64,000 bases of DNA from Candidatus Woesearchaeota archaeon. Lineage in GTDB: Archaea > Nanobdellota > Nanobdellia > SCGC-AAA011-G17 > JACPIM01. Under the pieces are notes generated by a model. The model worked only from the letters and a program-made list of their open reading frames with translations, had not been told where the DNA came from and ran no database searches. A program made the position numbers and the translations under genes. The stretch spans positions 1-64,000 of the forward strand of contig CAZELK010000004.1 in NCBI GenBank assembly GCA_964513145.1, given 5' to 3'. This document shows, one piece after another, positions 1-64,000 of the stretch (positions within the stretch are counted from its first letter, which is position 1; every line of letters begins with the position of its first letter).

Positions 1-226
1 CAATAAAGAAAAACGTATTGTTATTACTTATGATTCTGACTTTGAAAATCATCCTCATTTCATAAATATTAAACATTTTGGAATAATTCTTTTAAAATTT
101 AAAGACCAATCATCGAATAGAGTATTGGAAATAATATTATCAACTTTAAAATCGAAAATTGCTGATAAAATTCCAAATAATTTTACAATAATCTCAGATG
201 CTGAAATTAAAGTTTTTAAAGAATAA
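1..226 (+). CDS. DUF5615-family PIN-like protein, C-terminal part (truncated by window edge)
   Basis: Manual translation from base 2: NKEKRIVITYDSDFENHPHFINIKHFGIILLKFKDQ...KE*; the RIVIT.D.DF...H.GIILL pattern is typical of DUF5615/VapC45-like PIN proteins. Confidence 0.7.
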   Translation, partial: NKEKRIVITYDSDFENHPHFINIKHFGIILLKFKDQSSNRVLEIILSTLKSKIADKIPNNFTIISDAEIKVFKE

Positions 227-363
227 TTATTTTGCAGTTCAGAACTCTTACTTACTAAAAACCCAGTTACTCGACATGATAGCTAATGTAGGGCAGCGGC
301 GATATATCATTCTGACTAATTAAAGAGATGTACAACTTTCATACAGATTGAATATAAATAAAG

Positions 364-418
364 GGCTTTGCCTGACAAGTAAGAGTTGCCCGATAAGTAT
401 TAAATCTGCCTGAATAGT
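364..418 (+). repeat. Left transposon end: TIR plus three phased TGCCYGANWAGT repeats
   Basis: tgcctgacaagt (369-380), tgcccgataagt (387-398), tgcctgaatagt (407-418). Confidence 0.85.
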
Positions 419-454
419 CGGAAAGATTAAAAATTAAGGATTCTTCCAGAATTT

Positions 455-2479
455 ATGATTATTATAGGGAAAAAACAGACATATTGTTTTGAAGGTATTC
501 ATATACCAAGAATTTATATTCATGATGCAAAAAAAGTAAAATATTCATTAGAGCTTTTACAAAAGAAAGGTTCATTAACTAATCAAGAAATGACTGAAGA
601 AACAGAAAGGGTTCGTTCTGAAGACATAAGAGAGATATATTATTTATTGTGGCGTTTAGGATTGGGAGTTGAAGTTTCAAAAAAGGGTAGAAATATAATT
701 TTTGTAGCTAATGATAAATTAGAATCAATATCAGAATTATCTGAAACACAAATAAAAAAACTAATTTTTGAGAGGTTAAAAGAATATAATCCATTCGTTG
801 CAATTTTAGATAAACTATTAGATTATAAAAAAGAAAATAAACATTTTACTGAAAAAGATATAACTAAAGATTTCCATAATGGTAGGGATGATGGTGGGAG
901 AGTAGATAATACCCACCCTATTTTAAGATGGAGCAAAGATGAAGAATGGGGGCTTGTAAAAGAAAATACACTTACAAAAAAAGGAGAGGAATATATATTT
1001 AATGCTAAGAGGTTAGGTATTTTTTATGTTCATCATACAGCAGATTTAGAAGCAAATAATCTTCTAAACATAGTTTGTTATATTCTTTCAAAGAGTTTTA
1101 TTGAGAAGAAGACTGAGATTAATTATGATGAATTATTGGATACAATAAATATCATAGATAATCTTTTCTTAAATCAGAAAAAATTGAAGGAAATTATATC
1201 CAAACTTATAAACAAAGGATTTCCGATTTCGCAAAAGGGAGATATTATAAAAATTAATAATAAAATCTATCATGAGATAACTCCAAAATATTATGTTAAG
1301 TTTGGTCTGAACCACCTTGATGGGATAAGCGAGTTCAGTCAAGAAGAGGAACAAAAGAAATTTGATTATAAAAGATTAGTAAACAAGATAAAAGACTCTT
1401 ATATCATTTTTATCTCGGATGAAGCAATTAGTAAGGAGTTAATTACTAAAGAATCTTGTGTAGTTAATTATGAAGAATTTTTAGAAATAGAGGAGTTTGT
1501 TTCTGAAACAAAAATCAATACAATAATTTTACCTCCTGGATGGAAGCCTTTGAAAGTATCTAAAATTAGTGGAATCTTACTTTCTTTTGTGGGTTTTGGA
1601 GGAAATCTAATTGTTTTTCACGCTCCAATGGGGAGAATTGGTTCAAATAGGAATTTATTTAATTGGCTCCCAGAAGACTTATCAAGAATTTCTTTTGTTC
1701 ATAATTCATTTAATTTGGGAAAAGGATATTTTACATTTCCATTAGGAGAAAAACTATACTTAACGGAAGAATCTTATAAAAAAGAAATCGAGAAAAAAAG
1801 CAATTGTTATATTTTGGCTTCCTTTAAATATAAAAAAGGGTTGATTATTACATCTGGCTATCATCTTGATAAAAAGTTTTTCGGTTTGGATTATATCTTA
1901 GAGGTTTTGAAAAACAGAATAGTAATTAATAAGGACTCTAATAAATGGATTTATAGAAAAATTCCATCAATTAATAGATGGGAAAATGTGAATACAGAAT
2001 ATGACTTATACCCTATATTGAGAAAAATCCTAAAAGAAAATCTTAATTTAGAATTTGATAAAGAAATTACAGGTAAGCCAGGTCAAACTGATTTATTTAT
2101 AGAATCTCCTTTCTTTTGCTGTTGTGAAGTAACACCTCCAGGGATGAATGCTACGGGATTTTCTAAAGTAGCTGAAGTAGAAGGACATAGGAAAACTATG
2201 ATATTCAAGGATAAAAGAAGAGGGTTTACAAATGAAAACGTTGGGGCATGTGTAATAGGTCCTTCTTTTACCATAGAAGCTGGTGAGGATAAATCAGGGG
2301 CGATTGATATGGCTAATGCAATGAATATTTCTTTAATAAGTTATAGAGATATTTATGAATTATTATGCATTTCTGAAGAAAGAAAATTAAGCAGTGAGGA
2401 GATTAAATCAATATTTTTTAATGAAACAAAAGAAGCTTCAGCTTCTTTAAGAATAAGTAAACTAAAGAAATTTATTTAA
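455..2479 (+). CDS. Putative Type II (IIS-like) restriction endonuclease, 674 aa
   Basis: C-terminal PD-(D/E)xK-like segment GKPGQTDLFIESPFFCCCEVT; wHTH-like N-terminal part; convergent with and overlapping two DNA methyltransferases. Confidence 0.65.
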   Translation: MIIIGKKQTYCFEGIHIPRIYIHDAKKVKYSLELLQKKGSLTNQEMTEETERVRSEDIREIYYLLWRLGLGVEVSKKGRNIIFVANDKLESISELSETQIKKLIFERLKEYNPFVAILDKLLDYKKENKHFTEKDITKDFHNGRDDGGRVDNTHPILRWSKDEEWGLVKENTLTKKGEEYIFNAKRLGIFYVHHTADLEANNLLNIVCYILSKSFIEKKTEINYDELLDTINIIDNLFLNQKKLKEIISKLINKGFPISQKGDIIKINNKIYHEITPKYYVKFGLNHLDGISEFSQEEEQKKFDYKRLVNKIKDSYIIFISDEAISKELITKESCVVNYEEFLEIEEFVSETKINTIILPPGWKPLKVSKISGILLSFVGFGGNLIVFHAPMGRIGSNRNLFNWLPEDLSRISFVHNSFNLGKGYFTFPLGEKLYLTEESYKKEIEKKSNCYILASFKYKKGLIITSGYHLDKKFFGLDYILEVLKNRIVINKDSNKWIYRKIPSINRWENVNTEYDLYPILRKILKENLNLEFDKEITGKPGQTDLFIESPFFCCCEVTPPGMNATGFSKVAEVEGHRKTMIFKDKRRGFTNENVGACVIGPSFTIEAGEDKSGAIDMANAMNISLISYRDIYELLCISEERKLSSEEIKSIFFNETKEASASLRISKLKKFI

Positions 2480-3406
2480 TCCTTGTTTTGGTTTCTTCTC
2501 ATTTTCTAATTTTTCTTTTGCTTTTTTAAATTTCTTATAATCTTTAAAAGCCTTTTCCATTTTTTCATTAAGAGAAACTAATTCATAGTCTATACTATGG
2601 TCATAAATCTCTTTTTCAAATGAATCAAATTTTATAGTGCTCACTTTTTTTTCTATAAGCTTACAATATTCCTTAGATAATTCCACAGCAATGGAGTTTC
2701 TACCTAACTCTTTCGCGACTTTGTTTGTGGTCCCACATCCAGCAAATGGGTCTAATACTATTTCATTCTTGAATGAAAAAAGGAGGATTAATCTCTTCGG
2801 CAATTCTTCTGGGAATGGGGCAACGTGTTTCTCATCATTTTTTGGTGAATTAATTGGTGGAATATCCCATACGCTGTATGCCATTTTCCTGATGAATAAT
2901 CTATTAAATTTTGATTCTTTGCTAAAATCAAAATGTCCATTGCTTCCTTTTTGAAATATCAATATATATTCATGATTTATATTTGTATTAAACATCAAAG
3001 GATAAGGATTCTGAGAAAATTGGGTTGCTCCTCTTTGCCATTTTGTTTGACCTCGGGGTTTGTTCCATATAACATCTTTTCTAAAAGTAAATCCTACAAC
3101 TTCAGCATCTCTTACAAAATCCCCAGCAATAAATTTCATACCTTCATTAGAAACAATAGTCCCTATATTTATAGCCATAAATCTTCCATATTTTAAAACT
3201 TTATAGCTTTCTTCAAATACTTTTTTCATATTATGGATATAATCTTGATAACTATCTTTGAATCCAATTTGACTTTTATATCCATAATTTCTTAAATTCC
3301 AATATGGTGGACTAAAAACTATAAAATCTACGCTATCCTTATCAATAAAATTAGATAATTTTCTACTGTCTTCATTAATAATTCTAACGTTTGAATTAAT
3401 TACCAT
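2462..3406 (-). CDS. DNA methyltransferase, beta class, probably N4-cytosine
   Basis: Motif IV FSPPY before motif I LDPFAGCGTT; HVAPFPEELP. Confidence 0.9.
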   Translation of the reverse strand: MVINSNVRIINEDSRKLSNFIDKDSVDFIVFSPPYWNLRNYGYKSQIGFKDSYQDYIHNMKKVFEESYKVLKYGRFMAINIGTIVSNEGMKFIAGDFVRDAEVVGFTFRKDVIWNKPRGQTKWQRGATQFSQNPYPLMFNTNINHEYILIFQKGSNGHFDFSKESKFNRLFIRKMAYSVWDIPPINSPKNDEKHVAPFPEELPKRLILLFSFKNEIVLDPFAGCGTTNKVAKELGRNSIAVELSKEYCKLIEKKVSTIKFDSFEKEIYDHSIDYELVSLNEKMEKAFKDYKKFKKAKEKLENEKKPKQGLNKFL

Positions 3407-4229
3407 TTCCTAATAGATACCTCTTTATTCTTTCTTCTGCTATTTTATGAAACTTTTTATCTATTTCGCATCCAATAAATTTTCTTTTTAATTCAAGACA
3501 AGCTATAGCAGTAGTTCCAGAACCTATAAAACAATCTAAAACAATATCCCCTTCTTTTGAAGAACTTTTAACAATCCATTTTAATATTTCAACTGGTTTT
3601 TGTGTTGGATGTTCTGTTCCTTCCAATTTACTTTTTCTTGAAATTGAAGAATGCGAAATAACACTTAAAGGAAACCTTCTACCATCTTTGAATATTGTAT
3701 GATTTGCTTTCCAATTATTTCTAACTGTAGAAATTACTTTATTTTTTCTTACATAGGGTTTTCCTGGAGTTTTTATACTTTCTAAATCAAAATAAATAGA
3801 ACTCGTTTTAATACCTTTCTTCTTAAAACACCAGATTAATTCATGAGACCTCATTGGCATAAAATTAGAAGCCCAAAATCCTTTTCCTTTATTCCAAACT
3901 AATTCAAACCTAAACTCAAACAAATCTTTTATTTGATGATATGTCTCCGATAACATTGGTTGTTTTCCAAAAATATAAACTTGACCATGGTTTTTTAATA
4001 TTCGTGAAAATTCTCTTTTTATTGTTTCCCACTCATTAAAATTATCCCATTCTTTAGGTAATTCATTATAAGGTGGGTCTATTACAATTAGATTAACTGA
4101 ATCATTATCTATATTTTTTAGATATTCTCTACAGTCCATATTTTTAATTTTATTTAATTCAATCTTACTTTCTTTTAAAGATTTATTAAAAGAATAAATC
4201 TTATTTTCTAGTTCAATCTGATAAGTCAT
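3396..4229 (-). CDS. DNA methyltransferase, beta class, probably N6-adenine
   Basis: Motif IV IDPPY, HPTQKP, motif I LDCFIGSGTT. Confidence 0.9.
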   Translation of the reverse strand: MTYQIELENKIYSFNKSLKESKIELNKIKNMDCREYLKNIDNDSVNLIVIDPPYNELPKEWDNFNEWETIKREFSRILKNHGQVYIFGKQPMLSETYHQIKDLFEFRFELVWNKGKGFWASNFMPMRSHELIWCFKKKGIKTSSIYFDLESIKTPGKPYVRKNKVISTVRNNWKANHTIFKDGRRFPLSVISHSSISRKSKLEGTEHPTQKPVEILKWIVKSSSKEGDIVLDCFIGSGTTAIACLELKRKFIGCEIDKKFHKIAEERIKRYLLGNGN

Positions 4230-4432
4230 TTTCTTTTATCCCCTTTGTTAAATCTTACTTTAGGTTTATTCCAGTAAGGAGATTTGCAAAAAGGACAAAC
4301 AGTAGGAATAAAACCTTTTTCCTGAGGTAGCCATTCATGAGAACAACGATAACACCTGTGACCAATCAAATTAACGTTAGCACCAGCTATTACCCACTCT
4401 TTTTTTTGCATATTTCCCTTTAAGATGTTCAT
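4226..4432 (-). CDS. Small Zn-ribbon protein, first gene of the methyltransferase operon
   Basis: CYRCSHEW...VCPFCKSPYWNKP; stop overlaps MTase start; divergent from the transposase. Confidence 0.75.
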   Translation of the reverse strand: MNILKGNMQKKEWVIAGANVNLIGHRCYRCSHEWLPQEKGFIPTVCPFCKSPYWNKPKVRFNKGDKRK

Positions 4433-4458
4433 CTTAATAAATTTAATGTCTAAACGTA

Positions 4459-4542
4459 TATATAAACATTTGTATTATAATATTATTAATATGTTATCTT
4501 TAATATATTATTAGTGTAATAACAAATAGGAATGTTTATATA
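4459..4542. promoter_or_regulatory. Divergent archaeal promoter pair (back-to-back TATA boxes)
   Basis: Perfect 12-bp inverted repeat TATATAAACATT (4459-4470) / AATGTTTATATA (4531-4542), each containing TTTATATA, between divergent genes. Confidence 0.55.
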
Positions 4543-4587
4543 TTAGATAGTATATACCTATGTATAATATAACAATTAACATAGGAG

Positions 4588-5829
4588 TTGATAAAAATGA
4601 AAATCAATCAATTAAATGAAAGCAATTATAAAAATCTGACAAGAGAACAAAGAGGATTAATTATAGCACAAAAATACAGGATAACAAAAACAAATGAAGG
4701 TTATAAAGTGCCGTCGCAGTTCGGCTATGGACATTATAATGTAAAAATAAAAAGCATAGGGGAAGAATGCGACTGCCCTGATTATGAATTAAGAAAGCAC
4801 AAATGCAAACACATTTTTGCAGTTGAATATATTTTAAAGAAAGAAGTAGATGTTGATGGCAATATTATCATAACACATACAAAGAAGATAACATACCAAC
4901 AAGACTGGAAGAACTATAATTTATCACAGCAGAAAGAAAAAGAATTGTTTATGAAATTATTGAGTGATTTGGTAAAAGGAATTACACAGCCAGTTTATAA
5001 TTTCGGCAGACCTAAAACACAGTTAAGTGATGCTGTCTACTCTATGATTTTCAAAGTTTATTCTGGATTCTCTGGCAGAAGATTTGCAACTGACATGAAT
5101 AATTCTTTAAACAATAATTACATAGAACAAAAAGTCCCTTACAATACTATGTTTGATTATTTTAACAAAAAAGAATTAACATCATTATTAACTGAAATGG
5201 TAAAGATAACAAGTCTACCTTTAAAAAATATAGAAACTAAATTTAGTGTTGACAGCACTGGATTTGGAACTTCAGTTTATCAGAGATGGTTCAGCTATAA
5301 ATATGGAAAAGAGATTGATTCTAGAAAATGGCTTAAATGTCATATTGTAAATGGCGTTCAGACAAATATAATTACTGGAATAGAAATAACAGCAGAATAT
5401 GACAATGATTGTCCTGAATTAAAATCTCTTGTAAAACAGACAGCAGAAAACTTTACAATAAAGGAAGTTTCAGCTGACTTGGCTTATTCTTCACGAGAAA
5501 ATTTAAAATTAATTGATGACTTAGGCGGAACTGCATACATTCCTTTCAAAAGCAATGCAACTGGAAAAGCAAGAGGATATTATATTTGGACTAAAATGTA
5601 TCATTATTTTCAGTTTAAAAAAGAAGAGTATCTTCAACATTATCATCTGCGTAGCAATAGTGAGACTACAATGATGATGATTAAAAGCAAGTTTGGTGGC
5701 TCTTTAAGAAGCAAAAAATGGACTTCGCAAGTAAATGAATTATTATGTAAAATAATCTGCCATAATATTTGCTGTGTAATTACTACTATGTTTGAATTAG
5801 GAATAAACCCAGAATTTAGTTTAGATTAA
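4588..5829 (+). CDS. Transposase: N-terminal SWIM Zn finger plus IS4/IS5-like DDE domain
   Basis: SWIM CDCPDY...CKHIFAV; DDE residues in FSVDSTGF, VSADLAYSS and RSNSETT; intact 413-aa ORF; ATG at 4597 after GGAG. Confidence 0.9.
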   Translation: MIKMKINQLNESNYKNLTREQRGLIIAQKYRITKTNEGYKVPSQFGYGHYNVKIKSIGEECDCPDYELRKHKCKHIFAVEYILKKEVDVDGNIIITHTKKITYQQDWKNYNLSQQKEKELFMKLLSDLVKGITQPVYNFGRPKTQLSDAVYSMIFKVYSGFSGRRFATDMNNSLNNNYIEQKVPYNTMFDYFNKKELTSLLTEMVKITSLPLKNIETKFSVDSTGFGTSVYQRWFSYKYGKEIDSRKWLKCHIVNGVQTNIITGIEITAEYDNDCPELKSLVKQTAENFTIKEVSADLAYSSRENLKLIDDLGGTAYIPFKSNATGKARGYYIWTKMYHYFQFKKEEYLQHYHLRSNSETTMMMIKSKFGGSLRSKKWTSQVNELLCKIICHNICCVITTMFELGINPEFSLD

Positions 5830-5841
5830 ACTCTTTTCTGT

Positions 5842-6291
5842 TTAAATTGCTTGATGGATTAAATAAAGAATGTTCAAAACACGATAAACTCTAAGAAAAG
5901 TGAGAAAACACAGATAAATTAAGACAAAACTCAGTAAGAAAGTATTAATATAAATCCCAGATATAAACAGATATCCTAAAGAATAAATTAAGGCAATAAA
6001 AGTGACTATTATTGTGGTTATAAATCTCTCATAAATTTGTCCAAATAATCCAGCTTTTTTTATTTTTTCAAGTGTAAAACTTTTTTCAGTATCAAGCATA
6101 AAAAGAATAGTGAAAGCAGTGATTACAAACCCCAATAGTGTTCCATATAGACCAACTAAAATGCCTCCAACAGAATTAAAATCAAAATTAAAATTTATGT
6201 CAAATTTATTAATTAGAAAACCAGATATTGTAAAAATAACTAGTAAAATTAATGAATCATACCAAATTGAGTTTTTCTTCAAATTAACCAT
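5842..6291 (-). CDS. Multi-pass membrane protein, transposon cargo
   Basis: 3-4 hydrophobic helices; overlaps the stop of the upstream soluble gene. Confidence 0.8.
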   Translation of the reverse strand: MVNLKKNSIWYDSLILLVIFTISGFLINKFDINFNFDFNSVGGILVGLYGTLLGFVITAFTILFMLDTEKSFTLEKIKKAGLFGQIYERFITTIIVTFIALIYSLGYLFISGIYINTFLLSFVLIYLCFLTFLRVYRVLNILYLIHQAI

Positions 6292-7189
6292 TTAATTTAT
6301 TATCATTATATTTATCTTCAAAATCTCTTTTAATTAATCTAAATAATTCAGTTTCATTCCCAACATAATATTCTTTAGTTTGTGGCGGATAAAACTTTAT
6401 AATTTGGTCTTTCAGATTTATTCTTGGTTGAATTTCACTATCAATCTCAAAATATATAGTTCTTAAAAGACTTCCAAAATCAACAGAAGTAATATCTGAC
6501 AAGTTTTGTATTTTAAACAACTTTTTCAAAAAATCCTTGAATAATTGCCCCTTTCCTTTAGACCATTTAATTAGCAATTCACAATCTAATTCTTCTTTTT
6601 TTAATTCTTTAAAGGCATCTTCTACAACCCCTATTTTTTCTATGTCTTCTGTTGGAATATTCTTTTTTAGCCTTAATCTTGCCAAAGTTATTTTATTTTC
6701 CCCGATAGCATTTAAAACAGGAATCAAGTCTCCACCTAACTTTTGTTTTGTTCTTATATTATTTTTATTAAGTCTTTCTTTCAAGTAAGTAACAATCCCC
6801 CCAATATTCAATGCAAATGGTACATCTTCTACTATTAAGAGTCTATCACCATTTTTCTTGTTTATATATAAAATAAAATAAATTACTCCTCTTTCCAAAG
6901 TACAAATTCCAGAACCTTCCCCCAAATCTATTTCAATCAATTCTCCAAATTTTTCTTCCTTAAAATCTGTAGTTTTATGTGATTGAATTAGTTTCCCAAA
7001 AAAATAAATGTTATTTTCAATCTCTTCTTTAATCATAATTTGTAAATGGTGTCTTGAATCCGACTTATCAATATAGAAAGGAGGTTCATCAGACTCAGTT
7101 TCTTCTTTTATTTTGTCAAATAGTTTTATAATTTTCTCGTCTTCAACATCTTCTATTTGTAGGTCGTGAAAATAAAAGCGAGTTTCCAT
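6284..7189 (-). CDS. Soluble hypothetical protein (DUF4747/DUF6731-like), transposon cargo
   Basis: Long ORF; the listed TTG start at 7318 lies inside the right TIR, so ATG at 7189 (METRFYFHDL) is preferred; family assignment is by impression only. Confidence 0.6.
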   Translation of the reverse strand: METRFYFHDLQIEDVEDEKIIKLFDKIKEETESDEPPFYIDKSDSRHHLQIMIKEEIENNIYFFGKLIQSHKTTDFKEEKFGELIEIDLGEGSGICTLERGVIYFILYINKKNGDRLLIVEDVPFALNIGGIVTYLKERLNKNNIRTKQKLGGDLIPVLNAIGENKITLARLRLKKNIPTEDIEKIGVVEDAFKELKKEELDCELLIKWSKGKGQLFKDFLKKLFKIQNLSDITSVDFGSLLRTIYFEIDSEIQPRINLKDQIIKFYPPQTKEYYVGNETELFRLIKRDFEDKYNDNKLNG

Positions 7190-7259
7190 AATCTCTTTAT
7201 GAATTTCTTGCCTTTTAAAAAATATGTTGTTTTTCATAACTTCTTTTAGATTAAGATAG

Positions 7260-7322
7260 TGCCCGAAAACTATTAATTCTGCACGAAAAGTCTTACTTTT
7301 CAAAGACTTTACAGGCAAAGCC
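7260..7322. repeat. Right transposon end: two subterminal repeats plus TIR
   Basis: tgcccgaaaact (7260-7271), tgcacgaaaagt (7280-7291), inverted terminal copy in 7306-7322. Confidence 0.85.
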
Positions 7323-7374
7323 TAAATAAAGCAAAATTATATAAAGTAAAAATCAATTAAATAAATATATCAAA

Positions 7375-8661
7375 ATGAAAAAAGGTGAAATTTATATTTT
7401 ATTATTTTTAATAATCTCTTTAATATTAATTTCCTTTATAGTTGTTGCAGCAACAAATACTCCTACTGAAAATGGAAACCAGCCTTCTTCAGGCAACTGC
7501 ACTTATGGCACTTACCAATGCAATGGCGATTATGTGCAAAAATGTGACAGTTCACAATGGTTTGATGCAGACTATTGCAAGACTGGATGTACTGATGGTC
7601 AATGTAATAAGGGGTCTTATGAAGAACTACCAGAAACACCACCAGAACCAAAACCATATCAAGAAACACCACCAGAACCACAACCATCTGTTGATTTGCT
7701 TGAGTGCCAGTATCTATGTGATTTAATTGCAAAAAATTGTGGGAATATGAATATAGAAATAAATGAATGTAACAAAAAACACAATAAATGTTCTGAAAAT
7801 TGCTCTATACAATTTCCTTTGGAAGAACCTTTATCAAACAATTTTGCAGACTATGGAGATGCTCCTGATCCAAATTTTCCAAGCCTAAAGGCAAACAATG
7901 GGGCAAGACATTTAAACACACAATATGAATGGCTTGGTCTTGATGTTACTAAAGAAGTTGACTCGCGCCAGATTGATCTTGATGAAAAGGATGATGGTAT
8001 TGCAACATCTAATTTATTATCTGGTTTTTATACATGTTTTCAAAAAGTAATACCAGTAATTGTTTCTGTTAAGAACAGAAATTATCCAATCCATGCTTAT
8101 TCGAATAATAATTTGCTTTATCTTAATATGCTATTTGACTGGAATCAAAATGGAGAATGGTCTGGTGGAACTTTCTGTGGTCCTACTGAGATTTTTCCTG
8201 AACATGCAGTCGTTAACTATCCTATTAATGTAAGTGCTTGGCCGCCAGGAGTAACAACAAAGATAATTAATATTCCTGTGAGAACTGGTGGATCAGTAAT
8301 AAATAGCTGGATCAGAGCAACCTTGACATATAACCAGCAAGTTAATTTTCCTTGGGATGGTACAGGAACATTTGATTTTGGAGAAACTGAAGACTATGGT
8401 CCACAAGGTTTGCATAGTGAACCACCCTCAAATGAATCTATTCCACCTAGATATGAAGAGGAATCGCCAAATGAAAATCCACAATCCACGAAAGAATCTG
8501 ATAACAGAGAATGTCAGGGCAATAATGAATGTGAAAGTAATGTTTGTGCAAACGGAATTTGCATAACAGTACCTGAAGAACAAAGAGAGCAACAGTCAGG
8601 AATAGTTATTAATACAGTAGTGCAGGCAATAAAAAATTTTTTTATAAATTTATTTCAATGA
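7375..8661 (+). CDS. Secreted/surface GEVED-domain protein with Cys-rich and Pro-Glu linker regions
   Basis: N-terminal hydrophobic signal; DYGDAP...LFDWNQNGEW...WIRATL...GETEDY; ETPPEP repeated twice. Confidence 0.8.
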   Translation: MKKGEIYILLFLIISLILISFIVVAATNTPTENGNQPSSGNCTYGTYQCNGDYVQKCDSSQWFDADYCKTGCTDGQCNKGSYEELPETPPEPKPYQETPPEPQPSVDLLECQYLCDLIAKNCGNMNIEINECNKKHNKCSENCSIQFPLEEPLSNNFADYGDAPDPNFPSLKANNGARHLNTQYEWLGLDVTKEVDSRQIDLDEKDDGIATSNLLSGFYTCFQKVIPVIVSVKNRNYPIHAYSNNNLLYLNMLFDWNQNGEWSGGTFCGPTEIFPEHAVVNYPINVSAWPPGVTTKIINIPVRTGGSVINSWIRATLTYNQQVNFPWDGTGTFDFGETEDYGPQGLHSEPPSNESIPPRYEEESPNENPQSTKESDNRECQGNNECESNVCANGICITVPEEQREQQSGIVINTVVQAIKNFFINLFQ

Positions 8662-8970
8662 CCATAATTTGATAATGATTTAATATAATAAATATTTTGA
8701 ACATATTAATGGAACTTATAAGACTAGTTCTCCAAACATACGCAACTAGCACATGGTAGGGTCGCGGAGTTATACAATTTTGACAAATTGAAGTATATAT
8801 ATGGAGAGAATCTAGTTATTGGCGATAAAATTATTACTAAAAATAATATTAAATATTTTAATTTCATAGTAAATTTGTTCTATTTTTATATCTATGGATT
8901 TATTGCTCTACAAACTATATTATATAGTATAAGAAACATTTATATATTGTCTTAAAGCAAAATTATTTAC

Positions 8971-9705
8971 ATGGAAGAACAATCTAAAAAAGAAGAATTC
9001 ACAATTAAAAAGTCAAGTTTATGGAAAATTTCTACATTTGTTTTTGGTATATTATTAATAATTTCTATTTTTACAGGCGGTTTTGGTTATGGTAAAAGTG
9101 AAATAACAGGAAATGTTGTTGTTCCAACAACAAATGAACCGCAGGATCAATTTCCTACAATTTCAGTTAATATGAAAGATTTGGTTGATGAGGATAAAAT
9201 AAAAGGTGATGTTAATGCCCCAATTACTATAGTTGAGTTTTCAGATTATGAATGTCCTTTTTGCGGAAGATTTTTTGCACAAACATTGCCTTCAGTAGTT
9301 CAAGATTATATAAATTCTGGAAAAGCTAGGCTAGTTTACAGGGATTTCCCATTGCCTTTCCATCCTAATGCCCAAAAAGCAGCTGAGTCAGCTGAATGCG
9401 CAGGAAAACAAAATAAATATTATGAAATGCATGATAAAATATTTACAAATCAACAAACTTTAAGCCTGGAAAATTATAAAAAATGGGCAGGTGAAATTGG
9501 ATTAAATACTGATGAATTTAATACATGCTTAGATTCTGGAGAAACTGCTTCAGAAATTCAAAAAGATCTTCAAGATGGAACAGCAGCTGGAATTCAAGGT
9601 ACACCAGGTTTCATAATAGGAAAAACTAATGGAAACAGTGCAAGAATAATTTCAGGGGCATATCCATTCTCAGCATTCCAAGAAGTTATTGAGTCGCAGT
9701 TATAA
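8971..9705 (+). CDS. Membrane-anchored DsbA-family thioredoxin
   Basis: EFSDYECPFC, YRDFPL, GIQGTPGF; N-terminal TM helix. Confidence 0.92.
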   Translation: MEEQSKKEEFTIKKSSLWKISTFVFGILLIISIFTGGFGYGKSEITGNVVVPTTNEPQDQFPTISVNMKDLVDEDKIKGDVNAPITIVEFSDYECPFCGRFFAQTLPSVVQDYINSGKARLVYRDFPLPFHPNAQKAAESAECAGKQNKYYEMHDKIFTNQQTLSLENYKKWAGEIGLNTDEFNTCLDSGETASEIQKDLQDGTAAGIQGTPGFIIGKTNGNSARIISGAYPFSAFQEVIESQL

Positions 9706-9737
9706 ACATTCTTAAGATATATTAGAGAAGTAGCTTT

Positions 9738-10520
9738 ATGGGAAATGAAGAAATAGAAATAAAAAAATCCACTTTAATTATTGGGGTTGTTGTAATTATT
9801 GCTTTTATAATTTTAGTTTCCTTTTTAATTGGGTTAATTACAAATCCCAAAGATGATGGTGATAATAAGCAAACCATTGAATTTAATCCAAAAAACCTGA
9901 TAGATGATGATACAATTTTAGGTAATAAAAACTCAAAAGTAACAATAATAGAATTTTCAGATTATCAATGTCCTTTTTGCAGAAAAGCTTACAAAGAAAT
10001 AATGCCCTTAGTAAAAGAAAATTATGTTAAAACTAATAAAGCAAAATTGATTTTTAGGGATTTTCCATTGACAAGATTACATCCATCAGCATTAATAGCA
10101 GCCTTGGCAGCTGAATGTGCAGATGATCAAAATAAATTCTGGGAAATGCATGATAAAATTTTTGATGAACAAAATAAAAAAGGATCTGGAACAGTATCAT
10201 TTGGTCCCGAGGATTTAAAAAAATGGTCTAATGAAATTGGAATAAACAATGAAGATTTTAATTCATGTCTTGATTCTGAAAAATATATAGACGAAGTTAA
10301 AAATGATTTAGTTCAGGGAACAGCTTTTGGCATTTCCGGAACACCAACTTATTTTATTTTTACAGATAGCATAGAAAAGAAAGATGAAATTAAAAATGCA
10401 GTTCCAAGTGAATTTAAAAATTTTGTTACTTTCATTAACAATGAACAACTAACTGGTGTAAGCTTTGCAGGAGCAATGCCTTTTGAATTATTTAAATCAG
10501 TAATAGAAGCAATGCAATAA
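9738..10520 (+). CDS. Membrane-anchored DsbA-family thioredoxin (tandem paralog)
   Basis: EFSDYQCPFC, FRDFPL, GISGTPTY. Confidence 0.92.
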   Translation: MGNEEIEIKKSTLIIGVVVIIAFIILVSFLIGLITNPKDDGDNKQTIEFNPKNLIDDDTILGNKNSKVTIIEFSDYQCPFCRKAYKEIMPLVKENYVKTNKAKLIFRDFPLTRLHPSALIAALAAECADDQNKFWEMHDKIFDEQNKKGSGTVSFGPEDLKKWSNEIGINNEDFNSCLDSEKYIDEVKNDLVQGTAFGISGTPTYFIFTDSIEKKDEIKNAVPSEFKNFVTFINNEQLTGVSFAGAMPFELFKSVIEAMQ

Positions 10521-10522
10521 AA

Positions 10523-10867
10523 ATGGATGAAAATTTAGAAGATAAATTAAGCTTGGATCCTTTAGAACAAGCTAGAATCAAAAATATTTTAGAAACTGTA
10601 GAGAAACAAATTATTGAAATTCAAAGACAACGTAACACTTTTAGGGGAAGAGTTTCTAAATATGTTTCTAATATTACAGATTTTATTACAAGAAAAGGAG
10701 ATTGTATTCTCTATACTTCCTCTCTTTTAACAGTAAGCGGATTTAATATGTATAATGCAATTGAAAATAGTAACAAAAATCATGAAGCTGCTTTAGGTTA
10801 CGGATTGATTTCTATTGTTGCTGCTTGGTCTGCAGGAGTAATTTTTGAAAGTTATAGACATAAATAA
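10523..10867 (+). CDS. Hypothetical membrane protein
   Basis: 114-aa ORF in operon position with C-terminal hydrophobic segments. Confidence 0.6.
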   Translation: MDENLEDKLSLDPLEQARIKNILETVEKQIIEIQRQRNTFRGRVSKYVSNITDFITRKGDCILYTSSLLTVSGFNMYNAIENSNKNHEAALGYGLISIVAAWSAGVIFESYRHK

Positions 10868-11056
10868 TTATTTTCTTTGATCTAAGGGTATAATTATCCA
10901 TGCTAAGATATAAACTAATATCCCAATACCCATTCCAAAAACAAAAAATAGCCAGATTAATCTTACAATTATTGGGTCTATATTAAAATATTCCCCAATA
11001 CCACCGCAAACTCCAGCTAAAATTCTATCATTTTTCGACCTATAGAGCCTTTTCAT
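10868..11056 (-). CDS. pspC: PspC domain protein
   Basis: MKRLYRSKNDRILAGVCGGIGEYFNIDPIIVR...YILAWIIIP; start moved to ATG at 11056. Confidence 0.9.
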   Translation of the reverse strand: MKRLYRSKNDRILAGVCGGIGEYFNIDPIIVRLIWLFFVFGMGIGILVYILAWIIIPLDQRK

Positions 11057-11361
11057 AAAATAAATTTCTCCACAGTCCCTAATTTGCTGCAATAAGGGCA
11101 CATTCCCTGAAATTCCTTATTTCTAGTAAAACTATATTTACAAGAAGCACATTGGTATTTGAACTTTTTATTTTGACTTTCAACTTTAAAATTATTAAAT
11201 TCTTTTTCAGGCTGTCTTAATTTTTGATGCATTGGGTGCTGCAAAGAATAGCAAGAAGTGCAAACCCATTTTCTCCCTTCCTTATCAGCCTTTAAGTCAT
11301 TTAATGGTACTCTTGTACTGCATTTAGAGCAAGCAATTAAACTTTCTTTTGAAGCAAGCAT
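11053..11361 (-). CDS. Double Zn-finger protein
   Basis: CSKC..CTSC and CASC..CPYC. Confidence 0.7.
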   Translation of the reverse strand: MLASKESLIACSKCSTRVPLNDLKADKEGRKWVCTSCYSLQHPMHQKLRQPEKEFNNFKVESQNKKFKYQCASCKYSFTRNKEFQGMCPYCSKLGTVEKFIL

Positions 11362-11468
11362 TTTACTAAAATAATTTACTTTTAAATTTATAAACTTTAT
11401 TAAGACATTTCATTATAGATAATAAATCAATAATAATATAAAGAACTATGCATATTAGTTGATTTTAT

Positions 11469-12308
11469 ATGGAGAAAATTGACAAATTAAGATTTAGTAC
11501 TTCTGGAATACCTTTGTCAACAAAAAAAACAGGTACAATTGAAGGCATAAAAAGAATAAAAGAATTAAATTTAGATGGTCTTGAACTTGAATTTGTAAGG
11601 TCTGTTTATATAAAAAAAGAAAATGCTTCAGAAATAAAAAAAATTGCATCTGAAAATAACGTTGTTTTAAGTTCCCATGCTCCTTACTTTATAAATTTAA
11701 ATTCAGATGACAAGAAAAAGTTTTACGCCAGTATTGGATACATAAAAAACTCAGCTATAATAACTTCCTTATGTGGTGGTTATTCAACTTGTTTCCACGC
11801 AGGTTATTATCAGAAAATTGATCCAAAAAAAGTATATGAAAAAATAAAAGAAGGATTAAAAATAATTGTTAAAGAAGTAAATGAAATTGATAAAAAAATA
11901 TGGATAAGGCCTGAAACAACTGGGAAAATATCTCAGTTCGGGACAATTCATGAAATTATAGATTTAAGCATGGAATTTGACAATGTTTTGCCATGTATAG
12001 ACTGGTCACATCTTCATGCCTGGTCTAATGGAAAATATAATACATCAGAAGAATTTAGAGAAATTTTAATTTTAATGGAAAAAAAATTAGGCAGAAAAGC
12101 ATTGGATAATGTGCATTTTCATTGTCAGGGTGTAGAATATAATGAGAAAGGCGAAAGATGGCATTTAAATTTAAAAGAATCAGATCTAAAATATGAAAAA
12201 CTTTTAAATATATGGAAGGAATTTAAATTAAAAGGAGTAGTTATAGCAGAAAGCCCGAATGTTGAAGGCGACGCAATGCTTCTTAAAGAAATATATTATA
12301 AAAATTAA
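11469..12308 (+). CDS. nfo: Endonuclease IV (AP endonuclease, TIM barrel)
   Basis: HAPYFINL, FHAGYY, RPETTG, CIDWSHLHA, HFHCQG. Confidence 0.9.
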   Translation: MEKIDKLRFSTSGIPLSTKKTGTIEGIKRIKELNLDGLELEFVRSVYIKKENASEIKKIASENNVVLSSHAPYFINLNSDDKKKFYASIGYIKNSAIITSLCGGYSTCFHAGYYQKIDPKKVYEKIKEGLKIIVKEVNEIDKKIWIRPETTGKISQFGTIHEIIDLSMEFDNVLPCIDWSHLHAWSNGKYNTSEEFREILILMEKKLGRKALDNVHFHCQGVEYNEKGERWHLNLKESDLKYEKLLNIWKEFKLKGVVIAESPNVEGDAMLLKEIYYKN

Positions 12309-12309
12309 C

Positions 12310-12479
12310 GTAATTGTTCACGATCTTGAAGTTGATTTTGTCCATAAATATCAAAGACTTTGAATATAAGTCAATTCAACAAAATTATTGCTATAAGAAA
12401 ACAAAGACTAATATTCTTTAGTCATTAGCTTTATAGTATCATTATTTTGATAGCTGACTTCAGATGAGTGAACAATTAC
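12310..12479. mobile_element. 170-bp MITE with 8-bp target-site duplication
   Basis: Perfect 12-bp TIR GTAATTGTTCAC (12310-12321) / GTGAACAATTAC (12468-12479), extending imperfectly to ~23 bp; flanked by AAATTAAC at 12302-12309 and 12480-12487; no ORF. Confidence 0.88.
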
Positions 12480-12525
12480 AAATTAACGCAAGCTTTAAAA
12501 AACAAATAATTTTACTTTAGTTAAA

Positions 12526-12807
12526 ATGGCAGCTAAAAAGGAAATCCAGCATGACAGGCCTAATTGCATAGGTTGCGCAGCTTGCGCAGCAATAGACCCA
12601 AAAACATGGGTTATGCATGAAGATGGAAAGTCTGACATAATTAAAAGTGAAAATTTTGGTGAAGGCTGGCAGAGAAAAGAAATAAAAGAAGAAGAATTTA
12701 AAGATGCTATGGATTGTGCTGACGCTTGTCCTGTAAATGTTATTCATATAATTGAAAAAGAAGTCGATAAATCTGGAAAAGTTGTTAATGAAAAGAAATT
12801 AAAATAA
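12526..12807 (+). CDS. Ferredoxin (single-cluster type)
   Basis: CIGCAACAAID...CADACPVN. Confidence 0.88.
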   Translation: MAAKKEIQHDRPNCIGCAACAAIDPKTWVMHEDGKSDIIKSENFGEGWQRKEIKEEEFKDAMDCADACPVNVIHIIEKEVDKSGKVVNEKKLK

Positions 12808-12809
12808 AA

Positions 12810-13697
12810 TTAAAATTCTAAAAATTTTCCATCCTCATATTCAATTTTTACATTCTTTCTTTTTAGTAAATAAAAACTTTCTTTTAATCTATTTAATTCT
12901 GTTTCATTTAATGGTTCTTCAGATATTTTACTTTTTAGAGTTATATAATCCTGTACTACAGTTGGAGGTAATTTTATATTAATTTCCCCATATCTTTCAG
13001 GAATTCTATTAATAGCAGCACAATAAAATGGAATAATCTGGTGGTTAGTCCCAAGCTGCCAAGTTCCTTTTAGATCTATTCTAGTTAAAAATTTTAATAG
13101 ATTAATTTCCTTTGCATCAACATTTTTATTGCCAATTGTTTCTTCAGCCCTCTTATATAACTCTTCAAAACCAGCCCAATCAAATACAGAACATCCCCAA
13201 TCAGCAAATAATTCAATTAAACTTTTATTTTCAACAGATTTACTTTGCTTTTCATTTTTTTTAAATTTAATACGATATTTTTTTGCAAATTTTAGATAAT
13301 CTCTTAATGTCTTTTCATCAAAGAATTTTATGACATATAGCATTTCATCATTTAATGCTCTTTCATGTGCATTTCCTAAAGAAGCCTCTTTATATTCAAG
13401 TTCACGGATTTCGTGAAACATCATAATTTCTTTAAATTCTTTGGGGACTTTTTCATCTTGGAATATTTCAGTTTCAGGAACTAAACATTGCTCAAAAACT
13501 TGTTTCATTTCCAAAGAATAATCAGAACTTCCATTTATTGAGAAGCTTGTCTTAGTACTTTTAAATACCTCATAAGTTTTATTTTGATATTCAACTTTAT
13601 ATTTATTTTCTGCTTCTTCTAAAATATTTACTCTATCTAAAGTTATATTTTCAGCTATTAATTGAGTAAGTGTTTTTTTTGCCATTTTTTTACGCAA
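12810..13697 (-). CDS. Hypothetical protein
   Basis: 295-aa ORF with host-like composition; no recognised motif. Confidence 0.6.
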   Translation of the reverse strand: MRKKMAKKTLTQLIAENITLDRVNILEEAENKYKVEYQNKTYEVFKSTKTSFSINGSSDYSLEMKQVFEQCLVPETEIFQDEKVPKEFKEIMMFHEIRELEYKEASLGNAHERALNDEMLYVIKFFDEKTLRDYLKFAKKYRIKFKKNEKQSKSVENKSLIELFADWGCSVFDWAGFEELYKRAEETIGNKNVDAKEINLLKFLTRIDLKGTWQLGTNHQIIPFYCAAINRIPERYGEINIKLPPTVVQDYITLKSKISEEPLNETELNRLKESFYLLKRKNVKIEYEDGKFLEF

Positions 13698-13782
13698 AAT
13701 ATATTAGTATTTAAACTTTTCCATATGTTATTATTTATAAGTAGTCAAAAATAAAGCTTATAACTTATAAATTAAGAAATTT

Positions 13783-13989
13783 TCATTTTTTTATGAACCT
13801 TAAATTTGAGTGGTTAATTCCTTTTTTCATCTTGGGAGTAATGCTTCTGCCTAAATTATTATCCAATGTTCCTTCTGAAAATTTAAATGAAATTAGAGTT
13901 ATATTAGTTACTTGTGTTTTGGTTGCAATTGTTATAGCTGTTTTAAGATACTTAAAAAAACTGGAAAGATAGAAATCACCATAATCCAA
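13783..13989 (-). CDS. Small hypothetical membrane protein
   Basis: Two hydrophobic segments; short, start uncertain. Confidence 0.4.
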   Translation of the reverse strand: MDYGDFYLSSFFKYLKTAITIATKTQVTNITLISFKFSEGTLDNNLGRSITPKMKKGINHSNLRFIKK

Positions 13990-14048
13990 AAGCCCTTCCT
14001 AAAAAATATATTATCAAAATTATTAACAATACTCCAAATAAATCTATT

Positions 14049-14291
14049 TTATTTGTCTTGGCTCTTTTGTTTAAATTCATCTAATTCCCTCCAAATTTTT
14101 TTGATTTCCAATTGAAGATTTATTTGATTATTTAATTCACCAATATCATCTTCATGAGTCTGTAATTTTAAATAAATTGTAAATATAATCAGTAAAATCC
14201 CAGAAACAACTGTAAATAAATCTTGATTATAGCCACCATAAAAACTTATTACAAAACCCACCAGCCCGAGAAATATATCCTTTGTGTCCAC
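14049..14291 (-). CDS. Small membrane protein with C-terminal coiled coil
   Basis: Two N-terminal TM segments; start codon at 14291 is GTG. Confidence 0.55.
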   Translation of the reverse strand: MDTKDIFLGLVGFVISFYGGYNQDLFTVVSGILLIIFTIYLKLQTHEDDIGELNNQINLQLEIKKIWRELDEFKQKSQDK

Positions 14292-14382
14292 CCAGTTATC
14301 ATAATTTCTTATAGTTATATAATTTGTGTAGTAATTTCAACAAAGTAAAACTATTTATATTAAGAATTTTTTATATAGTTTA

Positions 14383-15090
14383 ATGAAAAGAGGTAATAAA
14401 TTAGATTCTCATGGAATTGAAAATGCTGGTTTTTTAAGGGAATTTATTTTTGGCTTAAATGATGGTTTAGTTTCTACTTTATCAATTTTAGCTGGATTAA
14501 GTGGCGCAGTTGTAAGCAATAATATAATTGTCTTGGCTGGCTTGGCTGAAATTGTAGCTGGTTCTATTTCAATGGGCTTGGGAGCATATATTTCTACAAA
14601 ATCAGAAGATGAATATTTTAAAAGCAAAATTGAAAAAGAAAGTAAAAATATAGAAGACCTGCCTTACATAGAAATAAATGAAATAAAGGATATTTACAGA
14701 AAAAAAGGTTTTAATGAAAAAGAAGTTAATCTTATAGTAAGCAAAATAATCAAGCATAAGGCAACATGGTTGGACACAATAATAAGGGAGAAAATAGGCA
14801 TTAAACAAGAATTTGATGACCCCAAGAAATTGGGCCTAACAAACGGCTTCTCATTTGTTTTGGGTGGCTTATTTCCAGTACTGCCTTTTTTGTTTTTTCA
14901 AAGCAGTTATCCATTAATAATTGGAACCATTTCCTCATTAATAATATTATTTACAATTGGGGTCATAAAAAGCAGGATTACAGGTAGAAACTGGTTTGTA
15001 AGTGGTTTCGAGTTGACATTTATTTGTTTATTAGCTGCTGCTTTATCTTACTTTGCAGGAAAATTAATTAATTATTTGGGGGGTATATGA
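14383..15090 (+). CDS. VIT1/CCC1-family metal transporter
   Basis: LREFIFGLNDGLVS, AGSISMGLGAYIS, C-terminal TM bundle. Confidence 0.93.
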   Translation: MKRGNKLDSHGIENAGFLREFIFGLNDGLVSTLSILAGLSGAVVSNNIIVLAGLAEIVAGSISMGLGAYISTKSEDEYFKSKIEKESKNIEDLPYIEINEIKDIYRKKGFNEKEVNLIVSKIIKHKATWLDTIIREKIGIKQEFDDPKKLGLTNGFSFVLGGLFPVLPFLFFQSSYPLIIGTISSLIILFTIGVIKSRITGRNWFVSGFELTFICLLAAALSYFAGKLINYLGGI

Positions 15091-16193
15091 TGGTAGATTT
15101 TGATGAGATTGGTCCGGAAAAAATATTGGAAATACATAATCCTAAAATTGGTGTGCATGGTTTTCTTGTAATAGATTCGCTTGCACTTGGTCCAGGAAAA
15201 GGAGGTATCAGAATGACGCCAACAGTTAATGTAGAGGAAGTTGCAAAATTAGCAAGAGCCATGAGTTACAAAAATGCCATGGCTGAACTTCCTTTTGGTG
15301 GGGCAAAAGCTGGAATAGTTGCTGATGACAAGCAGATAACAAAACAGAAGAAAAAAGAAATAATATTTGCTTTTGCAGAATCATTAAAAGAATATTGTCC
15401 AAAATTATACATAGCTGGTCCAGACATGAATACAGGTGAAGAAGAAATGGGCTGGTTTTCTAAAGCATTAAAAAATAAAAAAGTCTGCACAGGAAAGCCA
15501 AAATCCATGGGTGGTTTGCCTCATGAACTAGGAAGCACTGGCTTTGGTGTTTTTCATTCAATGATGACAGCTATAGAAAATTTAAATTTAAACAAAGAAA
15601 AAATAACAGTCGCAGTTGAAGGTTTTGGGAATGTAGGCTGGTTTGTTTCTAAATTTCTGGCTGAAAATAATATAAAATTAGTTGCAGTCTCAGATTCCAA
15701 AGGTGTTATTTACAACAAAGAAGGTTTAAATTTTAATAAATTAGATAAAATAAAAAAATCAACAGGAAGTGTTGTAAATTATAAAAATGGAAATGTGTTT
15801 CCAGCTAGTTCTATAATAAATATCGACGCAGATATTTTAGTTACAGCAGCAATTCCTGACTTGATTAAAATTAATGATGTTAATGAAGTTAAAGCAAAAT
15901 TAATTGTAGAGGGAAGCAACATACCTATGAATTATGAAACAGAATCTTTGCTGCATAAAAAAGGCACTTTGGTAATACCTGATTTTGTTGCAAATGCCGG
16001 CGGAGTAATAAGCTCATATGTTGAATATATAAAAGGAAATAGGGAAAAAATGTTCAAAATTGTGAAAGAAAAGATTATAAAGAACACTAAACTTATTTTA
16101 GAACATCCTGCAAAGAACATTATGCCAAGGGACATCGCCATTAAAATTGCCAGGCAAAGAATAGAAAAAAAATGCAAAATATGTAATTTTTAG
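15087..16193 (+). CDS. gdhA: Glu/Leu/Phe/Val dehydrogenase (glutamate dehydrogenase)
   Basis: GPGKGGIR, LPFGGAKAG, GPDMNT, VEGFGNVG, PDFVANAGGV. Confidence 0.92.
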   Translation: MMVDFDEIGPEKILEIHNPKIGVHGFLVIDSLALGPGKGGIRMTPTVNVEEVAKLARAMSYKNAMAELPFGGAKAGIVADDKQITKQKKKEIIFAFAESLKEYCPKLYIAGPDMNTGEEEMGWFSKALKNKKVCTGKPKSMGGLPHELGSTGFGVFHSMMTAIENLNLNKEKITVAVEGFGNVGWFVSKFLAENNIKLVAVSDSKGVIYNKEGLNFNKLDKIKKSTGSVVNYKNGNVFPASSIINIDADILVTAAIPDLIKINDVNEVKAKLIVEGSNIPMNYETESLLHKKGTLVIPDFVANAGGVISSYVEYIKGNREKMFKIVKEKIIKNTKLILEHPAKNIMPRDIAIKIARQRIEKKCKICNF

Positions 16194-16204
16194 GAGGGTT
16201 TAGC

Positions 16205-16399
16205 ATGAAAGGAGACGATAATTGTTGTCAAGGTGGGAAAAATAAAGATTTTAAAGGTTCTAGTTGTGCATGTGAAAGTGAAATTGAAGAACAAAGTTGC
16301 GGATGCATGGAAGAAGTAGAAACACCAAAAAAAGTCATGAAAGGAAAAGCAATGAAAGTTAAAGAAGAACACCAATGTGGTTGCTGCGGAGGCCACTAA
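16205..16399 (+). CDS. Cys-rich metallothionein-like small protein
   Basis: 9 Cys in CC, CAC, CGC and CGCC motifs in 64 aa; GGAGG RBS upstream. Confidence 0.6.
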   Translation: MKGDDNCCQGGKNKDFKGSSCACESEIEEQSCGCMEEVETPKKVMKGKAMKVKEEHQCGCCGGH

Positions 16400-16423
16400 A
16401 TTTTTATTTTTAAAAGAGGCATT

Positions 16424-17032
16424 ATGTTTTTTAATAAAATTTTATTAATTTTGCTTATTTCTATTCCATTATGTTATTCTATAGAAACTATTGAAGCAAC
16501 AGTACAGGGAACAACAATTGAAGTTGTAAAAAAACAAGCTTTTAATGTTAATATAGTTGAAAGCAGCAGCATAAGAATAGGAAATTCAAGGCAGGACAGT
16601 ATAATTCCATATCAAATTAGCATTACAGAAATAAAACAAACTTTAGTAACATTAAAATTTAAAAAATTCAATAATCTTTCTATTAATCTTGGTGAAGAAA
16701 GAAAAGTTGATTTTGATAGTGATAATGTTTTTGATGTAGCAATAAAATTATCAGCATTAAGACCAGGCAGGGCAACTTTAATATTTACAAGCTTGGAAAG
16801 CAAAGTCGAATCTTTAATTGATAATTCTGCTTTAATAGCAAATGAAATTTTAAATAATACTAAAGAAACAACTCCAGATTTAACAAAAAATGTAACAAAT
16901 GAAGAAGTAGAATTAGATATAAATGTAAATGCTGAAAAATCATACTTTAAAATTAATTACATAATTTCAACTGCTTTAATTATAATATTACTGGCTGTTA
17001 TATTGATTCATTTTTTAAGAAGAATGAGATAA
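16424..17032 (+). CDS. Hypothetical secreted protein with C-terminal TM anchor
   Basis: N-terminal signal and C-terminal hydrophobic helix followed by a basic tail. Confidence 0.65.
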   Translation: MFFNKILLILLISIPLCYSIETIEATVQGTTIEVVKKQAFNVNIVESSSIRIGNSRQDSIIPYQISITEIKQTLVTLKFKKFNNLSINLGEERKVDFDSDNVFDVAIKLSALRPGRATLIFTSLESKVESLIDNSALIANEILNNTKETTPDLTKNVTNEEVELDINVNAEKSYFKINYIISTALIIILLAVILIHFLRRMR

Positions 17033-17063
17033 TATTTTAAAGTCGTGGAATATTAAGTATTTT

Positions 17064-17438
17064 ATGGTAAACTCTGATCTTGAAAAAAGTTTAAAGGAAA
17101 TTAATTTATACCAGAAAAACGAGTTAAATAAAGTAAGAGAACAATATTACACAGAAAGAAAACGAGATTTAAATGAAGACAATGAAAATATTTTTGAAGC
17201 TAACTCTTACCTATTTGGAAATAATTTGGGGAATGGAATAACATTTGGTGTCACATTTATTTATGGCGGCAAGATATTTATTTTAGATACATTAAAAGGA
17301 GAAGACAGGGCTAAAGTTGTGGAACATGAAAAACATCATAGAAACAATCCTAGTGACAGTGAATTCATGACAAGAAAAAGAACTTGTACAGAAGAATTTT
17401 ACCCAAATCCGGCTGTTAGCCCAGTTAATTACAATTAA
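17064..17438 (+). CDS. Hypothetical protein with HExxH motif
   Basis: VVEHEKHH. Confidence 0.5.
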   Translation: MVNSDLEKSLKEINLYQKNELNKVREQYYTERKRDLNEDNENIFEANSYLFGNNLGNGITFGVTFIYGGKIFILDTLKGEDRAKVVEHEKHHRNNPSDSEFMTRKRTCTEEFYPNPAVSPVNYN

Positions 17439-17439
17439 G

Positions 17440-18222
17440 ATGAGATTAAAAGAATTATATCATCCCGAACAAGGAAAAATGAATGTTGCCGGTTTAATTT
17501 CTGGAAGCGGGTCTAATTTAGTAAAGATAATTGAACATAGCAAAAGAATTGAAATTGAAGAAGGAAGAGCTCCTTATAGGGTCGTAGTTATTTTTTCTGA
17601 TAATCTTAAAAGTAATGCTGTAAAAATAGGAAGTAATTATGGAATTCCTGTTATTGTAAATGACTTGAAAGAGTTTTATAAAAAAATTGGAAAACCAAGA
17701 AAAGATTTAGATGTTAGAAAAGAATTTGATAGAGAAACTGTGGAGAAATTAAAACAGTTCAATGTTGATGTAACTGCTTTTGCTGGATATATGGCTATTG
17801 CTACAAAACCATTAATTAATGCATTTCTTGGTATAAATGTTCATCCTGCTGATTTATCAATAATAGATGGAAATAAAAGAAAATATACTGGAGACAACGC
17901 AGTCAGGGACGCTATAATGAATGGAGAAAAACAATTAAGATCAACAACGCATATAATTGAAGAGGAAGTTGATTATGGAAGAATTTTAATGGTATCCAAG
18001 TCACTACAAGTTAATTTACCAAATGATTTTGATTCAAAAAATAAAGAACAAGTCAAGAGAATTTCTGATGAACATCAAAGTCATTTGAAAAAAGTAGGAG
18101 ATTGGGTTATATTTCCAAAAACCTTGGAATATATTGCTGATGGGAGATATTCAGAAGATGAACAAGGTAATTTATATTTTGATGATAAATTAATACCAAA
18201 TGGATTAAGATTATGGGTATAA
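17440..18222 (+). CDS. purN: Formyltransferase (PurN/GAR transformylase-like)
   Basis: ISGSGSNL, FAGYM, INVHPADL, STTHII.EEVDYG. Confidence 0.75.
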   Translation: MRLKELYHPEQGKMNVAGLISGSGSNLVKIIEHSKRIEIEEGRAPYRVVVIFSDNLKSNAVKIGSNYGIPVIVNDLKEFYKKIGKPRKDLDVRKEFDRETVEKLKQFNVDVTAFAGYMAIATKPLINAFLGINVHPADLSIIDGNKRKYTGDNAVRDAIMNGEKQLRSTTHIIEEEVDYGRILMVSKSLQVNLPNDFDSKNKEQVKRISDEHQSHLKKVGDWVIFPKTLEYIADGRYSEDEQGNLYFDDKLIPNGLRLWV

Positions 18223-18539
18223 AAATGAACAAAAAAGCAGAATGGAAAGTGGAGCCAGGTATTGTCTGGTTTATATTGTTTATTATTCTAATTATTGCAA
18301 CTATGTGGATAGGGAGTTGGGAATGTAAAAATGACAATGATTGTGAAAGCGGAGAAATTTGTACAGTTAAGCACACTTGTTATTCCCCAGAAAATACACA
18401 AACAACAATAATCAAAACAGAAAACAAATATATTTTAGCTTCATTTATTATCGGGTTAAGCATAATAGCAGCTGCAATTATAATAAAAACTAAAGAATTC
18501 AAACTTAGTCATCATGCTCATAAATTAAGGAGAAAATAA
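18213..18539 (+). CDS. Membrane protein with Cys-rich loop
   Basis: Two TM helices flanking ECKNDNDCESGEICTVKHTC. Confidence 0.65.
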   Translation: MGIKMNKKAEWKVEPGIVWFILFIILIIATMWIGSWECKNDNDCESGEICTVKHTCYSPENTQTTIIKTENKYILASFIIGLSIIAAAIIIKTKEFKLSHHAHKLRRK

Positions 18540-18548
18540 TACTAAAAA

Positions 18549-18935
18549 TTATTTTACATATTCAACATTTTCTTTACTTTCAAATTTCTGGTCGCCAGTT
18601 AAGAACTTAATTTTTAGTAGTTTGGCTAAAGAATAACCTATGCAATCAACATAACTGAGTTTTTCCTTTCTATAATCTAGTTTAAACTGCATCCCAGATC
18701 TTATACTTTTAAATGAAATTGGAATAATAAATTTAGAATATAATCTTAAATATTTATCAGCAGTTTGTTTATCATAATCATGGAGAAAATGATAATACAA
18801 TTCTGTAAGATTAAATTTAGTTGTTACTAAAACATGATCTAGATATTTCCTATAATCTTCATTTCCACCTATTAACTCTATGAGTGCATATGTATCTGCT
18901 AAAAATACTTTTAATTCAGTCATAAGCTTCATCAA
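18549..18935 (-). CDS. vapC: VapC-type PIN toxin
   Basis: FLADTYALIE, LSYVDC..Y..A, FLTGD. Confidence 0.85.
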   Translation of the reverse strand: MMKLMTELKVFLADTYALIELIGGNEDYRKYLDHVLVTTKFNLTELYYHFLHDYDKQTADKYLRLYSKFIIPISFKSIRSGMQFKLDYRKEKLSYVDCIGYSLAKLLKIKFLTGDQKFESKENVEYVK

Positions 18936-19134
18936 TTTCTTCCATTACATTTTGAGTAGGTTTTTTTAATTTTAAACTTCCAAATGCTTTCTTTAAATTA
19001 TCATTTTCTATACTTATAATTAGAAATCTTATTTTCTTTTTCGTCGAAATATTTTCTTTTTCTATTATCTCTTTAGGTATAGTTACGCCTAATGAATTTC
19101 CCCAATGCTTTGGTTTTGCTTCAAAAAGTTCCAT
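18916..19134 (-). CDS. vapB: AbrB/MazE-type antitoxin
   Basis: KHWGNSLGVTIPKEI; overlaps the PIN gene. Confidence 0.85.
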   Translation of the reverse strand: MELFEAKPKHWGNSLGVTIPKEIIEKENISTKKKIRFLIISIENDNLKKAFGSLKLKKPTQNVMEEIDEAYD

Positions 19135-19261
19135 TCTAAATATATAATTTAATTATATTTAAATCTTTCTATGATTTTTCTAAAAATTCTTCAAAAAAAG
19201 AAGATAAAATTTGTGATATTTTCAATAAAAAAGTAAAAAAATTACGCTGATTTAAAAATAG

Positions 19262-19513
19262 TTACAAAGAACTCCAGTCAGAATGACCCCATTGAATTAA
19301 TAAATCTACATCTAAAACAGGTATATCGCAGGCACCCCAGCACGATCCCAGCCAGATAATTATGGTAGCTTTAGTTTTTTCTTCCAAATATTTTGATATT
19401 TCAGTTGCCTTTTCCTTTAATCCATCTGGCAATTGAATGCAAACTAATTTAGCTTTTTCTTTTATAATATTTTCAGCTGCTTTTTCAAGTTCTAAATCAT
19501 ACTTTAATTCCAT
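19262..19513 (-). CDS. dph2: Diphthamide synthesis Dph2, N-terminal domain only (83 aa)
   Basis: VCIQLPDGLK, GSCWGACD, LLIQWGHS, then stop. Confidence 0.75.
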   Translation of the reverse strand: MELKYDLELEKAAENIIKEKAKLVCIQLPDGLKEKATEISKYLEEKTKATIIIWLGSCWGACDIPVLDVDLLIQWGHSDWSSL

Positions 19514-19618
19514 AGAAAAATCTAATTTAAAGACCTTTTAAAATATACTGATTATATGTAATTACTTAAGAATAGTTAAATAAGAAAGCTTTAAATACAG
19601 TTATTCTAAATAAAAATC

Positions 19619-20815
19619 ATGCAAAAGATTGATTTAAAAAATGGTCTTGCAGTTTATTTAGACCCTAAAAATTTCGGAATAAGTGCTGCATATTTATACA
19701 TAAATTCAGGTAGCGGACATGATAAAATTCCTCAAACTGCCCATTTGTTAGAACATTTGCAAGCTAATAATGCTAAAGTCTATGGCGAAAGCGGCAAGTT
19801 AAATTATTCTCATTGTAATGCAAAAACAGAAAGAAAAAGAACCTCTTATTATTTTAGAAACATATTGCCAGAAGATTTAGAATTAGCTGTCAAAAATTTA
19901 TCATTAGCTTTTTCTCAACCTAATAAATTAATTTTAGAAAGAGAAAAAGAAGCAGTGAGACATGAATTATCTCCGTATGATTCTGAATTAAATGAATTTG
20001 CAGAAAGAGCCTCTGATTTATTATTTCCTGTATTTAGAAAAAAAATACCAAGTACGAAAAAAAGTTTGAGCTTATTAAACGAAATTAAATATGAAACAGC
20101 TAATGAATTTTGGGATGAACATTACGATCCAGCAAATGCTTTTTTCTATATTTGTGGCGATATAAATGATGCAGATAAATATTTGAATTTTTTAGGAAAT
20201 CTTCCTACTAGAAATCATAAGTCAAAGCCTTTGGAAAAGGAAGATGAAGTTGAATTAAAACAGAGGATAGAACTTAAGGAAAAAATAAGACCAGATAATA
20301 TAGCAACAATGCAAATAACTTATCAATCTCCTTGTTTCCCGCATCAATTATCTTTTAAAGATGATGTAGCTATCTGGATATTAACAAAATACCTTAGTTC
20401 TACTTTCGGCATTTTATATAAGAAATTAAGGGATGAACATAATTTGTGTTATAATTTGAGTGTAAGTTCTGATAGGGAAATTGGCAAATTAATGGCTCTT
20501 GGTTTTTCAACTTCAACACAGCCAGGTTTAATTGAAAAAGTAGAAAATGAATGGTTAAAATCTCTTGAGCATATAACTAAAAATAGTATTTCCCAAGAAC
20601 ATTTGGATACATTCAGAAACATTGAAAAAATAAAAACAATTAAACAGAAAGTGGGTTATGATAATGTTGATGATTTAGAGCTTAAATTAGATATGGGAAT
20701 TTCTATTGAAGAAGTATTGCAAACTTTAAATCAGTTGACAACTGATGACATAAGGAAAGCATCTAAAATATTTGTAGAAAGACCTTACTTAATAAGCATA
20801 GCTCTTCCAAAATAA
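19619..20815 (+). CDS. M16-family (pitrilysin-like) metallopeptidase
   Basis: Inverted zinc motif AHLLEHL; C-terminal LRDEHNLCY. Confidence 0.85.
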   Translation: MQKIDLKNGLAVYLDPKNFGISAAYLYINSGSGHDKIPQTAHLLEHLQANNAKVYGESGKLNYSHCNAKTERKRTSYYFRNILPEDLELAVKNLSLAFSQPNKLILEREKEAVRHELSPYDSELNEFAERASDLLFPVFRKKIPSTKKSLSLLNEIKYETANEFWDEHYDPANAFFYICGDINDADKYLNFLGNLPTRNHKSKPLEKEDEVELKQRIELKEKIRPDNIATMQITYQSPCFPHQLSFKDDVAIWILTKYLSSTFGILYKKLRDEHNLCYNLSVSSDREIGKLMALGFSTSTQPGLIEKVENEWLKSLEHITKNSISQEHLDTFRNIEKIKTIKQKVGYDNVDDLELKLDMGISIEEVLQTLNQLTTDDIRKASKIFVERPYLISIALPK

Positions 20816-20862
20816 TTGTTTAAAATAAAAGTATTTATTAATAATATTAGTTAAATAAACTT

Positions 20863-21156
20863 ATGAACTTCAACGAAAAAGTTTACAAATTATGTAAAGA
20901 AATACCAAAATGCAAAGTAAGCACATATAAAGAAATAGCAAGAAAATTAAATTCTAAAGCTTATAGATCTGTTGGCAATGCTTTAAATAAAAATAAAGAT
21001 ACAAAAAATATCCCTTGCTTTAAAATAGTAAATTCAAATGGTAAGCTCGGTGGTTACTCAAATGGGATAAAAAATAAAATAAAAAAACTAAAAAAAGAAG
21101 GCATTGAAATTAAAAATAATAAAATAGATTTAAAAAAATATCTGCATAAATTTTGA
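20863..21156 (+). CDS. MGMT/Ogt-family DNA-binding domain protein
   Basis: STYKEIA...AYRSVGNAL...IPCFKIV...LGGY. Confidence 0.8.
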   Translation: MNFNEKVYKLCKEIPKCKVSTYKEIARKLNSKAYRSVGNALNKNKDTKNIPCFKIVNSNGKLGGYSNGIKNKIKKLKKEGIEIKNNKIDLKKYLHKF

Positions 21157-21196
21157 ATTAGTAATATTTATAAACAAGATTTTTAACAATTTTAGT

Positions 21197-21580
21197 ATGT
21201 TATACGGCGTGGATGAAAATGGGTCAATCTTTGAAGTTAATGTAAACTATGAAGCTGTATGGGACTCATTAAGATTGAAAGATTGGCAAAGAAGATCTGC
21301 TAAAAACATTGTAGAATCTTTTGATTCGAATGCAGACCCAACTTCAAGAAATGAATTATACAAAACTAGAAAAGAATTAGAAAAAGCAGGCGAAGTTACT
21401 ATAATAAATGGCGAGCTTAAGGAATATGCTGGCAGATTAAATTTAGCAGAAAAGATTGATAATGTTAAAACTAATTTGGTAAACAAGTTAATTGAAGTCG
21501 GCATATTACAAAGGCACCCAATATTGCCAAAATACGCATTAAATCCAAAAAGATTAAGCAGATTGGAAAGAAAATTTTAA
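21197..21580 (+). CDS. Hypothetical protein
   Basis: 127-aa ORF preceded by a TATA-like sequence. Confidence 0.55.
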   Translation: MLYGVDENGSIFEVNVNYEAVWDSLRLKDWQRRSAKNIVESFDSNADPTSRNELYKTRKELEKAGEVTIINGELKEYAGRLNLAEKIDNVKTNLVNKLIEVGILQRHPILPKYALNPKRLSRLERKF

Positions 21581-21582
21581 AA

Positions 21583-22524
21583 TTATTTTTTGTTTAGTTT
21601 CTCTTTTAATATTTTATATTCTTTAATAAACAAATCAATAGTTGGTTTTAAATTTTTATTTATTTCATAGTCCTTTAATGAATTATAATACTCTATGCGA
21701 TTTATAAAATATATATTTATGGGTGGGAGCTTATGTTTTATTAAAATATTATTTAAAAGAATTCTTCCAACCCTCCCATTTCCATCTCTAAAAGGATGAA
21801 TGTTCTCAAATTGATTATGTATCACTGCTCCAAGAACCAATGCTGGGCATGTGTTTTTATTTAAATTATACCAAGTTATCATTTCTTTTAATAAATGAAT
21901 TATTCTCTGTTGTTGTGCCCCTTCATGAACAACATTTCCATGATTATCCATAACAACCACTTCTTCTCCCTTTTTCCTGAATTTTCCGGCAAAGGGCTTT
22001 GAATTTTTAAAAACAATCTTATGAATTTCTTTAATAAGTTCTATTGAGACATAATCCTTAGTATTTCTAATAAATGCTATGGCTTCATTAACACCATAAG
22101 CTTCGGCAATATCGTCTTTAGACCTATCTGGCCATTGATCTCGTTCTAATAAATTTTTTACTTCCTTTTGATTAAGCTTGCTTCCTTCTATTGCATTGGT
22201 GTTATAAGTAAATATTTCAGAAAATAATTTCCAGTCATTTTCAGATAAGTGATTTATTTTTATTGGTATATCAAGTTCTATTCGTTTTATTAAGTCAATT
22301 TCTTCTTGTGAAAGCTTAAAATTTAAAGGGTCTTTTATGATGTTGTATTTGTGTATTTCTTCAAGAATAAGTTTTTCAGCTATTAATTTTCTTTCCTTAA
22401 GTTTTTCATTGGTTAAATCCTGCCCGAGATATTTCCTGAATTTATGTATTTTTAGCCCTTCTCTGTAAGAATGTGCAAGATAATATTTTCTTTTGTTTTT
22501 TGATTCTCTTTTCTCTATGTACAT
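21583..22524 (-). CDS. Fic-family protein
   Basis: YNTNAIEG and canonical HPFRDGNGRVGR. Confidence 0.92.
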   Translation of the reverse strand: MYIEKRESKNKRKYYLAHSYREGLKIHKFRKYLGQDLTNEKLKERKLIAEKLILEEIHKYNIIKDPLNFKLSQEEIDLIKRIELDIPIKINHLSENDWKLFSEIFTYNTNAIEGSKLNQKEVKNLLERDQWPDRSKDDIAEAYGVNEAIAFIRNTKDYVSIELIKEIHKIVFKNSKPFAGKFRKKGEEVVVMDNHGNVVHEGAQQQRIIHLLKEMITWYNLNKNTCPALVLGAVIHNQFENIHPFRDGNGRVGRILLNNILIKHKLPPINIYFINRIEYYNSLKDYEINKNLKPTIDLFIKEYKILKEKLNKK

Positions 22525-22592
22525 AAATTAATATAGGTGACTACATATTTAAGCTTTTTCTTTAAGGTGACTACATTTTACTTAATTTGTGG

Positions 22593-24248
22593 TCACCTAG
22601 CTATTCTGGTTATATCCAGCTCTAAAGCACTGACAGGAACTTCTAATTCAAAATTTGTTAAAACTAAAGGGCTTATTTCTCCAAAAAAACCAGCTTCCCT
22701 GTCATTAATAAATATAGAGGCACATCTCCCTTCAATAAATGAATTATGTTTTAATTCTTTTAATCTAATATCTAAATTTAAAATTCTGCCTAAATAATCA
22801 ACAACTTGTTTCACTTCTGTAAAATTTGTTTTTTCATGTGCAATCACGCATGATAATTTAGTAACATTTCTGGATTTAACTTCTTCCTTCTCATCATAAA
22901 TAACAGCATCATTAATCTCAAATATTTTTTGTGGATAATCTTTATTTCTGTTATTGACTAGTAATTTAATCAGTTCAGGCAATAGCCATGATCTAACCAT
23001 GTTTATTGTCATTTCTTTTACAGAGCCTAAATTTACACATTTCATTTCAGGCAAATTCATTTTTTTAAACTGGTCATTTTTGTTTGTTAAAGCAAATGTC
23101 AAAGACTCAATAAATCCCAACCCAATAAATAATTCCTTTAATCTGTCCACAAACTTGTTTTCAGGAAATTCTTCGGCAATTGAGTGAACATAAGTTAATC
23201 TTGGTTCCAAATTATTAAATCCATAAGCCCTGGCTATATCATCAATAACATCAACATCATGCCATATATCTGTCCTGTATTTTGGAATTAAAACTGTAAT
23301 TTTTTCTTTTGAAACTGAGACTCCGTAATTCATTTTTTTTAATAATTCAGAAATTTTCTTGGAATTTAATTCAATGCCGAGAATTTTATTTACATCTTTT
23401 AATTTAATTTCTTTTTTTTCTGGTGTTAAATCTGGTTTTATTATTTTCTTATTTCCATAATGATGCTCTACAGAGTAAATTTCCCCACCCATGTCAGATA
23501 AAGTAGTCGCAATTATGTTCAAGACCTGCTCGCAAGCATTAAAATCATGGCCAGAACATTCTATAAATACATCTTTAGTTTTCTCTGTAACTTTGCCTAG
23601 TTCATGTGCATTTATAATTGGGGGCATTGATAGCACTTTGTTCATAGAATCAACAAAAACAGGATACCTATCATAACTTTTTAATAAATCTGCATATTTT
23701 ATTCCTGCAGGATGTTTCTCTAAGATTTCTCTTGCACTTAATTCATGGGTAAATTCTAAAGGCCTGAATTTGATTTCTTCTGGCTTTAATGCCAGATATT
23801 TTATTGGTGATTTAATATTTTCCAGCGGGTAAATGCCTATGGATGTCTTTTTCCTTTTTCTTGCAAAAGTATTATGTATCTTTTCCTGAACATTTATTAT
23901 TTCTTTTATTTTTTCATAATCTAATTTTAAATTCTTTACAACAGCAGCGACAGTAAAAGGTCTTATGTTGTTTACAGAATTATCTATTATTAATTTAATA
24001 TCTGATTTCTTGATTTTATATTCACATAAACCAGTTTTTTTTCCGATATATGCTTTTAATAACCTGCCTAAACCCTGGGTTGATAATAAATCTGGTCTGT
24101 TTGGGGTAATTTCAATTTTTATGTCATTTTTTTCTACAGATTCTAATTCAAAGCCAAGATTAAATAAAATTTCATATAATTGTTTTTCAGTCAAATTCTT
24201 TCCAATTGATTTATTTAATTCTTTAAAAGTTGTTTCTAAGATTACCAT
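22593..24248 (-). CDS. pheT: Phenylalanine-tRNA ligase beta subunit (archaeal type)
   Basis: EITPNRPDLLS, VLSMPPIIN, YRTDIWHDVDVIDDIA. Confidence 0.95.
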   Translation of the reverse strand: MVILETTFKELNKSIGKNLTEKQLYEILFNLGFELESVEKNDIKIEITPNRPDLLSTQGLGRLLKAYIGKKTGLCEYKIKKSDIKLIIDNSVNNIRPFTVAAVVKNLKLDYEKIKEIINVQEKIHNTFARKRKKTSIGIYPLENIKSPIKYLALKPEEIKFRPLEFTHELSAREILEKHPAGIKYADLLKSYDRYPVFVDSMNKVLSMPPIINAHELGKVTEKTKDVFIECSGHDFNACEQVLNIIATTLSDMGGEIYSVEHHYGNKKIIKPDLTPEKKEIKLKDVNKILGIELNSKKISELLKKMNYGVSVSKEKITVLIPKYRTDIWHDVDVIDDIARAYGFNNLEPRLTYVHSIAEEFPENKFVDRLKELFIGLGFIESLTFALTNKNDQFKKMNLPEMKCVNLGSVKEMTINMVRSWLLPELIKLLVNNRNKDYPQKIFEINDAVIYDEKEEVKSRNVTKLSCVIAHEKTNFTEVKQVVDYLGRILNLDIRLKELKHNSFIEGRCASIFINDREAGFFGEISPLVLTNFELEVPVSALELDITRIAR

Positions 24249-25750
24249 TTTATGTTAAAACTCCTCAGCCAGTTTAAATCCGAATTATGACCAAATAAAT
24301 TTCTAATATCTTTTTTCTTGTAAATCATCATTGCCAGTCTCTCTAAACCAAAACCCCACGCAATAACAGGCACTTTAATTCCATAAGGTTCTAAAGATTC
24401 TGGCCTAAAAATTCCAGAATTAATTAATTCAACCCACTTTCCTAATTCTTCATTATATCCAGATGCTTCAACAGATGGCTGCGTATACGGATTATAAGTA
24501 GGTTTAAATTTTATTTTGTGAATTCCTAATTTTGAATAAAATTCTTTTATATATCCCATTAAATCCCTTAAATTTAATCCTTCATCCATTACAAAACCTT
24601 CTACTTGGTAAAATTCCGGTAAATGCGTCTGGTCTATTGCTTCATTTCTAAATACCCTTCCAATAGAAAAATATTTTGCAGGATATTTTATATTTTTGGA
24701 ATGAAAATATCTGTATGTTGTAGCTGTAGTATGCGTCCTTAAAATTAATTGCTTTGCAATCTCGGGGTTCCATTTGTATTTATATCCTTTAGACCCGGTA
24801 TTTCCCCCATGCTCATGAACTTCTGCAACTTTTTTAGATAATTTTTCTGGAATAGATCCTTTATATGGCAAATAAAAAGTATCCTGCACTTCTCTTGAAG
24901 GATGGTCTTGTGGTATCCACATAGAATCCATGCACCAGAAGGCAGTGTCTACCCACTGGGACTTCATTTCTTTAAACCCCAAATTCATAAAAATTTTTCT
25001 AACATCATTAATAACTAGTGTTAAAGGATGTAATCTCCCGCCATAAATCTTTGGTGTTGTTGAATAAATATTATAGTGCCTAAATTCTTTATTTATCCAA
25101 GAACCAGCTTTTAACATATCAGTTGTCAAAGTTTCAATATAATTATCATTAAGATCATGCTTTAAGATTTCCTCGCCGAAACTGGTAATTATAATTGTTT
25201 TTAATTTTGTTTGCTCAACTTTTATAATATTTCTTCGTTTTTTTATTTCAGACAAAACAAATGCCTCTTCTTTTGTTAATTTGTTTAATTCTAAAGGCAA
25301 TCTCTTAAGAAATCTTTCTTCTGCAAATTCTGTTTTTAACAAAATCTTTCCTTTTTCTTTTAAATAAACTTTATCTTTAATTTCTATTGCATCCCTTCTT
25401 TTTAATAATCCTAAAGAAATCCTAATTTCATCATCATTTAAACAGGCTTTTTCTTTGATTTCATTTAAAGACAAAGGCTCAATTTGAACAGAATTAAGAA
25501 ATCTTCTCTCAGGCAATCCTTCTCTTAAATATTCTTTTCCATTAATGTCTAAACCAGCTATTTCTTTTAAGTCTTCTAAAATTCTTAATATTTTTTTATC
25601 CTGCAGCCATAATAAAGCCCTGTTAACTTGCGTCTCATTTAATCCTGATAATTTTACAATAGAATTAATGTCTTTATTTGATTTTAATAATGGAATAATC
25701 TTTCTTTCAGATGGAGTTAATAGTTTAATTACACTTTCCACAGATTCCAT
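24242..25750 (-). CDS. pheS: Phenylalanine-tRNA ligase alpha subunit (archaeal type)
   Basis: PQDHPSREVQDTF, LRTHTT, RVFRNE, FYQVEG, YTQPS, WGFGLERL. Confidence 0.95.
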   Translation of the reverse strand: MESVESVIKLLTPSERKIIPLLKSNKDINSIVKLSGLNETQVNRALLWLQDKKILRILEDLKEIAGLDINGKEYLREGLPERRFLNSVQIEPLSLNEIKEKACLNDDEIRISLGLLKRRDAIEIKDKVYLKEKGKILLKTEFAEERFLKRLPLELNKLTKEEAFVLSEIKKRRNIIKVEQTKLKTIIITSFGEEILKHDLNDNYIETLTTDMLKAGSWINKEFRHYNIYSTTPKIYGGRLHPLTLVINDVRKIFMNLGFKEMKSQWVDTAFWCMDSMWIPQDHPSREVQDTFYLPYKGSIPEKLSKKVAEVHEHGGNTGSKGYKYKWNPEIAKQLILRTHTTATTYRYFHSKNIKYPAKYFSIGRVFRNEAIDQTHLPEFYQVEGFVMDEGLNLRDLMGYIKEFYSKLGIHKIKFKPTYNPYTQPSVEASGYNEELGKWVELINSGIFRPESLEPYGIKVPVIAWGFGLERLAMMIYKKKDIRNLFGHNSDLNWLRSFNIKW

Positions 25751-25791
25751 TACTAAATTTAATTGTTAGGAAGTTTAAAAAAGTTACTGAA

Positions 25792-26178
25792 TTATGAAAA
25801 GAACACGCGCTTTCTCAATTGTTTAGCTTCCTTAATTTCATAGCCTATTTTGTGTTTTGTTGCATACTCTTCCAATGTCTTTTCTAATTTCTCAGCAGCC
25901 CTACAATCAAAATAAAAACCTTTAATTACCATTGGAAAAGTGATTGGACAAGAAACAGCAGCTACATAAGAAAGTTCTACAGTTGGAAAAAGCCACAAAA
26001 AATTAGGTCCCTTGCTAATTTCTACTATATATAATAAAGGAAGAGCCTGAAAATTAATTTCTCCATGCCTTTTAACTTGAAGCTTGCCTGAGAACTCAGG
26101 AGATAATTCAAAGGTTAGATCATTAAGAGCTCTCTTTATTGAAGATTCTATAGATTCTTCTAAATTAAATTTATTCAT
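25792..26178 (-). CDS. Hypothetical protein
   Basis: 128-aa ORF co-oriented upstream of pheS. Confidence 0.5.
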   Translation of the reverse strand: MNKFNLEESIESSIKRALNDLTFELSPEFSGKLQVKRHGEINFQALPLLYIVEISKGPNFLWLFPTVELSYVAAVSCPITFPMVIKGFYFDCRAAEKLEKTLEEYATKHKIGYEIKEAKQLRKRVFFS

Positions 26179-26309
26179 TAAGCAACAATTTCTTTCTTTT
26201 CAGTCATGTCAAATTCTTCGCTACCACAAAAACAATTCATGTCTTCTGGAACAAATTCATCTATAACGAAGATTGCGCCACAACCCTTACATTTAGCTTC
26301 TACTTTCAT
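26178..26309 (-). CDS. Small Zn-ribbon protein
   Basis: MKVEAKCKGCG...MNCFCGS; start taken at ATG 26309 after GGGGG. Confidence 0.55.
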   Translation of the reverse strand: MKVEAKCKGCGAIFVIDEFVPEDMNCFCGSEEFDMTEKKEIVA

Positions 26310-26481
26310 ATTTCCCCCATAATCATAACTACTCAAGCGTAGTTTAAATATATAAATATTTGTATTTGAAATATCTATTCTAGAATATAGTTCTTTATAA
26401 AATTTACGCAAAAATATGTCCACAATACTAATTTGAGACTAATAACACAATTTAAATAATAAAAAGAAAAATTAACTTATA

Positions 26482-27156
26482 ATGAAAAAAAGAGATCATA
26501 GTCTGTTTATAATGGCTGGTGTTTTTATCTTGGTTATATCTGCAATTATCTCGGTTTATAAGAATGAATCAAAAGAAGAATTTCAAATAAATGCAGAAAC
26601 ATTTTGCTTAAATAATGTAAATTTTAAGATTAAAAGTGCTTGTATTGCCAATAGTAACTTGAAAGTAAAAATAGAAAATAATAATTTAAAAATAGAGGGT
26701 CTTAATATTATTATTCTAAATAAGACCATAAATTCTGATTCAGAAATAGACAAAGAAACAAAAGAAATAATAATTCCAATAGAAAATCTTAATTTTAAAG
26801 ATATTTTAGTTTCAGCCAAAATTAATTTTAATAATAGAATAATTCAATGTAATAACTTTCAAGCATACAAAGATATAGATTCTTGTGATAAATCATGTTA
26901 TGATAACACACCTTATAATAAATGTTCTGAAAATAAGCCTTTATTTTGTAATAATGGAAAATTAATTGAGAAGTGTAAAATATGTGGCTGTAATAATAGT
27001 GAATTTTGCAATAACCAAAGTTGCTCTAATTGCAAAGAGAGCTGGTTCTGCGGCGAATTGTCAGAATGTATAAACAAAAAACAAACCAGAAACTGTTTTG
27101 ATGCAAATAACTGTGGTACTACATTTAACAAGCCCTTAATTGAACAAAGTTGTTAA
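26482..27156 (+). CDS. Membrane-anchored Cys-rich surface protein
   Basis: N-terminal TM; C-terminal Cys-rich region (W.CGELSECINKKQTR.C.D.NNC). Confidence 0.7.
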   Translation: MKKRDHSLFIMAGVFILVISAIISVYKNESKEEFQINAETFCLNNVNFKIKSACIANSNLKVKIENNNLKIEGLNIIILNKTINSDSEIDKETKEIIIPIENLNFKDILVSAKINFNNRIIQCNNFQAYKDIDSCDKSCYDNTPYNKCSENKPLFCNNGKLIEKCKICGCNNSEFCNNQSCSNCKESWFCGELSECINKKQTRNCFDANNCGTTFNKPLIEQSC

Positions 27157-27183
27157 TCATTGAAAATTCCAGTTGTTTAAAAA

Positions 27184-27370
27184 TGACGTCCTCCACGCCA
27201 TGAATGGCGTGGTTTCCAACAGAAGCATTAATCACTTCTGTATATAGTTCCTGAATCAACGACAATAGCCAAAACTGCTGGTCTTACATTATCTCAAACA
27301 GGCGTTACTTTTCGCTTGTCCAGCGATAGACTGCTGATGCAGTGAATGATATTAAAGAACCAAGATATTT
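27184..27370 (-). mobile_element. IS200/IS605 (TnpB-type) right-end remnant with omega-RNA-like scaffold; no tnpB ORF
   Basis: Minus strand reads ...GTAACGCCTGT...TCGTTGATTCAGGAA...GAAACCACGCCATTCATGGCGTGGAGGACGTCA; 8-bp hairpin at 27193-27212; residual peptide ...SLDKRKVTPV* resembles TnpB C-termini. Confidence 0.75.
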
Positions 27371-27408
27371 AAATGTTATTGTGATTCGGTGCTATTCAAG
27401 AAGTATTT

Positions 27409-27463
27409 TCGGAAGGTTTTCGGTTTCTTCGGAAAACTTGCGGGATTTATGAAAAGTTTCCGA
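27409..27463. repeat. Three quasi-palindromic 15-mers at 20-bp spacing
   Basis: tcggaaggttttcgg (27409), tcggaaaacttgcgg (27429), atgaaaagtttccga (27449). Confidence 0.6.
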
Positions 27464-27505
27464 CATGAGATTAACTGCAGAAATTTTTAAGAATAAAAAA
27501 TATAC

Positions 27506-27560
27506 TCCAATTCATCCATGTTCTAAAGAACATGGTTTTCTTGGATACGACTGTCATAAA
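27506..27560 (+). mobile_element. Second IS200/IS605-type subterminal hairpin end
   Basis: TCCAATTCAT-CCATGTTC-TAAA-GAACATGG-TTTTCTTGGA (stem 27516-27523 / 27528-27535). Confidence 0.6.
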
Positions 27561-27971
27561 ATCAAAAACAATTCTTTCCGGGTTATTATTTTTGAGATCT
27601 CTTCAATGATTTTTATTTAAAATAATTCTTTAAAAATATAATATGAAAAGTCGCAGTAAACTATTTGTAAACCAGATTGTTACTCCGAAAACGCGAGTTC
27701 GAATCTACAGGCAGAGCAGAAGAAAGGTGTTCGGTTCTCTTTATTTCTTGTTTCCAAATCTATAAAATTCCTCCCCTAATTAATCCCAGACTATATGTTG
27801 ACCAATCTCTTTTATTTTTATACTTCTTACCAAGTTTTTATTTTTCATGAAAGGTTATCCTCCCCCAAAAATAGCAAGAAAAACTAAGATTTAAGAGTTA
27901 CACAACACAGCAATTAAACAATAAAGCTTAAATAGTATATTTCTTCAAATTATATTAAAGGTTGATTTTAG

Positions 27972-29966
27972 ATGAAAATTTTTATTGGCTATCCACCGAC
28001 TGTAACAAGATTTAAAGGTACTCCTTTATTGAGTCAAAACAGGCAATATCAAGTTTTTCATGTTCATACTACTTTATTTCCTGTTGTTTTAGCTACTGGG
28101 GCAACAATGTTGCGTGATAAAGGCCATGAAGTTACATGGATCGACTGTATTGCTGAAAAATTAAGTACTGAAGAATTTGATAAGTTAGTCGAAGAGAAAA
28201 AACCAGGAATTTTGTTTTTTGAAACAAAAGCACCAGTTGTAAAGATTCACTGGGATACTATAAACAGACTAAAAGAAAAATTTCCAAACCTGAAAATTTG
28301 TGTAATGGGGGATCATGTTTCTGCAGTAGATTTATCATTGGGTTTACAAAAAGAATTTATGGAAAACTGCAAAGTAGACTATATAATAAACGGAGGTTAT
28401 TTTGATTTTGCAATTTGTGAATTAGTAGAAGCCCTATCTAAAAATAAAAAGATACCGCAAGGAATTTGGTATAAAGAAAAGGGGAAAGTTGTTGAAAATG
28501 GAAGATATAATTTTACTGGGAACTTAGATGATGCTCCAATTATTGACAGAGTTTTTACTAAAAATCATTTGTATCAGCATGAATTTAATTTAATTGGTCG
28601 TCCATTAGCCTATATAATGGCTGGAAGAGATTGCTGGTACGGAAAATGTACATTCTGTTTCCATCCAGATACAAAAATAACAACTAAAGAAGGAATTAAA
28701 AAAATTAAAGATATAAGATTAGGTGAAGAAATTCTAACCCATAATGGTAATTATTTCAAGAATAATTTTATTTTCCAAAGATATTACTCTGGAAAATTAA
28801 TAAAAATAAAATCCCATAATTTACCAGACGAAGTAAAATGTACTCCAAATCATAAATTATTTGCTATTAAAAGGGGAAAAAAAGAACCTAAGTTTATTGA
28901 AGCCGAAAATTTAGAAGTTGGAGATTTATTAACATCACCAATAAAAGAAGAACAAATAAGTAATTTACAAATTAATTCTAATAATTTAATGTTTGAAACT
29001 CAATTAAATAAAAAAAATGAATATTCAACATTTCCAATAAAAGAAATTAAAAAAGAAGAATATTATGGTGATGTTTACAATATTTCAGTAGAAAATGAAC
29101 ATTCTTACACAGCTAATTTAATTGGAGTATCTAATTGCGTTTGGGACACTAATCTATATCCTAAAGGATCATTCAGAGGAAGATCACCAGAGAATGTAAT
29201 GAAAGAAGTAAAGTATTTAGTTGATGAATGTGGTGTAAAAGAAATTTTTGATGATGCTGGAACAATTATTGTAGGTCCATGGTTAAAAAAGTTTTGTAAT
29301 TTAATGATAGAATCAGGCTATAATAAAAAAGTAATTTATTCAGGAAATATGAGGTTTGGTGCGGTAACTGCTGATGACTATAAACTAATGAAACAAGCTG
29401 GTTTCAGATTATTAAAATATGGTTTAGAATCTGGTTGTCAAACTACAATTGATAAATTAGATAAGGGTACAAAAATAACTGAAGTTGAAAAAAGTTTAAA
29501 AGAAGCTAAAGAAGCTCAATTAACAAATCACTTAACTATGATGTGTGGGTACAGTTTTGAAACTCGAGAAGATGCTTTAAAAACGTATAAATTAGCAAAA
29601 AGATTAATGTTAAAAGGTTATGCTGATGTTTTACAAAGTACTGTAATTATTCCTTATCCGGGAACTCCTTTATATAAAGAAGGAATGGAAAAAAATTGGT
29701 TCAGATTTGATCCTAGAGATTATGAAAGATTTGATATGCGTGAACCAGTATTTAAAACTCCAGATATGACTTCAGAACAAGTTACAAAATTAAATAATAA
29801 AATTTATTATATATTTATGGACCCGCGATATGTTCTTCGACATTTAAGAAAAATAAAATCTTTTGAAGATATTATGTATACATTAAGAGGAATAAAGGCA
29901 GTAGTAGGACATATACTAGATTTTAGCACAACCGCTCCAAAAGCAGAAGACAGCCCTATAAGATGA
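27972..29966 (+). CDS. B12-binding (class B-like) radical SAM protein containing a mini-intein
   Basis: N-terminal cobalamin-binding domain; DCWYGKCTF|C motif split by the intein; FDDAG, YGLESG, IIPYPGT. Confidence 0.9.
   Translation: MKIFIGYPPTVTRFKGTPLLSQNRQYQVFHVHTTLFPVVLATGATMLRDKGHEVTWIDCIAEKLSTEEFDKLVEEKKPGILFFETKAPVVKIHWDTINRLKEKFPNLKICVMGDHVSAVDLSLGLQKEFMENCKVDYIINGGYFDFAICELVEALSKNKKIPQGIWYKEKGKVVENGRYNFTGNLDDAPIIDRVFTKNHLYQHEFNLIGRPLAYIMAGRDCWYGKCTFCFHPDTKITTKEGIKKIKDIRLGEEILTHNGNYFKNNFIFQRYYSGKLIKIKSHNLPDEVKCTPNHKLFAIKRGKKEPKFIEAENLEVGDLLTSPIKEEQISNLQINSNNLMFETQLNKKNEYSTFPIKEIKKEEYYGDVYNISVENEHSYTANLIGVSNCVWDTNLYPKGSFRGRSPENVMKEVKYLVDECGVKEIFDDAGTIIVGPWLKKFCNLMIESGYNKKVIYSGNMRFGAVTADDYKLMKQAGFRLLKYGLESGCQTTIDKLDKGTKITEVEKSLKEAKEAQLTNHLTMMCGYSFETREDALKTYKLAKRLMLKGYADVLQSTVIIPYPGTPLYKEGMEKNWFRFDPRDYERFDMREPVFKTPDMTSEQVTKLNNKIYYIFMDPRYVLRHLRKIKSFEDIMYTLRGIKAVVGHILDFSTTAPKAEDSPIR
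28656..29135 (+). mobile_element. Mini-intein (160 aa, no endonuclease)
   Basis: Starts CFHPDTKITT, block B CTPNHKLF, ends VYNISVENEHSYTANLIGVSN followed by Cys+1. Confidence 0.93.
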
Positions 29967-29984
29967 TAAAAAGTTTTAAAATAC

Positions 29985-30176
29985 TTAATGATTTTCCAAA
30001 TTTGACTTAGTATTGGAGTAAGCATATCTCTTTCTAAAACTATTAAAAAATAATATTAAACCAAGAAAGATAAGTGGTAAAGAATAGTATGTTGCTAAAG
30101 GTTCTTTAGAATTTATAATTACAATTGTCCCCATAATTATCCCAAATAAACCGCCTGAAAAATGTTTAGCATTCAT
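29985..30176 (-). CDS. Small two-TM protein
   Basis: Two hydrophobic helices in 63 aa. Confidence 0.5.
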   Translation of the reverse strand: MNAKHFSGGLFGIIMGTIVIINSKEPLATYYSLPLIFLGLILFFNSFRKRYAYSNTKSNLENH

Positions 30177-30314
30177 AATACCTAACCAGAATATGAGCTT
30201 TATAAATTTAATTATAAGAATTTTGAAATAATTTCAATATTTCATGTTTAAAATCGAAAACTCTCCGAATATTTTTACAAAAAAGTTATAAAAGAAATTA
30301 TCCTTAATTAATTT

Positions 30315-30635
30315 ATGAAAGAAGCTGAAAAACAAGACCTTGTAGAAAATATTGTCAGGTTAGTTGTCTATATAATTATTTGTTATTTTATATTGAAGAT
30401 ATTCAGGGTGATTTAAATTCGTTATTTAAAAGTAATCTTTCAGGGTTTTTATTTTCTTTTAATATTTATTACTATATTTGATTTATCTACTAGCTTTATG
30501 TATAAAATTAATTTGATTAACGAAATTCTAAATTTTAAAGATATCTTAATATTTGGTTTTAGTTCGTTGTATATTGCTTTATTAAATATAACCTCTGCTA
30601 AATTATTTGGTTTTGAGATATTGAAACAAGAATGA
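30315..30635 (+). pseudogene. Membrane protein reading frame interrupted by in-frame TAA
   Basis: MKEAEKQDL...IFRVI*IRYLKVIF...LKQE*; one frame, stop at 30414-30416. Confidence 0.45.
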
Positions 30636-30636
30636 T

Positions 30637-30945
30637 TTATTTTTGTCCTAATTCTCTTTCTAATTTATTTGCGGCTGCTTGTTTTCTTAAAGACCCATAT
30701 ACTATTTTTGCTCCAGCCGCTAATCCTAAAAGAATAAAATCAGCACTAATCCCATAATGTGAACGAACATGATCTTTAATATCCTCCAAAAAAAGACCTA
30801 AATTTGGTTTTTCTCTTAATATTATTCTAAGATCTTTAATATCATTAATATCCAAATAAAAATCCGAGTCTAAATTGCTCATCGCTTTTATAGTTTCTTC
30901 ACTAACTACAGGCAATCCGTCTTTAGTATAATTGAATTCTGGCAT
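30637..30945 (-). CDS. Hypothetical protein
   Basis: 102-aa ORF. Confidence 0.55.
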   Translation of the reverse strand: MPEFNYTKDGLPVVSEETIKAMSNLDSDFYLDINDIKDLRIILREKPNLGLFLEDIKDHVRSHYGISADFILLGLAAGAKIVYGSLRKQAAANKLERELGQK

Positions 30946-30974
30946 TTGTTTTCGTCAATAATAAATCTTTATAA

Positions 30975-32276
30975 ATGTTACTAATTAGACTTAAATTTAT
31001 GAACAAATATACTCAATTAGGATTAAAAGTTGACAAAGAAATAGACAATCAATTAAAAATAGTTTCTGAAGAAATATGTAAAAATATTAATGATGTAAAA
31101 AGCATCATAATTTATGGCGGTTTTGGTCGTGGTGAAGGATCAGTAAAAAAAGTAAATGGTAAATATTACCCAGCAAATGATTTTGATATTTATGTTATTA
31201 CTGAGAAAAAAGCTGATGGCGAACTATTAGACAACATAGCTAAAACTGTTGCTGCAAGATTAGGAAGCAAGGGAATAGAATTTAATAAATTTGACAAAAA
31301 CTGGAGTTTTGAGGACAATTTCTATTTGGATTTAAAGTGCTTAACTTTAAATGAATTAAAAAAATTAGTGCCTATGATAAGGTACTATGAATTAAGAAAT
31401 TCAACCAACATAATTTATGGAGAAGATGTCAGGAATTTAATACCTGACTACAAAATAGAAGATATTCCTTTAGGTGAAGGATTTAGAGTTTTATTAAATA
31501 GAATGACACATTTAGTGGAGTATTTCTCAACTGAAGGAAAACATAATGATTTAGTTTTGAGTTTTTTCTGCACAAAAGCATATATAGACAGCTGTACTGC
31601 ATTGTCTCTGCTTTCAAAAAGATATTCTCCTTCTTATAAAAAAAGAATGGAAGAATTTTATAATAATTATAAAGAAGACTTTCCAGAATTATATGATAAA
31701 CTACCTGATTTACATGAAAAAATCAAGAAATATACTTTATGGAAATTAAATTTTAATGGATTGCCTGAGAAAAATGCTGTTAAATTTTGGCTGCAAACAA
31801 GAAAAGATCTTTTGGAAGTTGTTAAATATTTTATTTCAAAATTAACTAATAAAAAAATAGAGACTATCGAAGAATTAAGTTTAGCAATTATTAATTTAGG
31901 GAATGAATATTATGAACCTTATAGCAAATATTTTTTACAAAATAAATTTAATGTCAGATCAAAAATGTTAATTAAGATTATATCTAAGTGTATACCTTGG
32001 GGTTTTAAGTATTTATATTTTAAGAAAATATTAAAAGAAAAAAAGTTTTATCCAGAAATTTTATTGAATAAGAGAAGCCCTGACGTAATAATATTTGGGT
32101 CTGTACCTTTTATATTATTTGCAATTGATGAAGATTTAAATATTGTACAAGAAAATTTTAATAAGGGTTTTAAGACTTTAAGCAATGTATTTCCTACTAA
32201 AGCTAAAAATTGGGAAGAACTAAGCCAGGATTATGCTGATGCTTATATTTTATTTTATTTAATGAAGATTGTTTAA
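30975..32276 (+). CDS. Pol-beta-superfamily nucleotidyltransferase with long helical C-terminus
   Basis: IIYGGFGRGEG...NDFDIYV. Confidence 0.75.
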   Translation: MLLIRLKFMNKYTQLGLKVDKEIDNQLKIVSEEICKNINDVKSIIIYGGFGRGEGSVKKVNGKYYPANDFDIYVITEKKADGELLDNIAKTVAARLGSKGIEFNKFDKNWSFEDNFYLDLKCLTLNELKKLVPMIRYYELRNSTNIIYGEDVRNLIPDYKIEDIPLGEGFRVLLNRMTHLVEYFSTEGKHNDLVLSFFCTKAYIDSCTALSLLSKRYSPSYKKRMEEFYNNYKEDFPELYDKLPDLHEKIKKYTLWKLNFNGLPEKNAVKFWLQTRKDLLEVVKYFISKLTNKKIETIEELSLAIINLGNEYYEPYSKYFLQNKFNVRSKMLIKIISKCIPWGFKYLYFKKILKEKKFYPEILLNKRSPDVIIFGSVPFILFAIDEDLNIVQENFNKGFKTLSNVFPTKAKNWEELSQDYADAYILFYLMKIV

Positions 32277-32789
32277 ATTTTTGACTATATCTTTAAAATC
32301 TTCAAATCTTCTACGGCAATTTTCAGTAGCTGAATTTTTATTTACGTAATTACTGGATATTTCAATTAATATTTCTAAAGGATTTTTATTTTCTTTAATT
32401 CCTTCTTTAAATAAATCAAAGTTTTCTTTATGACCAAATATTGTAGGGTCAAATTTTAATGGATCTGGAAAGAATACTGCAACATATGCTGAATTAATAT
32501 CATCTAGACCATGATGTTTTAGTAAATCATATAAAAACAACTCGCCAGTTACCCAAAATCCTAAACTTTCTGACTCTATTATTTCTTTTGCTTTTTGGCT
32601 CATTTGAGAAACTACATGTAAAAAATAATCTGATAAATTAGTATGGCTGCCTCTTGGAACATATTTACTATTAAATCCTTTATAATCATTTATTGTTTTC
32701 TCAATTTTCATTTTTCTTTTTTTAACTGTTTTTAAGATGCTTCTCAAAAAAATTATATGCTCTTTCACGTGCTTCTCTCGGCAATTCAT
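32259..32789 (-). CDS. Hypothetical protein
   Basis: ORF overlapping the hydrolase stop; real start probably MKIEK. Confidence 0.5.
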   Translation of the reverse strand: MNCREKHVKEHIIFLRSILKTVKKRKMKIEKTINDYKGFNSKYVPRGSHTNLSDYFLHVVSQMSQKAKEIIESESLGFWVTGELFLYDLLKHHGLDDINSAYVAVFFPDPLKFDPTIFGHKENFDLFKEGIKENKNPLEILIEISSNYVNKNSATENCRRRFEDFKDIVKNLNNLH

Positions 32790-33861
32790 GACCTACTTTG
32801 GGCAAATAAATTGATGAAAAATATGTCTCTTTTCCCAACTTTTTGTATAATTCAGCAGTTTTATTAATTTTATTTTCTGCCTCTATTTTTGGAAATATTG
32901 GGTCTTCTTCTGAATATATTATCATTAATGATCTTGGTGCTATTAAAGTTAATAAGCCCTCAGTGTCAACATATTTTGCAACGCCAGGCAATACAGTAAG
33001 CCATGTTTTGAGGATAGCACTTTCTGCATGTTGCCTGATATTTGCTACTGAACTTGATAAAACTGTTGATTTAATTCTATTATCTAAAGCAGCCAAATAC
33101 ATGCATCTTGTTCCACCCATTGAATGCCCGATACAGCCTATTCTATTATTATCTACATAGCTTAAGGAACTTAAAATATTTAAAGCCATTATTTCTTCTT
33201 GTATCATTATTCCGATTGGTGGATGACCAATTTCTATTAGCTGTTGCGCCTGAATTTCTTCCATAATCTCGGGAGAAGTATTTGTTTCCTTAACTGATAA
33301 ATAACTATCACCAAATAAAGGAGCATCTATTGCTAAAACAACATATCCTCTTTCAGCAAGTTCTTTTCCATAAAATAAATCCTTGTTTCCAGCATTGCCG
33401 ACAACTTCATCTTTGCCATATTCATAAAAACCACCATGTTGGTGCATAGCCATTACAGCAGGCATTTTTCTATTAATTATTTTAGGCACTAAAAGATAAG
33501 CATAGCGTCCAGTCATATTTGATGTATATAAAAAAATCTTTTTCTCAGTATAATCTCCCTTATCAATTGAGGTAATTTCATCTATTTTTGGTTTCTTAAA
33601 TTGTATTAATGGCATATTCATTAATTCAAATAATTTATATCTTAATTTTTTATCAAAAGTAATTTTATCTCGATCATCCTTTATATCAGAGATATCAAAT
33701 TTTGGTTCTTGATTTCTCTCAATATATTTCACTCCAAAAAATGCAAACCATATATCCTTTGATATTTCAGAATTATTATCTAATCCTTGATTTTCTTTGC
33801 AACTATTAATAGAACTAATTACTAAAAGAATAATAAAGACTTTTATAAATTTGAATTTCAT
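32722..33861 (-). CDS. Secreted alpha/beta hydrolase (dienelactone hydrolase-like)
   Basis: Signal peptide with Cys; PAVMAMHQHGG; nucleophile elbow IGHSMGG; GHEL. Confidence 0.85.
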   Translation of the reverse strand: MKFKFIKVFIILLVISSINSCKENQGLDNNSEISKDIWFAFFGVKYIERNQEPKFDISDIKDDRDKITFDKKLRYKLFELMNMPLIQFKKPKIDEITSIDKGDYTEKKIFLYTSNMTGRYAYLLVPKIINRKMPAVMAMHQHGGFYEYGKDEVVGNAGNKDLFYGKELAERGYVVLAIDAPLFGDSYLSVKETNTSPEIMEEIQAQQLIEIGHPPIGIMIQEEIMALNILSSLSYVDNNRIGCIGHSMGGTRCMYLAALDNRIKSTVLSSSVANIRQHAESAILKTWLTVLPGVAKYVDTEGLLTLIAPRSLMIIYSEEDPIFPKIEAENKINKTAELYKKLGKETYFSSIYLPKVGHELPREARERAYNFFEKHLKNS

Positions 33862-33979
33862 ATGTAATCTATCTTTTCTTTCTATTCATCAATTTTTAAA
33901 TTTTTAGGCACTCTGTACTTGTCATAAAATTTCTAATTTATAAACTTTTAGACCAATATTTATAAAACCTTGATTTTAT

Positions 33980-35092
33980 ATGTTTTTGATGAAAACTCTA
34001 ATTTTGTATATAGATGCTTTGGGATTTAATTTTATTAATAAAGAGAACACACCATTTTTATATAATTATGGCGCTGAAAATTCATTAGTTAAATTAAAGA
34101 CTTTATTAGGATATACTGCCATAGAGAATACATTCATAACTGGAAAAAAACCAAATGAAACTGGCATATGGACAGAATTTATACATAAAAGAAATTATTT
34201 AGGCAGTTTTTTAAAAATTATATTATTGCCAAACTTTGCTTTGTCTTATATTTATGCTTTGTTGAATTATTTTAATGGCGCCACTTTTCTTTCAAAACTC
34301 CATAATATACCAAGAAGATATTTTGGAAAATTCAACAGCAGTGTTAGGGATGGATTATGGAAAAGAGAATATTTTCAGAACAAATCTTTTGTTTATTATG
34401 GGTGGCCTTTTTTTGTTGTAAATAACAAAATAAAACTGGATTTCATTAAAAGAAATGATGAATATAAAGTAAAGAAATTCATAAAAAGCTTTAATGAAAA
34501 AATTGACTTATATTTTATTCACTTGGTTGATTTGGATAAAAAAATGCATGAATTTGGAACTAGACATGAGAATTCAATTGACGAGATAAAAAAACAAGAT
34601 TATTATGCGAGCTTAATTGTAAATGAATTTAAGAGCAAATTCAGAAATTCCAAAATAATTATATGGAGTGATCATGGTTTTATTGACATAAAAGGTTATA
34701 TAGATATAAATGAGATTTTAAGAAACTTAAAAGGAATAGAATATTTTTTAGATTCAACAATAGCAAGATTTTGGTTTAAGAATAATGAGTCAAGAGATAT
34801 TTTATTAAAAATATTAAAAGACAGAAAAGATGGTGTTGTTGTCGGTTTAAATGAAAGAAATAAATATAATATTCCTTTTGGCATTGAATATGGCGAAGTA
34901 ATATTTGCTGTAAACCCTGGTTATTTAATTTTGCCTAATTTTTATCAAGGTTCAAAGGCTGTAAAGGGAATGCACGGCTATATGCCTGACAAAGCTGATT
35001 TGGATGCCTTTTTTATAATAAATAAGAAAATAAATAAAAAGACTTTAAATATGGACGAGGTTTTGTTTTTTTTAGAAGATGGAAACTTATAA
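33980..35092 (+). CDS. Alkaline phosphatase superfamily (type I phosphodiesterase/nucleotide pyrophosphatase)
   Basis: LYIDALG, LDKKMHEFG, WSDHGF, GMHGY. Confidence 0.85.
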   Translation: MFLMKTLILYIDALGFNFINKENTPFLYNYGAENSLVKLKTLLGYTAIENTFITGKKPNETGIWTEFIHKRNYLGSFLKIILLPNFALSYIYALLNYFNGATFLSKLHNIPRRYFGKFNSSVRDGLWKREYFQNKSFVYYGWPFFVVNNKIKLDFIKRNDEYKVKKFIKSFNEKIDLYFIHLVDLDKKMHEFGTRHENSIDEIKKQDYYASLIVNEFKSKFRNSKIIIWSDHGFIDIKGYIDINEILRNLKGIEYFLDSTIARFWFKNNESRDILLKILKDRKDGVVVGLNERNKYNIPFGIEYGEVIFAVNPGYLILPNFYQGSKAVKGMHGYMPDKADLDAFFIINKKINKKTLNMDEVLFFLEDGNL

Positions 35093-36269
35093 CTTTACAG
35101 ATAAAGTTTATTTAGAAAACTGCAAAAATGCTAAAGAAGTTTTTAATTTTATAGACAAAACTCTGGATAATTATAAATTGCCTAAAGACAAGAATGCTAG
35201 AATAGTTTTAAAACCTAATTTTAACAATGACATGAATGCATTAATCGGGAATTCTACTGATTTAAGGGTTATTGTTGGTATAATAAAGGCACTTCAAAAG
35301 AGAAAGTACAAAAATATAACTATAGCTGAGGGCCCTAATTGTGGTATTGACCACATGAATATTGATGTTTTTAAAAGATTAAGAATAGACAAAATTGCTG
35401 AATTATTTAATGTTAGTTTAGTAAATTTAAACAAATCAGATTATGAGGTCGTTGACCTTGTTACTGGAAAAGCTAAAATTGGAAAAATAATTTTAGACAA
35501 TGATTTTTTGATTAATTTGCCAAAAGTTAAGACTCATATTGAAGTTGGAATGACTATTTGCCTGAAGAATTTTGTTGGATGCTATCAGGCTTTAGACAAA
35601 AGAAATATTCATGACAGCTTGGTTGAGAACATAGTAAAAATGAATTTAATTAAGAAACCAGACTTAAACATAGTTGACGGTTTAATTGCTATGGAAGGAA
35701 ACGGTCCTGCTGCAGGAATACCTAAAAAATTAAATTTAATTTTAATTGGAAAGAATTCATTTACAACTGATTTATTATGTACAAAATTATTTGATTTTGA
35801 TATTGGTGATGTTCCTTATTTAAAATTAGCTATAGAAAAAGGACATATAAATAAAGACGATTTGGAATATTCTAAAACTATTAAACAAGTTGCTTCTTTG
35901 AAAAAAGCTAAGGAAAATTTGTTTGCAAGAGTATTCTTAAATAATTTCTTTGTTAGATTAAGGTATAACAGATTTATTGATCCTTTATTCAGGAACGGAC
36001 CCATACCAAGTTTTTTTAATATAATTGGAGTAAGACAGGATGTTTATGATTTTAGTGATGATAATATAACTAAATTACATTTAAATGGTTATTCTGAAAA
36101 ATGTGAGGAAGTTTGTCCAATAAGCTTGAGAACTCCAAAAGACAAAAAATGTTTTCAATGTCTATATTGTTTAATGGTTGATAAAGAAATTAAACATGAA
36201 GGGAAATTAGGATTTTTAAAAAATCAATTAAATAGATATGATAAGCATTTAAAAAATTTATATCCCTAA
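35079..36269 (+). CDS. DUF362 domain protein with C-terminal Fe-S-like cysteines
   Basis: VLKPNF, INLPKVKTH, IVDGLIAMEGNGP, CEEVCP..CFQCLYC. Confidence 0.85.
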   Translation: METYNFTDKVYLENCKNAKEVFNFIDKTLDNYKLPKDKNARIVLKPNFNNDMNALIGNSTDLRVIVGIIKALQKRKYKNITIAEGPNCGIDHMNIDVFKRLRIDKIAELFNVSLVNLNKSDYEVVDLVTGKAKIGKIILDNDFLINLPKVKTHIEVGMTICLKNFVGCYQALDKRNIHDSLVENIVKMNLIKKPDLNIVDGLIAMEGNGPAAGIPKKLNLILIGKNSFTTDLLCTKLFDFDIGDVPYLKLAIEKGHINKDDLEYSKTIKQVASLKKAKENLFARVFLNNFFVRLRYNRFIDPLFRNGPIPSFFNIIGVRQDVYDFSDDNITKLHLNGYSEKCEEVCPISLRTPKDKKCFQCLYCLMVDKEIKHEGKLGFLKNQLNRYDKHLKNLYP

Positions 36270-36584
36270 TTTTATAAAGCTGACAAAACCAACTAAATCC
36301 AGATATAAACTGACTTTATTTTTTTGAGCATAATCTTCAAAGATTTTATAAATAAAGTTCAGGTCAAAACCTGGAAAGTCACACTTGAAAATTACATTTA
36401 ATTCTTCAGGCTTAATATTTTTATTTTCTATCAAAGAAACTGCCAAAGAAGCCAAGTCTTTTAATCCTTTATTTGATTTACTTGATTTAATGCCTAGAAT
36501 TGGTGGATTATAAATTATTTTATAGCTTAAGTTATCTTCTATTTTAGAATTATAGTCTCCGGATTTCTCAAATATTATTTCCAT
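36258..36584 (-). CDS. Hypothetical protein
   Basis: 108-aa ORF. Confidence 0.5.
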   Translation of the reverse strand: MEIIFEKSGDYNSKIEDNLSYKIIYNPPILGIKSSKSNKGLKDLASLAVSLIENKNIKPEELNVIFKCDFPGFDLNFIYKIFEDYAQKNKVSLYLDLVGFVSFIKLGI

Positions 36585-36611
36585 TATTAGTTTGTTAAAA
36601 AAAAAGTATTT

Positions 36612-38111
36612 TTAAAAGTTTTGTTTTTCTATGAATTCATATATGATTAATGATGGATTTTGCTGCTGCTGGTCTTGGAAATAAACTCTTGATACCTTCA
36701 AGCTGTCTTTATTCTCATCTGGATATTTGTAAAATGCGTCAGCAGAACGCTCATACATTGAAACAACATAAAACTTTGGTTTTAAATTTAATACTTCTTC
36801 TTTTGTTTCAACATAATACGTAGACCTGTCTGAATAATATTGCATTTGTGGTATTGAATTTGAAATTATTACTTCTCCGGGCTTTGAGTTTTCCTTCATC
36901 CATATTGCTGCTTCTTTAACCTGTATATAAGAACCTTTTTTTGAGTTTATCAATTCATTAGAACTTTTAATTTGTGAGAAAGAACCAACCAGCAGCAGGA
37001 TTACAATTACTATTAAAGCAGTATATTTATTGTAATTTTTTGCATATTCATAAATTCTAAACAAACCATATGCAGCTATAATTGCAATTATCGGCAATAT
37101 GCCGATTAAGTATCTTTCTTCAATATATAAGCTCTTCATGCCATGATAAATAAACGGCGGCAGCATAAACATAAACAAAAACAAGTTTTTTTGAAGGCTT
37201 GTTTCTTTAAACAGCAAATCAGGAGCAATAACAAAATCCAGTAAAAAAAATAATCCAATAATGAATGTTATGAACAAAAACCAGCCAATATTTCCTGGTA
37301 CTGCAATTAAATATTGATACAAACCAGATATGCCTAGATATGGCTGCTTGTCTTTTGCAGGAACACCAACTTCACCATAATGCCTTAAGAAATCTTGAAC
37401 ACCGCCAGGATAATTTTTTTGATATAAAATAAAAAACGGAGACAATATTAATAATATCAATAAAAAGGCACCAATCATGTGCTTATTTTTCCAGAATTTT
37501 CCTTTCTCTTTAATTAAATAAACAAAAACAAATGATATAATTGCCAGGAATATAGCAAACCTGACTGACATTGCCAAACCAGCAAATAAGCCGAATAAGT
37601 AAATATATTTAGTATTATTTTCTTTTATATAACCTTTGTAAAAATAATAAACAGCAAATAACATTAATGCTGCGGCCGGAACTGAATTTAACAGTCTGGT
37701 TGTTTCAAACAAAATAATTTTTGAAAATGCCATTGCAAAGGCAGCTACAAGTGCTATTTTTTTATTAAATAATTCTTTTGCTGCCAAATAAGTTGCAAAT
37801 ACCAATAAAACCGAAAATAAAACTTCTGTAAATCTTAATGCTGCTTCATCTAAACCTATGCTAAATAACAATGACCAAAAAACAGGCAAGAAAATAGTTC
37901 TCCTGTAATACCATATATCATTTGTTTCCAAATCAAGGCCTAATCTTCTGGCTTCTTCAGCATATTGTGCTTCATCCCACCATACTGGCTGATCAATAGT
38001 CGAAAATAGGAAATATAAGCGGATTATAAATGATAATAAAAGAATAAATATTAGTATGATGTTATAATAATCCTTAAAAAATTCAATTGTCTTTTTTTTT
38101 ATTTCAATCAT
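36612..38111 (-). CDS. GT-C fold glycosyltransferase (family 39/PMT-2-like)
   Basis: WWDEAQY, many TM helices, ERYLIGILP. Confidence 0.85.
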   Translation of the reverse strand: MIEIKKKTIEFFKDYYNIILIFILLLSFIIRLYFLFSTIDQPVWWDEAQYAEEARRLGLDLETNDIWYYRRTIFLPVFWSLLFSIGLDEAALRFTEVLFSVLLVFATYLAAKELFNKKIALVAAFAMAFSKIILFETTRLLNSVPAAALMLFAVYYFYKGYIKENNTKYIYLFGLFAGLAMSVRFAIFLAIISFVFVYLIKEKGKFWKNKHMIGAFLLILLILSPFFILYQKNYPGGVQDFLRHYGEVGVPAKDKQPYLGISGLYQYLIAVPGNIGWFLFITFIIGLFFLLDFVIAPDLLFKETSLQKNLFLFMFMLPPFIYHGMKSLYIEERYLIGILPIIAIIAAYGLFRIYEYAKNYNKYTALIVIVILLLVGSFSQIKSSNELINSKKGSYIQVKEAAIWMKENSKPGEVIISNSIPQMQYYSDRSTYYVETKEEVLNLKPKFYVVSMYERSADAFYKYPDENKDSLKVSRVYFQDQQQQNPSLIIYEFIEKQNF

Positions 38112-38554
38112 TTTATATTTCTAACTTCTCTTATTCTTTTTCTAATATCATACCTTATTTTATTGTAAATTAAATTTGATATCTTAAGAATATTATCTGA
38201 TTTAAATTCTTCAAATTGGCTTATACCACCTTCAAGATTGTATTTTCTTTTGCCATTTTTATCTTTGATAATTACTTCTTCCAATTTGTCATTAATTTCT
38301 GGGCTAATATTATCTTTCCAATCAATACTTTTTTCATCTTTTTTATCAATGAACGTATAAATTGTATTCCCCTTGTAAAGAATTAATTGATTTTCTGTGA
38401 ATCCATTAAATGGATTATAATTAAGAACAGATTCCCTATAGACATACTTGGCTTCATTTTTAAAAGTGCCTGAGAATATTGTCTCATTATGCAAACGCAA
38501 ACCCATGTATATAGCAGATAAAACCCCAAATAATGCATATTTTATTTTTTTCAT
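38108..38554 (-). CDS. Hypothetical protein
   Basis: 148-aa ORF coupled between the glycosyltransferases. Confidence 0.55.
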   Translation of the reverse strand: MKKIKYALFGVLSAIYMGLRLHNETIFSGTFKNEAKYVYRESVLNYNPFNGFTENQLILYKGNTIYTFIDKKDEKSIDWKDNISPEINDKLEEVIIKDKNGKRKYNLEGGISQFEEFKSDNILKISNLIYNKIRYDIRKRIREVRNIK

Positions 38555-39447
38555 TTTGTACTACCAATAATCTTCCATGCATCCTTATGCTGTTGTTTTT
38601 TTATTTTTGATTCATAATAAGTATAAAGCCACATATATAAACGGGCTGGAAACAACAGAAATGTGTAATAAAATTCTTTTAAATTTCTAGGATATGTTAA
38701 AGCTATAAATGTTCCTTCTATTATTTCATTTAAAAATGATTTCATTTTAGGTATTTTTTTCCCTTTATACTCTATTTTATCCATGTTTAAATAAGCTTTT
38801 GAAACCCTTTTTTTCTGGGCTATCCAATCTTTAAAATTATCAGGGTATTTTACAAAAACTCTTGCTTTAGGCAGATATTTTAATTTATAGCCTTCAGTCA
38901 TAAAAATAAATGGTATTATGGCATCTTCAGGTATATCTCTATTGAATTCTTTTATTACCTTGTTTCTGAAAGCAAACAAATAGCCGCTTGATGTAAAATA
39001 TTTCCCTAAATTATCTCTTCTTAATCTAGCTATATGGGCTCCATATAATAATAAATGCGACCAATACCCAAGCAAATTATTTTTTTCATTCAATGAAACT
39101 GGATTGCCAGTTACACAGCCAACTTTCGGATCTTCAAATGCTTTTGATATTTCACTTAATGAATTTTCAGAAACAAAAACATCACCATCAGTCAATATTA
39201 ATATATCTGATTTTTTTATTTCTTGAAACAACAAATTTAGGGCGTGCATCTTGCCTTTACCTGGATCCTGAAAATGCATAACTTGTTTATATTCTTTAAC
39301 ATAAGTCATTGCAACATCTGTAGTCTCTTTATCTGGAGAACTAACTATAATTTCGTATTTTTCTTTTACATCTTGTTTTAGAAAAGACTCTATTGCTCTT
39401 CCTATAGTTAACGGCTCTTTAAATGATGTTATAATTATGCTTATCAT
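38551..39447 (-). CDS. Glycosyltransferase family 2
   Basis: ISIIITSFKE, GKMHALN, LTDGD, IPED. Confidence 0.9.
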   Translation of the reverse strand: MISIIITSFKEPLTIGRAIESFLKQDVKEKYEIIVSSPDKETTDVAMTYVKEYKQVMHFQDPGKGKMHALNLLFQEIKKSDILILTDGDVFVSENSLSEISKAFEDPKVGCVTGNPVSLNEKNNLLGYWSHLLLYGAHIARLRRDNLGKYFTSSGYLFAFRNKVIKEFNRDIPEDAIIPFIFMTEGYKLKYLPKARVFVKYPDNFKDWIAQKKRVSKAYLNMDKIEYKGKKIPKMKSFLNEIIEGTFIALTYPRNLKEFYYTFLLFPARLYMWLYTYYESKIKKQQHKDAWKIIGSTK

Positions 39448-39483
39448 AAATTAAGAACTTCAATACCCCATTAATAATATTTT

Positions 39484-40239
39484 CTATTGATCTCTTGTAT
39501 CAAAATTAAATTGACAAGTCTCAGAACCGCAAAAATCAGATTTTAAAACTTTACCATCTTTTATTAATTTTAAACTTTTAACTTCCCAACTCCCAGTGGT
39601 ATCACTTCTAATCGCATACTTTGTGAACTCATCAAGACTTAAAGTTAGGCTGCATTTCATATTATTAAGACCATTATTTGGACATCTTTTTATATCTTTT
39701 ACCCAACCATTTGCTGAAATAGCATAAACATACAGTGGGGACAAAGTATTTACTACTGTGGGAACTTTTTCTGATTCAGCTTCTATAGTGTAGGTTTTTT
39801 CACCGAAAAAATCTTCTGCTAAAACTTTTGACACTTGTGTCTCTATCATGTATTCCTGACTCCCTCTTAATGTACTTAATTTAAATTCACATTTATTTTT
39901 CGATTTACAAAAAACTTCTTTAAAAACAGGGCCTTCGAAATAAGAAATTTTTAACCAGTTAACTAACCAATTATCTGGCGAGATGCTTCTTATATAATAT
40001 GCTTTTCTTTCATCTAAATGTAAGCTAAATCTGCATATGCCAGAATTGTCATCTTTACTTAAAACACATACATTGTTTCCTATAATTTTTATATCTGGAT
40101 TTACTTCATATACATCTAAGTAAACCTTGTTTGTTTGATCAAGTACATTTTTTCCAGTAATTGAATTAACATTAAAAGAAACAAGAGAGATTAATAAAAT
40201 CAAAACAGCCCCTATTAATATCTGATTATCTCTTTCCAT
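39484..40239 (-). CDS. Hypothetical membrane-anchored surface protein with internal duplication
   Basis: N-terminal TM; repeated C.F.L.L....Y.IRS...W.V..LK pattern. Confidence 0.6.
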   Translation of the reverse strand: MERDNQILIGAVLILLISLVSFNVNSITGKNVLDQTNKVYLDVYEVNPDIKIIGNNVCVLSKDDNSGICRFSLHLDERKAYYIRSISPDNWLVNWLKISYFEGPVFKEVFCKSKNKCEFKLSTLRGSQEYMIETQVSKVLAEDFFGEKTYTIEAESEKVPTVVNTLSPLYVYAISANGWVKDIKRCPNNGLNNMKCSLTLSLDEFTKYAIRSDTTGSWEVKSLKLIKDGKVLKSDFCGSETCQFNFDTRDQ

Positions 40240-40362
40240 TTACAACCTCTTTTAATAAGATTAGGTTATTACTTATTTATATATCTTTTTATGGAATTTG
40301 GGCTCAGGCATCTATTATTTTTTATATAAACATTTTTAAAATATCAAGTTTAGTTTCAATAA

Positions 40363-41922
40363 ATGCTTGAAGACAATGTTTTAAATGATAAAGATGCTAA
40401 ACTTTATGATGTTTGCATAGTGATTGATAATGAAAAAGGCAGTCTTAAACAAATAGCTGAAAGATTAAATGTAGATGTTAGAACTGTTGAAAGAAAAGTA
40501 AAAATATTAAATAGATTAGGCATTAAAGTTAGAATAAATAGAAAAGATAAAGATAATAATACAGATTATAATTATTCTTTAGAGGATTATATAGAAGATG
40601 CATTAGTAAAATTAGACAAATATTTTGGGGTTCGCCCTTTTTCAAAACCAAGTTCTCTTCCAAAAGAAGAACAAAAAAAAGTTATAGATACTTATAAAAA
40701 ATTGTTAGATAGCGAAATAGTTCATTGGCCTTATTATTTCTTTGATGATGTAGAAACAAGAGATGAAAAAATAAAAGTAATAATCCCATTTTCTATAGAA
40801 AATGTAATCAAAAGAGAATTGAAAGACGTTTGTCAAAAACATTTGGCTAAAGCAAAATTAAATGCTGTTTGTAGTAAATATTATGGAGCCTCACCCTTTC
40901 TTTTTTTAAAAACTTCCTATACTTGGTTAAAAGAATGGGAGCTTGGTAGAGTAAAAGGAATTTGGAGTGGAAAGAAAGGTAAACAACTTATGAAAGAAGC
41001 TATCAAATGGTTAATTGAAGATGTTTTACATTACTCTTTGGATGAAGTTCCACAAAGAATTAGAGTTAAAGATTTTAGAGACAATAATTTAGGTGGTTTA
41101 ATTCAACAACCACTTTTTCATTTATCTCCATATAAGGCACTTGATTTTGCTTATCCAGATAGATTTAGAAAAGAACAATTTGCATATGCGAAAAAATGGG
41201 AGGGTAAAAGAGGATTAAATCGTGCTGCTAAAGTTACAAGATATATAATTGAAAGAAAACTTGGTATAAATCCCGAAGAAATTCCTAAAGAATTAACTCG
41301 TAATAAATTTCACCAAGCTTTAAGAGAAGATGGGATTAGTGGATTACAACATGCTTTCAATATGAAGTTATATGATATTGTTAATAATGCTTATCCAGGT
41401 AAATTTCAAAGAAGAAATTTTACAAGAGCCTTTTCTTGGAAAAATGATACAAATAAAGAAACTGCTGCAAGAGAATTAAGATATTTTGTTGAAGAAAAAA
41501 AGGGATGGAAAGTTAAAGACTTACCTAAAAAAATTAATCAAGAAGTTTTAGTTGAAAATGGATTTTGGGGGATGTTAACTTCTAAACCTCTAGGTTTCAA
41601 AGGTTCAATATTTGCTGCAATAGATAATGCCTATCCTGGAAAATTTAAAGAATGGCAATTTAAAGGAACAAGAAAGTGGAAAGGAGAAAAAGGAAAGAAA
41701 TTAGCAAGAGACGCTGTAAGATGGTTGGTAGAAGAAAGATACGGCTGGTCAGAAGAAGAGCTGCCTAAAAAAATAAGAGTCTATCATTTTAGACAAAATG
41801 GTTTATCAGGTTTATTAGCGAGTGATGATTTGGGATTAAGAAACTCGCCTTATTTAGCTGTTAATTTTGCTTATCCTGCAAAATATTTTAAAACTGATTT
41901 TCCAACTTGTAAAGGAATTTGA
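40363..41922 (+). CDS. HTH protein with about 4.5 tandem ~72-aa DUF4046-like repeats
   Basis: N-terminal HTH SLKQIAERLNVDVRTVERK; repeats of W.G..G..LA..A.RW..E......E.P......F..NGL.G.L....SPY.A...AYP. Confidence 0.7.
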   Translation: MLEDNVLNDKDAKLYDVCIVIDNEKGSLKQIAERLNVDVRTVERKVKILNRLGIKVRINRKDKDNNTDYNYSLEDYIEDALVKLDKYFGVRPFSKPSSLPKEEQKKVIDTYKKLLDSEIVHWPYYFFDDVETRDEKIKVIIPFSIENVIKRELKDVCQKHLAKAKLNAVCSKYYGASPFLFLKTSYTWLKEWELGRVKGIWSGKKGKQLMKEAIKWLIEDVLHYSLDEVPQRIRVKDFRDNNLGGLIQQPLFHLSPYKALDFAYPDRFRKEQFAYAKKWEGKRGLNRAAKVTRYIIERKLGINPEEIPKELTRNKFHQALREDGISGLQHAFNMKLYDIVNNAYPGKFQRRNFTRAFSWKNDTNKETAARELRYFVEEKKGWKVKDLPKKINQEVLVENGFWGMLTSKPLGFKGSIFAAIDNAYPGKFKEWQFKGTRKWKGEKGKKLARDAVRWLVEERYGWSEEELPKKIRVYHFRQNGLSGLLASDDLGLRNSPYLAVNFAYPAKYFKTDFPTCKGI

Positions 41923-41925
41923 TTT

Positions 41926-42624
41926 TTAAGCACAAAAATTAATTTCTTTTTTTATAATTTTGCCATCTATATCTATAATCCTCTCAATCTTTCCTTTTCT
42001 TTTAGCATTTATTCTTGCTAAAGCCGAATCATTTTTATCTTTTTCATCAACAACCAACTCATTAATAAAAAAAATGTGCTTAATTAAGGCTTTTTTAAAA
42101 TTAGAATCAAAATCAAAAGCAAATTCTTTCACAAAGTTAACATCATCTGCAGCAAATGTACAAAAATCTGCTTTAATTTCATTATTTCTTCCTGGTTTTG
42201 CTGTTTTTGGGGTTTTAACTTTGATTTTTAAAGTTCCATAATCAGTACTAAAACTTAACAAGAAAATAGCATCTGGGAATTTATTGAACAAATTAAACAA
42301 ACTATCTTTTGTAATTTCGTGATCAATTAAAAATGTTTTAATACCAGCAAATTGCTTCACATTTACATCGAAATCCAATTCTTTCCTTATGTCTTTTGCA
42401 GTTATAATTCCACCAGTTATTTTTGTTTTATCTTTAATTGTATTTCCTAAAAATCTTGCAAAATCTTCAGCAAATTCAAAACTTGTTTTAATTTTTACAG
42501 ATTTTTTCCCATTATTTATTTCAACTACAGCCCTATTTTCATAAATTCCTTTACTAAATCTTTTAAAATTTTTATGAACTGATTCATCAATTTTATTTTC
42601 GAAGATTTTTTTTATAAAGTTCAT
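41926..42624 (-). CDS. Conserved hypothetical protein
   Basis: 232-aa ORF with host-like composition. Confidence 0.6.
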   Translation of the reverse strand: MNFIKKIFENKIDESVHKNFKRFSKGIYENRAVVEINNGKKSVKIKTSFEFAEDFARFLGNTIKDKTKITGGIITAKDIRKELDFDVNVKQFAGIKTFLIDHEITKDSLFNLFNKFPDAIFLLSFSTDYGTLKIKVKTPKTAKPGRNNEIKADFCTFAADDVNFVKEFAFDFDSNFKKALIKHIFFINELVVDEKDKNDSALARINAKRKGKIERIIDIDGKIIKKEINFCA

Positions 42625-42830
42625 TTGATTTCTTTTCCTAAATCTTTTAGATCTGCCTTGCCTTTGTCTCTTTTTATAAATTCAGGATCATGAAACATGC
42701 TATAAACAAGCCTTTCTATTCTCTTTAATCTTTCATTTATTAGATCTACCAGCTTTTTAGTTTCTATTTCTTCTTTAATTTTTTTCTTTTCTGCTTCATT
42801 AAACATATACACGACTTCTTTTTTCATATT
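42621..42830 (-). CDS. Small coiled-coil hypothetical protein
   Basis: Likely start MKKEVVYM at 42830, within listed ORF 42621-42959. Confidence 0.45.
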   Translation of the reverse strand, partial: NMKKEVVYMFNEAEKKKIKEEIETKKLVDLINERLKRIERLVYSMFHDPEFIKRDKGKADLKDLGKEIK

Positions 42831-42888
42831 TATAAATAAATCTAAAAATAAAGTTCTTAATATTGCTTTTATTAAGGCAAACAAGAAT

Positions 42889-43116
42889 TTAATTGGTACT
42901 ATTATTGCTTGAATTATTTTTTGGTAACCAGTTTTTCTTTGCGACATATCCTGAAACATCCTTTATATTATAACCTAAATTGTAAACCCAACCAAAATAT
43001 ATTTTTGCAAAAGATTGCAAATCATCTGGTTTTTTCAGATCCAAGTCATTGTACGATTTTATAAAATATGCTCCAATGACTAATAAGATTATAATTATAA
43101 CAATTAATTTTTTCAT
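42889..43116 (-). CDS. Small membrane-anchored protein
   Basis: MKKLIVIIIILLVIGAYF signal/TM. Confidence 0.6.
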   Translation of the reverse strand: MKKLIVIIIILLVIGAYFIKSYNDLDLKKPDDLQSFAKIYFGWVYNLGYNIKDVSGYVAKKNWLPKNNSSNNSTN

Positions 43117-43165
43117 TCAAGGAAAAGATTTATTAAAGAATATAAAGGTTTTTATTAATATATAC

Positions 43166-43271
43166 GCTCCCATAGTCTAGCCCGGTCAAAACTTTTGAAA
43201 AAGTGCCAAAAGATGACTAAGGACGTGAGCCTCTCGCGCTCGAGACCCGAGTTCAAATCTCGGTGGGAGCA
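43166..43271 (+). tRNA. tRNA-Glu(CTC) with a 31-nt D-loop intron (about 43190-43220)
   Basis: Acceptor GCTCCCA/TGGGAGC; D stem GTCT/GGAC; anticodon arm TGAGC-CTCTCGC-GCTCG; T arm CCGAG-TTCAAAT-CTCGG; intron forms a relaxed bulge-helix-bulge. Confidence 0.93.
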
Positions 43272-43367
43272 ATAATATATTTGTGATTTTACAGAGATTA
43301 TTTTAAAATTAGAAAACTCCGGAATTAAGCCAAAAAGCATATAAATATCAAAAAAAGTATAAGAAAG

Positions 43368-43592
43368 ATGGAAAGAAAATTTCATGTATTAATTGAACAA
43401 GACGAAGACGGTGGTTATGTTGGTAAAGTTCCTGAATTAAATGGCTGTCTTAGTCAAGGCGATACTCTAGATGAACTTATGAAGAATATAAAAGAAGCTA
43501 TTGAACTTTGTTTAGAGGTAGAATCTGAAGAAAATGTAAAAGTTACAGAAGAACAGATAAAGTTTGTTGGTGTTCAAGAGATTACATTATAA
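43368..43592 (+). CDS. hicB: HicB-family antitoxin
   Basis: FHVLIEQDEDGGYVGKVPELNGCLSQGDTLDELMKNIKEAI. Confidence 0.92.
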   Translation: MERKFHVLIEQDEDGGYVGKVPELNGCLSQGDTLDELMKNIKEAIELCLEVESEENVKVTEEQIKFVGVQEITL

Positions 43593-43816
43593 TGAAACTT
43601 CCCTTGCTATCTTCTAAGGAATTATGCCACTTTTTGGAAAAAGAAGGTTTTAAATCAATAAGACAAAAAGGAAGCCATATATTTTACAGACATTCTGATG
43701 GAAGAACAACAGTTGTTCCAATGCACAATAAGAAAGACATTAAGAGAAGCTTACTTAGAGAAATTTTGAACGAAATAAGAATGACAAGAGAAGATTTCTT
43801 CAAAAAATATAAATAA
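43592..43816 (+). CDS. hicA: HicA-family toxin
   Basis: GFKSIRQKGSHIFYRH.DGRTTVVPMH. Confidence 0.92.
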   Translation: MKLPLLSSKELCHFLEKEGFKSIRQKGSHIFYRHSDGRTTVVPMHNKKDIKRSLLREILNEIRMTREDFFKKYK

Positions 43817-43845
43817 AAGTGGGCAGTTAACAAATTGTTATATGG

Positions 43846-43889
43846 TCGGTGGGAGCAGATTATCATTTGTTACAGCTTCGGCGGGAGCA
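43846..43889 (+). repeat. Two copies of the tRNA-Glu 3' end (attR-like)
   Basis: TCGGTGGGAGCA (43846-43857) identical to 43260-43271; TCGGCGGGAGCA (43878-43889) with one mismatch. Confidence 0.8.
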
Positions 43890-44064
43890 TACGTACTTTT
43901 TTATTTTGGTTGTTTTCATTTGTACTACTCTTCTTTATATTTTAAATTGGTTTTATAACTTTAGATTTTAGGAGGGAAAAATGAAATAAAAATACCTGAT
44001 CTTAGGAAGACCTGATGAAGATGAAGAAGAATATGATTTTGATGATGATAAATAAATCTTCTGA

Positions 44065-45255
44065 TTAATTATAATTTAATTTTTTTAATTTTTTTAAATC
44101 TTCACAAAAATCCAGTATTTTACGATAATTGAAACCTTTTATACATTCAACCGAGCCCATTGTCGGACCGTAAACAGGCTTGTCAATTCCCCAGAGATCC
44201 AAATATGTTGTGCCTTGCCAATTAGTTTCATAATCACCGAGATCACTCATGCCAATTTTTTTTAATAATTTATTTCTCATGCTTTTTTTCGTATAAACTT
44301 CGTTTTTCAAAAAATCTTCAATTTGAATTTGATATAATAACAATTCTTTATGTATTTCTTTTTCATTATCACTAAAATCTGCTTTTCCTTTTTTTTCCAA
44401 TTCTCTTGATCTTGCTTTTACCAGATTAAGAACATCATTTAAACTTTTTTGAACGAAATTATTAATGTTGCTAAAATCACAGCAATAACTAAGTTCTGCT
44501 GACTTAAAACCAAGGTTTTTAGTGTAATTCGGGTCTTTGCTTAAAAAATCCAAAACTCCGCTGACTAAATCAGGATTATTTTTGAACTTTTCCATAAAAA
44601 CCATAAATGACATTCCCAAAACAGGACTTTCATTTTCATCTTCTGCAGCAACTAAAGGAACGTAACCTATTGAATCATTTAATGTTTTTGAGAAGACATT
44701 TATTGATCTTACTGAACAGTCCAGTAAATAATCCAAATGAACATCAGGGTGGCTTCTTCCATCAGTATTTGATTTCCTAATTACTGTGCAAAAATCTTTA
44801 GTTGTATGTGGGTTTCCAAGCAATAAATGTTCACGAGCATCCATAGCATCATGAATTGGACCTATTATTATTTCATGTGCTACACCAGAATTGTCTTTAA
44901 CATGAATTCTTTTATGTAATTTTGAATTTACCCAGGCCTCAACATTTATTCCAAGTTCATCCATCCTTTCAAAAATTCTTCTATTATAGTCTGAAAACTT
45001 GTCACAAGTATCTTTTTTTAAATTATAAGATTTCATTATTTTTGTTATTAGATTTTTTTCGAAAATTCCTTTTAGAATGTAAACTATTTTTTCTTCATCT
45101 AACATAGGTAAAGCTTCACAAAATTCTTCTAAATACTTATGAGGCCATTTTGGAACTTCTGAATCCATATCAACTTTAGAAATATCTACATTAGCAAACT
45201 CTACAAGCTGAATTAAATTTTTACGTACTTGTTTTGAGTGATCATTCATGTCCAT
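44065..45255 (-). CDS. Hypothetical protein
   Basis: 396-aa ORF; no recognised family. Confidence 0.65.
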   Translation of the reverse strand: MDMNDHSKQVRKNLIQLVEFANVDISKVDMDSEVPKWPHKYLEEFCEALPMLDEEKIVYILKGIFEKNLITKIMKSYNLKKDTCDKFSDYNRRIFERMDELGINVEAWVNSKLHKRIHVKDNSGVAHEIIIGPIHDAMDAREHLLLGNPHTTKDFCTVIRKSNTDGRSHPDVHLDYLLDCSVRSINVFSKTLNDSIGYVPLVAAEDENESPVLGMSFMVFMEKFKNNPDLVSGVLDFLSKDPNYTKNLGFKSAELSYCCDFSNINNFVQKSLNDVLNLVKARSRELEKKGKADFSDNEKEIHKELLLYQIQIEDFLKNEVYTKKSMRNKLLKKIGMSDLGDYETNWQGTTYLDLWGIDKPVYGPTMGSVECIKGFNYRKILDFCEDLKKLKKLNYN

Positions 45256-45351
45256 TAAATTTAATAAGTTCTATTTAAATTTTACTATTTATTAATTACT
45301 ATATAATAATAACATAACTCTTATAAATAAAACTCTTGCTTTTTAGAATAA

Positions 45352-45453
45352 ATGAAGAGAAGCTCTAGAAGATGGAAGAAAAAAGGTCAGATGAGATGGA
45401 AATGGCAGAGAAAACGCATGAGACGAGAAAAGGCCAAGAGAAAAGCCAAATGA
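45352..45453 (+). CDS. rpl41e: Ribosomal protein eL41 (L41e), 33 aa; absent from the ORF track
   Basis: Manual translation MKRSSRRWKKKGQMRWKWQRKRMRREKAKRKAK*, matching the archaeal L41e pattern. Confidence 0.85.
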   Translation: MKRSSRRWKKKGQMRWKWQRKRMRREKAKRKAK

Positions 45454-45577
45454 GCTTTTAAAAAAAGCTTAAGCAAAAACTAAAGAAGAGCTTAAGCAAA
45501 AAATTAATATAAAATTCTAAATAAAACAAAATTATATAAATCTCTTTTTAGATATTTAATTTAAAAGAGCGTGAATA

Positions 45578-46732
45578 ATGAAACATATTTCTGAAAGAGA
45601 AAGAGAATTACCTGATGCAGTTATAGGTGATTTATTAAAAATAGCAAGTGAAAACAAAAATATAATTTCCATGGGTGCTGGACAGCCGGATTTTAAAGCA
45701 CCAAAACCAATTTTAGATTATGCTAAAAAAGTCATTTACAAATCAAGTCCATATTCCAATCCTGCCGGTGTTTTAGAATTAAGAAAATTAATTGCAAATA
45801 AATTAAGAAAAGAAAATAAAATTAAAAATGCAAATGAAGACAATATTATTGTAACTGCTGGAAGCCAGGAAGCTTTATTTGTTTCCCTATTATGCAGCAT
45901 TGATCCTGGAGAACAGGTTATTATTCCAAACCCAGGATATTTGGCTTATGTTCCTGCTGTTGAGTTATTGAATGGAAGCATTTCTTATACAAGATTATTA
46001 GAAGAAGATGGATTTGAAATTGATCCAGAAAAGATAAGGGAAGTTATTGACAAAAAAAAATCCAAGGTTTTAATTTTAAATTCGCCATCCAACCCGACTG
46101 GAAATGTTTTAAGCAGAAAAACTTTGGAAAAAATTGCTGACATAGTCAGGGAATATGATCTGTATGTTTTTAGTGATGAAACTTATGAAAAGTTAGTTTA
46201 TGATAAAAAACATGTTTCTATAGCAAGCTTAAATGGAATGGAAGACTATGCTTTGACTATACAGACTTTTTCAAAAAGTTATGCTATGTGCGGCTTTAGA
46301 CTGGGGTATGCACAAGGACCAAAAGAATTAATTGATGCCATGATTAAAAGCAGCCATTATATTACTTTATGTGCTCCACATATTTCCCAGTTATTAGGTG
46401 TTAAGGCTTTACAAATCTCAAACAAGTATATAGAAAAAATGAGGCTGGAGTATGACAAAAGAAGAAAATATATTGTAAATAGATTAAATGAGTTAGGTTT
46501 GAAAACCAGTACACCTTATGGTGCTTTTTATGCATTTTCAAATATCAAGCATTTAAGCAACAATAGTTATAATTTTTCAAAAGAATTGTTAAATAAAGCC
46601 AAGGTTGCTGTAGTTCCTGGAACTGAATTTGGAATTTATGGAGAGGGATATATAAGATTCAGCTATGCTACAGACTTAAAACTTATTAAAGAAGGATTGG
46701 ACAGAATAGAGAATTTCTTGAATAAAATATGA
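45578..46732 (+). CDS. PLP-dependent aminotransferase class I/II (aspartate aminotransferase-like)
   Basis: NSPSNPTG, SDETY, FSKSYAMCGFRLG. Confidence 0.92.
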   Translation: MKHISERERELPDAVIGDLLKIASENKNIISMGAGQPDFKAPKPILDYAKKVIYKSSPYSNPAGVLELRKLIANKLRKENKIKNANEDNIIVTAGSQEALFVSLLCSIDPGEQVIIPNPGYLAYVPAVELLNGSISYTRLLEEDGFEIDPEKIREVIDKKKSKVLILNSPSNPTGNVLSRKTLEKIADIVREYDLYVFSDETYEKLVYDKKHVSIASLNGMEDYALTIQTFSKSYAMCGFRLGYAQGPKELIDAMIKSSHYITLCAPHISQLLGVKALQISNKYIEKMRLEYDKRRKYIVNRLNELGLKTSTPYGAFYAFSNIKHLSNNSYNFSKELLNKAKVAVVPGTEFGIYGEGYIRFSYATDLKLIKEGLDRIENFLNKI

Positions 46733-47661
46733 AAATTGTAATTGCTTTGGGTGGAAATGCCATTATAAAAAAAGGTGAAAAGGAAACTTATGAAAATTTA
46801 TTGAAAAATATTAAAGATAGCTGTAAAAGTGTTGTAAAAATAATTAAAAAAAATCAGATTGTAATAACGCATGGAAACGGTCCTGAGGTAGGGAACTTAT
46901 TATTGCAAAATGAAATTGCTTCAAAACATGTTCCCCAAATGCCTTTAGATATTTTAAATGCTGAAACAGAGGGTTTTATTGGGTATTTAATACAAGAACA
47001 ATTAAGAAATGAATTAATTAAAAATAAAATTAAAAGAAATATTGCTACTTTAGTTACGCAGACTTTAGTTTCTAAAAAAGATCCTGCTTTTAAAAACCCT
47101 ACAAAATTTGTCGGTCAATTTTATAATTTAAAACAAGCTAATTTGTTGAAAAATAAATTCATTATTAAAAAAGATTCTAACAGGGGATTTAGAAGGGTTG
47201 TACCAAGCCCAAAGCCAATAAAAATAATTGAATCTAATATTATAAATAAACTTGTTGAAAAACATTATATTGTTGTTGCTAGTGGTGGGGGCGGCATCCC
47301 TGTTGTTTTGGAGAAAAATAAATTAACTGGTGTTGAAGCAGTTGTTGATAAAGATTTAAGCTCTGCTTGTTTAGGCAAAAAAATTAAGGCTGATTTATTG
47401 CTGATATTAACTGATGTTGACAAAGTTTACTTGAATTATGGAACCAAAAAACAAAAAGGTTTAACAAAATTAAATATTAAAGAAGCTAAAAAATATTTAG
47501 ATAATGGTCAATTTCCCCCAGGATCTATGGGACCAAAAATTGAAGCATCTATAAAATTTTTAGAGAATAGTTTAATTAAAAAACGACGAGTAATAATTTG
47601 TAATATTGAAAATGCAGAAAAAGCTTTAATTGGAAAAGTGGGAACAACAATCATAAATTAA
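46729..47661 (+). CDS. arcC: Carbamate kinase
   Basis: VIALGGNA, THGNGPEVG, RRVVPSP, EAVVDKD, GSMGPKI. Confidence 0.95.
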   Translation: MKIVIALGGNAIIKKGEKETYENLLKNIKDSCKSVVKIIKKNQIVITHGNGPEVGNLLLQNEIASKHVPQMPLDILNAETEGFIGYLIQEQLRNELIKNKIKRNIATLVTQTLVSKKDPAFKNPTKFVGQFYNLKQANLLKNKFIIKKDSNRGFRRVVPSPKPIKIIESNIINKLVEKHYIVVASGGGGIPVVLEKNKLTGVEAVVDKDLSSACLGKKIKADLLLILTDVDKVYLNYGTKKQKGLTKLNIKEAKKYLDNGQFPPGSMGPKIEASIKFLENSLIKKRRVIICNIENAEKALIGKVGTTIIN

Positions 47662-48360
47662 TCATTTTCCAAATCTTCGATCTATTCTCTCAAATTCTTT
47701 AAGTACATATTCTAAGTCGGATTTTTCAAATTCTGGCCAATATTTACCCAAGAAAAATATTTCTGCATAACTAGCTTGCCATAACAAGAAATTAGATACT
47801 CTTCTTTCTTTACCTGTTCTAATTACTATATCAACATCGCTATTTAAATATAAATTATTTTTAATTTCTTCTTCTGTTATTTTATCCAATGACAATTTTC
47901 CAGTAAGAACTTTTTGCGCCATTGCTTTGAATGCGTCTGTTATTTCTTCTATCCCACCATAAGCTAGGGCGATGTTTATTGTTAATTTAGAATGAGACTT
48001 TGTTAATGACATTAATTCATGCATTCTGTCTTGCAAAGATACAGGCAGCTTGTTTAAACGCCCAATGTAGTTTATTTTTGTATTTTTTTCTCTTAGCTCT
48101 TCGTAATTATTTATCAATTTAATGGCTTCAGTTTCAATTAAAGCAAATAAATAAGATTTTTCTTCTTCTGATCTTTTTGAAAAATTTTGTTCTGAGAAGC
48201 CATATAAAGTCAATTCGGGGATTTCAAAATCTCTAAACCAGGTTATTAATTGAGATACTTTTTCAGCACCTTTTGCATGCCCTTCTTCTTTTTTAAAACC
48301 GTTTTCTTTAGCAAATCTTCTATTGCCGTCAGGTATTATTGCAATATGCCTTGGTTTCAT
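47662..48360 (-). CDS. uppS: cis-prenyl (undecaprenyl/polyprenyl) diphosphate synthase
   Basis: HIAIIPDGNRR, IRTGKERRVSNFLLWQ..YAE. Confidence 0.95.
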   Translation of the reverse strand: MKPRHIAIIPDGNRRFAKENGFKKEEGHAKGAEKVSQLITWFRDFEIPELTLYGFSEQNFSKRSEEEKSYLFALIETEAIKLINNYEELREKNTKINYIGRLNKLPVSLQDRMHELMSLTKSHSKLTINIALAYGGIEEITDAFKAMAQKVLTGKLSLDKITEEEIKNNLYLNSDVDIVIRTGKERRVSNFLLWQASYAEIFFLGKYWPEFEKSDLEYVLKEFERIDRRFGK

Positions 48361-48448
48361 GCAATTTTTTGCTATAAACCTGTATTTAAGACTAACTATT
48401 GCAAAATTTTAAATACAACTTAAGCAACTTTATTTTAAGAGGTGCAAT

Positions 48449-49756
48449 TTGTTGAAAAAAAGAGTTATTATAATTGGTGCAATGGGTAGGGATCTGCATA
48501 ACTATATTATGTATTTCAAAGATAATCCAATCTATGAAGTTGTTGCTTTTACTAATACTCAAATCCCAACTCTAAAACATAATAAAATTCCAAAAATAAT
48601 TACAGAAGATAAAGAAATACCCATACATCCTGAAGAAGAATTATCTTGGTTAATTAAACATTATAATATAAATGAATGTGTTCTTTCGTATTCTGATTTA
48701 AGTGCTAAAGAATTATCTGATAAAGCTTCAATAGTATTAGCTGCTGGAGCTGATTTTAAACTTCTTGGACCTAATAGTACAATGATAAAATCTCAGAAAC
48801 CCTTAATATGCATTAATGCTACTAGAACTGGGGCTGGTAAAGGAACCATCGCTCGTTATTTTTTAAATATATTAAAAAAACTAAATAAAAACCCAACTGT
48901 AATTCGTCATCCTATGACCTACAATAGGAAATTAGAAAAACAGATTGTTCAGAGATTTAGCAATTATAATGATTTAGATAAGTTTGAGACAACTTTGGAA
49001 GAAAGAGAAGAATATCAACCATATATAGATAATGGGTATATTGTTTATGCTGGAGTTAATTATAAATTTATTTTAAAAAAAGCGGAAAAAGAATCTGATT
49101 TTATAGTCTATGAGGGGGGAAATAATGACATATCTTTTTTTAAACCTGACTTATATGTAACTGTAGTTGACCCTTTAAGAATTGATGGTTTATTTTCTTA
49201 TCCTGGAGAAACAAATGTGAGATTAGCAGATATTTTAATTATTAACAAAGTTAATTTAGTAAAAAATAAGGATATCTATTTATTAATTAGTGAAATTAAA
49301 AAAATAAATAATAAAGCCCAAATTATAAAGGGAAATTCTATAATTTCTGTGGATAAACCTAATTTAATCAGGAATAAAAATGTCTTAGTTATTGAAGATT
49401 CACCAACAGTTACACATGGCTATTTAGGATATGCAGCAGGCTATATTGCAGCTAAAAAATTTAAAGCCAGGAAAATAATCGATCCAAGACCCTATGCTGT
49501 TGGTTCATTTAAGGAAATTTTTAAGAAATATAAACATATAAAAAATGTATTACCGAGTACTGGATATGATAAAAATGAATTAGATGATTTAGAAAAAACA
49601 ATTAATAATTCTAAATGTGATTCTGTTATTTTTGGGACTCCTTGTGATTTAACTAAAGTCATTAAAATAAATAAACCAATTGTAAAAGTTAATTATTTTT
49701 TTGAAGAAATTGGAAAACCTAAATTATTAAAAATTATAAAAAATAAATTTAAATAA
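48449..49756 (+). CDS. arcE: Arginine synthetase ArcE (cDPG-synthetase-like P-loop protein)
   Basis: IIGAMGRDLHN, TRTGAGKG, RHPM, TLEEREEYQP, EGGNND, DPRPYAVGS; resembles the Thermococcus ArcE family as recalled; next to carbamate kinase. Confidence 0.8.
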   Translation: MLKKRVIIIGAMGRDLHNYIMYFKDNPIYEVVAFTNTQIPTLKHNKIPKIITEDKEIPIHPEEELSWLIKHYNINECVLSYSDLSAKELSDKASIVLAAGADFKLLGPNSTMIKSQKPLICINATRTGAGKGTIARYFLNILKKLNKNPTVIRHPMTYNRKLEKQIVQRFSNYNDLDKFETTLEEREEYQPYIDNGYIVYAGVNYKFILKKAEKESDFIVYEGGNNDISFFKPDLYVTVVDPLRIDGLFSYPGETNVRLADILIINKVNLVKNKDIYLLISEIKKINNKAQIIKGNSIISVDKPNLIRNKNVLVIEDSPTVTHGYLGYAAGYIAAKKFKARKIIDPRPYAVGSFKEIFKKYKHIKNVLPSTGYDKNELDDLEKTINNSKCDSVIFGTPCDLTKVIKINKPIVKVNYFFEEIGKPKLLKIIKNKFK

Positions 49757-49758
49757 TT

Positions 49759-50949
49759 CTATTTCTTAGGGAGTTTGTACAAAGAATAAGGAGCGATACC
49801 TATACCGAGTTTATCAAACATATAATCACTTATTTCTCCACCAGTCATACCTTTTCTTCTAAGAATAATAAGTTTATTTCTAATTTTAGGATTTAAATCT
49901 CTAATTAAAACTCTTTTTTTGATCATTTTAGCTAATCTTTTTAGTTTTCTTTTTCTACCTTCTGCTTTTAAGAAAATATTTATTTTTAAGGCGTTTAAAA
50001 TACTTTCCTCATTTGAGACTGAAACCGCATCACCATCAGGATAAGAATGAATTTTTAGTTTTTTAAGAATTTTTATAAAAAGTTCTTTATTTGGATCACA
50101 AGCAATTTCTACTCTCCAAAAATTATGGGCTGAACCATCACCATCACATACTCCTTGCAGGAATGATATTAAAAATTTAGTTGGACAATCTAATAACCAA
50201 TTCATTCTAACATTATTGTATGTTGTCCCTTCATTTTCTTTTAATCCTAGACAAGTTTTTATTAAGAATTTTATGAATGGGGATTTTTCTGATATCCACC
50301 TATATAAGCCAAATGGTCTCCTCTTTTCTATTTTATTATAATCTTTTATTCTCTTAGCTTTTATACCTAAATAATTAAAATTTTTGGATGTAAAATTTCC
50401 TATTTTTAAACTCCAATCATATTTTTTAGTAAGTGCTAGAAGAAATTGATTAGAAAATCTATATCCTTTGGGTTTACTACTATCGCTAACCATCATTCCC
50501 AATATGTATGCAAGGGCTTTTTCTTTTAATTTATGATTCGAATTATTTTTGCCAAGTTGGTTAATTACATAAGTGATCTCTTTATAAGAATTAATTTTTA
50601 GTGAAACTTCAATATAAGAATTATAAGTATGCCCACCTTGTTTGGAATGCAATGGTAATAATTTATTTCTTTTTTTAATTTTAATATTGGGAACAGATTC
50701 GGCTAATAAGATCAAATATGGTTTACATATTAAATTATTCCTAACTTTATTGTAATCTAATCTTAATTTTTTAGCTATTTGAGCACAAGATAAACCTTTA
50801 TTTTTTAAATTTGTAACTTTGAAGTAATTTTTGCATCTTGTTCTATGGGTTGTGTAAAATTCTCCGCTTATTAAATCTTCATAAAAATATAGTTTCTTTA
50901 ATCTATTTAATAATTCTTTAATACTATTTATTTCGTTTGCACTAACCAC
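49759..50949 (-). CDS. Free-standing double-motif LAGLIDADG endonuclease with HTH-like ends
   Basis: ALAYILGMMVSDS and FLQGVCDGDGS; N-terminal LSCAQIAKKL; no intein splicing motifs. Confidence 0.8.
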   Translation of the reverse strand: MVSANEINSIKELLNRLKKLYFYEDLISGEFYTTHRTRCKNYFKVTNLKNKGLSCAQIAKKLRLDYNKVRNNLICKPYLILLAESVPNIKIKKRNKLLPLHSKQGGHTYNSYIEVSLKINSYKEITYVINQLGKNNSNHKLKEKALAYILGMMVSDSSKPKGYRFSNQFLLALTKKYDWSLKIGNFTSKNFNYLGIKAKRIKDYNKIEKRRPFGLYRWISEKSPFIKFLIKTCLGLKENEGTTYNNVRMNWLLDCPTKFLISFLQGVCDGDGSAHNFWRVEIACDPNKELFIKILKKLKIHSYPDGDAVSVSNEESILNALKINIFLKAEGRKRKLKRLAKMIKKRVLIRDLNPKIRNKLIILRRKGMTGGEISDYMFDKLGIGIAPYSLYKLPKK

Positions 50950-50952
50950 CCT

Positions 50953-51444
50953 TTATATTTTTAATTTCTTCTTGTTTTTTGGATAATTTCTCTTTTCATA
51001 TTCCAGTAATTTCTTTTTTAAAAAAACCACTTCAACAGAATTATAATTTGGAGTAAAGTCGCCTTTTCTATTAAATTGTTCTAGGCAGTGTTTTATTTCT
51101 TCAATATCAGCTAAATCTAGTTCTTCATCATTCCATAAACAAACTAATCTGTCTTCTGGATAAAAATATTTGAAATAATCATCATTAAAATGACCGCATT
51201 CAGCACAATACAAATTCAAACCAACTTCTCTTATCCAGAATTGCGGTTCTCTTTCTTTCCCCATAACTTTGAATTCTCTTTTTTCTTCTTCAATTATTCC
51301 CCAGACAATTTCAAGATAAAATAATGGCGATTTACAATAAGAACATAGTACTGGATTATCTTGTTGTGCTAAACTCCATCTTCTAGTAGATTTTATACTA
51401 TCTGCAATTAGTACTGATTTGTTTATTCTTTCAACTTCGTTCAT
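50953..51444 (-). CDS. Zn-finger hypothetical protein
   Basis: CSYC...CAEC; ATG at 51444 preferred because the listed GTG lies inside the upstream RNA stem. Confidence 0.65.
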   Translation of the reverse strand: MNEVERINKSVLIADSIKSTRRWSLAQQDNPVLCSYCKSPLFYLEIVWGIIEEEKREFKVMGKEREPQFWIREVGLNLYCAECGHFNDDYFKYFYPEDRLVCLWNDEELDLADIEEIKHCLEQFNRKGDFTPNYNSVEVVFLKKKLLEYEKRNYPKNKKKLKI

Positions 51445-51452
51445 TTTATTGT

Positions 51453-51659
51453 AATTGCCGATAGTGAAACGCACTTGTAATTTGAGCTTTGAATTTTGAG
51501 CCTTGACTATGGTTATGATAAGCTTTGAACTTTGGTCTTTTAGCCCACCAGCCCTGTCATGGGAACAAAATGATTTACTTTATTCGGATGTAGACTCAAA
51601 ACAAAATAAATCAAAGCACTATCTCGAACTATCGGCAACTTATCTATTTGATAGATAAG
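51453..51659 (-). ncRNA. Putative structured ncRNA downstream of the DIP1984-like gene
   Basis: Closing stem AGUUGCCGAUAGU / ACUAUCGGCAAUU (51628-51640 with 51453-51465), fully paired on the minus strand with one G-U; internal hairpins; seven CAA-phased heptamers. Confidence 0.6.
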
Positions 51660-51673
51660 CAAAAATTTGGCAG

Positions 51674-52132
51674 CTAAATTAATAATTCCGCAGTCCAATT
51701 AGTTATTTGTATTTTATTATCTAAATTTGTTTTTTCTACTTGTAATTTCTCGATTTCTTCTTCTATTTTTTTCTCTTCAATTAATGGGTGTTTGTCTACA
51801 TCATTTTTTTCTCTAAATAAGTAATCTCTTTTTCTCTCAAATAAATTGCCCATATCTGAAATCCTTGCTCTTAGATCGCTTATTTTTAATATTGCTTCTG
51901 CTACTGTAATATCACCATCAATAAGTCTTATGCCTAAATTAGTTTTTTGAATCTTTAATTTTAATTGCTTAATTTCTTCTGTTTTTTCATTAATTTGTTT
52001 AGTTAAATCCCTTATATCGAATGGTGGTTTTTTCTTAGTTTCAATGTAGAAGTTTTCTTTTCTTAAATTTACTAACCTAGATAATCTTGCTTTTTCTTTT
52101 TTCAACAATGACAATGCTTCACCTAATTTCAT
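51674..52132 (-). CDS. DIP1984/DUF6847-like coiled-coil protein
   Basis: MKLGEAL..K...L..L...; I.KTN...; .T.AEAI...L; LDNKIQITNW. Confidence 0.8.
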   Translation of the reverse strand: MKLGEALSLLKKEKARLSRLVNLRKENFYIETKKKPPFDIRDLTKQINEKTEEIKQLKLKIQKTNLGIRLIDGDITVAEAILKISDLRARISDMGNLFERKRDYLFREKNDVDKHPLIEEKKIEEEIEKLQVEKTNLDNKIQITNWTAELLI

Positions 52133-52191
52133 TTTAATTTTTAAAAACTAACTTATTTAAATATTTATGACGTATGTTTTTGTGGGTGCAA

Positions 52192-52401
52192 CTACACTGA
52201 TTTTTCTTTACCGTCCAAATAAGTTATAAAACATGTTCTATTATTCTCATCTTTAGCTAAATAACTGAATAATAGCTTACCTTTTTGCAGACATGACCCT
52301 ATTGCGACTAATTTGTTTATAGAAATACTAAATGTTGCTCTTTTTTGTGAAACTTTACATTTCCAGCCGATATTATCAAAAATTATTTCCATCAAATACA
52401 T
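52192..52401 (-). CDS. Small beta-rich hypothetical protein (possibly swapped-hairpin DNA binder)
   Basis: IIFDNIGWKCKVSQ...SINKLVAIG...GKLLFSYLA; fold is inferred. Confidence 0.5.
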   Translation of the reverse strand: MYLMEIIFDNIGWKCKVSQKRATFSISINKLVAIGSCLQKGKLLFSYLAKDENNRTCFITYLDGKEKSV

Positions 52402-52508
52402 AAATATAATTTAATATATAAGTGTTAGGCAGATATCTGAAATGTCCAGTAGTTTTTTGTCTAGTGAAATTAAATGAATTATATTGTTGATATAAGTCGT
52501 AATAAAAT

Positions 52509-52617
52509 CCGGAAGATTTTCGGTGTCCAGTTGGTATTTCCTGAAAAGTTTTCGGTTTAATATTTAAATAAGCCAAAAGATTTACGAAACTAAGTGTAAA
52601 AACCGGAAGATTTTCGG
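52509..52617. repeat. Four quasi-palindromic 15-mers at 32/32/30-bp spacing
   Basis: ccggaagattttcgg (52509, 52603), ctgaaaagttttcgg (52541), ccaaaagatttacga (52573). Confidence 0.7.
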
Positions 52618-52657
52618 AAGTAAAGATTATAAACTATTAAGAAATTGAAAAAGTGAC

Positions 52658-53086
52658 ATGACATGTCCTTTTTGTGATAAAAAAGTCATAGAAAATCAAA
52701 AAATATTTGAGACTCTAACAGAATTTGTTATTTACAATATTAGGCCGGCAAATAAGGGACAATGTTTAGTAATACCAAAAAGACATGTAACAAATATAAG
52801 AGAGCTTTCTGAAAATGAATTATCCAGTTTATTTAATACTGTTAAATTTGTTTCTGAAAAATTAAATTCTGCATTAAAGGCTAAAGGATTTAATTATGGA
52901 TTTAACGAGGAAAAAATTGCTGGACAAAGTATTGAACATTTTCATTTTCACATATTGCCAAGATATACAAATGATAAAATTCCCGAATTTCATTTGTTTC
53001 ATCGTGATCCAAAAACAAAGAAAAATCTTGAAGAAAAAGAACTGAAAAAATTTGTTGAAGAATTTAAAAGTTTTTTTGCTGAATAA
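52658..53086 (+). CDS. HIT-family hydrolase
   Basis: CPFC; histidine triad EHFHFHILPR. Confidence 0.92.
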   Translation: MTCPFCDKKVIENQKIFETLTEFVIYNIRPANKGQCLVIPKRHVTNIRELSENELSSLFNTVKFVSEKLNSALKAKGFNYGFNEEKIAGQSIEHFHFHILPRYTNDKIPEFHLFHRDPKTKKNLEEKELKKFVEEFKSFFAE

Positions 53087-53098
53087 ATTTTATGGAGA

Positions 53099-53398
53099 TT
53101 ATAGTTCTATAAAAATTTCTTCGTTTTTTACTTCGACTTTATAAGAATTTAATTTACCCATTCCAGGCATTATGTTTTGGCCTGTTTTTACATCATATTG
53201 CCAGCCATGCAATGGACAAGTAATATTATTTCCTTCCAAATCCCCTTCTGCCAATGGACCACCAACATGCAAACAATCATTATCTATTGCAAAAAATTGA
53301 TCATTGATTTTAAACAAAACTATTTCTTTGTCATTAACCTTAACTAATTTACGATTGTTTGTTAATTCTGAAACTTTTGCGACTTTGGTTTTTACCAT
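53099..53398 (-). CDS. Rieske [2Fe-2S] ferredoxin
   Basis: CLHVGGPL...CPLHGW; start MVKTKV at 53398. Confidence 0.92.
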   Translation of the reverse strand: MVKTKVAKVSELTNNRKLVKVNDKEIVLFKINDQFFAIDNDCLHVGGPLAEGDLEGNNITCPLHGWQYDVKTGQNIMPGMGKLNSYKVEVKNEEIFIEL

Positions 53399-53438
53399 AG
53401 GAAAAGTATTAAATAATTGGTTAAAATACTTTTTGTTT

Positions 53439-54011
53439 ATGTATAAAGCCATAATTTTATTTGGGGCTCCTGGAACTGGCAAGGGGACGCAAGCAGAACT
53501 TCTTATGAAAAAGGGGGGGTATTTTCATTTTTCTACAGGAAATATGTTTAGGAATTTAGATAAAAAAACTAAAACTGGAAAAGTTATTATTGATTTAATT
53601 GATCATGGAAATTTTGTGCCTGATGATTTAGCATTGAAATTATTTGAAGAAACATTAGATAAGTATGTCAATGATAAAAGATTTAACCCTGAAAAGGAAA
53701 TATTAATTTTAGATGGGATTCCAAGAACAAAAGAACAGGTACATCATTTAAGAAAGGTTGTTGACATTAAAAAAATTATTTATTTTGTCATTAAAGATGA
53801 AGTTGCTATAGAAAGAACAACAAAAAAAAGATCTGGAGAAGAAAACAGGGAAGATGATAAAAATGCTGATATTGTTAAAAAAAGATTAGAGACTTTTAAA
53901 AGAATTACTCTTCCTATTTTAAAAGAATATAAAAAAGATCTCATTGTGGAAATAAATGGAGAAAGAAGTGTAGATGAGATACATAGAGATATTTTAAGAA
54001 TTTTAAAATAA
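53439..54011 (+). CDS. adk: Adenylate/nucleoside monophosphate kinase
   Basis: FGAPGTGKGTQA, STGNMFR, LDGIPRT; start MYKAII at 53439. Confidence 0.9.
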   Translation: MYKAIILFGAPGTGKGTQAELLMKKGGYFHFSTGNMFRNLDKKTKTGKVIIDLIDHGNFVPDDLALKLFEETLDKYVNDKRFNPEKEILILDGIPRTKEQVHHLRKVVDIKKIIYFVIKDEVAIERTTKKRSGEENREDDKNADIVKKRLETFKRITLPILKEYKKDLIVEINGERSVDEIHRDILRILK

Positions 54012-54057
54012 TTAAATTTATATTTGATATCGTTATAGTATTCCCAGGGGTGAAATT

Positions 54058-54999
54058 ATAAAACATTTATTAAGTATTAAGGATTTAAGCAAAAAAGAAA
54101 TATTAGAATTTATTAAATTAGGCATAAAAATCAAAGATAACCCTAAAAAATATTCTAAAAGTTTATTTGAAAAAACATTGTTATTATTTTTTGAACAGCC
54201 TTCTTTAAGGACAGAGATTTCCTTTGAGACAGCCATATTTCAAATGGGTGGTGAAGCAATAGACTATCATACTGAAAACTCACCATGGAAAATCGGGAAA
54301 GAAAGCCTGGAAGATGTTGCCAAGGTTATAAGCCAATATTGTGATGTTGCAGCCTTAAGAATAAATGACCATGATGATTTAGTAAAATTTTCTAAAAATT
54401 CCAGCATACCAATTATTAATGCAATGACGTCATTTGAACATCCCTGCCAAATTTTGGGAGATTTAATGACTATTTTTGAAATTAAAAAGAGTTTTAAAAA
54501 TCTAAAATTAACTTATTTGGGAGACAGCAACAATAATGTTACACATTCGCTAATTTATGGATGCACAAAATTAGGCATTGATATTTCTATTGGGTGCCCT
54601 TCTGAAAAAGAGTTTATGCCTCTACAATCTGTAATAAAAGACGGAAAAAGATTAAGCAAAATAAACAAATGCGAATTCAAGATTTTTCATGATGCAAATG
54701 AATGTGTGAAAGATTCTAAAATAATTTACACTGATTCATGGATGTCATATAAAATTCCTAAAGAAGAAAAACCAAGAAGAGTAAAATTTCTGAAAGATTT
54801 TCAGGTAAATAAAAATATTATGAAACATGCTGATAAAAATGCAGTATTTATGCATTGCTTGCCTGCATTGAGAGGAGATGAAGTAACTAAAGACGTAATT
54901 GATGGAAAACAAAGCATTGTGTTTAAGCAGGCAAAAAACAGATTATTTTCAGAAAAGGCGATATTGCTTAAATTATTAAAAGGTAGCGTAACCAATTAA
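54058..54999 (+). CDS. arcB: Ornithine carbamoyltransferase, likely catabolic; apparent ATA start
   Basis: FEQPSLRT, HPCQ, YTDSWMSY, HCLP; conserved N-terminus (I)KHLLSIKDLS extends upstream of the listed TTG. Confidence 0.9.
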   Translation: MKHLLSIKDLSKKEILEFIKLGIKIKDNPKKYSKSLFEKTLLLFFEQPSLRTEISFETAIFQMGGEAIDYHTENSPWKIGKESLEDVAKVISQYCDVAALRINDHDDLVKFSKNSSIPIINAMTSFEHPCQILGDLMTIFEIKKSFKNLKLTYLGDSNNNVTHSLIYGCTKLGIDISIGCPSEKEFMPLQSVIKDGKRLSKINKCEFKIFHDANECVKDSKIIYTDSWMSYKIPKEEKPRRVKFLKDFQVNKNIMKHADKNAVFMHCLPALRGDEVTKDVIDGKQSIVFKQAKNRLFSEKAILLKLLKGSVTN

Positions 55000-55406
55000 C
55001 ATTTTACAACCTTCCTTAATTTAAAGAATAAATTTATTTTATTTTGCAATATTTCTTCTTTTACTGGCGGACCATAAGCAATATCGTCTCTTTTATTTAC
55101 AATTTCTTTAACTAAACTTATTATCTCTTCAATATTTCCTATAGAATCAAGCGGAGATACAATTTGTCTTTGAATATAATCTTTTAATTTGTCATCTTTT
55201 TTCTTAAACCATCTATGATTAATTTTTGATCATTCCTTGATTATATTTAAATTATGAAAATGTTGTTCTAAAATATTTACAGCACCCAAAGATAAATAAA
55301 ATGCTAGTCTTCTCTGATGGGGCAATAAACCTCTTTTATCATTTAAAGCCGAATTGATTTCTTCTAAAACTTCATTTATTATCTCCTGATGTTTTTCGAT
55401 TTTCAT
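54996..55406 (-). pseudogene. HEPN-like protein interrupted by in-frame TGA
   Basis: MKIEKH...NLNIIKE*SKINHRWFKK...KRDDIAYG...KC*; stop at 55230-55232. Confidence 0.6.
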
Positions 55407-55485
55407 TTTAAGTCATTTGTCTTAACACAATTAAGACAGGTGTCTACATAATAAAAATTATTAAACTCTAATTTTAGAAATGTGA

Positions 55486-55620
55486 ATGAGAATAAAATCT
55501 GGAAATCAAATTTAATTTAGAGATTTGTTAATAGGTTGCATAGCTCAAGAAAATTGTTATAGTTTAAAAACAAATAATAAAAAACATTTTGAAAGAATTC
55601 CAGGGTTAATTTTATTATAA
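55486..55620 (+). pseudogene. VapC/PIN toxin C-terminal fragment with internal stop
   Basis: KSGNQI*FRDLLIGCIAQEN...LKTNNKKHFERIPGL. Confidence 0.7.
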
Positions 55621-55773
55621 ACTGATTATATCTTTTTAATAAATTCAATCATTCAAAATTTTATTTGAATATCTTGAAAATGTTTCAATAATGCAATTAA
55701 AAGTTCGTAATTCTTCTGAAAATTAAATCACAAACTATTTAAAATAAAAATTACTTAATTACTTTAATAAGAG

Positions 55774-57258
55774 GTGATTAATTTTTTGGAAGTTTATAAA
55801 AACTTTATAGGCGGCAAGTTCATTAATTCAGAATCAGGAAAAACATTTGCAAGCATAAATCCGAGCAATGGAAAAATTTTGGGTTATTTTCAAGAAAGCA
55901 ATAAAAAAGATTTGGACAATGCTATTAAATCTGCTTTAAATGGTTTTAAATTTTGGAGGAATTTTCCAGCACCAAAAAGGGGGGAAATTCTATTTAATGT
56001 TGCCAAATTGCTAAAAGAAAATAAAAAAAGACTAAGCAGATTAGTTACAATGGAAATGGGAAAAGTAATTTCAGAAGCTGAAGGTGATGTGCAAGAGGCA
56101 ATTGATATTTTTGAATATATGGGTGGAGAGGGAAGAAGATTATTTGGGGTAACGACGCCGTCAGAATTAAGAGATAAATTTTGCATGACATTAAGAAGAC
56201 CTTTAGGAATTACTGCCTTGATAACGCCATGGAATTTTCCAATTGCGATTCCTGCATGGAAAATTTCTGCAAGTTTAATTTGCGGAAACAGCGTTATATT
56301 CAAACCAAGTTCTGACACGCCATTATGCGCTTTTGAATTAGTAAAAATATTAGATGATGCTGGCTTGCCTGAGGGAGTTTTAAACTTAATTACTGGAAAA
56401 GGCGAGGAAATTGGAAATGAAATTATAAAGAATAAGAATATTAACTGTATTTCATTTACTGGATCCAGAGAAGTCGGCGAGTTTATTTTAAAAAATTCTG
56501 GTGTTAATAGAATTGGTTTAGAGATGGGTGGCAAAAATCCGATTATAATTATGGATGATGCTAATTTAGATCTTGCTTTAGAAGGCGTGATATGGGGTGG
56601 GTTTGGAACTACAGGGCAAAGATGTACAGCTGCGTCAAGAATAATTCTTCATAATGATATTAAAAAAGAATTTGAAGAGAAATTATTAAAGAAAACTAAA
56701 AAACTGAAAATAGGCGATGGATTAAAAGAAAATACTGATGTCGGTCCTTTAATTGCTGAAAGAGCAATCCACAAAGTAGATTTTTATGTTAGCTCTGGGA
56801 AAAAAGAGGGAGCTCAACTTATTTGTGGTGGGAAAAGAATATCAAGTAGTGGGTTCTTTTATGAGCCCACTATATTCACAAATGTGAAAAAAGAAATGCG
56901 GATAGCAAAAGAAGAAATCTTCGGTCCTGTTATATGCTTGATAAGTGTGAAAGATATTGATGAAGCAATAGAAATATGCAACAGTGTTGACTATGGTTTA
57001 AGCTCCAGTATTTATACTGAGAATATACAAAATGCATTTAAGGCAATTGAGAAAATAGATGCTGGCTTAACTTATGTAAATAGTTCAACTATAGGGAGCG
57101 AAGTTCATTTGCCTTTTGGCGGTGTAAAAAGTACAGGCAATGGAACAAGAGAAGGCGGGTATACTGCTATTGAAGAATTCTCAGAAATTAAAACAGCTTA
57201 TATTGATTATTCAAATAAATTACAAAAAGCACAAATAGATAGCGTGAGAGTGAAATGA
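55774..57258 (+). CDS. NAD(P)-dependent aldehyde dehydrogenase (candidate glutamate-5-semialdehyde/P5C dehydrogenase)
   Basis: ITPWNFP, FTGS, LEMGGKNP, GQRCTA, EEIFGP, LPFGG; start may be TTG 55786 after GAGGTGA. Confidence 0.92.
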   Translation: MINFLEVYKNFIGGKFINSESGKTFASINPSNGKILGYFQESNKKDLDNAIKSALNGFKFWRNFPAPKRGEILFNVAKLLKENKKRLSRLVTMEMGKVISEAEGDVQEAIDIFEYMGGEGRRLFGVTTPSELRDKFCMTLRRPLGITALITPWNFPIAIPAWKISASLICGNSVIFKPSSDTPLCAFELVKILDDAGLPEGVLNLITGKGEEIGNEIIKNKNINCISFTGSREVGEFILKNSGVNRIGLEMGGKNPIIIMDDANLDLALEGVIWGGFGTTGQRCTAASRIILHNDIKKEFEEKLLKKTKKLKIGDGLKENTDVGPLIAERAIHKVDFYVSSGKKEGAQLICGGKRISSSGFFYEPTIFTNVKKEMRIAKEEIFGPVICLISVKDIDEAIEICNSVDYGLSSSIYTENIQNAFKAIEKIDAGLTYVNSSTIGSEVHLPFGGVKSTGNGTREGGYTAIEEFSEIKTAYIDYSNKLQKAQIDSVRVK

Positions 57259-57563
57259 GTTTACAAAAAATATTTGGATATGCTGAGTTAATTATTGGTG
57301 TAATTTTAATATTTGGGGTTATAATTGGTTCTTATTTTGTATTTTCTGTAACTTCAAATATTATATCAAAAGGGGATAATATTATTAGTTCAGCTGCAAG
57401 CAATGCTGGTTTTGAAAAAGAGGAAGTTAGTCAGTATAAACAATCTTTACAAGAAATAATTCCTTTATTAATTTATAGTGTTGGTGGTGTTTATTTACTG
57501 ATATTTTTGTTAATTGGAATTTTATTTAGTTTACAAGGAATCTTGAATATTAGGGAGGAATAA
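57255..57563 (+). CDS. Two-TM membrane protein
   Basis: Overlaps the ALDH stop; two hydrophobic helices. Confidence 0.6.
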   Translation: MSLQKIFGYAELIIGVILIFGVIIGSYFVFSVTSNIISKGDNIISSAASNAGFEKEEVSQYKQSLQEIIPLLIYSVGGVYLLIFLLIGILFSLQGILNIREE

Positions 57564-57565
57564 AA

Positions 57566-57688
57566 ATGTCAGATTATGGAGATTTTAGCCAGAGAAAAAG
57601 CAAGAATGATAAAAAAGCAAAAAGAAGGGTAAGGGTTTATAAGAAAGGCGGAAAATACAGGGGAATTGACCTTACGAAAAAAGAATAA
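57566..57688 (+). CDS. 40-aa basic small protein; absent from the ORF track
   Basis: MSDYGDFSQRKSKNDKKAKRRVRVYKKGGKYRGIDLTKKE*; GGAGG upstream. Confidence 0.5.
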   Translation: MSDYGDFSQRKSKNDKKAKRRVRVYKKGGKYRGIDLTKKE

Positions 57689-57724
57689 TCTAGCAAAATT
57701 ATATAAATACCAGGTGTATACTAA

Positions 57725-57955
57725 TTGTATACCATGACAGATGCAATAGGGGTAAAATTACCATCAAGATTGAAAGAAGAAATAGATGAATTAATCAGAT
57801 TAGGGGTATTTGTTTCCAGATCAGATGCTTTAAAATTTGGAGCCAGATTAGTTGTTATGCTTGAAAAAATGGAACTTCCTTTATCTAAAAGAGCAGAAGA
57901 ATATGCTTTTGAAGAAATAACACAAAAATTTAAGAGGATTAAGAATGTACATTGA
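57725..57955 (+). CDS. Ribbon-helix-helix antitoxin
   Basis: IGVKLPSRLKEEIDELIRLGVFVSRSDALK. Confidence 0.8.
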   Translation: MYTMTDAIGVKLPSRLKEEIDELIRLGVFVSRSDALKFGARLVVMLEKMELPLSKRAEEYAFEEITQKFKRIKNVH

Positions 57956-58337
57956 TGCAGATGTTATTTATGCCCATATAAAACCAACTGACTGGCTTAA
58001 ACTTTATGCTGACAAGATTATTTCTTTAAAAAATTTACAAACTTCTATAATAAGCATAACTGAATTAGAAATTGCAGCTAAAAGAGATTTTCAGGATGAT
58101 TTTTATAATAGAGTTTTAGATAAAGTAAAAGAAATAAAAAATCTCAAAATAATAAACTTAGACATTAAAATATTGAAAAAAGCAATAGAATTAAGAAAAC
58201 AATACAGTCTTGGTATTTTTGATTCAATTCATATTGCAACAGCAATAATCTTCAAGGAAAATGTTATAATCAGTTCAGATTCTGCTTTTGATAATATTGT
58301 TGAAATAAAAAGAAAAGACCCAAGAGCGTACAAATAA
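57945..58337 (+). CDS. vapC: VapC-type PIN toxin
   Basis: YIDADVI, LGIFDSIHIATA, IISSDSAFD. Confidence 0.88.
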   Translation: MYIDADVIYAHIKPTDWLKLYADKIISLKNLQTSIISITELEIAAKRDFQDDFYNRVLDKVKEIKNLKIINLDIKILKKAIELRKQYSLGIFDSIHIATAIIFKENVIISSDSAFDNIVEIKRKDPRAYK

Positions 58338-58346
58338 AATACAAAA

Positions 58347-60680
58347 TTGATTATTATGATTAAAAAAATAGGCGTTAAAACAAAAAAATTAATTGAAAGG
58401 GACACTAAAGTAATAAGCCCATCTTTGACAAGAGAATATGAATTTGCTTTTCAAAAAGGAAAGGGTGTTTTTGTTTATGATGTTGACAATAAAAAATATC
58501 TTGATTTTGCTGCAGGGGTTGCTGTAAACAGCCTGGGTTATGGAAATAAAGAAGTAATTAATGCAATTAAAAAACAATTAAATTATGGAGTTCATATTGG
58601 GTTTAGTGATTTTTATTGCGAGAAACCAGTTGAATTTGTCGAGCTTCTTTTAAAATTTTTACCAAATAATTTACAAAAAGCTTTTTTATCAAATTCAGGA
58701 ACTGAAAGCATTGAATGCGCAATGAAGCTAGCTAAATGGCATACAAGAAGAAAGTGGTGCATTAGTTTTAATAATTCTTTTCATGGAAGATGTTACGATG
58801 AACAGACAGAAGTTTTAACAGAAAGTGGCTGGAAATTTTTTAAAAATTTAATTAAAGAAGATAAAGTGCTAACTTTAAATTTAAACAACAATAGTATTGA
58901 ATATCAAAATCTTGTTGGCATATATTCTTATGACTATGATGATGAATTGATTCATTTCAAAAGCTCATCTATTGATTTATTGGTTACTCCAAATCATAAT
59001 ATGTTAGTGGAATTCAAAGGAAATATTTCTCTAATTGAAGCAAATAAAGTTCGCACTCATATGAAGATACCAAGATCAGGAAATTGGATGGGAATTGAAA
59101 AACAAAAATTTATACTTCCAGCTATTCAAATAGAGAGATCTTCTCGAAATGGAAATGTTACTTTTCAGGAAATTAGGGAAAGAGAAATACTGTTAAATTT
59201 ATGGGTGAAATTTTTTGGGATTTGGCTTGCTGAGGGGTGGACTTCTTCTATAACAAAAGAATGCTATAATACTGGGATAGCTCAAAAAGATTCAATAATT
59301 TGCAATAAAATTGAAAATTTATTAAACGAAATGGATTTTAAATATAGTAAAAGAGAGAAAAAAAGAAATTGTTATGAATATATAATACAAGAAGGCAAAC
59401 AATTATGGTCTTATTTAAATCAATTTGGCGGTTCTCATACAAAGTTTATTCCTGAAGAAATAAAAAATCTACCCCCCGATTACTTAAAATTATTATTAGA
59501 ATGGATGTGTTATGGAGATGGTACAATAGATAAATCAAATAGAAACATATATTTTACTTGTTCAAAAAAATTGGCTGACGATGTGCAAGAAATATTTTTA
59601 AAAATTGGTTCAAATGCTAGAATTTATAGTAGAAAAAGAAAAACTACTTTTTCAAAATCGGAATGTATATTTTATGAAGTAAGAGAAAGAAAAAGAAGTC
59701 ATCATCTATTGTGGACTAAAAAAGGAGCAATAAAAAAAGAAAATTATTGTGGAAAAGTTTATTGCTGCGAAGTTCCGAACCATGTTATTTACGTAAGAAG
59801 AAATGGCTACCCAGCTTGGTGTGGTAATTCTTACGGGAGTTTATCTTTAACAGATTCTAAAAAAGTTCATAAAGAAAGATTTGAACCTTTTTTGCCTGTA
59901 AAACATGTTCCTTATGCAGACACTTATAGATTTAATGGAAATAAAGATGAATGTGCAAATCATTGCCTGAATGAACTTGAAAAAACAATTAATGGATTAC
60001 AAAATGATGTTGCAGCTATTTTTCTGGAACCTATCCAGGGGGAGGGCGGATATATTGTGCCGCCAGTTGAATTTGTAAAAGGTGTAAGAGAAATTTGTGA
60101 TAAATATAACATTTTATTGGTTGCTGATGAAGTTCAATCAGGCTGCTACAGAACTGGAAAATTTCTAGCTATTGAGAACTTTAAAATTAAACCAGACATA
60201 GTTTGTTTAAGCAAGGCTGTTGGTGGTGGACTGCCTTTGGGTGTTACTTTAGCTTCCAATGAAATTATGGATTGGGTTCAAGGGAGTCACGCAAACACAC
60301 TTGGCGGAAATTTATTAAGCTGCAGTGCAGGAATTGCAACTTTAAATTATTATAAAAGACATAAGATATGGAATAATGTCTTGAATGTTGGGGAATTTAT
60401 TTTAAAAAAATTAGAGAAATTAAAAAAAGAACATGAAGTTATTGGTGATGTTCGTGGCATTGGTTTAATGATAGGGGCTGAATTTGTTGACAATAAAAAA
60501 AATAAATGGTATAATGTCGACTTCAGGGATAAACTATTGTACAAATGCAAAGACAATGGACTAATATTAATTGGTTCTGGAAAAAGTGTAATTAGACTTT
60601 GTCCGCCTTTAATTTTGAATAAGAAAGAAGCTAACTTGGGTTTAAATATATTTGAAAATTCTATTAAAAAAATTAATTAA
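58347..60680 (+). CDS. Class III PLP aminotransferase (ornithine/acetylornithine/GABA-type) interrupted by an intein
   Basis: YLDFAAG, SGTESIE, FHGR|S, EPIQGEGG, DEVQSG, SKAVGGG. Confidence 0.92.
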   Translation: MIIMIKKIGVKTKKLIERDTKVISPSLTREYEFAFQKGKGVFVYDVDNKKYLDFAAGVAVNSLGYGNKEVINAIKKQLNYGVHIGFSDFYCEKPVEFVELLLKFLPNNLQKAFLSNSGTESIECAMKLAKWHTRRKWCISFNNSFHGRCYDEQTEVLTESGWKFFKNLIKEDKVLTLNLNNNSIEYQNLVGIYSYDYDDELIHFKSSSIDLLVTPNHNMLVEFKGNISLIEANKVRTHMKIPRSGNWMGIEKQKFILPAIQIERSSRNGNVTFQEIREREILLNLWVKFFGIWLAEGWTSSITKECYNTGIAQKDSIICNKIENLLNEMDFKYSKREKKRNCYEYIIQEGKQLWSYLNQFGGSHTKFIPEEIKNLPPDYLKLLLEWMCYGDGTIDKSNRNIYFTCSKKLADDVQEIFLKIGSNARIYSRKRKTTFSKSECIFYEVRERKRSHHLLWTKKGAIKKENYCGKVYCCEVPNHVIYVRRNGYPAWCGNSYGSLSLTDSKKVHKERFEPFLPVKHVPYADTYRFNGNKDECANHCLNELEKTINGLQNDVAAIFLEPIQGEGGYIVPPVEFVKGVREICDKYNILLVADEVQSGCYRTGKFLAIENFKIKPDIVCLSKAVGGGLPLGVTLASNEIMDWVQGSHANTLGGNLLSCSAGIATLNYYKRHKIWNNVLNVGEFILKKLEKLKKEHEVIGDVRGIGLMIGAEFVDNKKNKWYNVDFRDKLLYKCKDNGLILIGSGKSVIRLCPPLILNKKEANLGLNIFENSIKKIN
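58791..59828 (+). mobile_element. Intein (346 aa) with LAGLIDADG homing endonuclease
   Basis: Starts CYDEQTEVLT, VTPNHNM; motifs FFGIWLAEG and WMCYGDGT; ends NHVIYVRRNGYPAWCGN followed by Ser+1. Confidence 0.95.
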
Positions 60681-61506
60681 TATTTTGATAACTAAAACCT
60701 TTTTTGAAATCTTTTAACCAAGATCCTTCCAGAAATCTGAATTGTTTTTTGTTCTTTTCAACAGTTAAAATTCCCATGCATTTGTCATTTAATTTGTGGC
60801 TTTTTCTAAATCCTACCTGGTCTAATGAATAAGATTCAGTATCATTTACTAGGTCTAGTTTACTGCCAACATGCATATGACCACAAAAATGATATTCTGG
60901 CTTTAATATTTTTAGAACTTCTCTTATTTCTTCTGAGTCTGGTTCATGTGTTAAAAAAATATCTATATTTCCCAAATTATTTATTCTTCTTAAGTCTGAA
61001 TGTGAAAAATTATAATCTTTTACACCCCCGGATATCCTGCCAAGACCTGAAACTCTTAATTTTAAATCTCCTTTTTTTATTTCATAAACTTCTCCGGGCG
61101 GAAGATATAATATTTTTCCAAAAAAATCTACTGGTATTGGCACTTTTCTTGCAGAACTTTCTAATATTCTTAAACTTTCCTGATCTTCGTGATTTCCTGC
61201 AATAAAAACAAGATCAGCATCAATTTTTGTTTCTTTATTATCAAAATGTCTTTTACTTATATCAGTTTCATTTAAAAAATCCTGAAATCCCAATTCAACA
61301 GGGTCTTTTTTAGCAAATTTAGCTGTTGCTTCATCTAATTTTGAAAGATCAGGGAAATAACCCAAGTCTCCAACCTGAAGTATTGAATCTAGTTTTGCAT
61401 TAGTTACTTTTTCGTATTTTTTTAATACAGACAAGGCTAAGTCTAAATGACCATGTAAATCGCCCAAAACTGCTATATTTAATTTGTCTTCAATCATACA
61501 AAACAT
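60673..61506 (-). CDS. Calcineurin-like metallophosphoesterase
   Basis: GDLHG, GDLG, GNHE, LTHE, GHMH. Confidence 0.9.
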   Translation of the reverse strand: MFCMIEDKLNIAVLGDLHGHLDLALSVLKKYEKVTNAKLDSILQVGDLGYFPDLSKLDEATAKFAKKDPVELGFQDFLNETDISKRHFDNKETKIDADLVFIAGNHEDQESLRILESSARKVPIPVDFFGKILYLPPGEVYEIKKGDLKLRVSGLGRISGGVKDYNFSHSDLRRINNLGNIDIFLTHEPDSEEIREVLKILKPEYHFCGHMHVGSKLDLVNDTESYSLDQVGFRKSHKLNDKCMGILTVEKNKKQFRFLEGSWLKDFKKGFSYQNIN

Positions 61507-61552
61507 ACAAGAAAATTCATTTATAAATATTATGGTTTAGTAGTAACAAATT

Positions 61553-62290
61553 TTAAAATGTGGTTATATCGATTATTTTAACCAGGTGCTCTTTATGAAT
61601 TTCTATTAAATCCAAAAGACTATGTTCAAAAAATGTGAAATTTACTTTTCTTTGGAGACTGGCAATCATCAACTTGCCAAGATCTTCTATTAATGGCTTA
61701 AAAGGACCAGAGTATATTATTGCTGTTTTTTCTTCTTCACCAATTGGCAAGGTTCTTCTAAATCCCAGATGTTTTTCTACTAATCTTTTATCAATGAATA
61801 TTGAATTAAATAAATTAGAACTTATGAATATATCCAAATCAACATCACTGACTCTGTTATAATCACTAGGCTGACCAAAATATGGGCTGTTTTTATTTTG
61901 AGAAAAACCAGAAACTAAGCTTCCGCCCAAATAAAAAGAAATTTTTTCTCCTTGAGGGAATTCTTTAGCAAACGGAGATTTAAAAAAAGAACTTATTTTT
62001 CTTTGAATATTATACATATCTTTTTCTGTTGCTCTTGGACCTGGTTCTTTAAATTCCTGTTCTTTTTCACTTTTATTTTTTATTTCTTTTAATAAGTCTT
62101 TGTAAATTCTCTTGCTAATTCGCCCTTTTTGCTGTTCAACTTTGCCTAATATAATGACTGCTTCTTCTTTAGAAAACTTTTTTGCTGAATTGACTGTTAC
62201 AATTAAGTCATTAATATCTTCCCTAGAAAGTATATCACTTTCTATTTCCCTATATAACTCTTCAATGCCACCTTTTTTTGATTTTGACAT
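61553..62290 (-). CDS. Nucleotidyltransferase-fold protein
   Basis: LGGSLVSG...SDVDLDIF. Confidence 0.6.
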   Translation of the reverse strand: MSKSKKGGIEELYREIESDILSREDINDLIVTVNSAKKFSKEEAVIILGKVEQQKGRISKRIYKDLLKEIKNKSEKEQEFKEPGPRATEKDMYNIQRKISSFFKSPFAKEFPQGEKISFYLGGSLVSGFSQNKNSPYFGQPSDYNRVSDVDLDIFISSNLFNSIFIDKRLVEKHLGFRRTLPIGEEEKTAIIYSGPFKPLIEDLGKLMIASLQRKVNFTFFEHSLLDLIEIHKEHLVKIIDITTF

Positions 62291-62311
62291 ATTAAACTTA
62301 ATATTTTCTTA

Positions 62312-62518
62312 TTAATTAACTTTTTCTTCGATAATTTCTGAAATCGATTTTCCTGTTTTTTCTTTTAATTCTTTTAATTTATTTATAGTTCTAACTGACA
62401 AAGTTATATCTATCCTTTTTCTTTGAAATGGCAGTTCTCTTGTTTTATCATAATTTTCAAGGGCTTCAAATACATCCTTATACTTTTTTAATATTTTTTT
62501 TATTTCACTGGATTGCAT
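62312..62518 (-). CDS. Ribbon-helix-helix/CopG-like regulator
   Basis: RKRIDITLSVRTINKLKELKEKTGKSISEIIE. Confidence 0.7.
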   Translation of the reverse strand: MQSSEIKKILKKYKDVFEALENYDKTRELPFQRKRIDITLSVRTINKLKELKEKTGKSISEIIEEKVN

Positions 62519-62735
62519 TTTTCATTCTCCTTTCTATATTACGAATATTGGTTATATTTTGTTTTGAAATTGATGTTATATGATGCGTTAGAAGATCATT
62601 ATTTACTTGTTTTTTGTTTTGTTCATATGACATTTTTTCTAATTCTATTATATAACCATAACCTTTGGTGTCATCAAATACTATTTTATATGTAATTATA
62701 AAAGGTTTTATATTGATAAATATAATCCTTTAATC

Positions 62736-63050
62736 ATGAAAGTCTTGTTTATCTGCAATCAAAATCAAAATAGAAGCAAAACTGCTGAGATTTTATTTAA
62801 AGACAAGTTTGAAACTAAATCTGCTGGATTATATAACAATATTGTCACTGAAAAAGAAATTGAATGGGCCGATATTGTTTTTGTTATGGATGATGAACAA
62901 AGAAAAGAAATATCCAAGAGATTTCCAAAACAATATTTAAGAAAGAGAGTTTTATCTTTGGATATATCTGATATTTATTATTTTAATCAACCTGAACTAA
63001 TTGAACTATTAAACAAGAAAATTAATGGACTTATTTTAGCCATTTCCTAA
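62736..63050 (+). CDS. Low-molecular-weight protein tyrosine phosphatase-like protein
   Basis: VLFICNQNQNRSKTAE P-loop; EWADIVFVM. Confidence 0.85.
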   Translation: MKVLFICNQNQNRSKTAEILFKDKFETKSAGLYNNIVTEKEIEWADIVFVMDDEQRKEISKRFPKQYLRKRVLSLDISDIYYFNQPELIELLNKKINGLILAIS

Positions 63051-63210
63051 ATTGCTTTTTAGCTTTTTTCTTGTTAAAGAATATTTTTGTTTCTGCTATT
63101 CCCAATTCAGGCAGCCTTCTTGTAACTTTATATTTTGTTTTTGAATTTTTAATTTCTATAGATGATATTATCCATTGTTTTGCCGGATGTCTTTTAATAA
63201 TTTTAATCAT
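63031..63210 (-). CDS. 59-aa basic hypothetical protein; absent from the ORF track
   Basis: MIKIIKRHPAKQWIISSIEI...FRKWLK*. Confidence 0.5.
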   Translation of the reverse strand: MIKIIKRHPAKQWIISSIEIKNSKTKYKVTRRLPELGIAETKIFFNKKKAKKQFRKWLK

Positions 63211-63347
63211 GAAGAAAATAATTTAAAATTCTTAATAATAACCAGGTTAAATTTTCTGAAGATATTTCAATTAAGCATGTAAAAATTACGATAAATACAT
63301 TTTTATATCAAAAGGCTTTTGTATTTTATTGAAAAAAATGGTGAAAA

Positions 63348-64000
63348 ATGAGCAAAGAATTACTCTATGAGCTTATTGGCACATTGGGGCCCAGTGGCAA
63401 TGAGGGCAATGTAAGAAAAATTATTTCTAGAGAAATCAAAGATTATGTTGATGAAATGAAGGTTGACAAGATGGGCAACTTGGTTGCTAGAAAAAAAGGT
63501 TCTGGCAAAAAAGTAATGCTGACTGCACACATGGATGAAATTGGCTTGATGGTAAGCAAGATTGAAAATAACGGGCATTTAAAAATTTCAGTTCTGGGCG
63601 GAATTGAGACTATTACATTGGTAGGGCATACTGTGAGCATCTTAAGAAAAGACAACAAAGTTGCTTGCAATGGAGTCATAACTTTTTTTGAATTGCATGA
63701 ATCTTTAGAAATAGACAAAATACCAAAATTAGAAGATGTTTATATTGATACTGGGCTGAACAAAAAAGAATTAGTTAAAAAAGGCGTTGAAGTTGGAAGT
63801 TATATTGTTACAAAACATAGGGCTTCTTTTTTAGGCAATGATGACATAATTTCCGGAAAAGCATTAGACAACAGGGTTGGATGCTATGTTTTAATACAGT
63901 TAATAAAGAGAATAAAAAAAATAAATGTTGATTGTTACTTTGTTTTTACTGTACAGGAGGAAGTTGGATTATACGGGGCAAAGACTTCAGTCTATAATAT
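63348..64000 (+). CDS. M42-family (TET) aminopeptidase, N-terminal part (runs off window)
   Basis: Manual translation: GPSGNEG, VDKMGNL, VMLTAHMDEIG, GKALDNRVG, FTVQEEVG. Confidence 0.92.
   Translation, partial: MSKELLYELIGTLGPSGNEGNVRKIISREIKDYVDEMKVDKMGNLVARKKGSGKKVMLTAHMDEIGLMVSKIENNGHLKISVLGGIETITLVGHTVSILRKDNKVACNGVITFFELHESLEIDKIPKLEDVYIDTGLNKKELVKKGVEVGSYIVTKHRASFLGNDDIISGKALDNRVGCYVLIQLIKRIKKINVDCYFVFTVQEEVGLYGAKTSVYN

Follow-up and report, generated by a model that had tools for sequence, protein, structure and literature searches.

A 7-kb unit transposon with candidate restriction-modification cargo in a Woesearchaeota archaeon belongs to an IS903-related family

Boundaries, core genes and ends of the element

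The window, a 64-kb stretch of a Candidatus Woesearchaeota archaeon contig, contains an element of 6,959 bp at positions 364-7322, bounded by inverted repeats with the tip GGCTTTGCCTG and by an exact 9-bp duplication, TAAATAAAG. The left terminal repeat, GGCTTTGCCTGACAAGT, occupies 364-380; on the minus strand, 7306-7322 carries the inverted copy, GGCTTTGCCTGTAAAGT. Of the 17 positions in the two arms, 15 are identical, including the whole of the first 11. One copy of the duplication (355-363) adjoins the left terminal repeat and the other lies at 7323-7331. A degenerate search of the 64 kb with the 17-mer, allowing up to three mismatches, returned only the two exact element ends (0.43 expected), and the exact 11-mer tip has one further occurrence in the whole 978-kb genome, within unrelated sequence. 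TAAATAAAG is a frequent word, with 8 copies in the window compared to 6.2 expected, and so the duplication counts only through its exact abutment on both repeats. Decisive support for the boundaries is comparative, as the same tip and an exact 9-bp duplication were found in 46 related elements. The initial annotation had proposed a 7-kb unit transposon at this site, and this was borne out: one repeat pair and one duplication surround a single transposase gene and its passenger genes, there are no flanking IS copies, and the element is single-copy in the genome. Six enclosed genes had been counted, but the ORF list shows seven, all of them intact, and the duplication is perfect. The segment 364-7322 is a real 7-kb transposon.

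The transposase gene (4588-5829, plus strand) encodes a 413-aa protein with an N-terminal SWIM zinc finger (PF04434; C61, C63, C73 and H75) followed by an IS5/IS903-like DDE/YREK domain (PF01609, E 1.2e-19; DDE residues D222, D297 and E359; YREK residues Y352, R355, E359 and K366). The SWIM, DDE and YREK residues are invariant in 26 sequences, and more than 2,865 homologues were found. Structure comparison gave matches to RNase-H-like folds, using a model of only moderate confidence (pLDDT 70). Divergent from the transposase gene is a gene for a 68-aa Zn-ribbon protein (4226-4432, minus strand) with a CxxC...CxxC arrangement (motif ...CP.CKSPYW...) and just weak matches to zinc-ribbon Pfam models. 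This gene forms part of the conserved core: it lies within a 91%-identical block common to the window and a related locus, L090, and in about 14 elements, from archaea as well as bacteria, the Zn-ribbon motif was also detected upstream of the transposase gene. The region between the two divergent genes (4433-4587), which is conserved at ~91% with both of its flanking genes between the window and L090, is presumed to be a control region. Conservation likewise suggests that the SWIM domain and the Zn-ribbon protein have roles in the element.

The element ends are asymmetric, and each carries three phased copies of a 12-mer, TGCCYGAnnAGT. At the A end (364-418, plus strand), which includes the terminal repeat 364-380, the three copies are direct (369-380, 387-398 and 407-418; offsets +6, +24 and +44). 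At the B end (7260-7322, minus strand), which includes the terminal repeat 7306-7322, one copy is direct (7306-7317) and two are inverted (7280-7291 and 7260-7271), at offsets +6, +32 and +52. All six sites are retained. Additional 12-mer copies occur at 19.5 per kb in the ends compared to 1.4 per kb in the interior. The +6/+24/+44 layout of the A end was seen again across the family, with the 12-mer sequence co-varying, and the B end is 94% identical to the right end of L090 over 65 bp. This conservation suggests that the 12-mers are putative transposase sites.

Cargo of the two arms

The left arm begins with a gene for a candidate Type IIS restriction endonuclease of 674 aa (455-2479, plus strand). 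In the AF2 model (mean pLDDT 85.8), N-terminal winged-helix domains are combined with a C-terminal PD-(D/E)XK domain (about residues 496-668), the same layout of recognition and cleavage domains as in the FokI and BspD6I Type IIS systems. Structure matches included FokI (Z 14.7) and N.BspD6I (Z 13.6), and the C-terminal domain matched the small subunit of R.BspD6I (Z 11.4, rmsd 3.1 over 155 residues). The TM-scores of the FokI match were low (about 0.2) because the domain arrangement differs; the middle domain (about residues 310-488) is flavodoxin-like, an addition relative to FokI and BspD6I. In contrast to the structural likeness, the protein has no detectable sequence similarity to these enzymes, and searches of Pfam, PDB sequences and PHROG gave no match. 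It would represent a new family of nucleases with FokI architecture, with only about 20 known members.

Alongside the nuclease gene are genes for two DNA methyltransferases of the N6_N4_Mtase family, M1 (314 aa; 2462-3406, minus strand; PF01555 E 2.9e-44, PADLOC MTase_II E 1.4e-57) and M2 (277 aa; 3396-4229, minus strand; PF01555 E 9e-42, PADLOC MTase_II E 1.7e-47). Two methyltransferases are as expected for the asymmetric recognition site of a FokI/BspD6I-type system, and the nuclease homologues adjoin two N6_N4 methyltransferases in three unrelated contexts. On fold and gene context combined, the left arm is predicted to encode a restriction-modification (R-M) system of Type IIS-like character, made up of a FokI-fold nuclease and two methyltransferases. 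The start of M2 overlaps the stop of the Zn-ribbon gene through ATGA (4226-4229), as it also does in L090; the methyltransferases would be strand-specific, with the Zn-ribbon gene as the first gene of their operon.

The right arm carries a pair of genes on the minus strand, the first for a soluble protein of 317 aa (6284-7237) and the second for a membrane protein of 149 aa with about four TM segments by hydropathy (5842-6291). For the first gene, a start at ATG 7237 is more likely than one at a TTG inside the repeat because its 13 homologues are mostly about 317 aa long. The membrane-protein gene is invariably found downstream of the 317-aa gene, and its product had no match in family searches. 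Two IS240-like elements and one further SWIM-DDE element also have the pair; in the family member L120 it has 73.5% nucleotide identity and is located in the other arm. The right arm is possibly an abortive-infection or addiction module. The cargo had been annotated as defence genes, a description supported for the left arm only.

A cargo-carrying family related to IS903

The family survey covered 80 related loci, of which 46 were delimited by repeats and duplication. These 46 have RGCTTTG ends and exact 9-bp duplications and range from 2.7 to 11.4 kb (2,733 to 11,371 bp). The initial annotation inferred a cargo-carrying family in DPANN archaea. None of the 46 elements, and none of the close relatives, consists of a transposase alone; terminal repeats hugging the transposase ORF were looked for and found in none of the 46; and R-M genes dominate the cargo. 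The cargo-carrying part of the inference is thus upheld. The restriction to DPANN is not, as the family also has hosts in other archaea and in Dehalococcoidia, Chloroflexia, Blastocatellia and others. In total, 556 family loci were found among 185,579 species genomes. Among relatives the distribution is patchy (13 of 41) and mostly single-copy.

A census of 127 cargo ORFs was led by N6_Mtase (19), Eco57I (14), N6_N4_Mtase (10), Methylase_S (9) and Mrr_cat (4), most of the family cargo being R-M genes. Some elements have no recognisable R-M genes, for example L014, which carries ABC transporter genes. Exchange of cargo is illustrated by L090, a 6,009-bp element at another site with the duplication TATTTTATA and a 94%-identical transposase (P0001). 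Common to L090 and the window element are just three parts: the left tip, 4226-5821 (a block of 91% nucleotide identity) and, at 94%, 65 bp of the right end; the ends and the small Zn-ribbon gene are the same and the cargo is otherwise entirely different. The family shuttles Type I, II, IIG and IIS systems among DPANN and other archaea, Chloroflexota and Acidobacteriota. R-M systems are known to move between genomes, yet seldom has the element that carries them been delimited; this carrier is explicit, has exact ends and is abundant.

Kinship with IS903, as initially suggested, was confirmed by the GGCTTTG start of IS903-type and IS17 elements and by their transposases, which are 28-30% identical to residues 221-405 of the window transposase. 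The IS903-type locus L104 (1,057 bp) and the IS17 locus L105 (1,039 bp) both begin GGCTTTGTTG, and IS903 itself makes a 9-bp duplication. The window element shares with IS903/IS903B and IS17 a DDE_Tnp_1 domain with the DDE triad and YREK residues, GGC(TTTG) repeats and the 9-bp duplication, but not the ~1 kb transposase-only format of the IS5/IS903 group. IS903-type elements are about 1.05 kb long and have one gene, with repeats 30-50 bp from the ORF, whereas members of the window family (2.7-11.4 kb) always carry cargo. Beyond IS903, they have a SWIM N-terminus of ~105 residues, a divergent small DNA-binding gene, asymmetric three-site ends and a precise promoter-adjacent target. NCBIfam matches of the transposase are to IS5, IS1182, ISNCY and IS4 models; the best, IS5_2, scored 121 bits, below the cutoff of 140. 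An IS903-type enzyme, normally limited to 1-kb insertion sequences, has here become an obligate cargo carrier and has acquired a SWIM finger, a small partner gene and multi-site ends of a Tn7-like kind. A literature search for a published description of a SWIM-DDE cargo family found no paper, and the family is apparently new to the literature.

Two further groups of transposons resemble the family in part. Tn7-like transposons direct their insertions to safe sites, and defence systems are frequent in their cargo. Like the window family with its putative sites, they differ between left and right ends, where transposase binds at several sites. No TnsA, TnsB or TnsC-type proteins were found, the single transposase is IS5-like and the duplication is 9 bp compared to 5 bp; the likeness to Tn7 is one of functional analogy only. 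Eukaryotic MULE/Mutator elements share a SWIM zinc finger in the transposase, duplications of ~9 bp and, in Pack-MULEs, passenger DNA. In contrast to these elements, the catalytic domain here is PF01609 rather than MULE, and the SWIM finger lies at the N-terminus, where theirs is C-terminal. Pfam matches of the transposase were limited to PF01609 and PF04434, with no IS256-like catalytic domain and no such model among its NCBIfam matches. The MULE likeness looks like convergence or domain shuffling rather than membership.

Insertion target and movement

Directly after the right duplication lies a putative promoter (7332-7345, plus strand) consisting of a BRE-like CAAAAT followed by a TATA-like TATATAAA, which would serve the gene starting at ATG 7375. 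The target consensus after the duplication is gaAAa.TTTATAAA, and the window site agrees at 9 of 10 scored positions. Scores of at least 8/10 were obtained for 23 of 28 archaeal sites compared to 1.3% of random positions in this genome, an enrichment somewhat inflated by deriving the consensus from the same sites. A is present at +3 and +4 in 25 of the 28, and T at +7 to +9 in 19-23. As read from these sites, archaeal members, the window element included, insert with the duplication abutting a predicted BRE/TATA promoter. In bacterial (Chloroflexota) members, the target is the 9-bp loop of a CCCCTCT/AGAGGGG palindrome.

Promoter-adjacent insertion has been described for DDE transposases of the TnGBS/ISLre2 type (prokaryotic Mutator-like), whose insertions lie upstream of promoters at a short, constant distance and so avoid gene damage (PMC3942029). 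TnGBS/ISLre2 elements belong to a Mutator/IS256-like superfamily, use bacterial sigma-A promoters and carry conjugation genes, whereas the window family is IS4/IS5-like, with an archaeal BRE/TATA target, random orientation and R-M cargo. Base-precise insertion beside BRE/TATA would be a rare case of promoter-directed targeting in archaea, a testable link of transposition to the transcription machinery of archaea and possibly a tool for safe-site integration in organisms almost without genetics. One speculative mechanism, which we consider unlikely, is that the transposase, rather than just reading AT-rich sequence, recognises the archaeal pre-initiation complex (TBP/TFB-bent DNA), perhaps via the SWIM finger or the Zn-ribbon partner, and integrates exactly one 9-bp stagger upstream of the BRE. 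If true, this would be the first promoter-complex-guided 'safe-harbour' transposon of archaea, a counterpart of Ty3 or TnGBS. It would also be a natural vehicle spreading R-M systems in DPANN and other archaea, with potential as a genetic tool there, and in its bacterial branch the same machinery would have been redirected to palindromes able to form hairpins.

We favour, at a probability of about 85%, the reading that this is an intact, probably recently inserted unit transposon of a large IS903-related family with two-arm exchangeable cargo. The conserved machinery consists of the SWIM-DDE transposase, the divergent small DNA-binding gene (here the Zn-ribbon gene) and two unlike ends with three 12-bp sites each. 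Transposase molecules may occupy the six sites and bring the A and B ends together, and the whole segment would then be moved by DDE chemistry with a 9-bp staggered cut of the target. The low copy number suggests cut-and-paste movement. In archaea the position of the cut would set the duplication directly against the BRE/TATA of a gene, and insertion would thus break neither gene nor promoter. Cargo flanks the core as two arms and is exchanged between elements.

That the repeats and duplication are a chance pair or composite structure, and the true unit a smaller IS around the transposase gene, is extremely improbable. The duplicated 9-mer is indeed a common word in this genome, but the 11-mer tip is essentially unique, no inverted repeats surround the transposase gene (only 12 nt separate its stop from the next gene), and the 46 relatives share the outer boundaries and none has inner ones. 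We also consider it very unlikely that the element is a fixed relic, once mobile and now immobile in this lineage, kept for its cargo or with a domesticated transposase. It is single-copy, the same occupied site was found in a second sequencing run (L102), and an empty site was looked for and not found; one contig breaks 1 nt into the right duplication. Against fixation stand the seven intact ORFs, the perfect duplication, the six retained 12-mer sites, the invariant catalytic and SWIM residues and the patchy distribution among relatives, together with L090, where a near-identical core and ends, including the 94%-identical transposase, are found at a different site with different cargo. A further alternative concerns the target: many AT-rich sites might be hit, with only the insertions that spare genes and promoters persisting in compact genomes. 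In its favour, DPANN genomes have a high gene density and are AT-rich, any transposon is expected to show survivorship bias, and the element takes either orientation to the promoter at random (15 to 12). Selection alone would however permit a spread of distances in intergenic DNA, whereas the register is base-exact, and the bacterial members have a different, equally precise target; we regard survivorship as quite unlikely.

Returning to the favoured unit transposon, its cargo may mainly serve the transposon itself, with the R-M system, and perhaps the membrane-protein pair, acting as addiction modules and anti-virus defence as a by-product. We consider this somewhat unlikely as the main role; addiction and defence are not mutually exclusive, and the present data fit either. 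Elements such as L014 with its transporter genes count against an addiction role. R-M systems are known to behave as selfish units (Kobayashi and co-workers), and in widely differing hosts such genes make up the most frequent cargo. Both here and in L090, the ATGA overlap couples translation of the methyltransferases to that of the core Zn-ribbon gene. The three-gene nuclease/methyltransferase module was also found in other mobile contexts, with resolvase, primase or integrases.

Boundaries and end architecture of the window element

The window element spans 364-7322 (6,959 bp) and is present as a single copy in its genome. The terminal repeat GGCTTTGCCTGACAAGT occupies 364-380, and an inverted counterpart closes the element at 7322; the two arms match at 15 of 17 positions, with the first 11 bases identical. 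Flush against them lie exact copies of the 9-bp duplication TAAATAAAG, at 355-363 and 7323-7331. These are the boundaries proposed in the initial annotation, which had placed six genes between them; we counted seven ORFs. The duplicated 9-mer is a common word in the window and is therefore significant only because it abuts both repeats. A degenerate search allowing three mismatches revealed only two exact terminal-repeat sites in the 64-kb window, compared to 0.43 expected. The exact 11-mer tip occurred once more in the 978-kb, 18-contig genome, within unrelated sequence, and a search of the whole genome detected no further copies or solo ends of the element. The contig starts just 354 bp ahead of the element, and a gene fragment of the DUF5615 PIN-like toxin family (2-226, + strand) lies immediately left of the insertion.

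A 12-mer within the terminal repeat recurs subterminally in a fixed layout. At one type of end the copies are all direct and lie at +6, +24 and +44 (369-380, 387-398 and 407-418 in the window). The opposite type has a direct copy at +6 and inverted copies at +32 and +52 (7306-7317, 7280-7291 and 7260-7271); in bacterial members this end has an inverted copy at +32 and a direct copy at +55. The layout is constant throughout the family although the sequence of the 12-mer varies, and extra copies occur at 19.5 per kb within the ends compared to 1.4 per kb in the interior. In contrast to these three-site ends, IS903 has a single short repeat; the closest analogy is to Tn7 or Mu, whose two ends are likewise multi-site and differ from each other.

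A family of cargo-carrying unit transposons related to IS903

The transposase ORF (4588-5829) encodes a SWIM finger (residues 60-81) followed by a DDE_Tnp_1 domain (residues 218-394). The top NCBIfam model, IS5_2, covered residues 106-394 with a score of 121 bits, under the 140-bit cutoff; since the match begins at residue 106, the first ~105 residues are an extension of an IS5-like body. Scoring took in more than 2,865 homologues, the majority ~60% identical and derived from metagenomes of Woesearchaeota and Nanoarchaeota. Across 26 aligned sequences, the invariant positions included the SWIM ligands C61, C63, C73 and H75, the DDE triad D222, D297 and E359, and Y352, R355 and K366 of the YREK signature. 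The AF2 model (pLDDT 70) matched RNase-H-like transposases and integrases. Genuine plasmid IS903-type (1,057 bp) and IS17 (1,039 bp) elements start with GGCTTTGTTG, and the transposases they encode share 28-30% identity with residues 221-405 of the window transposase. This common end tip and transposase identity uphold the IS903-group kinship suggested in the initial annotation; judged from sequence, the relationship is real but distant.

A scan of one genome per species gave 556 transposase loci, 80 of which were fetched. Elements were delimited by exact 9-bp direct repeats on either side of the transposase gene, flush with inverted repeats. In 46 of the 80 fetched loci, RGCTTTG-tipped ends delimited 2,733-11,371 bp; most of the others were truncated at contig edges. 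In loci with one end 54-72 bp away from the transposase gene, the opposite end was never nearby. No IS-sized member was seen among the delimited loci, those with one end on the contig or the SWIM-poor loci of the same taxonomic order. Inverted repeats immediately flanking the transposase ORF, the arrangement that would speak against a cargo-carrying family, were thus not seen in the homologues, and the proposal of such a family stands. Its proposed restriction to DPANN archaea does not, since members also occur in Dehalococcoidia, Chloroflexia, Blastocatellia, Eremiobacterota and several other archaeal groups.

Relatives from the same order show the same element pattern, and some have a transposase that matches from residue ~100 only. 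Four such loci (G003:C6:41753-42682, G006:C80, G025:C5 and G032:C28, fetched as L110-L113) encode transposases with 41-43% identity, residing in 2-7-kb elements with GGCTTTGCA ends; from their sequences, these enzymes may lack the SWIM region or have it replaced. At another locus, L117, a family member (4401-11788, duplication TATAGACAT) is apparently nested in a 12.5-kb segment (4139-16669) edged by GGTTCTGTCGCA inverted repeats and the 9-bp direct repeat TCGAAAATC. This outer segment may be a second transposon type, or may have arisen by chance.

The literature searched contained no description of this SWIM-DDE cargo transposon family. Five tested features set it apart from IS903: the SWIM domain, the partner gene, obligate cargo, unlike ends with three sites each, and precise targeting.

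A conserved core and exchanged cargo

A transposase 94% identical to that of the window (P0001) lies elsewhere within a 6,009-bp element with the duplication TATTTTATA. The two elements have only three stretches in common: ~30 bp at the left tip, a block at 4226-5821 (91% nucleotide identity) and 65 bp at the right end (94%). All other sequence differs, and in the P0001 element it encodes a Type IIG enzyme of the Eco57I type, a Cdc6-like ATPase and a 219-aa ORF. The common block comprises the transposase gene, the 68-aa gene and the intergenic DNA that separates them. The product of the 68-aa gene is a Zn-ribbon protein; its motif, C.RC.H.W.P...CP.CKSPYW, was found in the same place, divergent from the transposase gene, in ~14 elements across both domains. 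Elsewhere in the family this slot encodes a ribbon-helix-helix, AbrB-like or helix-turn-helix protein, and we infer that the small partner protein regulates expression of the transposase or the cargo. In both the window and the P0001 element, the stop codon of the 68-aa gene overlaps the start codon of the first cargo gene (ATGA), suggesting that the left arm is probably expressed from the core promoter region.

A cargo census covering the 127 ORFs in the delimited elements that reach at least 120 aa matched N6_Mtase (19), Eco57I (14), N6_N4_Mtase (10), Methylase_S (9), Mrr_cat (4) and MmeI_Mtase (4), as well as HSDR_N, ResIII, PD-(D/E)XK, HNH and AAA_21. PADLOC concurred, with Type I, II and IIG models. 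In some elements the cargo is of another kind, for example ABC transporter components.

The left arm of the window element has two N6_N4 methyltransferases tail-to-tail with a 674-aa ORF. Searches of Pfam, NCBIfam, PADLOC, PHROGs and PDB sequences returned nothing usable for the 674-, 317-, 149- and 68-aa ORFs. The AF2 model of the 674-aa protein (pLDDT 85.8) begins with a winged helix and matched FokI (Foldseek E 1e-6, VIA Z 14.7) and N.BspD6I (Z 13.6). For residues 496-668, which form the C-terminal domain, the matches were the small, catalytic subunit of R.BspD6I (Z 11.4; rmsd 3.1 across 155 residues), NucS/EndoMS and HindIII. We read the left arm as a candidate Type IIS-like system. Only 20 homologues of the 674-aa ORF were found. 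A homologue adjoins two N6_N4 methyltransferases in three unrelated contexts (with a resolvase and primase, with integrases, and in a Methanofastidiosum chromosome), with no SWIM-DDE transposase called nearby. In the first of these (L106:4528-12220), the FokI-like nuclease and two methyltransferases lie beside a serine resolvase and an AEP-type primase, so more than one type of mobile element carries this restriction-modification trio.

In the right arm, a 317-aa soluble protein and a 149-aa protein with approximately four transmembrane segments form a conserved pair. Homologues of the former are ~317 aa long, so ATG 7237 is its likely start. The pair was found in the opposite arm of another family member, L120 (73.5% nucleotide identity), and in two cargo transposons with an IS240/IS6-like transposase of ~300 aa, their own inverted repeats and 8-9-bp duplications (L119:7973-12421 and L121:7876-10885). 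In both, the 317-aa and ~150-aa membrane-protein pair sits just within one end; L119 additionally carries an EcoRI restriction-modification system. ESM Atlas gave weak leads for the ORFs without matches, to DUF6731/DUF4747 and RexB-like proteins. From these hints and the soluble-plus-membrane layout, our guess is that the pair could be an abortive-infection or addiction module.

Insertion target and spread

Archaeal elements have gaAAa.TTTATAAA directly after the duplication, on one side, with A at +3 and +4 in 25/28 sites and T at +7 to +9 in 19-23/28. A target score of at least 8/10 was obtained for 23/28 archaeal sites compared to 1.3% of 200,000 positions drawn at random from this AT-rich genome, a contrast somewhat inflated because the consensus was built from the very sites scored; the register is still exact to the base. 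The window site scores 9/10, with the motif at 7332-7345 and the start of the served gene at 7375. The idea that the element always points the same way relative to the promoter was rejected, as the end facing it was random (15 versus 12). A known analogue of promoter-adjacent targeting is provided by the Mutator-like transposases of TnGBS and ISLre2, which insert upstream of sigma-A promoters (PMC3942029). About 11 Chloroflexota members (L041, L051, L060, L063, L066, L068, L074, L077, L080, L086 and L088) have inserted within the 9-bp loop between CCCCTCT and AGAGGGG, the loop being the duplication. This inverted repeat, possibly a terminator or else a repeated extragenic palindrome, is unlike the archaeal BRE/TATA target but is used equally precisely.

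The family is patchy and mostly single-copy, being present in 13 of 41 relatives. Spread by viruses was rejected, as relatives numbered only 11 in 2.9 million viral contigs. No empty version of the window insertion site was recovered. At the DNA level, no syntenic flank for it was found among 40 relatives. The predicted empty allele is ...GATTGAATA-TAAATAAAG-CAAAATTATA..., and JGI metagenome contigs contained neither its 33-nt junction nor a 28-nt left-flank probe. The population is not in that collection, so this result has no bearing on the empty site. An exact-protein look-up of the right-flank gene returned one occupied contig and one starting 1 nt into the right duplication (run SRR12113383; L103:1-60 corresponds to the window from 7324 onward). 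This contig break could mark an assembly-graph branch of the kind that an occupied/empty polymorphism would produce.

Follow-up and report, generated by a model that had tools for sequence, protein, structure and literature searches.

A conserved structured RNA with a heptad array follows archaeal DUF6847/DIP1984-family genes: a candidate partner of the encoded protein

Between a gene of the DUF6847/DIP1984 family and the next start codon (ATG at 51444), the genome of a Candidatus Woesearchaeota archaeon has a spacer of 229 nt, in which a first-pass annotation made from the sequence alone had drawn a structured RNA with 7-nt repeats. Does this spacer specify a conserved RNA, and if so, what might such an RNA do next to this gene? 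The stretch of DNA that we analysed (64,000 nt, hereafter the window) belongs to an AT-rich genome of ~1 Mb (G000) that is 98.8% complete and whose relatives are labelled Woesearchaeota, Pacearchaeota or Nanoarchaeota in public records. The features of the locus are collected in Table 1.

Table 1. Features of the DUF6847 locus, numbered from the first nucleotide of the window
Feature	Position	Strand	Basis or remark
ORF, 396 aa, end of cassette	49759-50949	-	No family match
Cys-rich (CxxC...CxxC) protein, 163 aa, cluster c3	50953-51444	-	Downstream of RNA
RNA core: P1, P1b, P1c, P2, small GC hairpin, heptad tract	51454-51639	-	CM R1
P1, 3' strand	51454-51465	-	Ends 10 nt before ATG of next gene
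Heptad array, eight U-Y-A-A-R-G-N units	51479-51542	-	Column counts, 41 sequences
P2 hairpin	51571-51613	-	11 bp (51603-51613 with 51571-51581), 21-nt interior; CM aligns it onto family P2
P1, 5' strand	51628-51639	-	Pairs with 51454-51465
P0 hairpin, 10 bp	51638-51660	-	Fold; 13 nt past stop codon here
DUF6847/DIP1984-family gene, 152 aa	51674-52132	-	Pfam PF20935
Small ORF, 69 aa, cluster c1	52192-52401	-	Upstream of DUF6847 gene
Repeated boxes with imperfect palindrome CCGGAAGATTTTCGG	52503-52617	.	Upstream of 69-aa ORF

A conserved structured RNA downstream of the DUF6847 gene

Folded on the minus strand, which is that of the gene, the spacer reaches -66.5 kcal/mol (z -6.07), and none of 200 shuffles was as good; the z-score of the plus strand is only -1.36. 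This asymmetry is the signature of G-U pairs and hence points to an RNA rather than to a DNA palindrome. The spacer had been described as non-coding and folded on the strand of the gene, which our analysis supports, and the helices named at that stage are all present, some of them displaced by one or two bases, i.e. the 5' hairpin, the closing stem (51628-51640 with 51453-51465, 13 bp including one G-U) and the 11-bp internal stem. The minimum-energy fold of the window pairs the heptads with the U-rich 5' half. This pairing has no support in the comparative data, and we attribute it to an 8-nt insertion in heptad 4. The fold that the family supports is the one originally drawn, with the 11-bp internal stem and an unpaired heptad tract.

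A covariance model (CM R1) of 214 positions and 41 pairs, built without P0 on the consensus structure described below, gives a full-length match of 42.6 bits in the window (E ~1e-7) and delimits an RNA core of 186 nt. Full-model matches were found in 41 distinct archaeal loci. All 41 are on the strand of an archaeal-type DUF6847 gene and directly 3' of it; the proposed link between the RNA and this gene family is thus strict. Matches of the CM to the reverse strand are weak (best E 0.0018). In the alignment of the 41 sequences, which was fitted to the CM and inflates pairing somewhat, 94.3% of the cells are paired vs 37-50% in controls slid by 1-3 columns. Compensatory double-sided changes affect 39 of the 41 base pairs, and the covariation score is 0.484 vs 0.08-0.13 in the slid controls; the observed pairing and covariation measures were reached by none of 500 shuffles. 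The main stems are already present in MAFFT-only alignments, one of which, with 37 sequences, yields the 13-bp closing stem with 12 of its 13 pairs compensated. Compensatory changes in the closing stem are also seen in the spacers of two relatives aligned to that of the window. The expectation that this stem would be conserved with covariation among homologous loci is thus confirmed, and the stretch found in the window is a conserved structured RNA.

Stem P1 closes the RNA. It shows compensatory changes in 13 of 13 pairs, with 97% of the cells paired; its 3' strand lies 150-235 nt downstream of the 5' strand, and the sequences of the stem differ widely between loci. RNAalifold analysis of 16 typical members adds P0, P1b, P1c and the long hairpin P2, in which 12 of the 14 lower pairs and all five apical pairs have compensatory changes in the family. 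P0 is found in most loci (consensus GCUUAUCU..AGAUAAG). In almost every locus it is located at the stop codon or within 30 nt of it, starting at the first base past the stop in most homologous loci, and two of its pairs covary (e.g. UA/UG/CG and GU/AU/GC). The variable region ends in a conserved G-rich segment with a consensus of about GGGAUGUGAUGC, and the length of the RNA ranges from about 150 to 270 nt in the family. A U-rich run follows P1 in most loci other than that of the window, and transcripts may end there. An all-against-all covariation scan recovered only the modelled pairs, with no extra helices or pseudoknots.

The RNA is sporadic. It occurs in four of the 151 genomes of the order, with one copy in each (G000, G008 and two others), and the coordinates in the latter two coincide with the DUF6847 loci L052 and L063. 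In locus L095, the RNA is truncated at the end of the contig. Genome G397 has a divergent, bacterial-like DUF6847 gene without this RNA. In another locus (L085:639-760), the 5' hairpin, the P1 5' strand and P2 are kept before the sequence diverges, and the CM finds no match; this locus appears to be either a decayed copy or an assembly break.

We also searched for known RNAs. At gathering score, Rfam 15 gave no match anywhere in the window. With E-values up to 10, it gave only three chance-level matches near the element, with no SRP RNA and no RNase P RNA. ARAGORN found no tRNA. Nucleotide BLAST searches of 40 relatives returned AT-rich noise, the best match being inside a coding gene. The element is present in a single copy in its own genome, which excludes a dispersed repeat or a MITE.

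A divergent SRP RNA was considered, as the archaeal SRP model of Rfam has no match in any of the four genomes of the genus (86-99% complete). Among the other relatives, 30 of 37 have a canonical SRP RNA of about 270 nt that usually adjoins sppA, and it is found downstream of sppA in both loci inspected (L020 and L022). This identity was rejected on two grounds: the element is found sporadically and together with DUF6847, and it lacks the conserved helix-8 motifs that the SRP RNAs of the relatives have. In G000, 45 nt separate sppA from the gene that comes next (L034, G000:C1:144865-148698), and the SRP RNA of the genus may be very divergent or have moved elsewhere. The same locus harbours a tRNA gene (L034:856-982, G000:C1) that scores 47.4 bits with the Rfam tRNA model and whose anticodon region is interrupted by a 63-nt insertion, presumably an intron of the kind found in archaeal tRNAs.

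Full-text literature searches retrieved no publication on the function or an RNA partner of DIP1984/DUF6847 proteins and no paper combining 'septicolysin' with 'structured RNA'. Since there is neither an Rfam match nor a mention in the papers listed by these searches, we regard both the family of RNAs and its association with DUF6847 as undescribed.

The heptad array

The array is flanked by the variable domain on one side and by the 3' strand of P1c on the other. Among the 41 sequences, U1 and A3 are each found in 40-41 in every heptad, and G6 in 34-40, except for heptad 4 (26 of 41) and heptad 8, which has a U at this position. Position 2 is a pyrimidine, positions 4 and 5 are A-rich and position 7 is free. 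The layout is of three good heptads and a degenerate one, followed by three more good heptads and another degenerate one, so that the array can be read as two groups of three spaced A-R-G triplets. The consensus of the heptads varies from lineage to lineage; in the window, most of them read UCAAAGC.

The 7-nt periodicity is compelling only in the 41-sequence alignment. In the window itself, the 8-nt insertion in heptad 4 leaves only a weak autocorrelation at lag 7, of 27 matches in 56, a value that 114 of 2000 shuffles attained. The periodicity that the first-pass annotation had read from the window is thus clear at the level of the family and weak in the window alone. Similarly, the heptamer tract that it had placed at 51471-51534 is real, but the limits shift in the family alignment to those of Table 1: the earlier ones include the 3' strand of a stem (51471-51476) and miss the first heptads.

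No columns of the alignment covary with those of the array in the all-against-all scan, which argues that the array is conserved as a single-stranded sequence. Searching the genome of G000 with the RNA revealed no complementary heptad array.

The DUF6847 protein and the surroundings of the pair

The 152-aa protein encoded upstream of the RNA matches Pfam PF20935 (E 1e-13, 51.9 bits with a cut-off of 27, profile positions 5-141 of 141); with NCBIfam NF038048, it aligns over its full length but stays just below the cut-off of 70 (E 5.9e-18, 65.5 bits). It belongs to a divergent archaeal DUF6847 subfamily. Its matches in a language-model atlas are only to DUF6847, 'septicolysin' and DIP1984 clusters. 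The AlphaFold model (pLDDT 89.5) is a four-helix bundle with helices of 24-29 residues each. Foldseek superposes it on 3kdq_A with a TM score of 0.88 and an rmsd of 2.3 Å over 152 columns; 3KDQ is a Corynebacterium diphtheriae structure solved in 2009. The early identification of the gene as DIP1984-like is therefore upheld by both the Pfam match above gathering score and the fold. Besides 3KDQ, Foldseek found no match in the PDB with an E-value below 1, and no RNA-binding relative of the DIP1984 fold is known among the PDB fold matches.

The protein is mildly basic (pI 9.3). Archaeal and bacterial members of the family share 23-29% identity, yet an N-terminal MKLGEAL(S) and a C-terminal LDxxIQxxNW motif hardly vary across the range from DPANN archaea to GC-rich bacteria (alignment A9). 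This conservation suggests that the two chain ends (MKLGEALS and LDxxIQxxNW) may form a functional site. PF20935 proteins are encoded in five of 401 genomes of the phylum, and DUF6847 scores above cut-off in three of 41 near relatives. An alignment of five archaeal proteins retrieved 18 genome and ~35 metagenome loci of the same subfamily, with 45-58% identity. A tblastn search of phages with the archaeal protein gave no match, and neither PF20935 nor the Rfam model of RAGATH-27 (RF03100) has a match in phage T5 (AY543070).

The pair is part of a cassette. In two genomes of the same genus, which were compared for synteny at about 50% protein identity, the ArcE-like and Rieske-like flank genes are separated by no more than a membrane-protein gene. 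With these genes nearly adjacent where the cassette is missing, the 49759-52650 stretch is an accessory insertion in G000. We also inspected a 349-nt gap at the syntenic site of G003 as a possible RNA site; it contains small membrane ORFs and no RNA.

Upstream of the DUF6847 gene, the 69-aa ORF looks, by eye, like a small DNA binder of the AbrB/SpoVT type; it has no match in Pfam, NCBIfam or PADLOC. Its homologues (cluster c1, 65-85 aa) are found on the same strand upstream of the DUF6847 gene in 22 of 40 loci. The CCGGAAGATTTTCGG boxes comprise two copies with 95% identity, 94 nt apart, with degenerate copies between them, and they may represent an operator for this small DNA-binder-like protein of the cassette. 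In some loci, the small ORF and the DUF6847 gene are separated by optional inserts that code for an HTH-nucleotidyltransferase with a HEPN-like partner or for a protein that we call Bro-N-like from reading its sequence by eye, and 13 of 40 loci have a divergent winged-helix gene near the cassette; the Pfam matches behind these and similar labels of neighbours (wHTH, NTase, HEPN, etc.) are all below curated cut-offs.

The genes that follow the RNA belong to many unrelated clusters and vary from locus to locus. Various Cys-rich Zn-ribbon proteins are encoded there, on the same strand in many loci. The 163-aa protein of the window, devoid of family matches in Pfam and NCBIfam, has homologues (cluster c3) after the RNA in six loci only and is thus a variable member of the cassette. 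The 396-aa ORF gave no family match in Pfam, NCBIfam and PADLOC searches and is not conserved in the other loci. By eye, it has two LAGLIDADG-like segments and an N-terminal helix-turn-helix-like segment; a weak 16-bit match to the Cbp1 HTH was also noted. In at least three loci (L054, L056 and L100), an intact RNA is directly followed by a large gene in the opposite orientation. No PADLOC defence-system model matches the proteins of the cassette, the best E-value (0.0067) being to an unrelated candidate. The only invariant pair across the 40 loci is the DUF6847 gene and the RNA. As far as gene content and distribution can tell, the surroundings look like mobile elements and the pair like a sporadic accessory one.

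We analysed six distant DUF6847 loci that are bacterial-like by their G+C content and whose proteins have 23-29% identity with the archaeal ones. A GAGGGYGGGY-NNN-GGK motif is present in exactly one copy in L103, L105, L106, L108 and L109, on the strand of the gene and 170-235 nt past the DUF6847 stop codon. L110, an IMG/VR viral contig, contains the same stretch as L108. The GAGGGYGGGY motif was found in none of 110 other loci. L105, L106, L108 and L109 also have a stem with its 5' strand no more than about 30 nt from the stop codon. In L103, where a 7-nt periodicity is most clearly visible, no such stem could be located. The motif and the stems indicate that bacterial-like DUF6847 genes carry a second, different RNA class. 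The first-pass annotation had mentioned repeat-bearing spacers after bacterial homologues, which holds in part. There is indeed a conserved downstream element in these loci, but it is a different RNA, and repeats are clearest in L103.

The DUF6847 family is also encoded on 370 plasmid records, 341 of them from Acinetobacter and mostly small plasmids, where the protein is annotated as 'DIP1984 family protein' or, in one older record, 'septicolysin'. It is found as well in an Enterococcus phage and in Acinetobacter phage records. In the 8.7-kb Acinetobacter baumannii plasmid NZ_CP080456.1, the DIP1984 gene is followed by a gene-free gap of 322 nt (L116:1663-1984), within which a stem pairs the two ends of some 195 nt; a stretch of 325 nt, folded as a whole, gave a z-score of -2.5. 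Small Acinetobacter plasmids offer a cultivable setting in which to study the gene-RNA pairing.

Possible roles of the pair and comparison with known systems

The reading that we favour, with a probability of roughly 0.55, is that a DUF6847 oligomer reads the heptads in the way that HutP and TRAP read spaced triplets, the two forming a ribonucleoprotein. The RNA would be co-transcribed with the DUF6847/DIP1984 gene and be the dedicated partner of its product. The position of P0 at the stop codon makes it almost certain that the RNA is produced as the tail of the mRNA of the protein itself; being made as the 3' part of this mRNA would favour assembly in cis, and a terminating ribosome would have to melt P0. 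The simplest reading of an array of near-identical sites is that they are bound by repeated copies of one surface, and DUF6847 is the candidate reader because it is the only constant protein beside the RNA. The four-helix-bundle oligomer would thus bind one heptad per subunit or surface, the stems serving as a scaffold that presents the array. In the model, helices of 24-29 residues are about 40 Å long, i.e. ~ seven extended nucleotides, which makes one protomer per heptad geometrically plausible. The sporadic spread, the insertion in a variable region and the presence on plasmids and in phages suggest a function serving mobile elements, so that the ribonucleoprotein might act in defence, counter-defence or addiction rather than in host housekeeping.

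A broader proposal is that DUF6847/DIP1984 proteins and downstream heptad-bearing RNAs make up one class of ribonucleoproteins across both domains, on archaeal islands, bacterial plasmids and phages, in which a helical-bundle oligomer would measure 7-nt steps and act in conflicts between mobile elements and hosts. We advance it tentatively and consider that its odds fall somewhat short of even.

Several findings weigh against a ribonucleoprotein: no RNA-binding relative of the fold is known, the protein is no more than mildly basic, the heptads vary in consensus between lineages and have a weak periodicity in the window itself, and the cassette proteins match no defence-system model. Moreover, the strict co-occurrence of gene and RNA would also be expected of a cis-acting element in the 3' UTR. 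Such an element might govern how stable the DUF6847 mRNA is or how it is processed and would have no stable protein partner; its heptads would contribute to tertiary folding or bind a host factor. That P0 abuts the stop codon and that the RNA was never found apart from the gene would both fit. We nevertheless regard it as quite unlikely, as an RNA of 200 nt with multiple helices and eight near-invariant single-stranded repeats goes far beyond the elaboration of known 3' stabilisers. Besides, the bacterial members have retained an RNA of another kind that is just as elaborate, which speaks for co-evolution of RNA and protein.

The array could alternatively belong to a cis-regulatory leader of the HutP/TRAP type, with DUF6847 bound to the heptads controlling termination or translation of the genes that follow, in the window those of the Zn-ribbon and 396-aa proteins. 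The layout resembles that of hut, where the terminator RNA whose spaced XAG triplets are bound by HutP precedes the enzyme genes (PMC2425495). The P1 stem of the window stops just short of the next ATG, and many loci have Zn-ribbon genes on the same strand after the RNA. Still, we think this explanation unlikely: the downstream genes come from many unrelated clusters, the large genes after the intact RNAs of L054, L056 and L100 are on the opposite strand, and the covariation scan revealed no conserved alternative pairing of the terminator/antiterminator kind. In most other loci, moreover, the U-rich run after P1 is a place where transcripts may end. Control of the downstream Zn-finger and nuclease genes, which the first-pass annotation had put forward as a possibility, is thus not supported as a general role, since these genes differ between loci and can lie on the opposite strand. 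Without conservation of the downstream genes, their control is not the conserved function, although a HutP-like control is possible in individual loci such as that of the window.

The tandem repeats, the mobile-element context and the neighbouring NTase/HEPN-like pairs might also suggest a trans-acting small RNA or an RNA antitoxin, in which the heptads would base-pair with a target nucleic acid, imitate it, or keep a toxic DUF6847 protein in check as in type III systems. The hallmarks of the latter (an RNA upstream of the gene, repeats of 34-45 nt and an endoribonuclease toxin) are absent here, and the genome of G000 contains no complementary heptad array by our search; we hold this to be very unlikely. 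Finally, the stretch might act as DNA in a mobile element, as iterons, an origin or a site of recombination; iterons typically consist of short tandem repeats, and the cassette is located in a variable region. However, the stability is strand-specific and depends on G-U pairs, the reverse strand scores weakly with the CM and dozens of compensatory pair changes preserve RNA helices. This last reading is close to refuted.

The favoured reading, binding of the heptads by a DUF6847 oligomer, would have several consequences. The DIP1984 family, with a structure (3KDQ), hundreds of Acinetobacter plasmids and phages to its name, gains a candidate RNA partner. If the two bind, they would represent both a new kind of RNA-recognising fold and a new ribonucleoprotein on mobile elements in archaea and bacteria. 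In DPANN archaea, few accessory non-coding RNAs are defined by covariation, and this RNA would be one of them. With 152 aa and about 200 nt, the pair is small and lends itself directly to reconstitution in vitro.

How does this pair compare with known systems? Retrons, Ro60/Y RNA and type III toxin-antitoxin systems are, like it, often found on mobile or accessory DNA. Retrons also have a gene beside a dedicated structured RNA, but there is no reverse transcriptase among the cassette proteins of the 40 loci. Y RNAs are end-paired, and in Ro60/Y RNA systems, too, a gene adjoins such an RNA; however, no TROVE protein is encoded in the region of the window or in the related loci. These two comparisons, made in the first-pass annotation, are apt as regards a dedicated RNA beside a gene and are otherwise loose analogies, given that both reverse transcriptase and TROVE are missing. 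Like the orphan RNAs of Rfam (RAGATH-27, OLE, ROOL and GOLLD), the RNA described here is a conserved, covarying non-coding RNA recognised by comparative analysis, the difference being that none of the Rfam 15 families matches it. In type III toxin-antitoxin systems, the antitoxin RNA is encoded upstream of the toxin gene, has repeats of about 34-45 nt and partners with an endoribonuclease toxin. Our pair resembles such systems (ToxIN) in that a protein gene is adjacent to a repeat-bearing RNA, often on accessory DNA, but its RNA is downstream, its repeats are of 7 nt and no ToxN-like protein is present.

The closest parallels are with proteins that read regularly spaced triplets. TRAP, an 11-mer ring, reads (G/U)AG triplets in the trp leader of Bacillus subtilis. 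The HutP hexamer recognizes two sets of three XAG triplets with a 7-nt spacing in the hut terminator RNA, which precedes the hut enzyme genes and has cleavage sites at U498, U505 and U512 (PMC2425495). DUF6847 differs from both in being an all-helical bundle without similarity to HutP or TRAP. The array described here is inside a large closed scaffold with covarying stems, has no terminator/antiterminator alternative and is not followed by conserved genes, and its U1 and A3 are as conserved as the triplet. What it has in common with the RNAs of HutP and TRAP is the presentation of evenly spaced purine-rich triplets, here unpaired A-R-G at positions 4-6 of each heptad.
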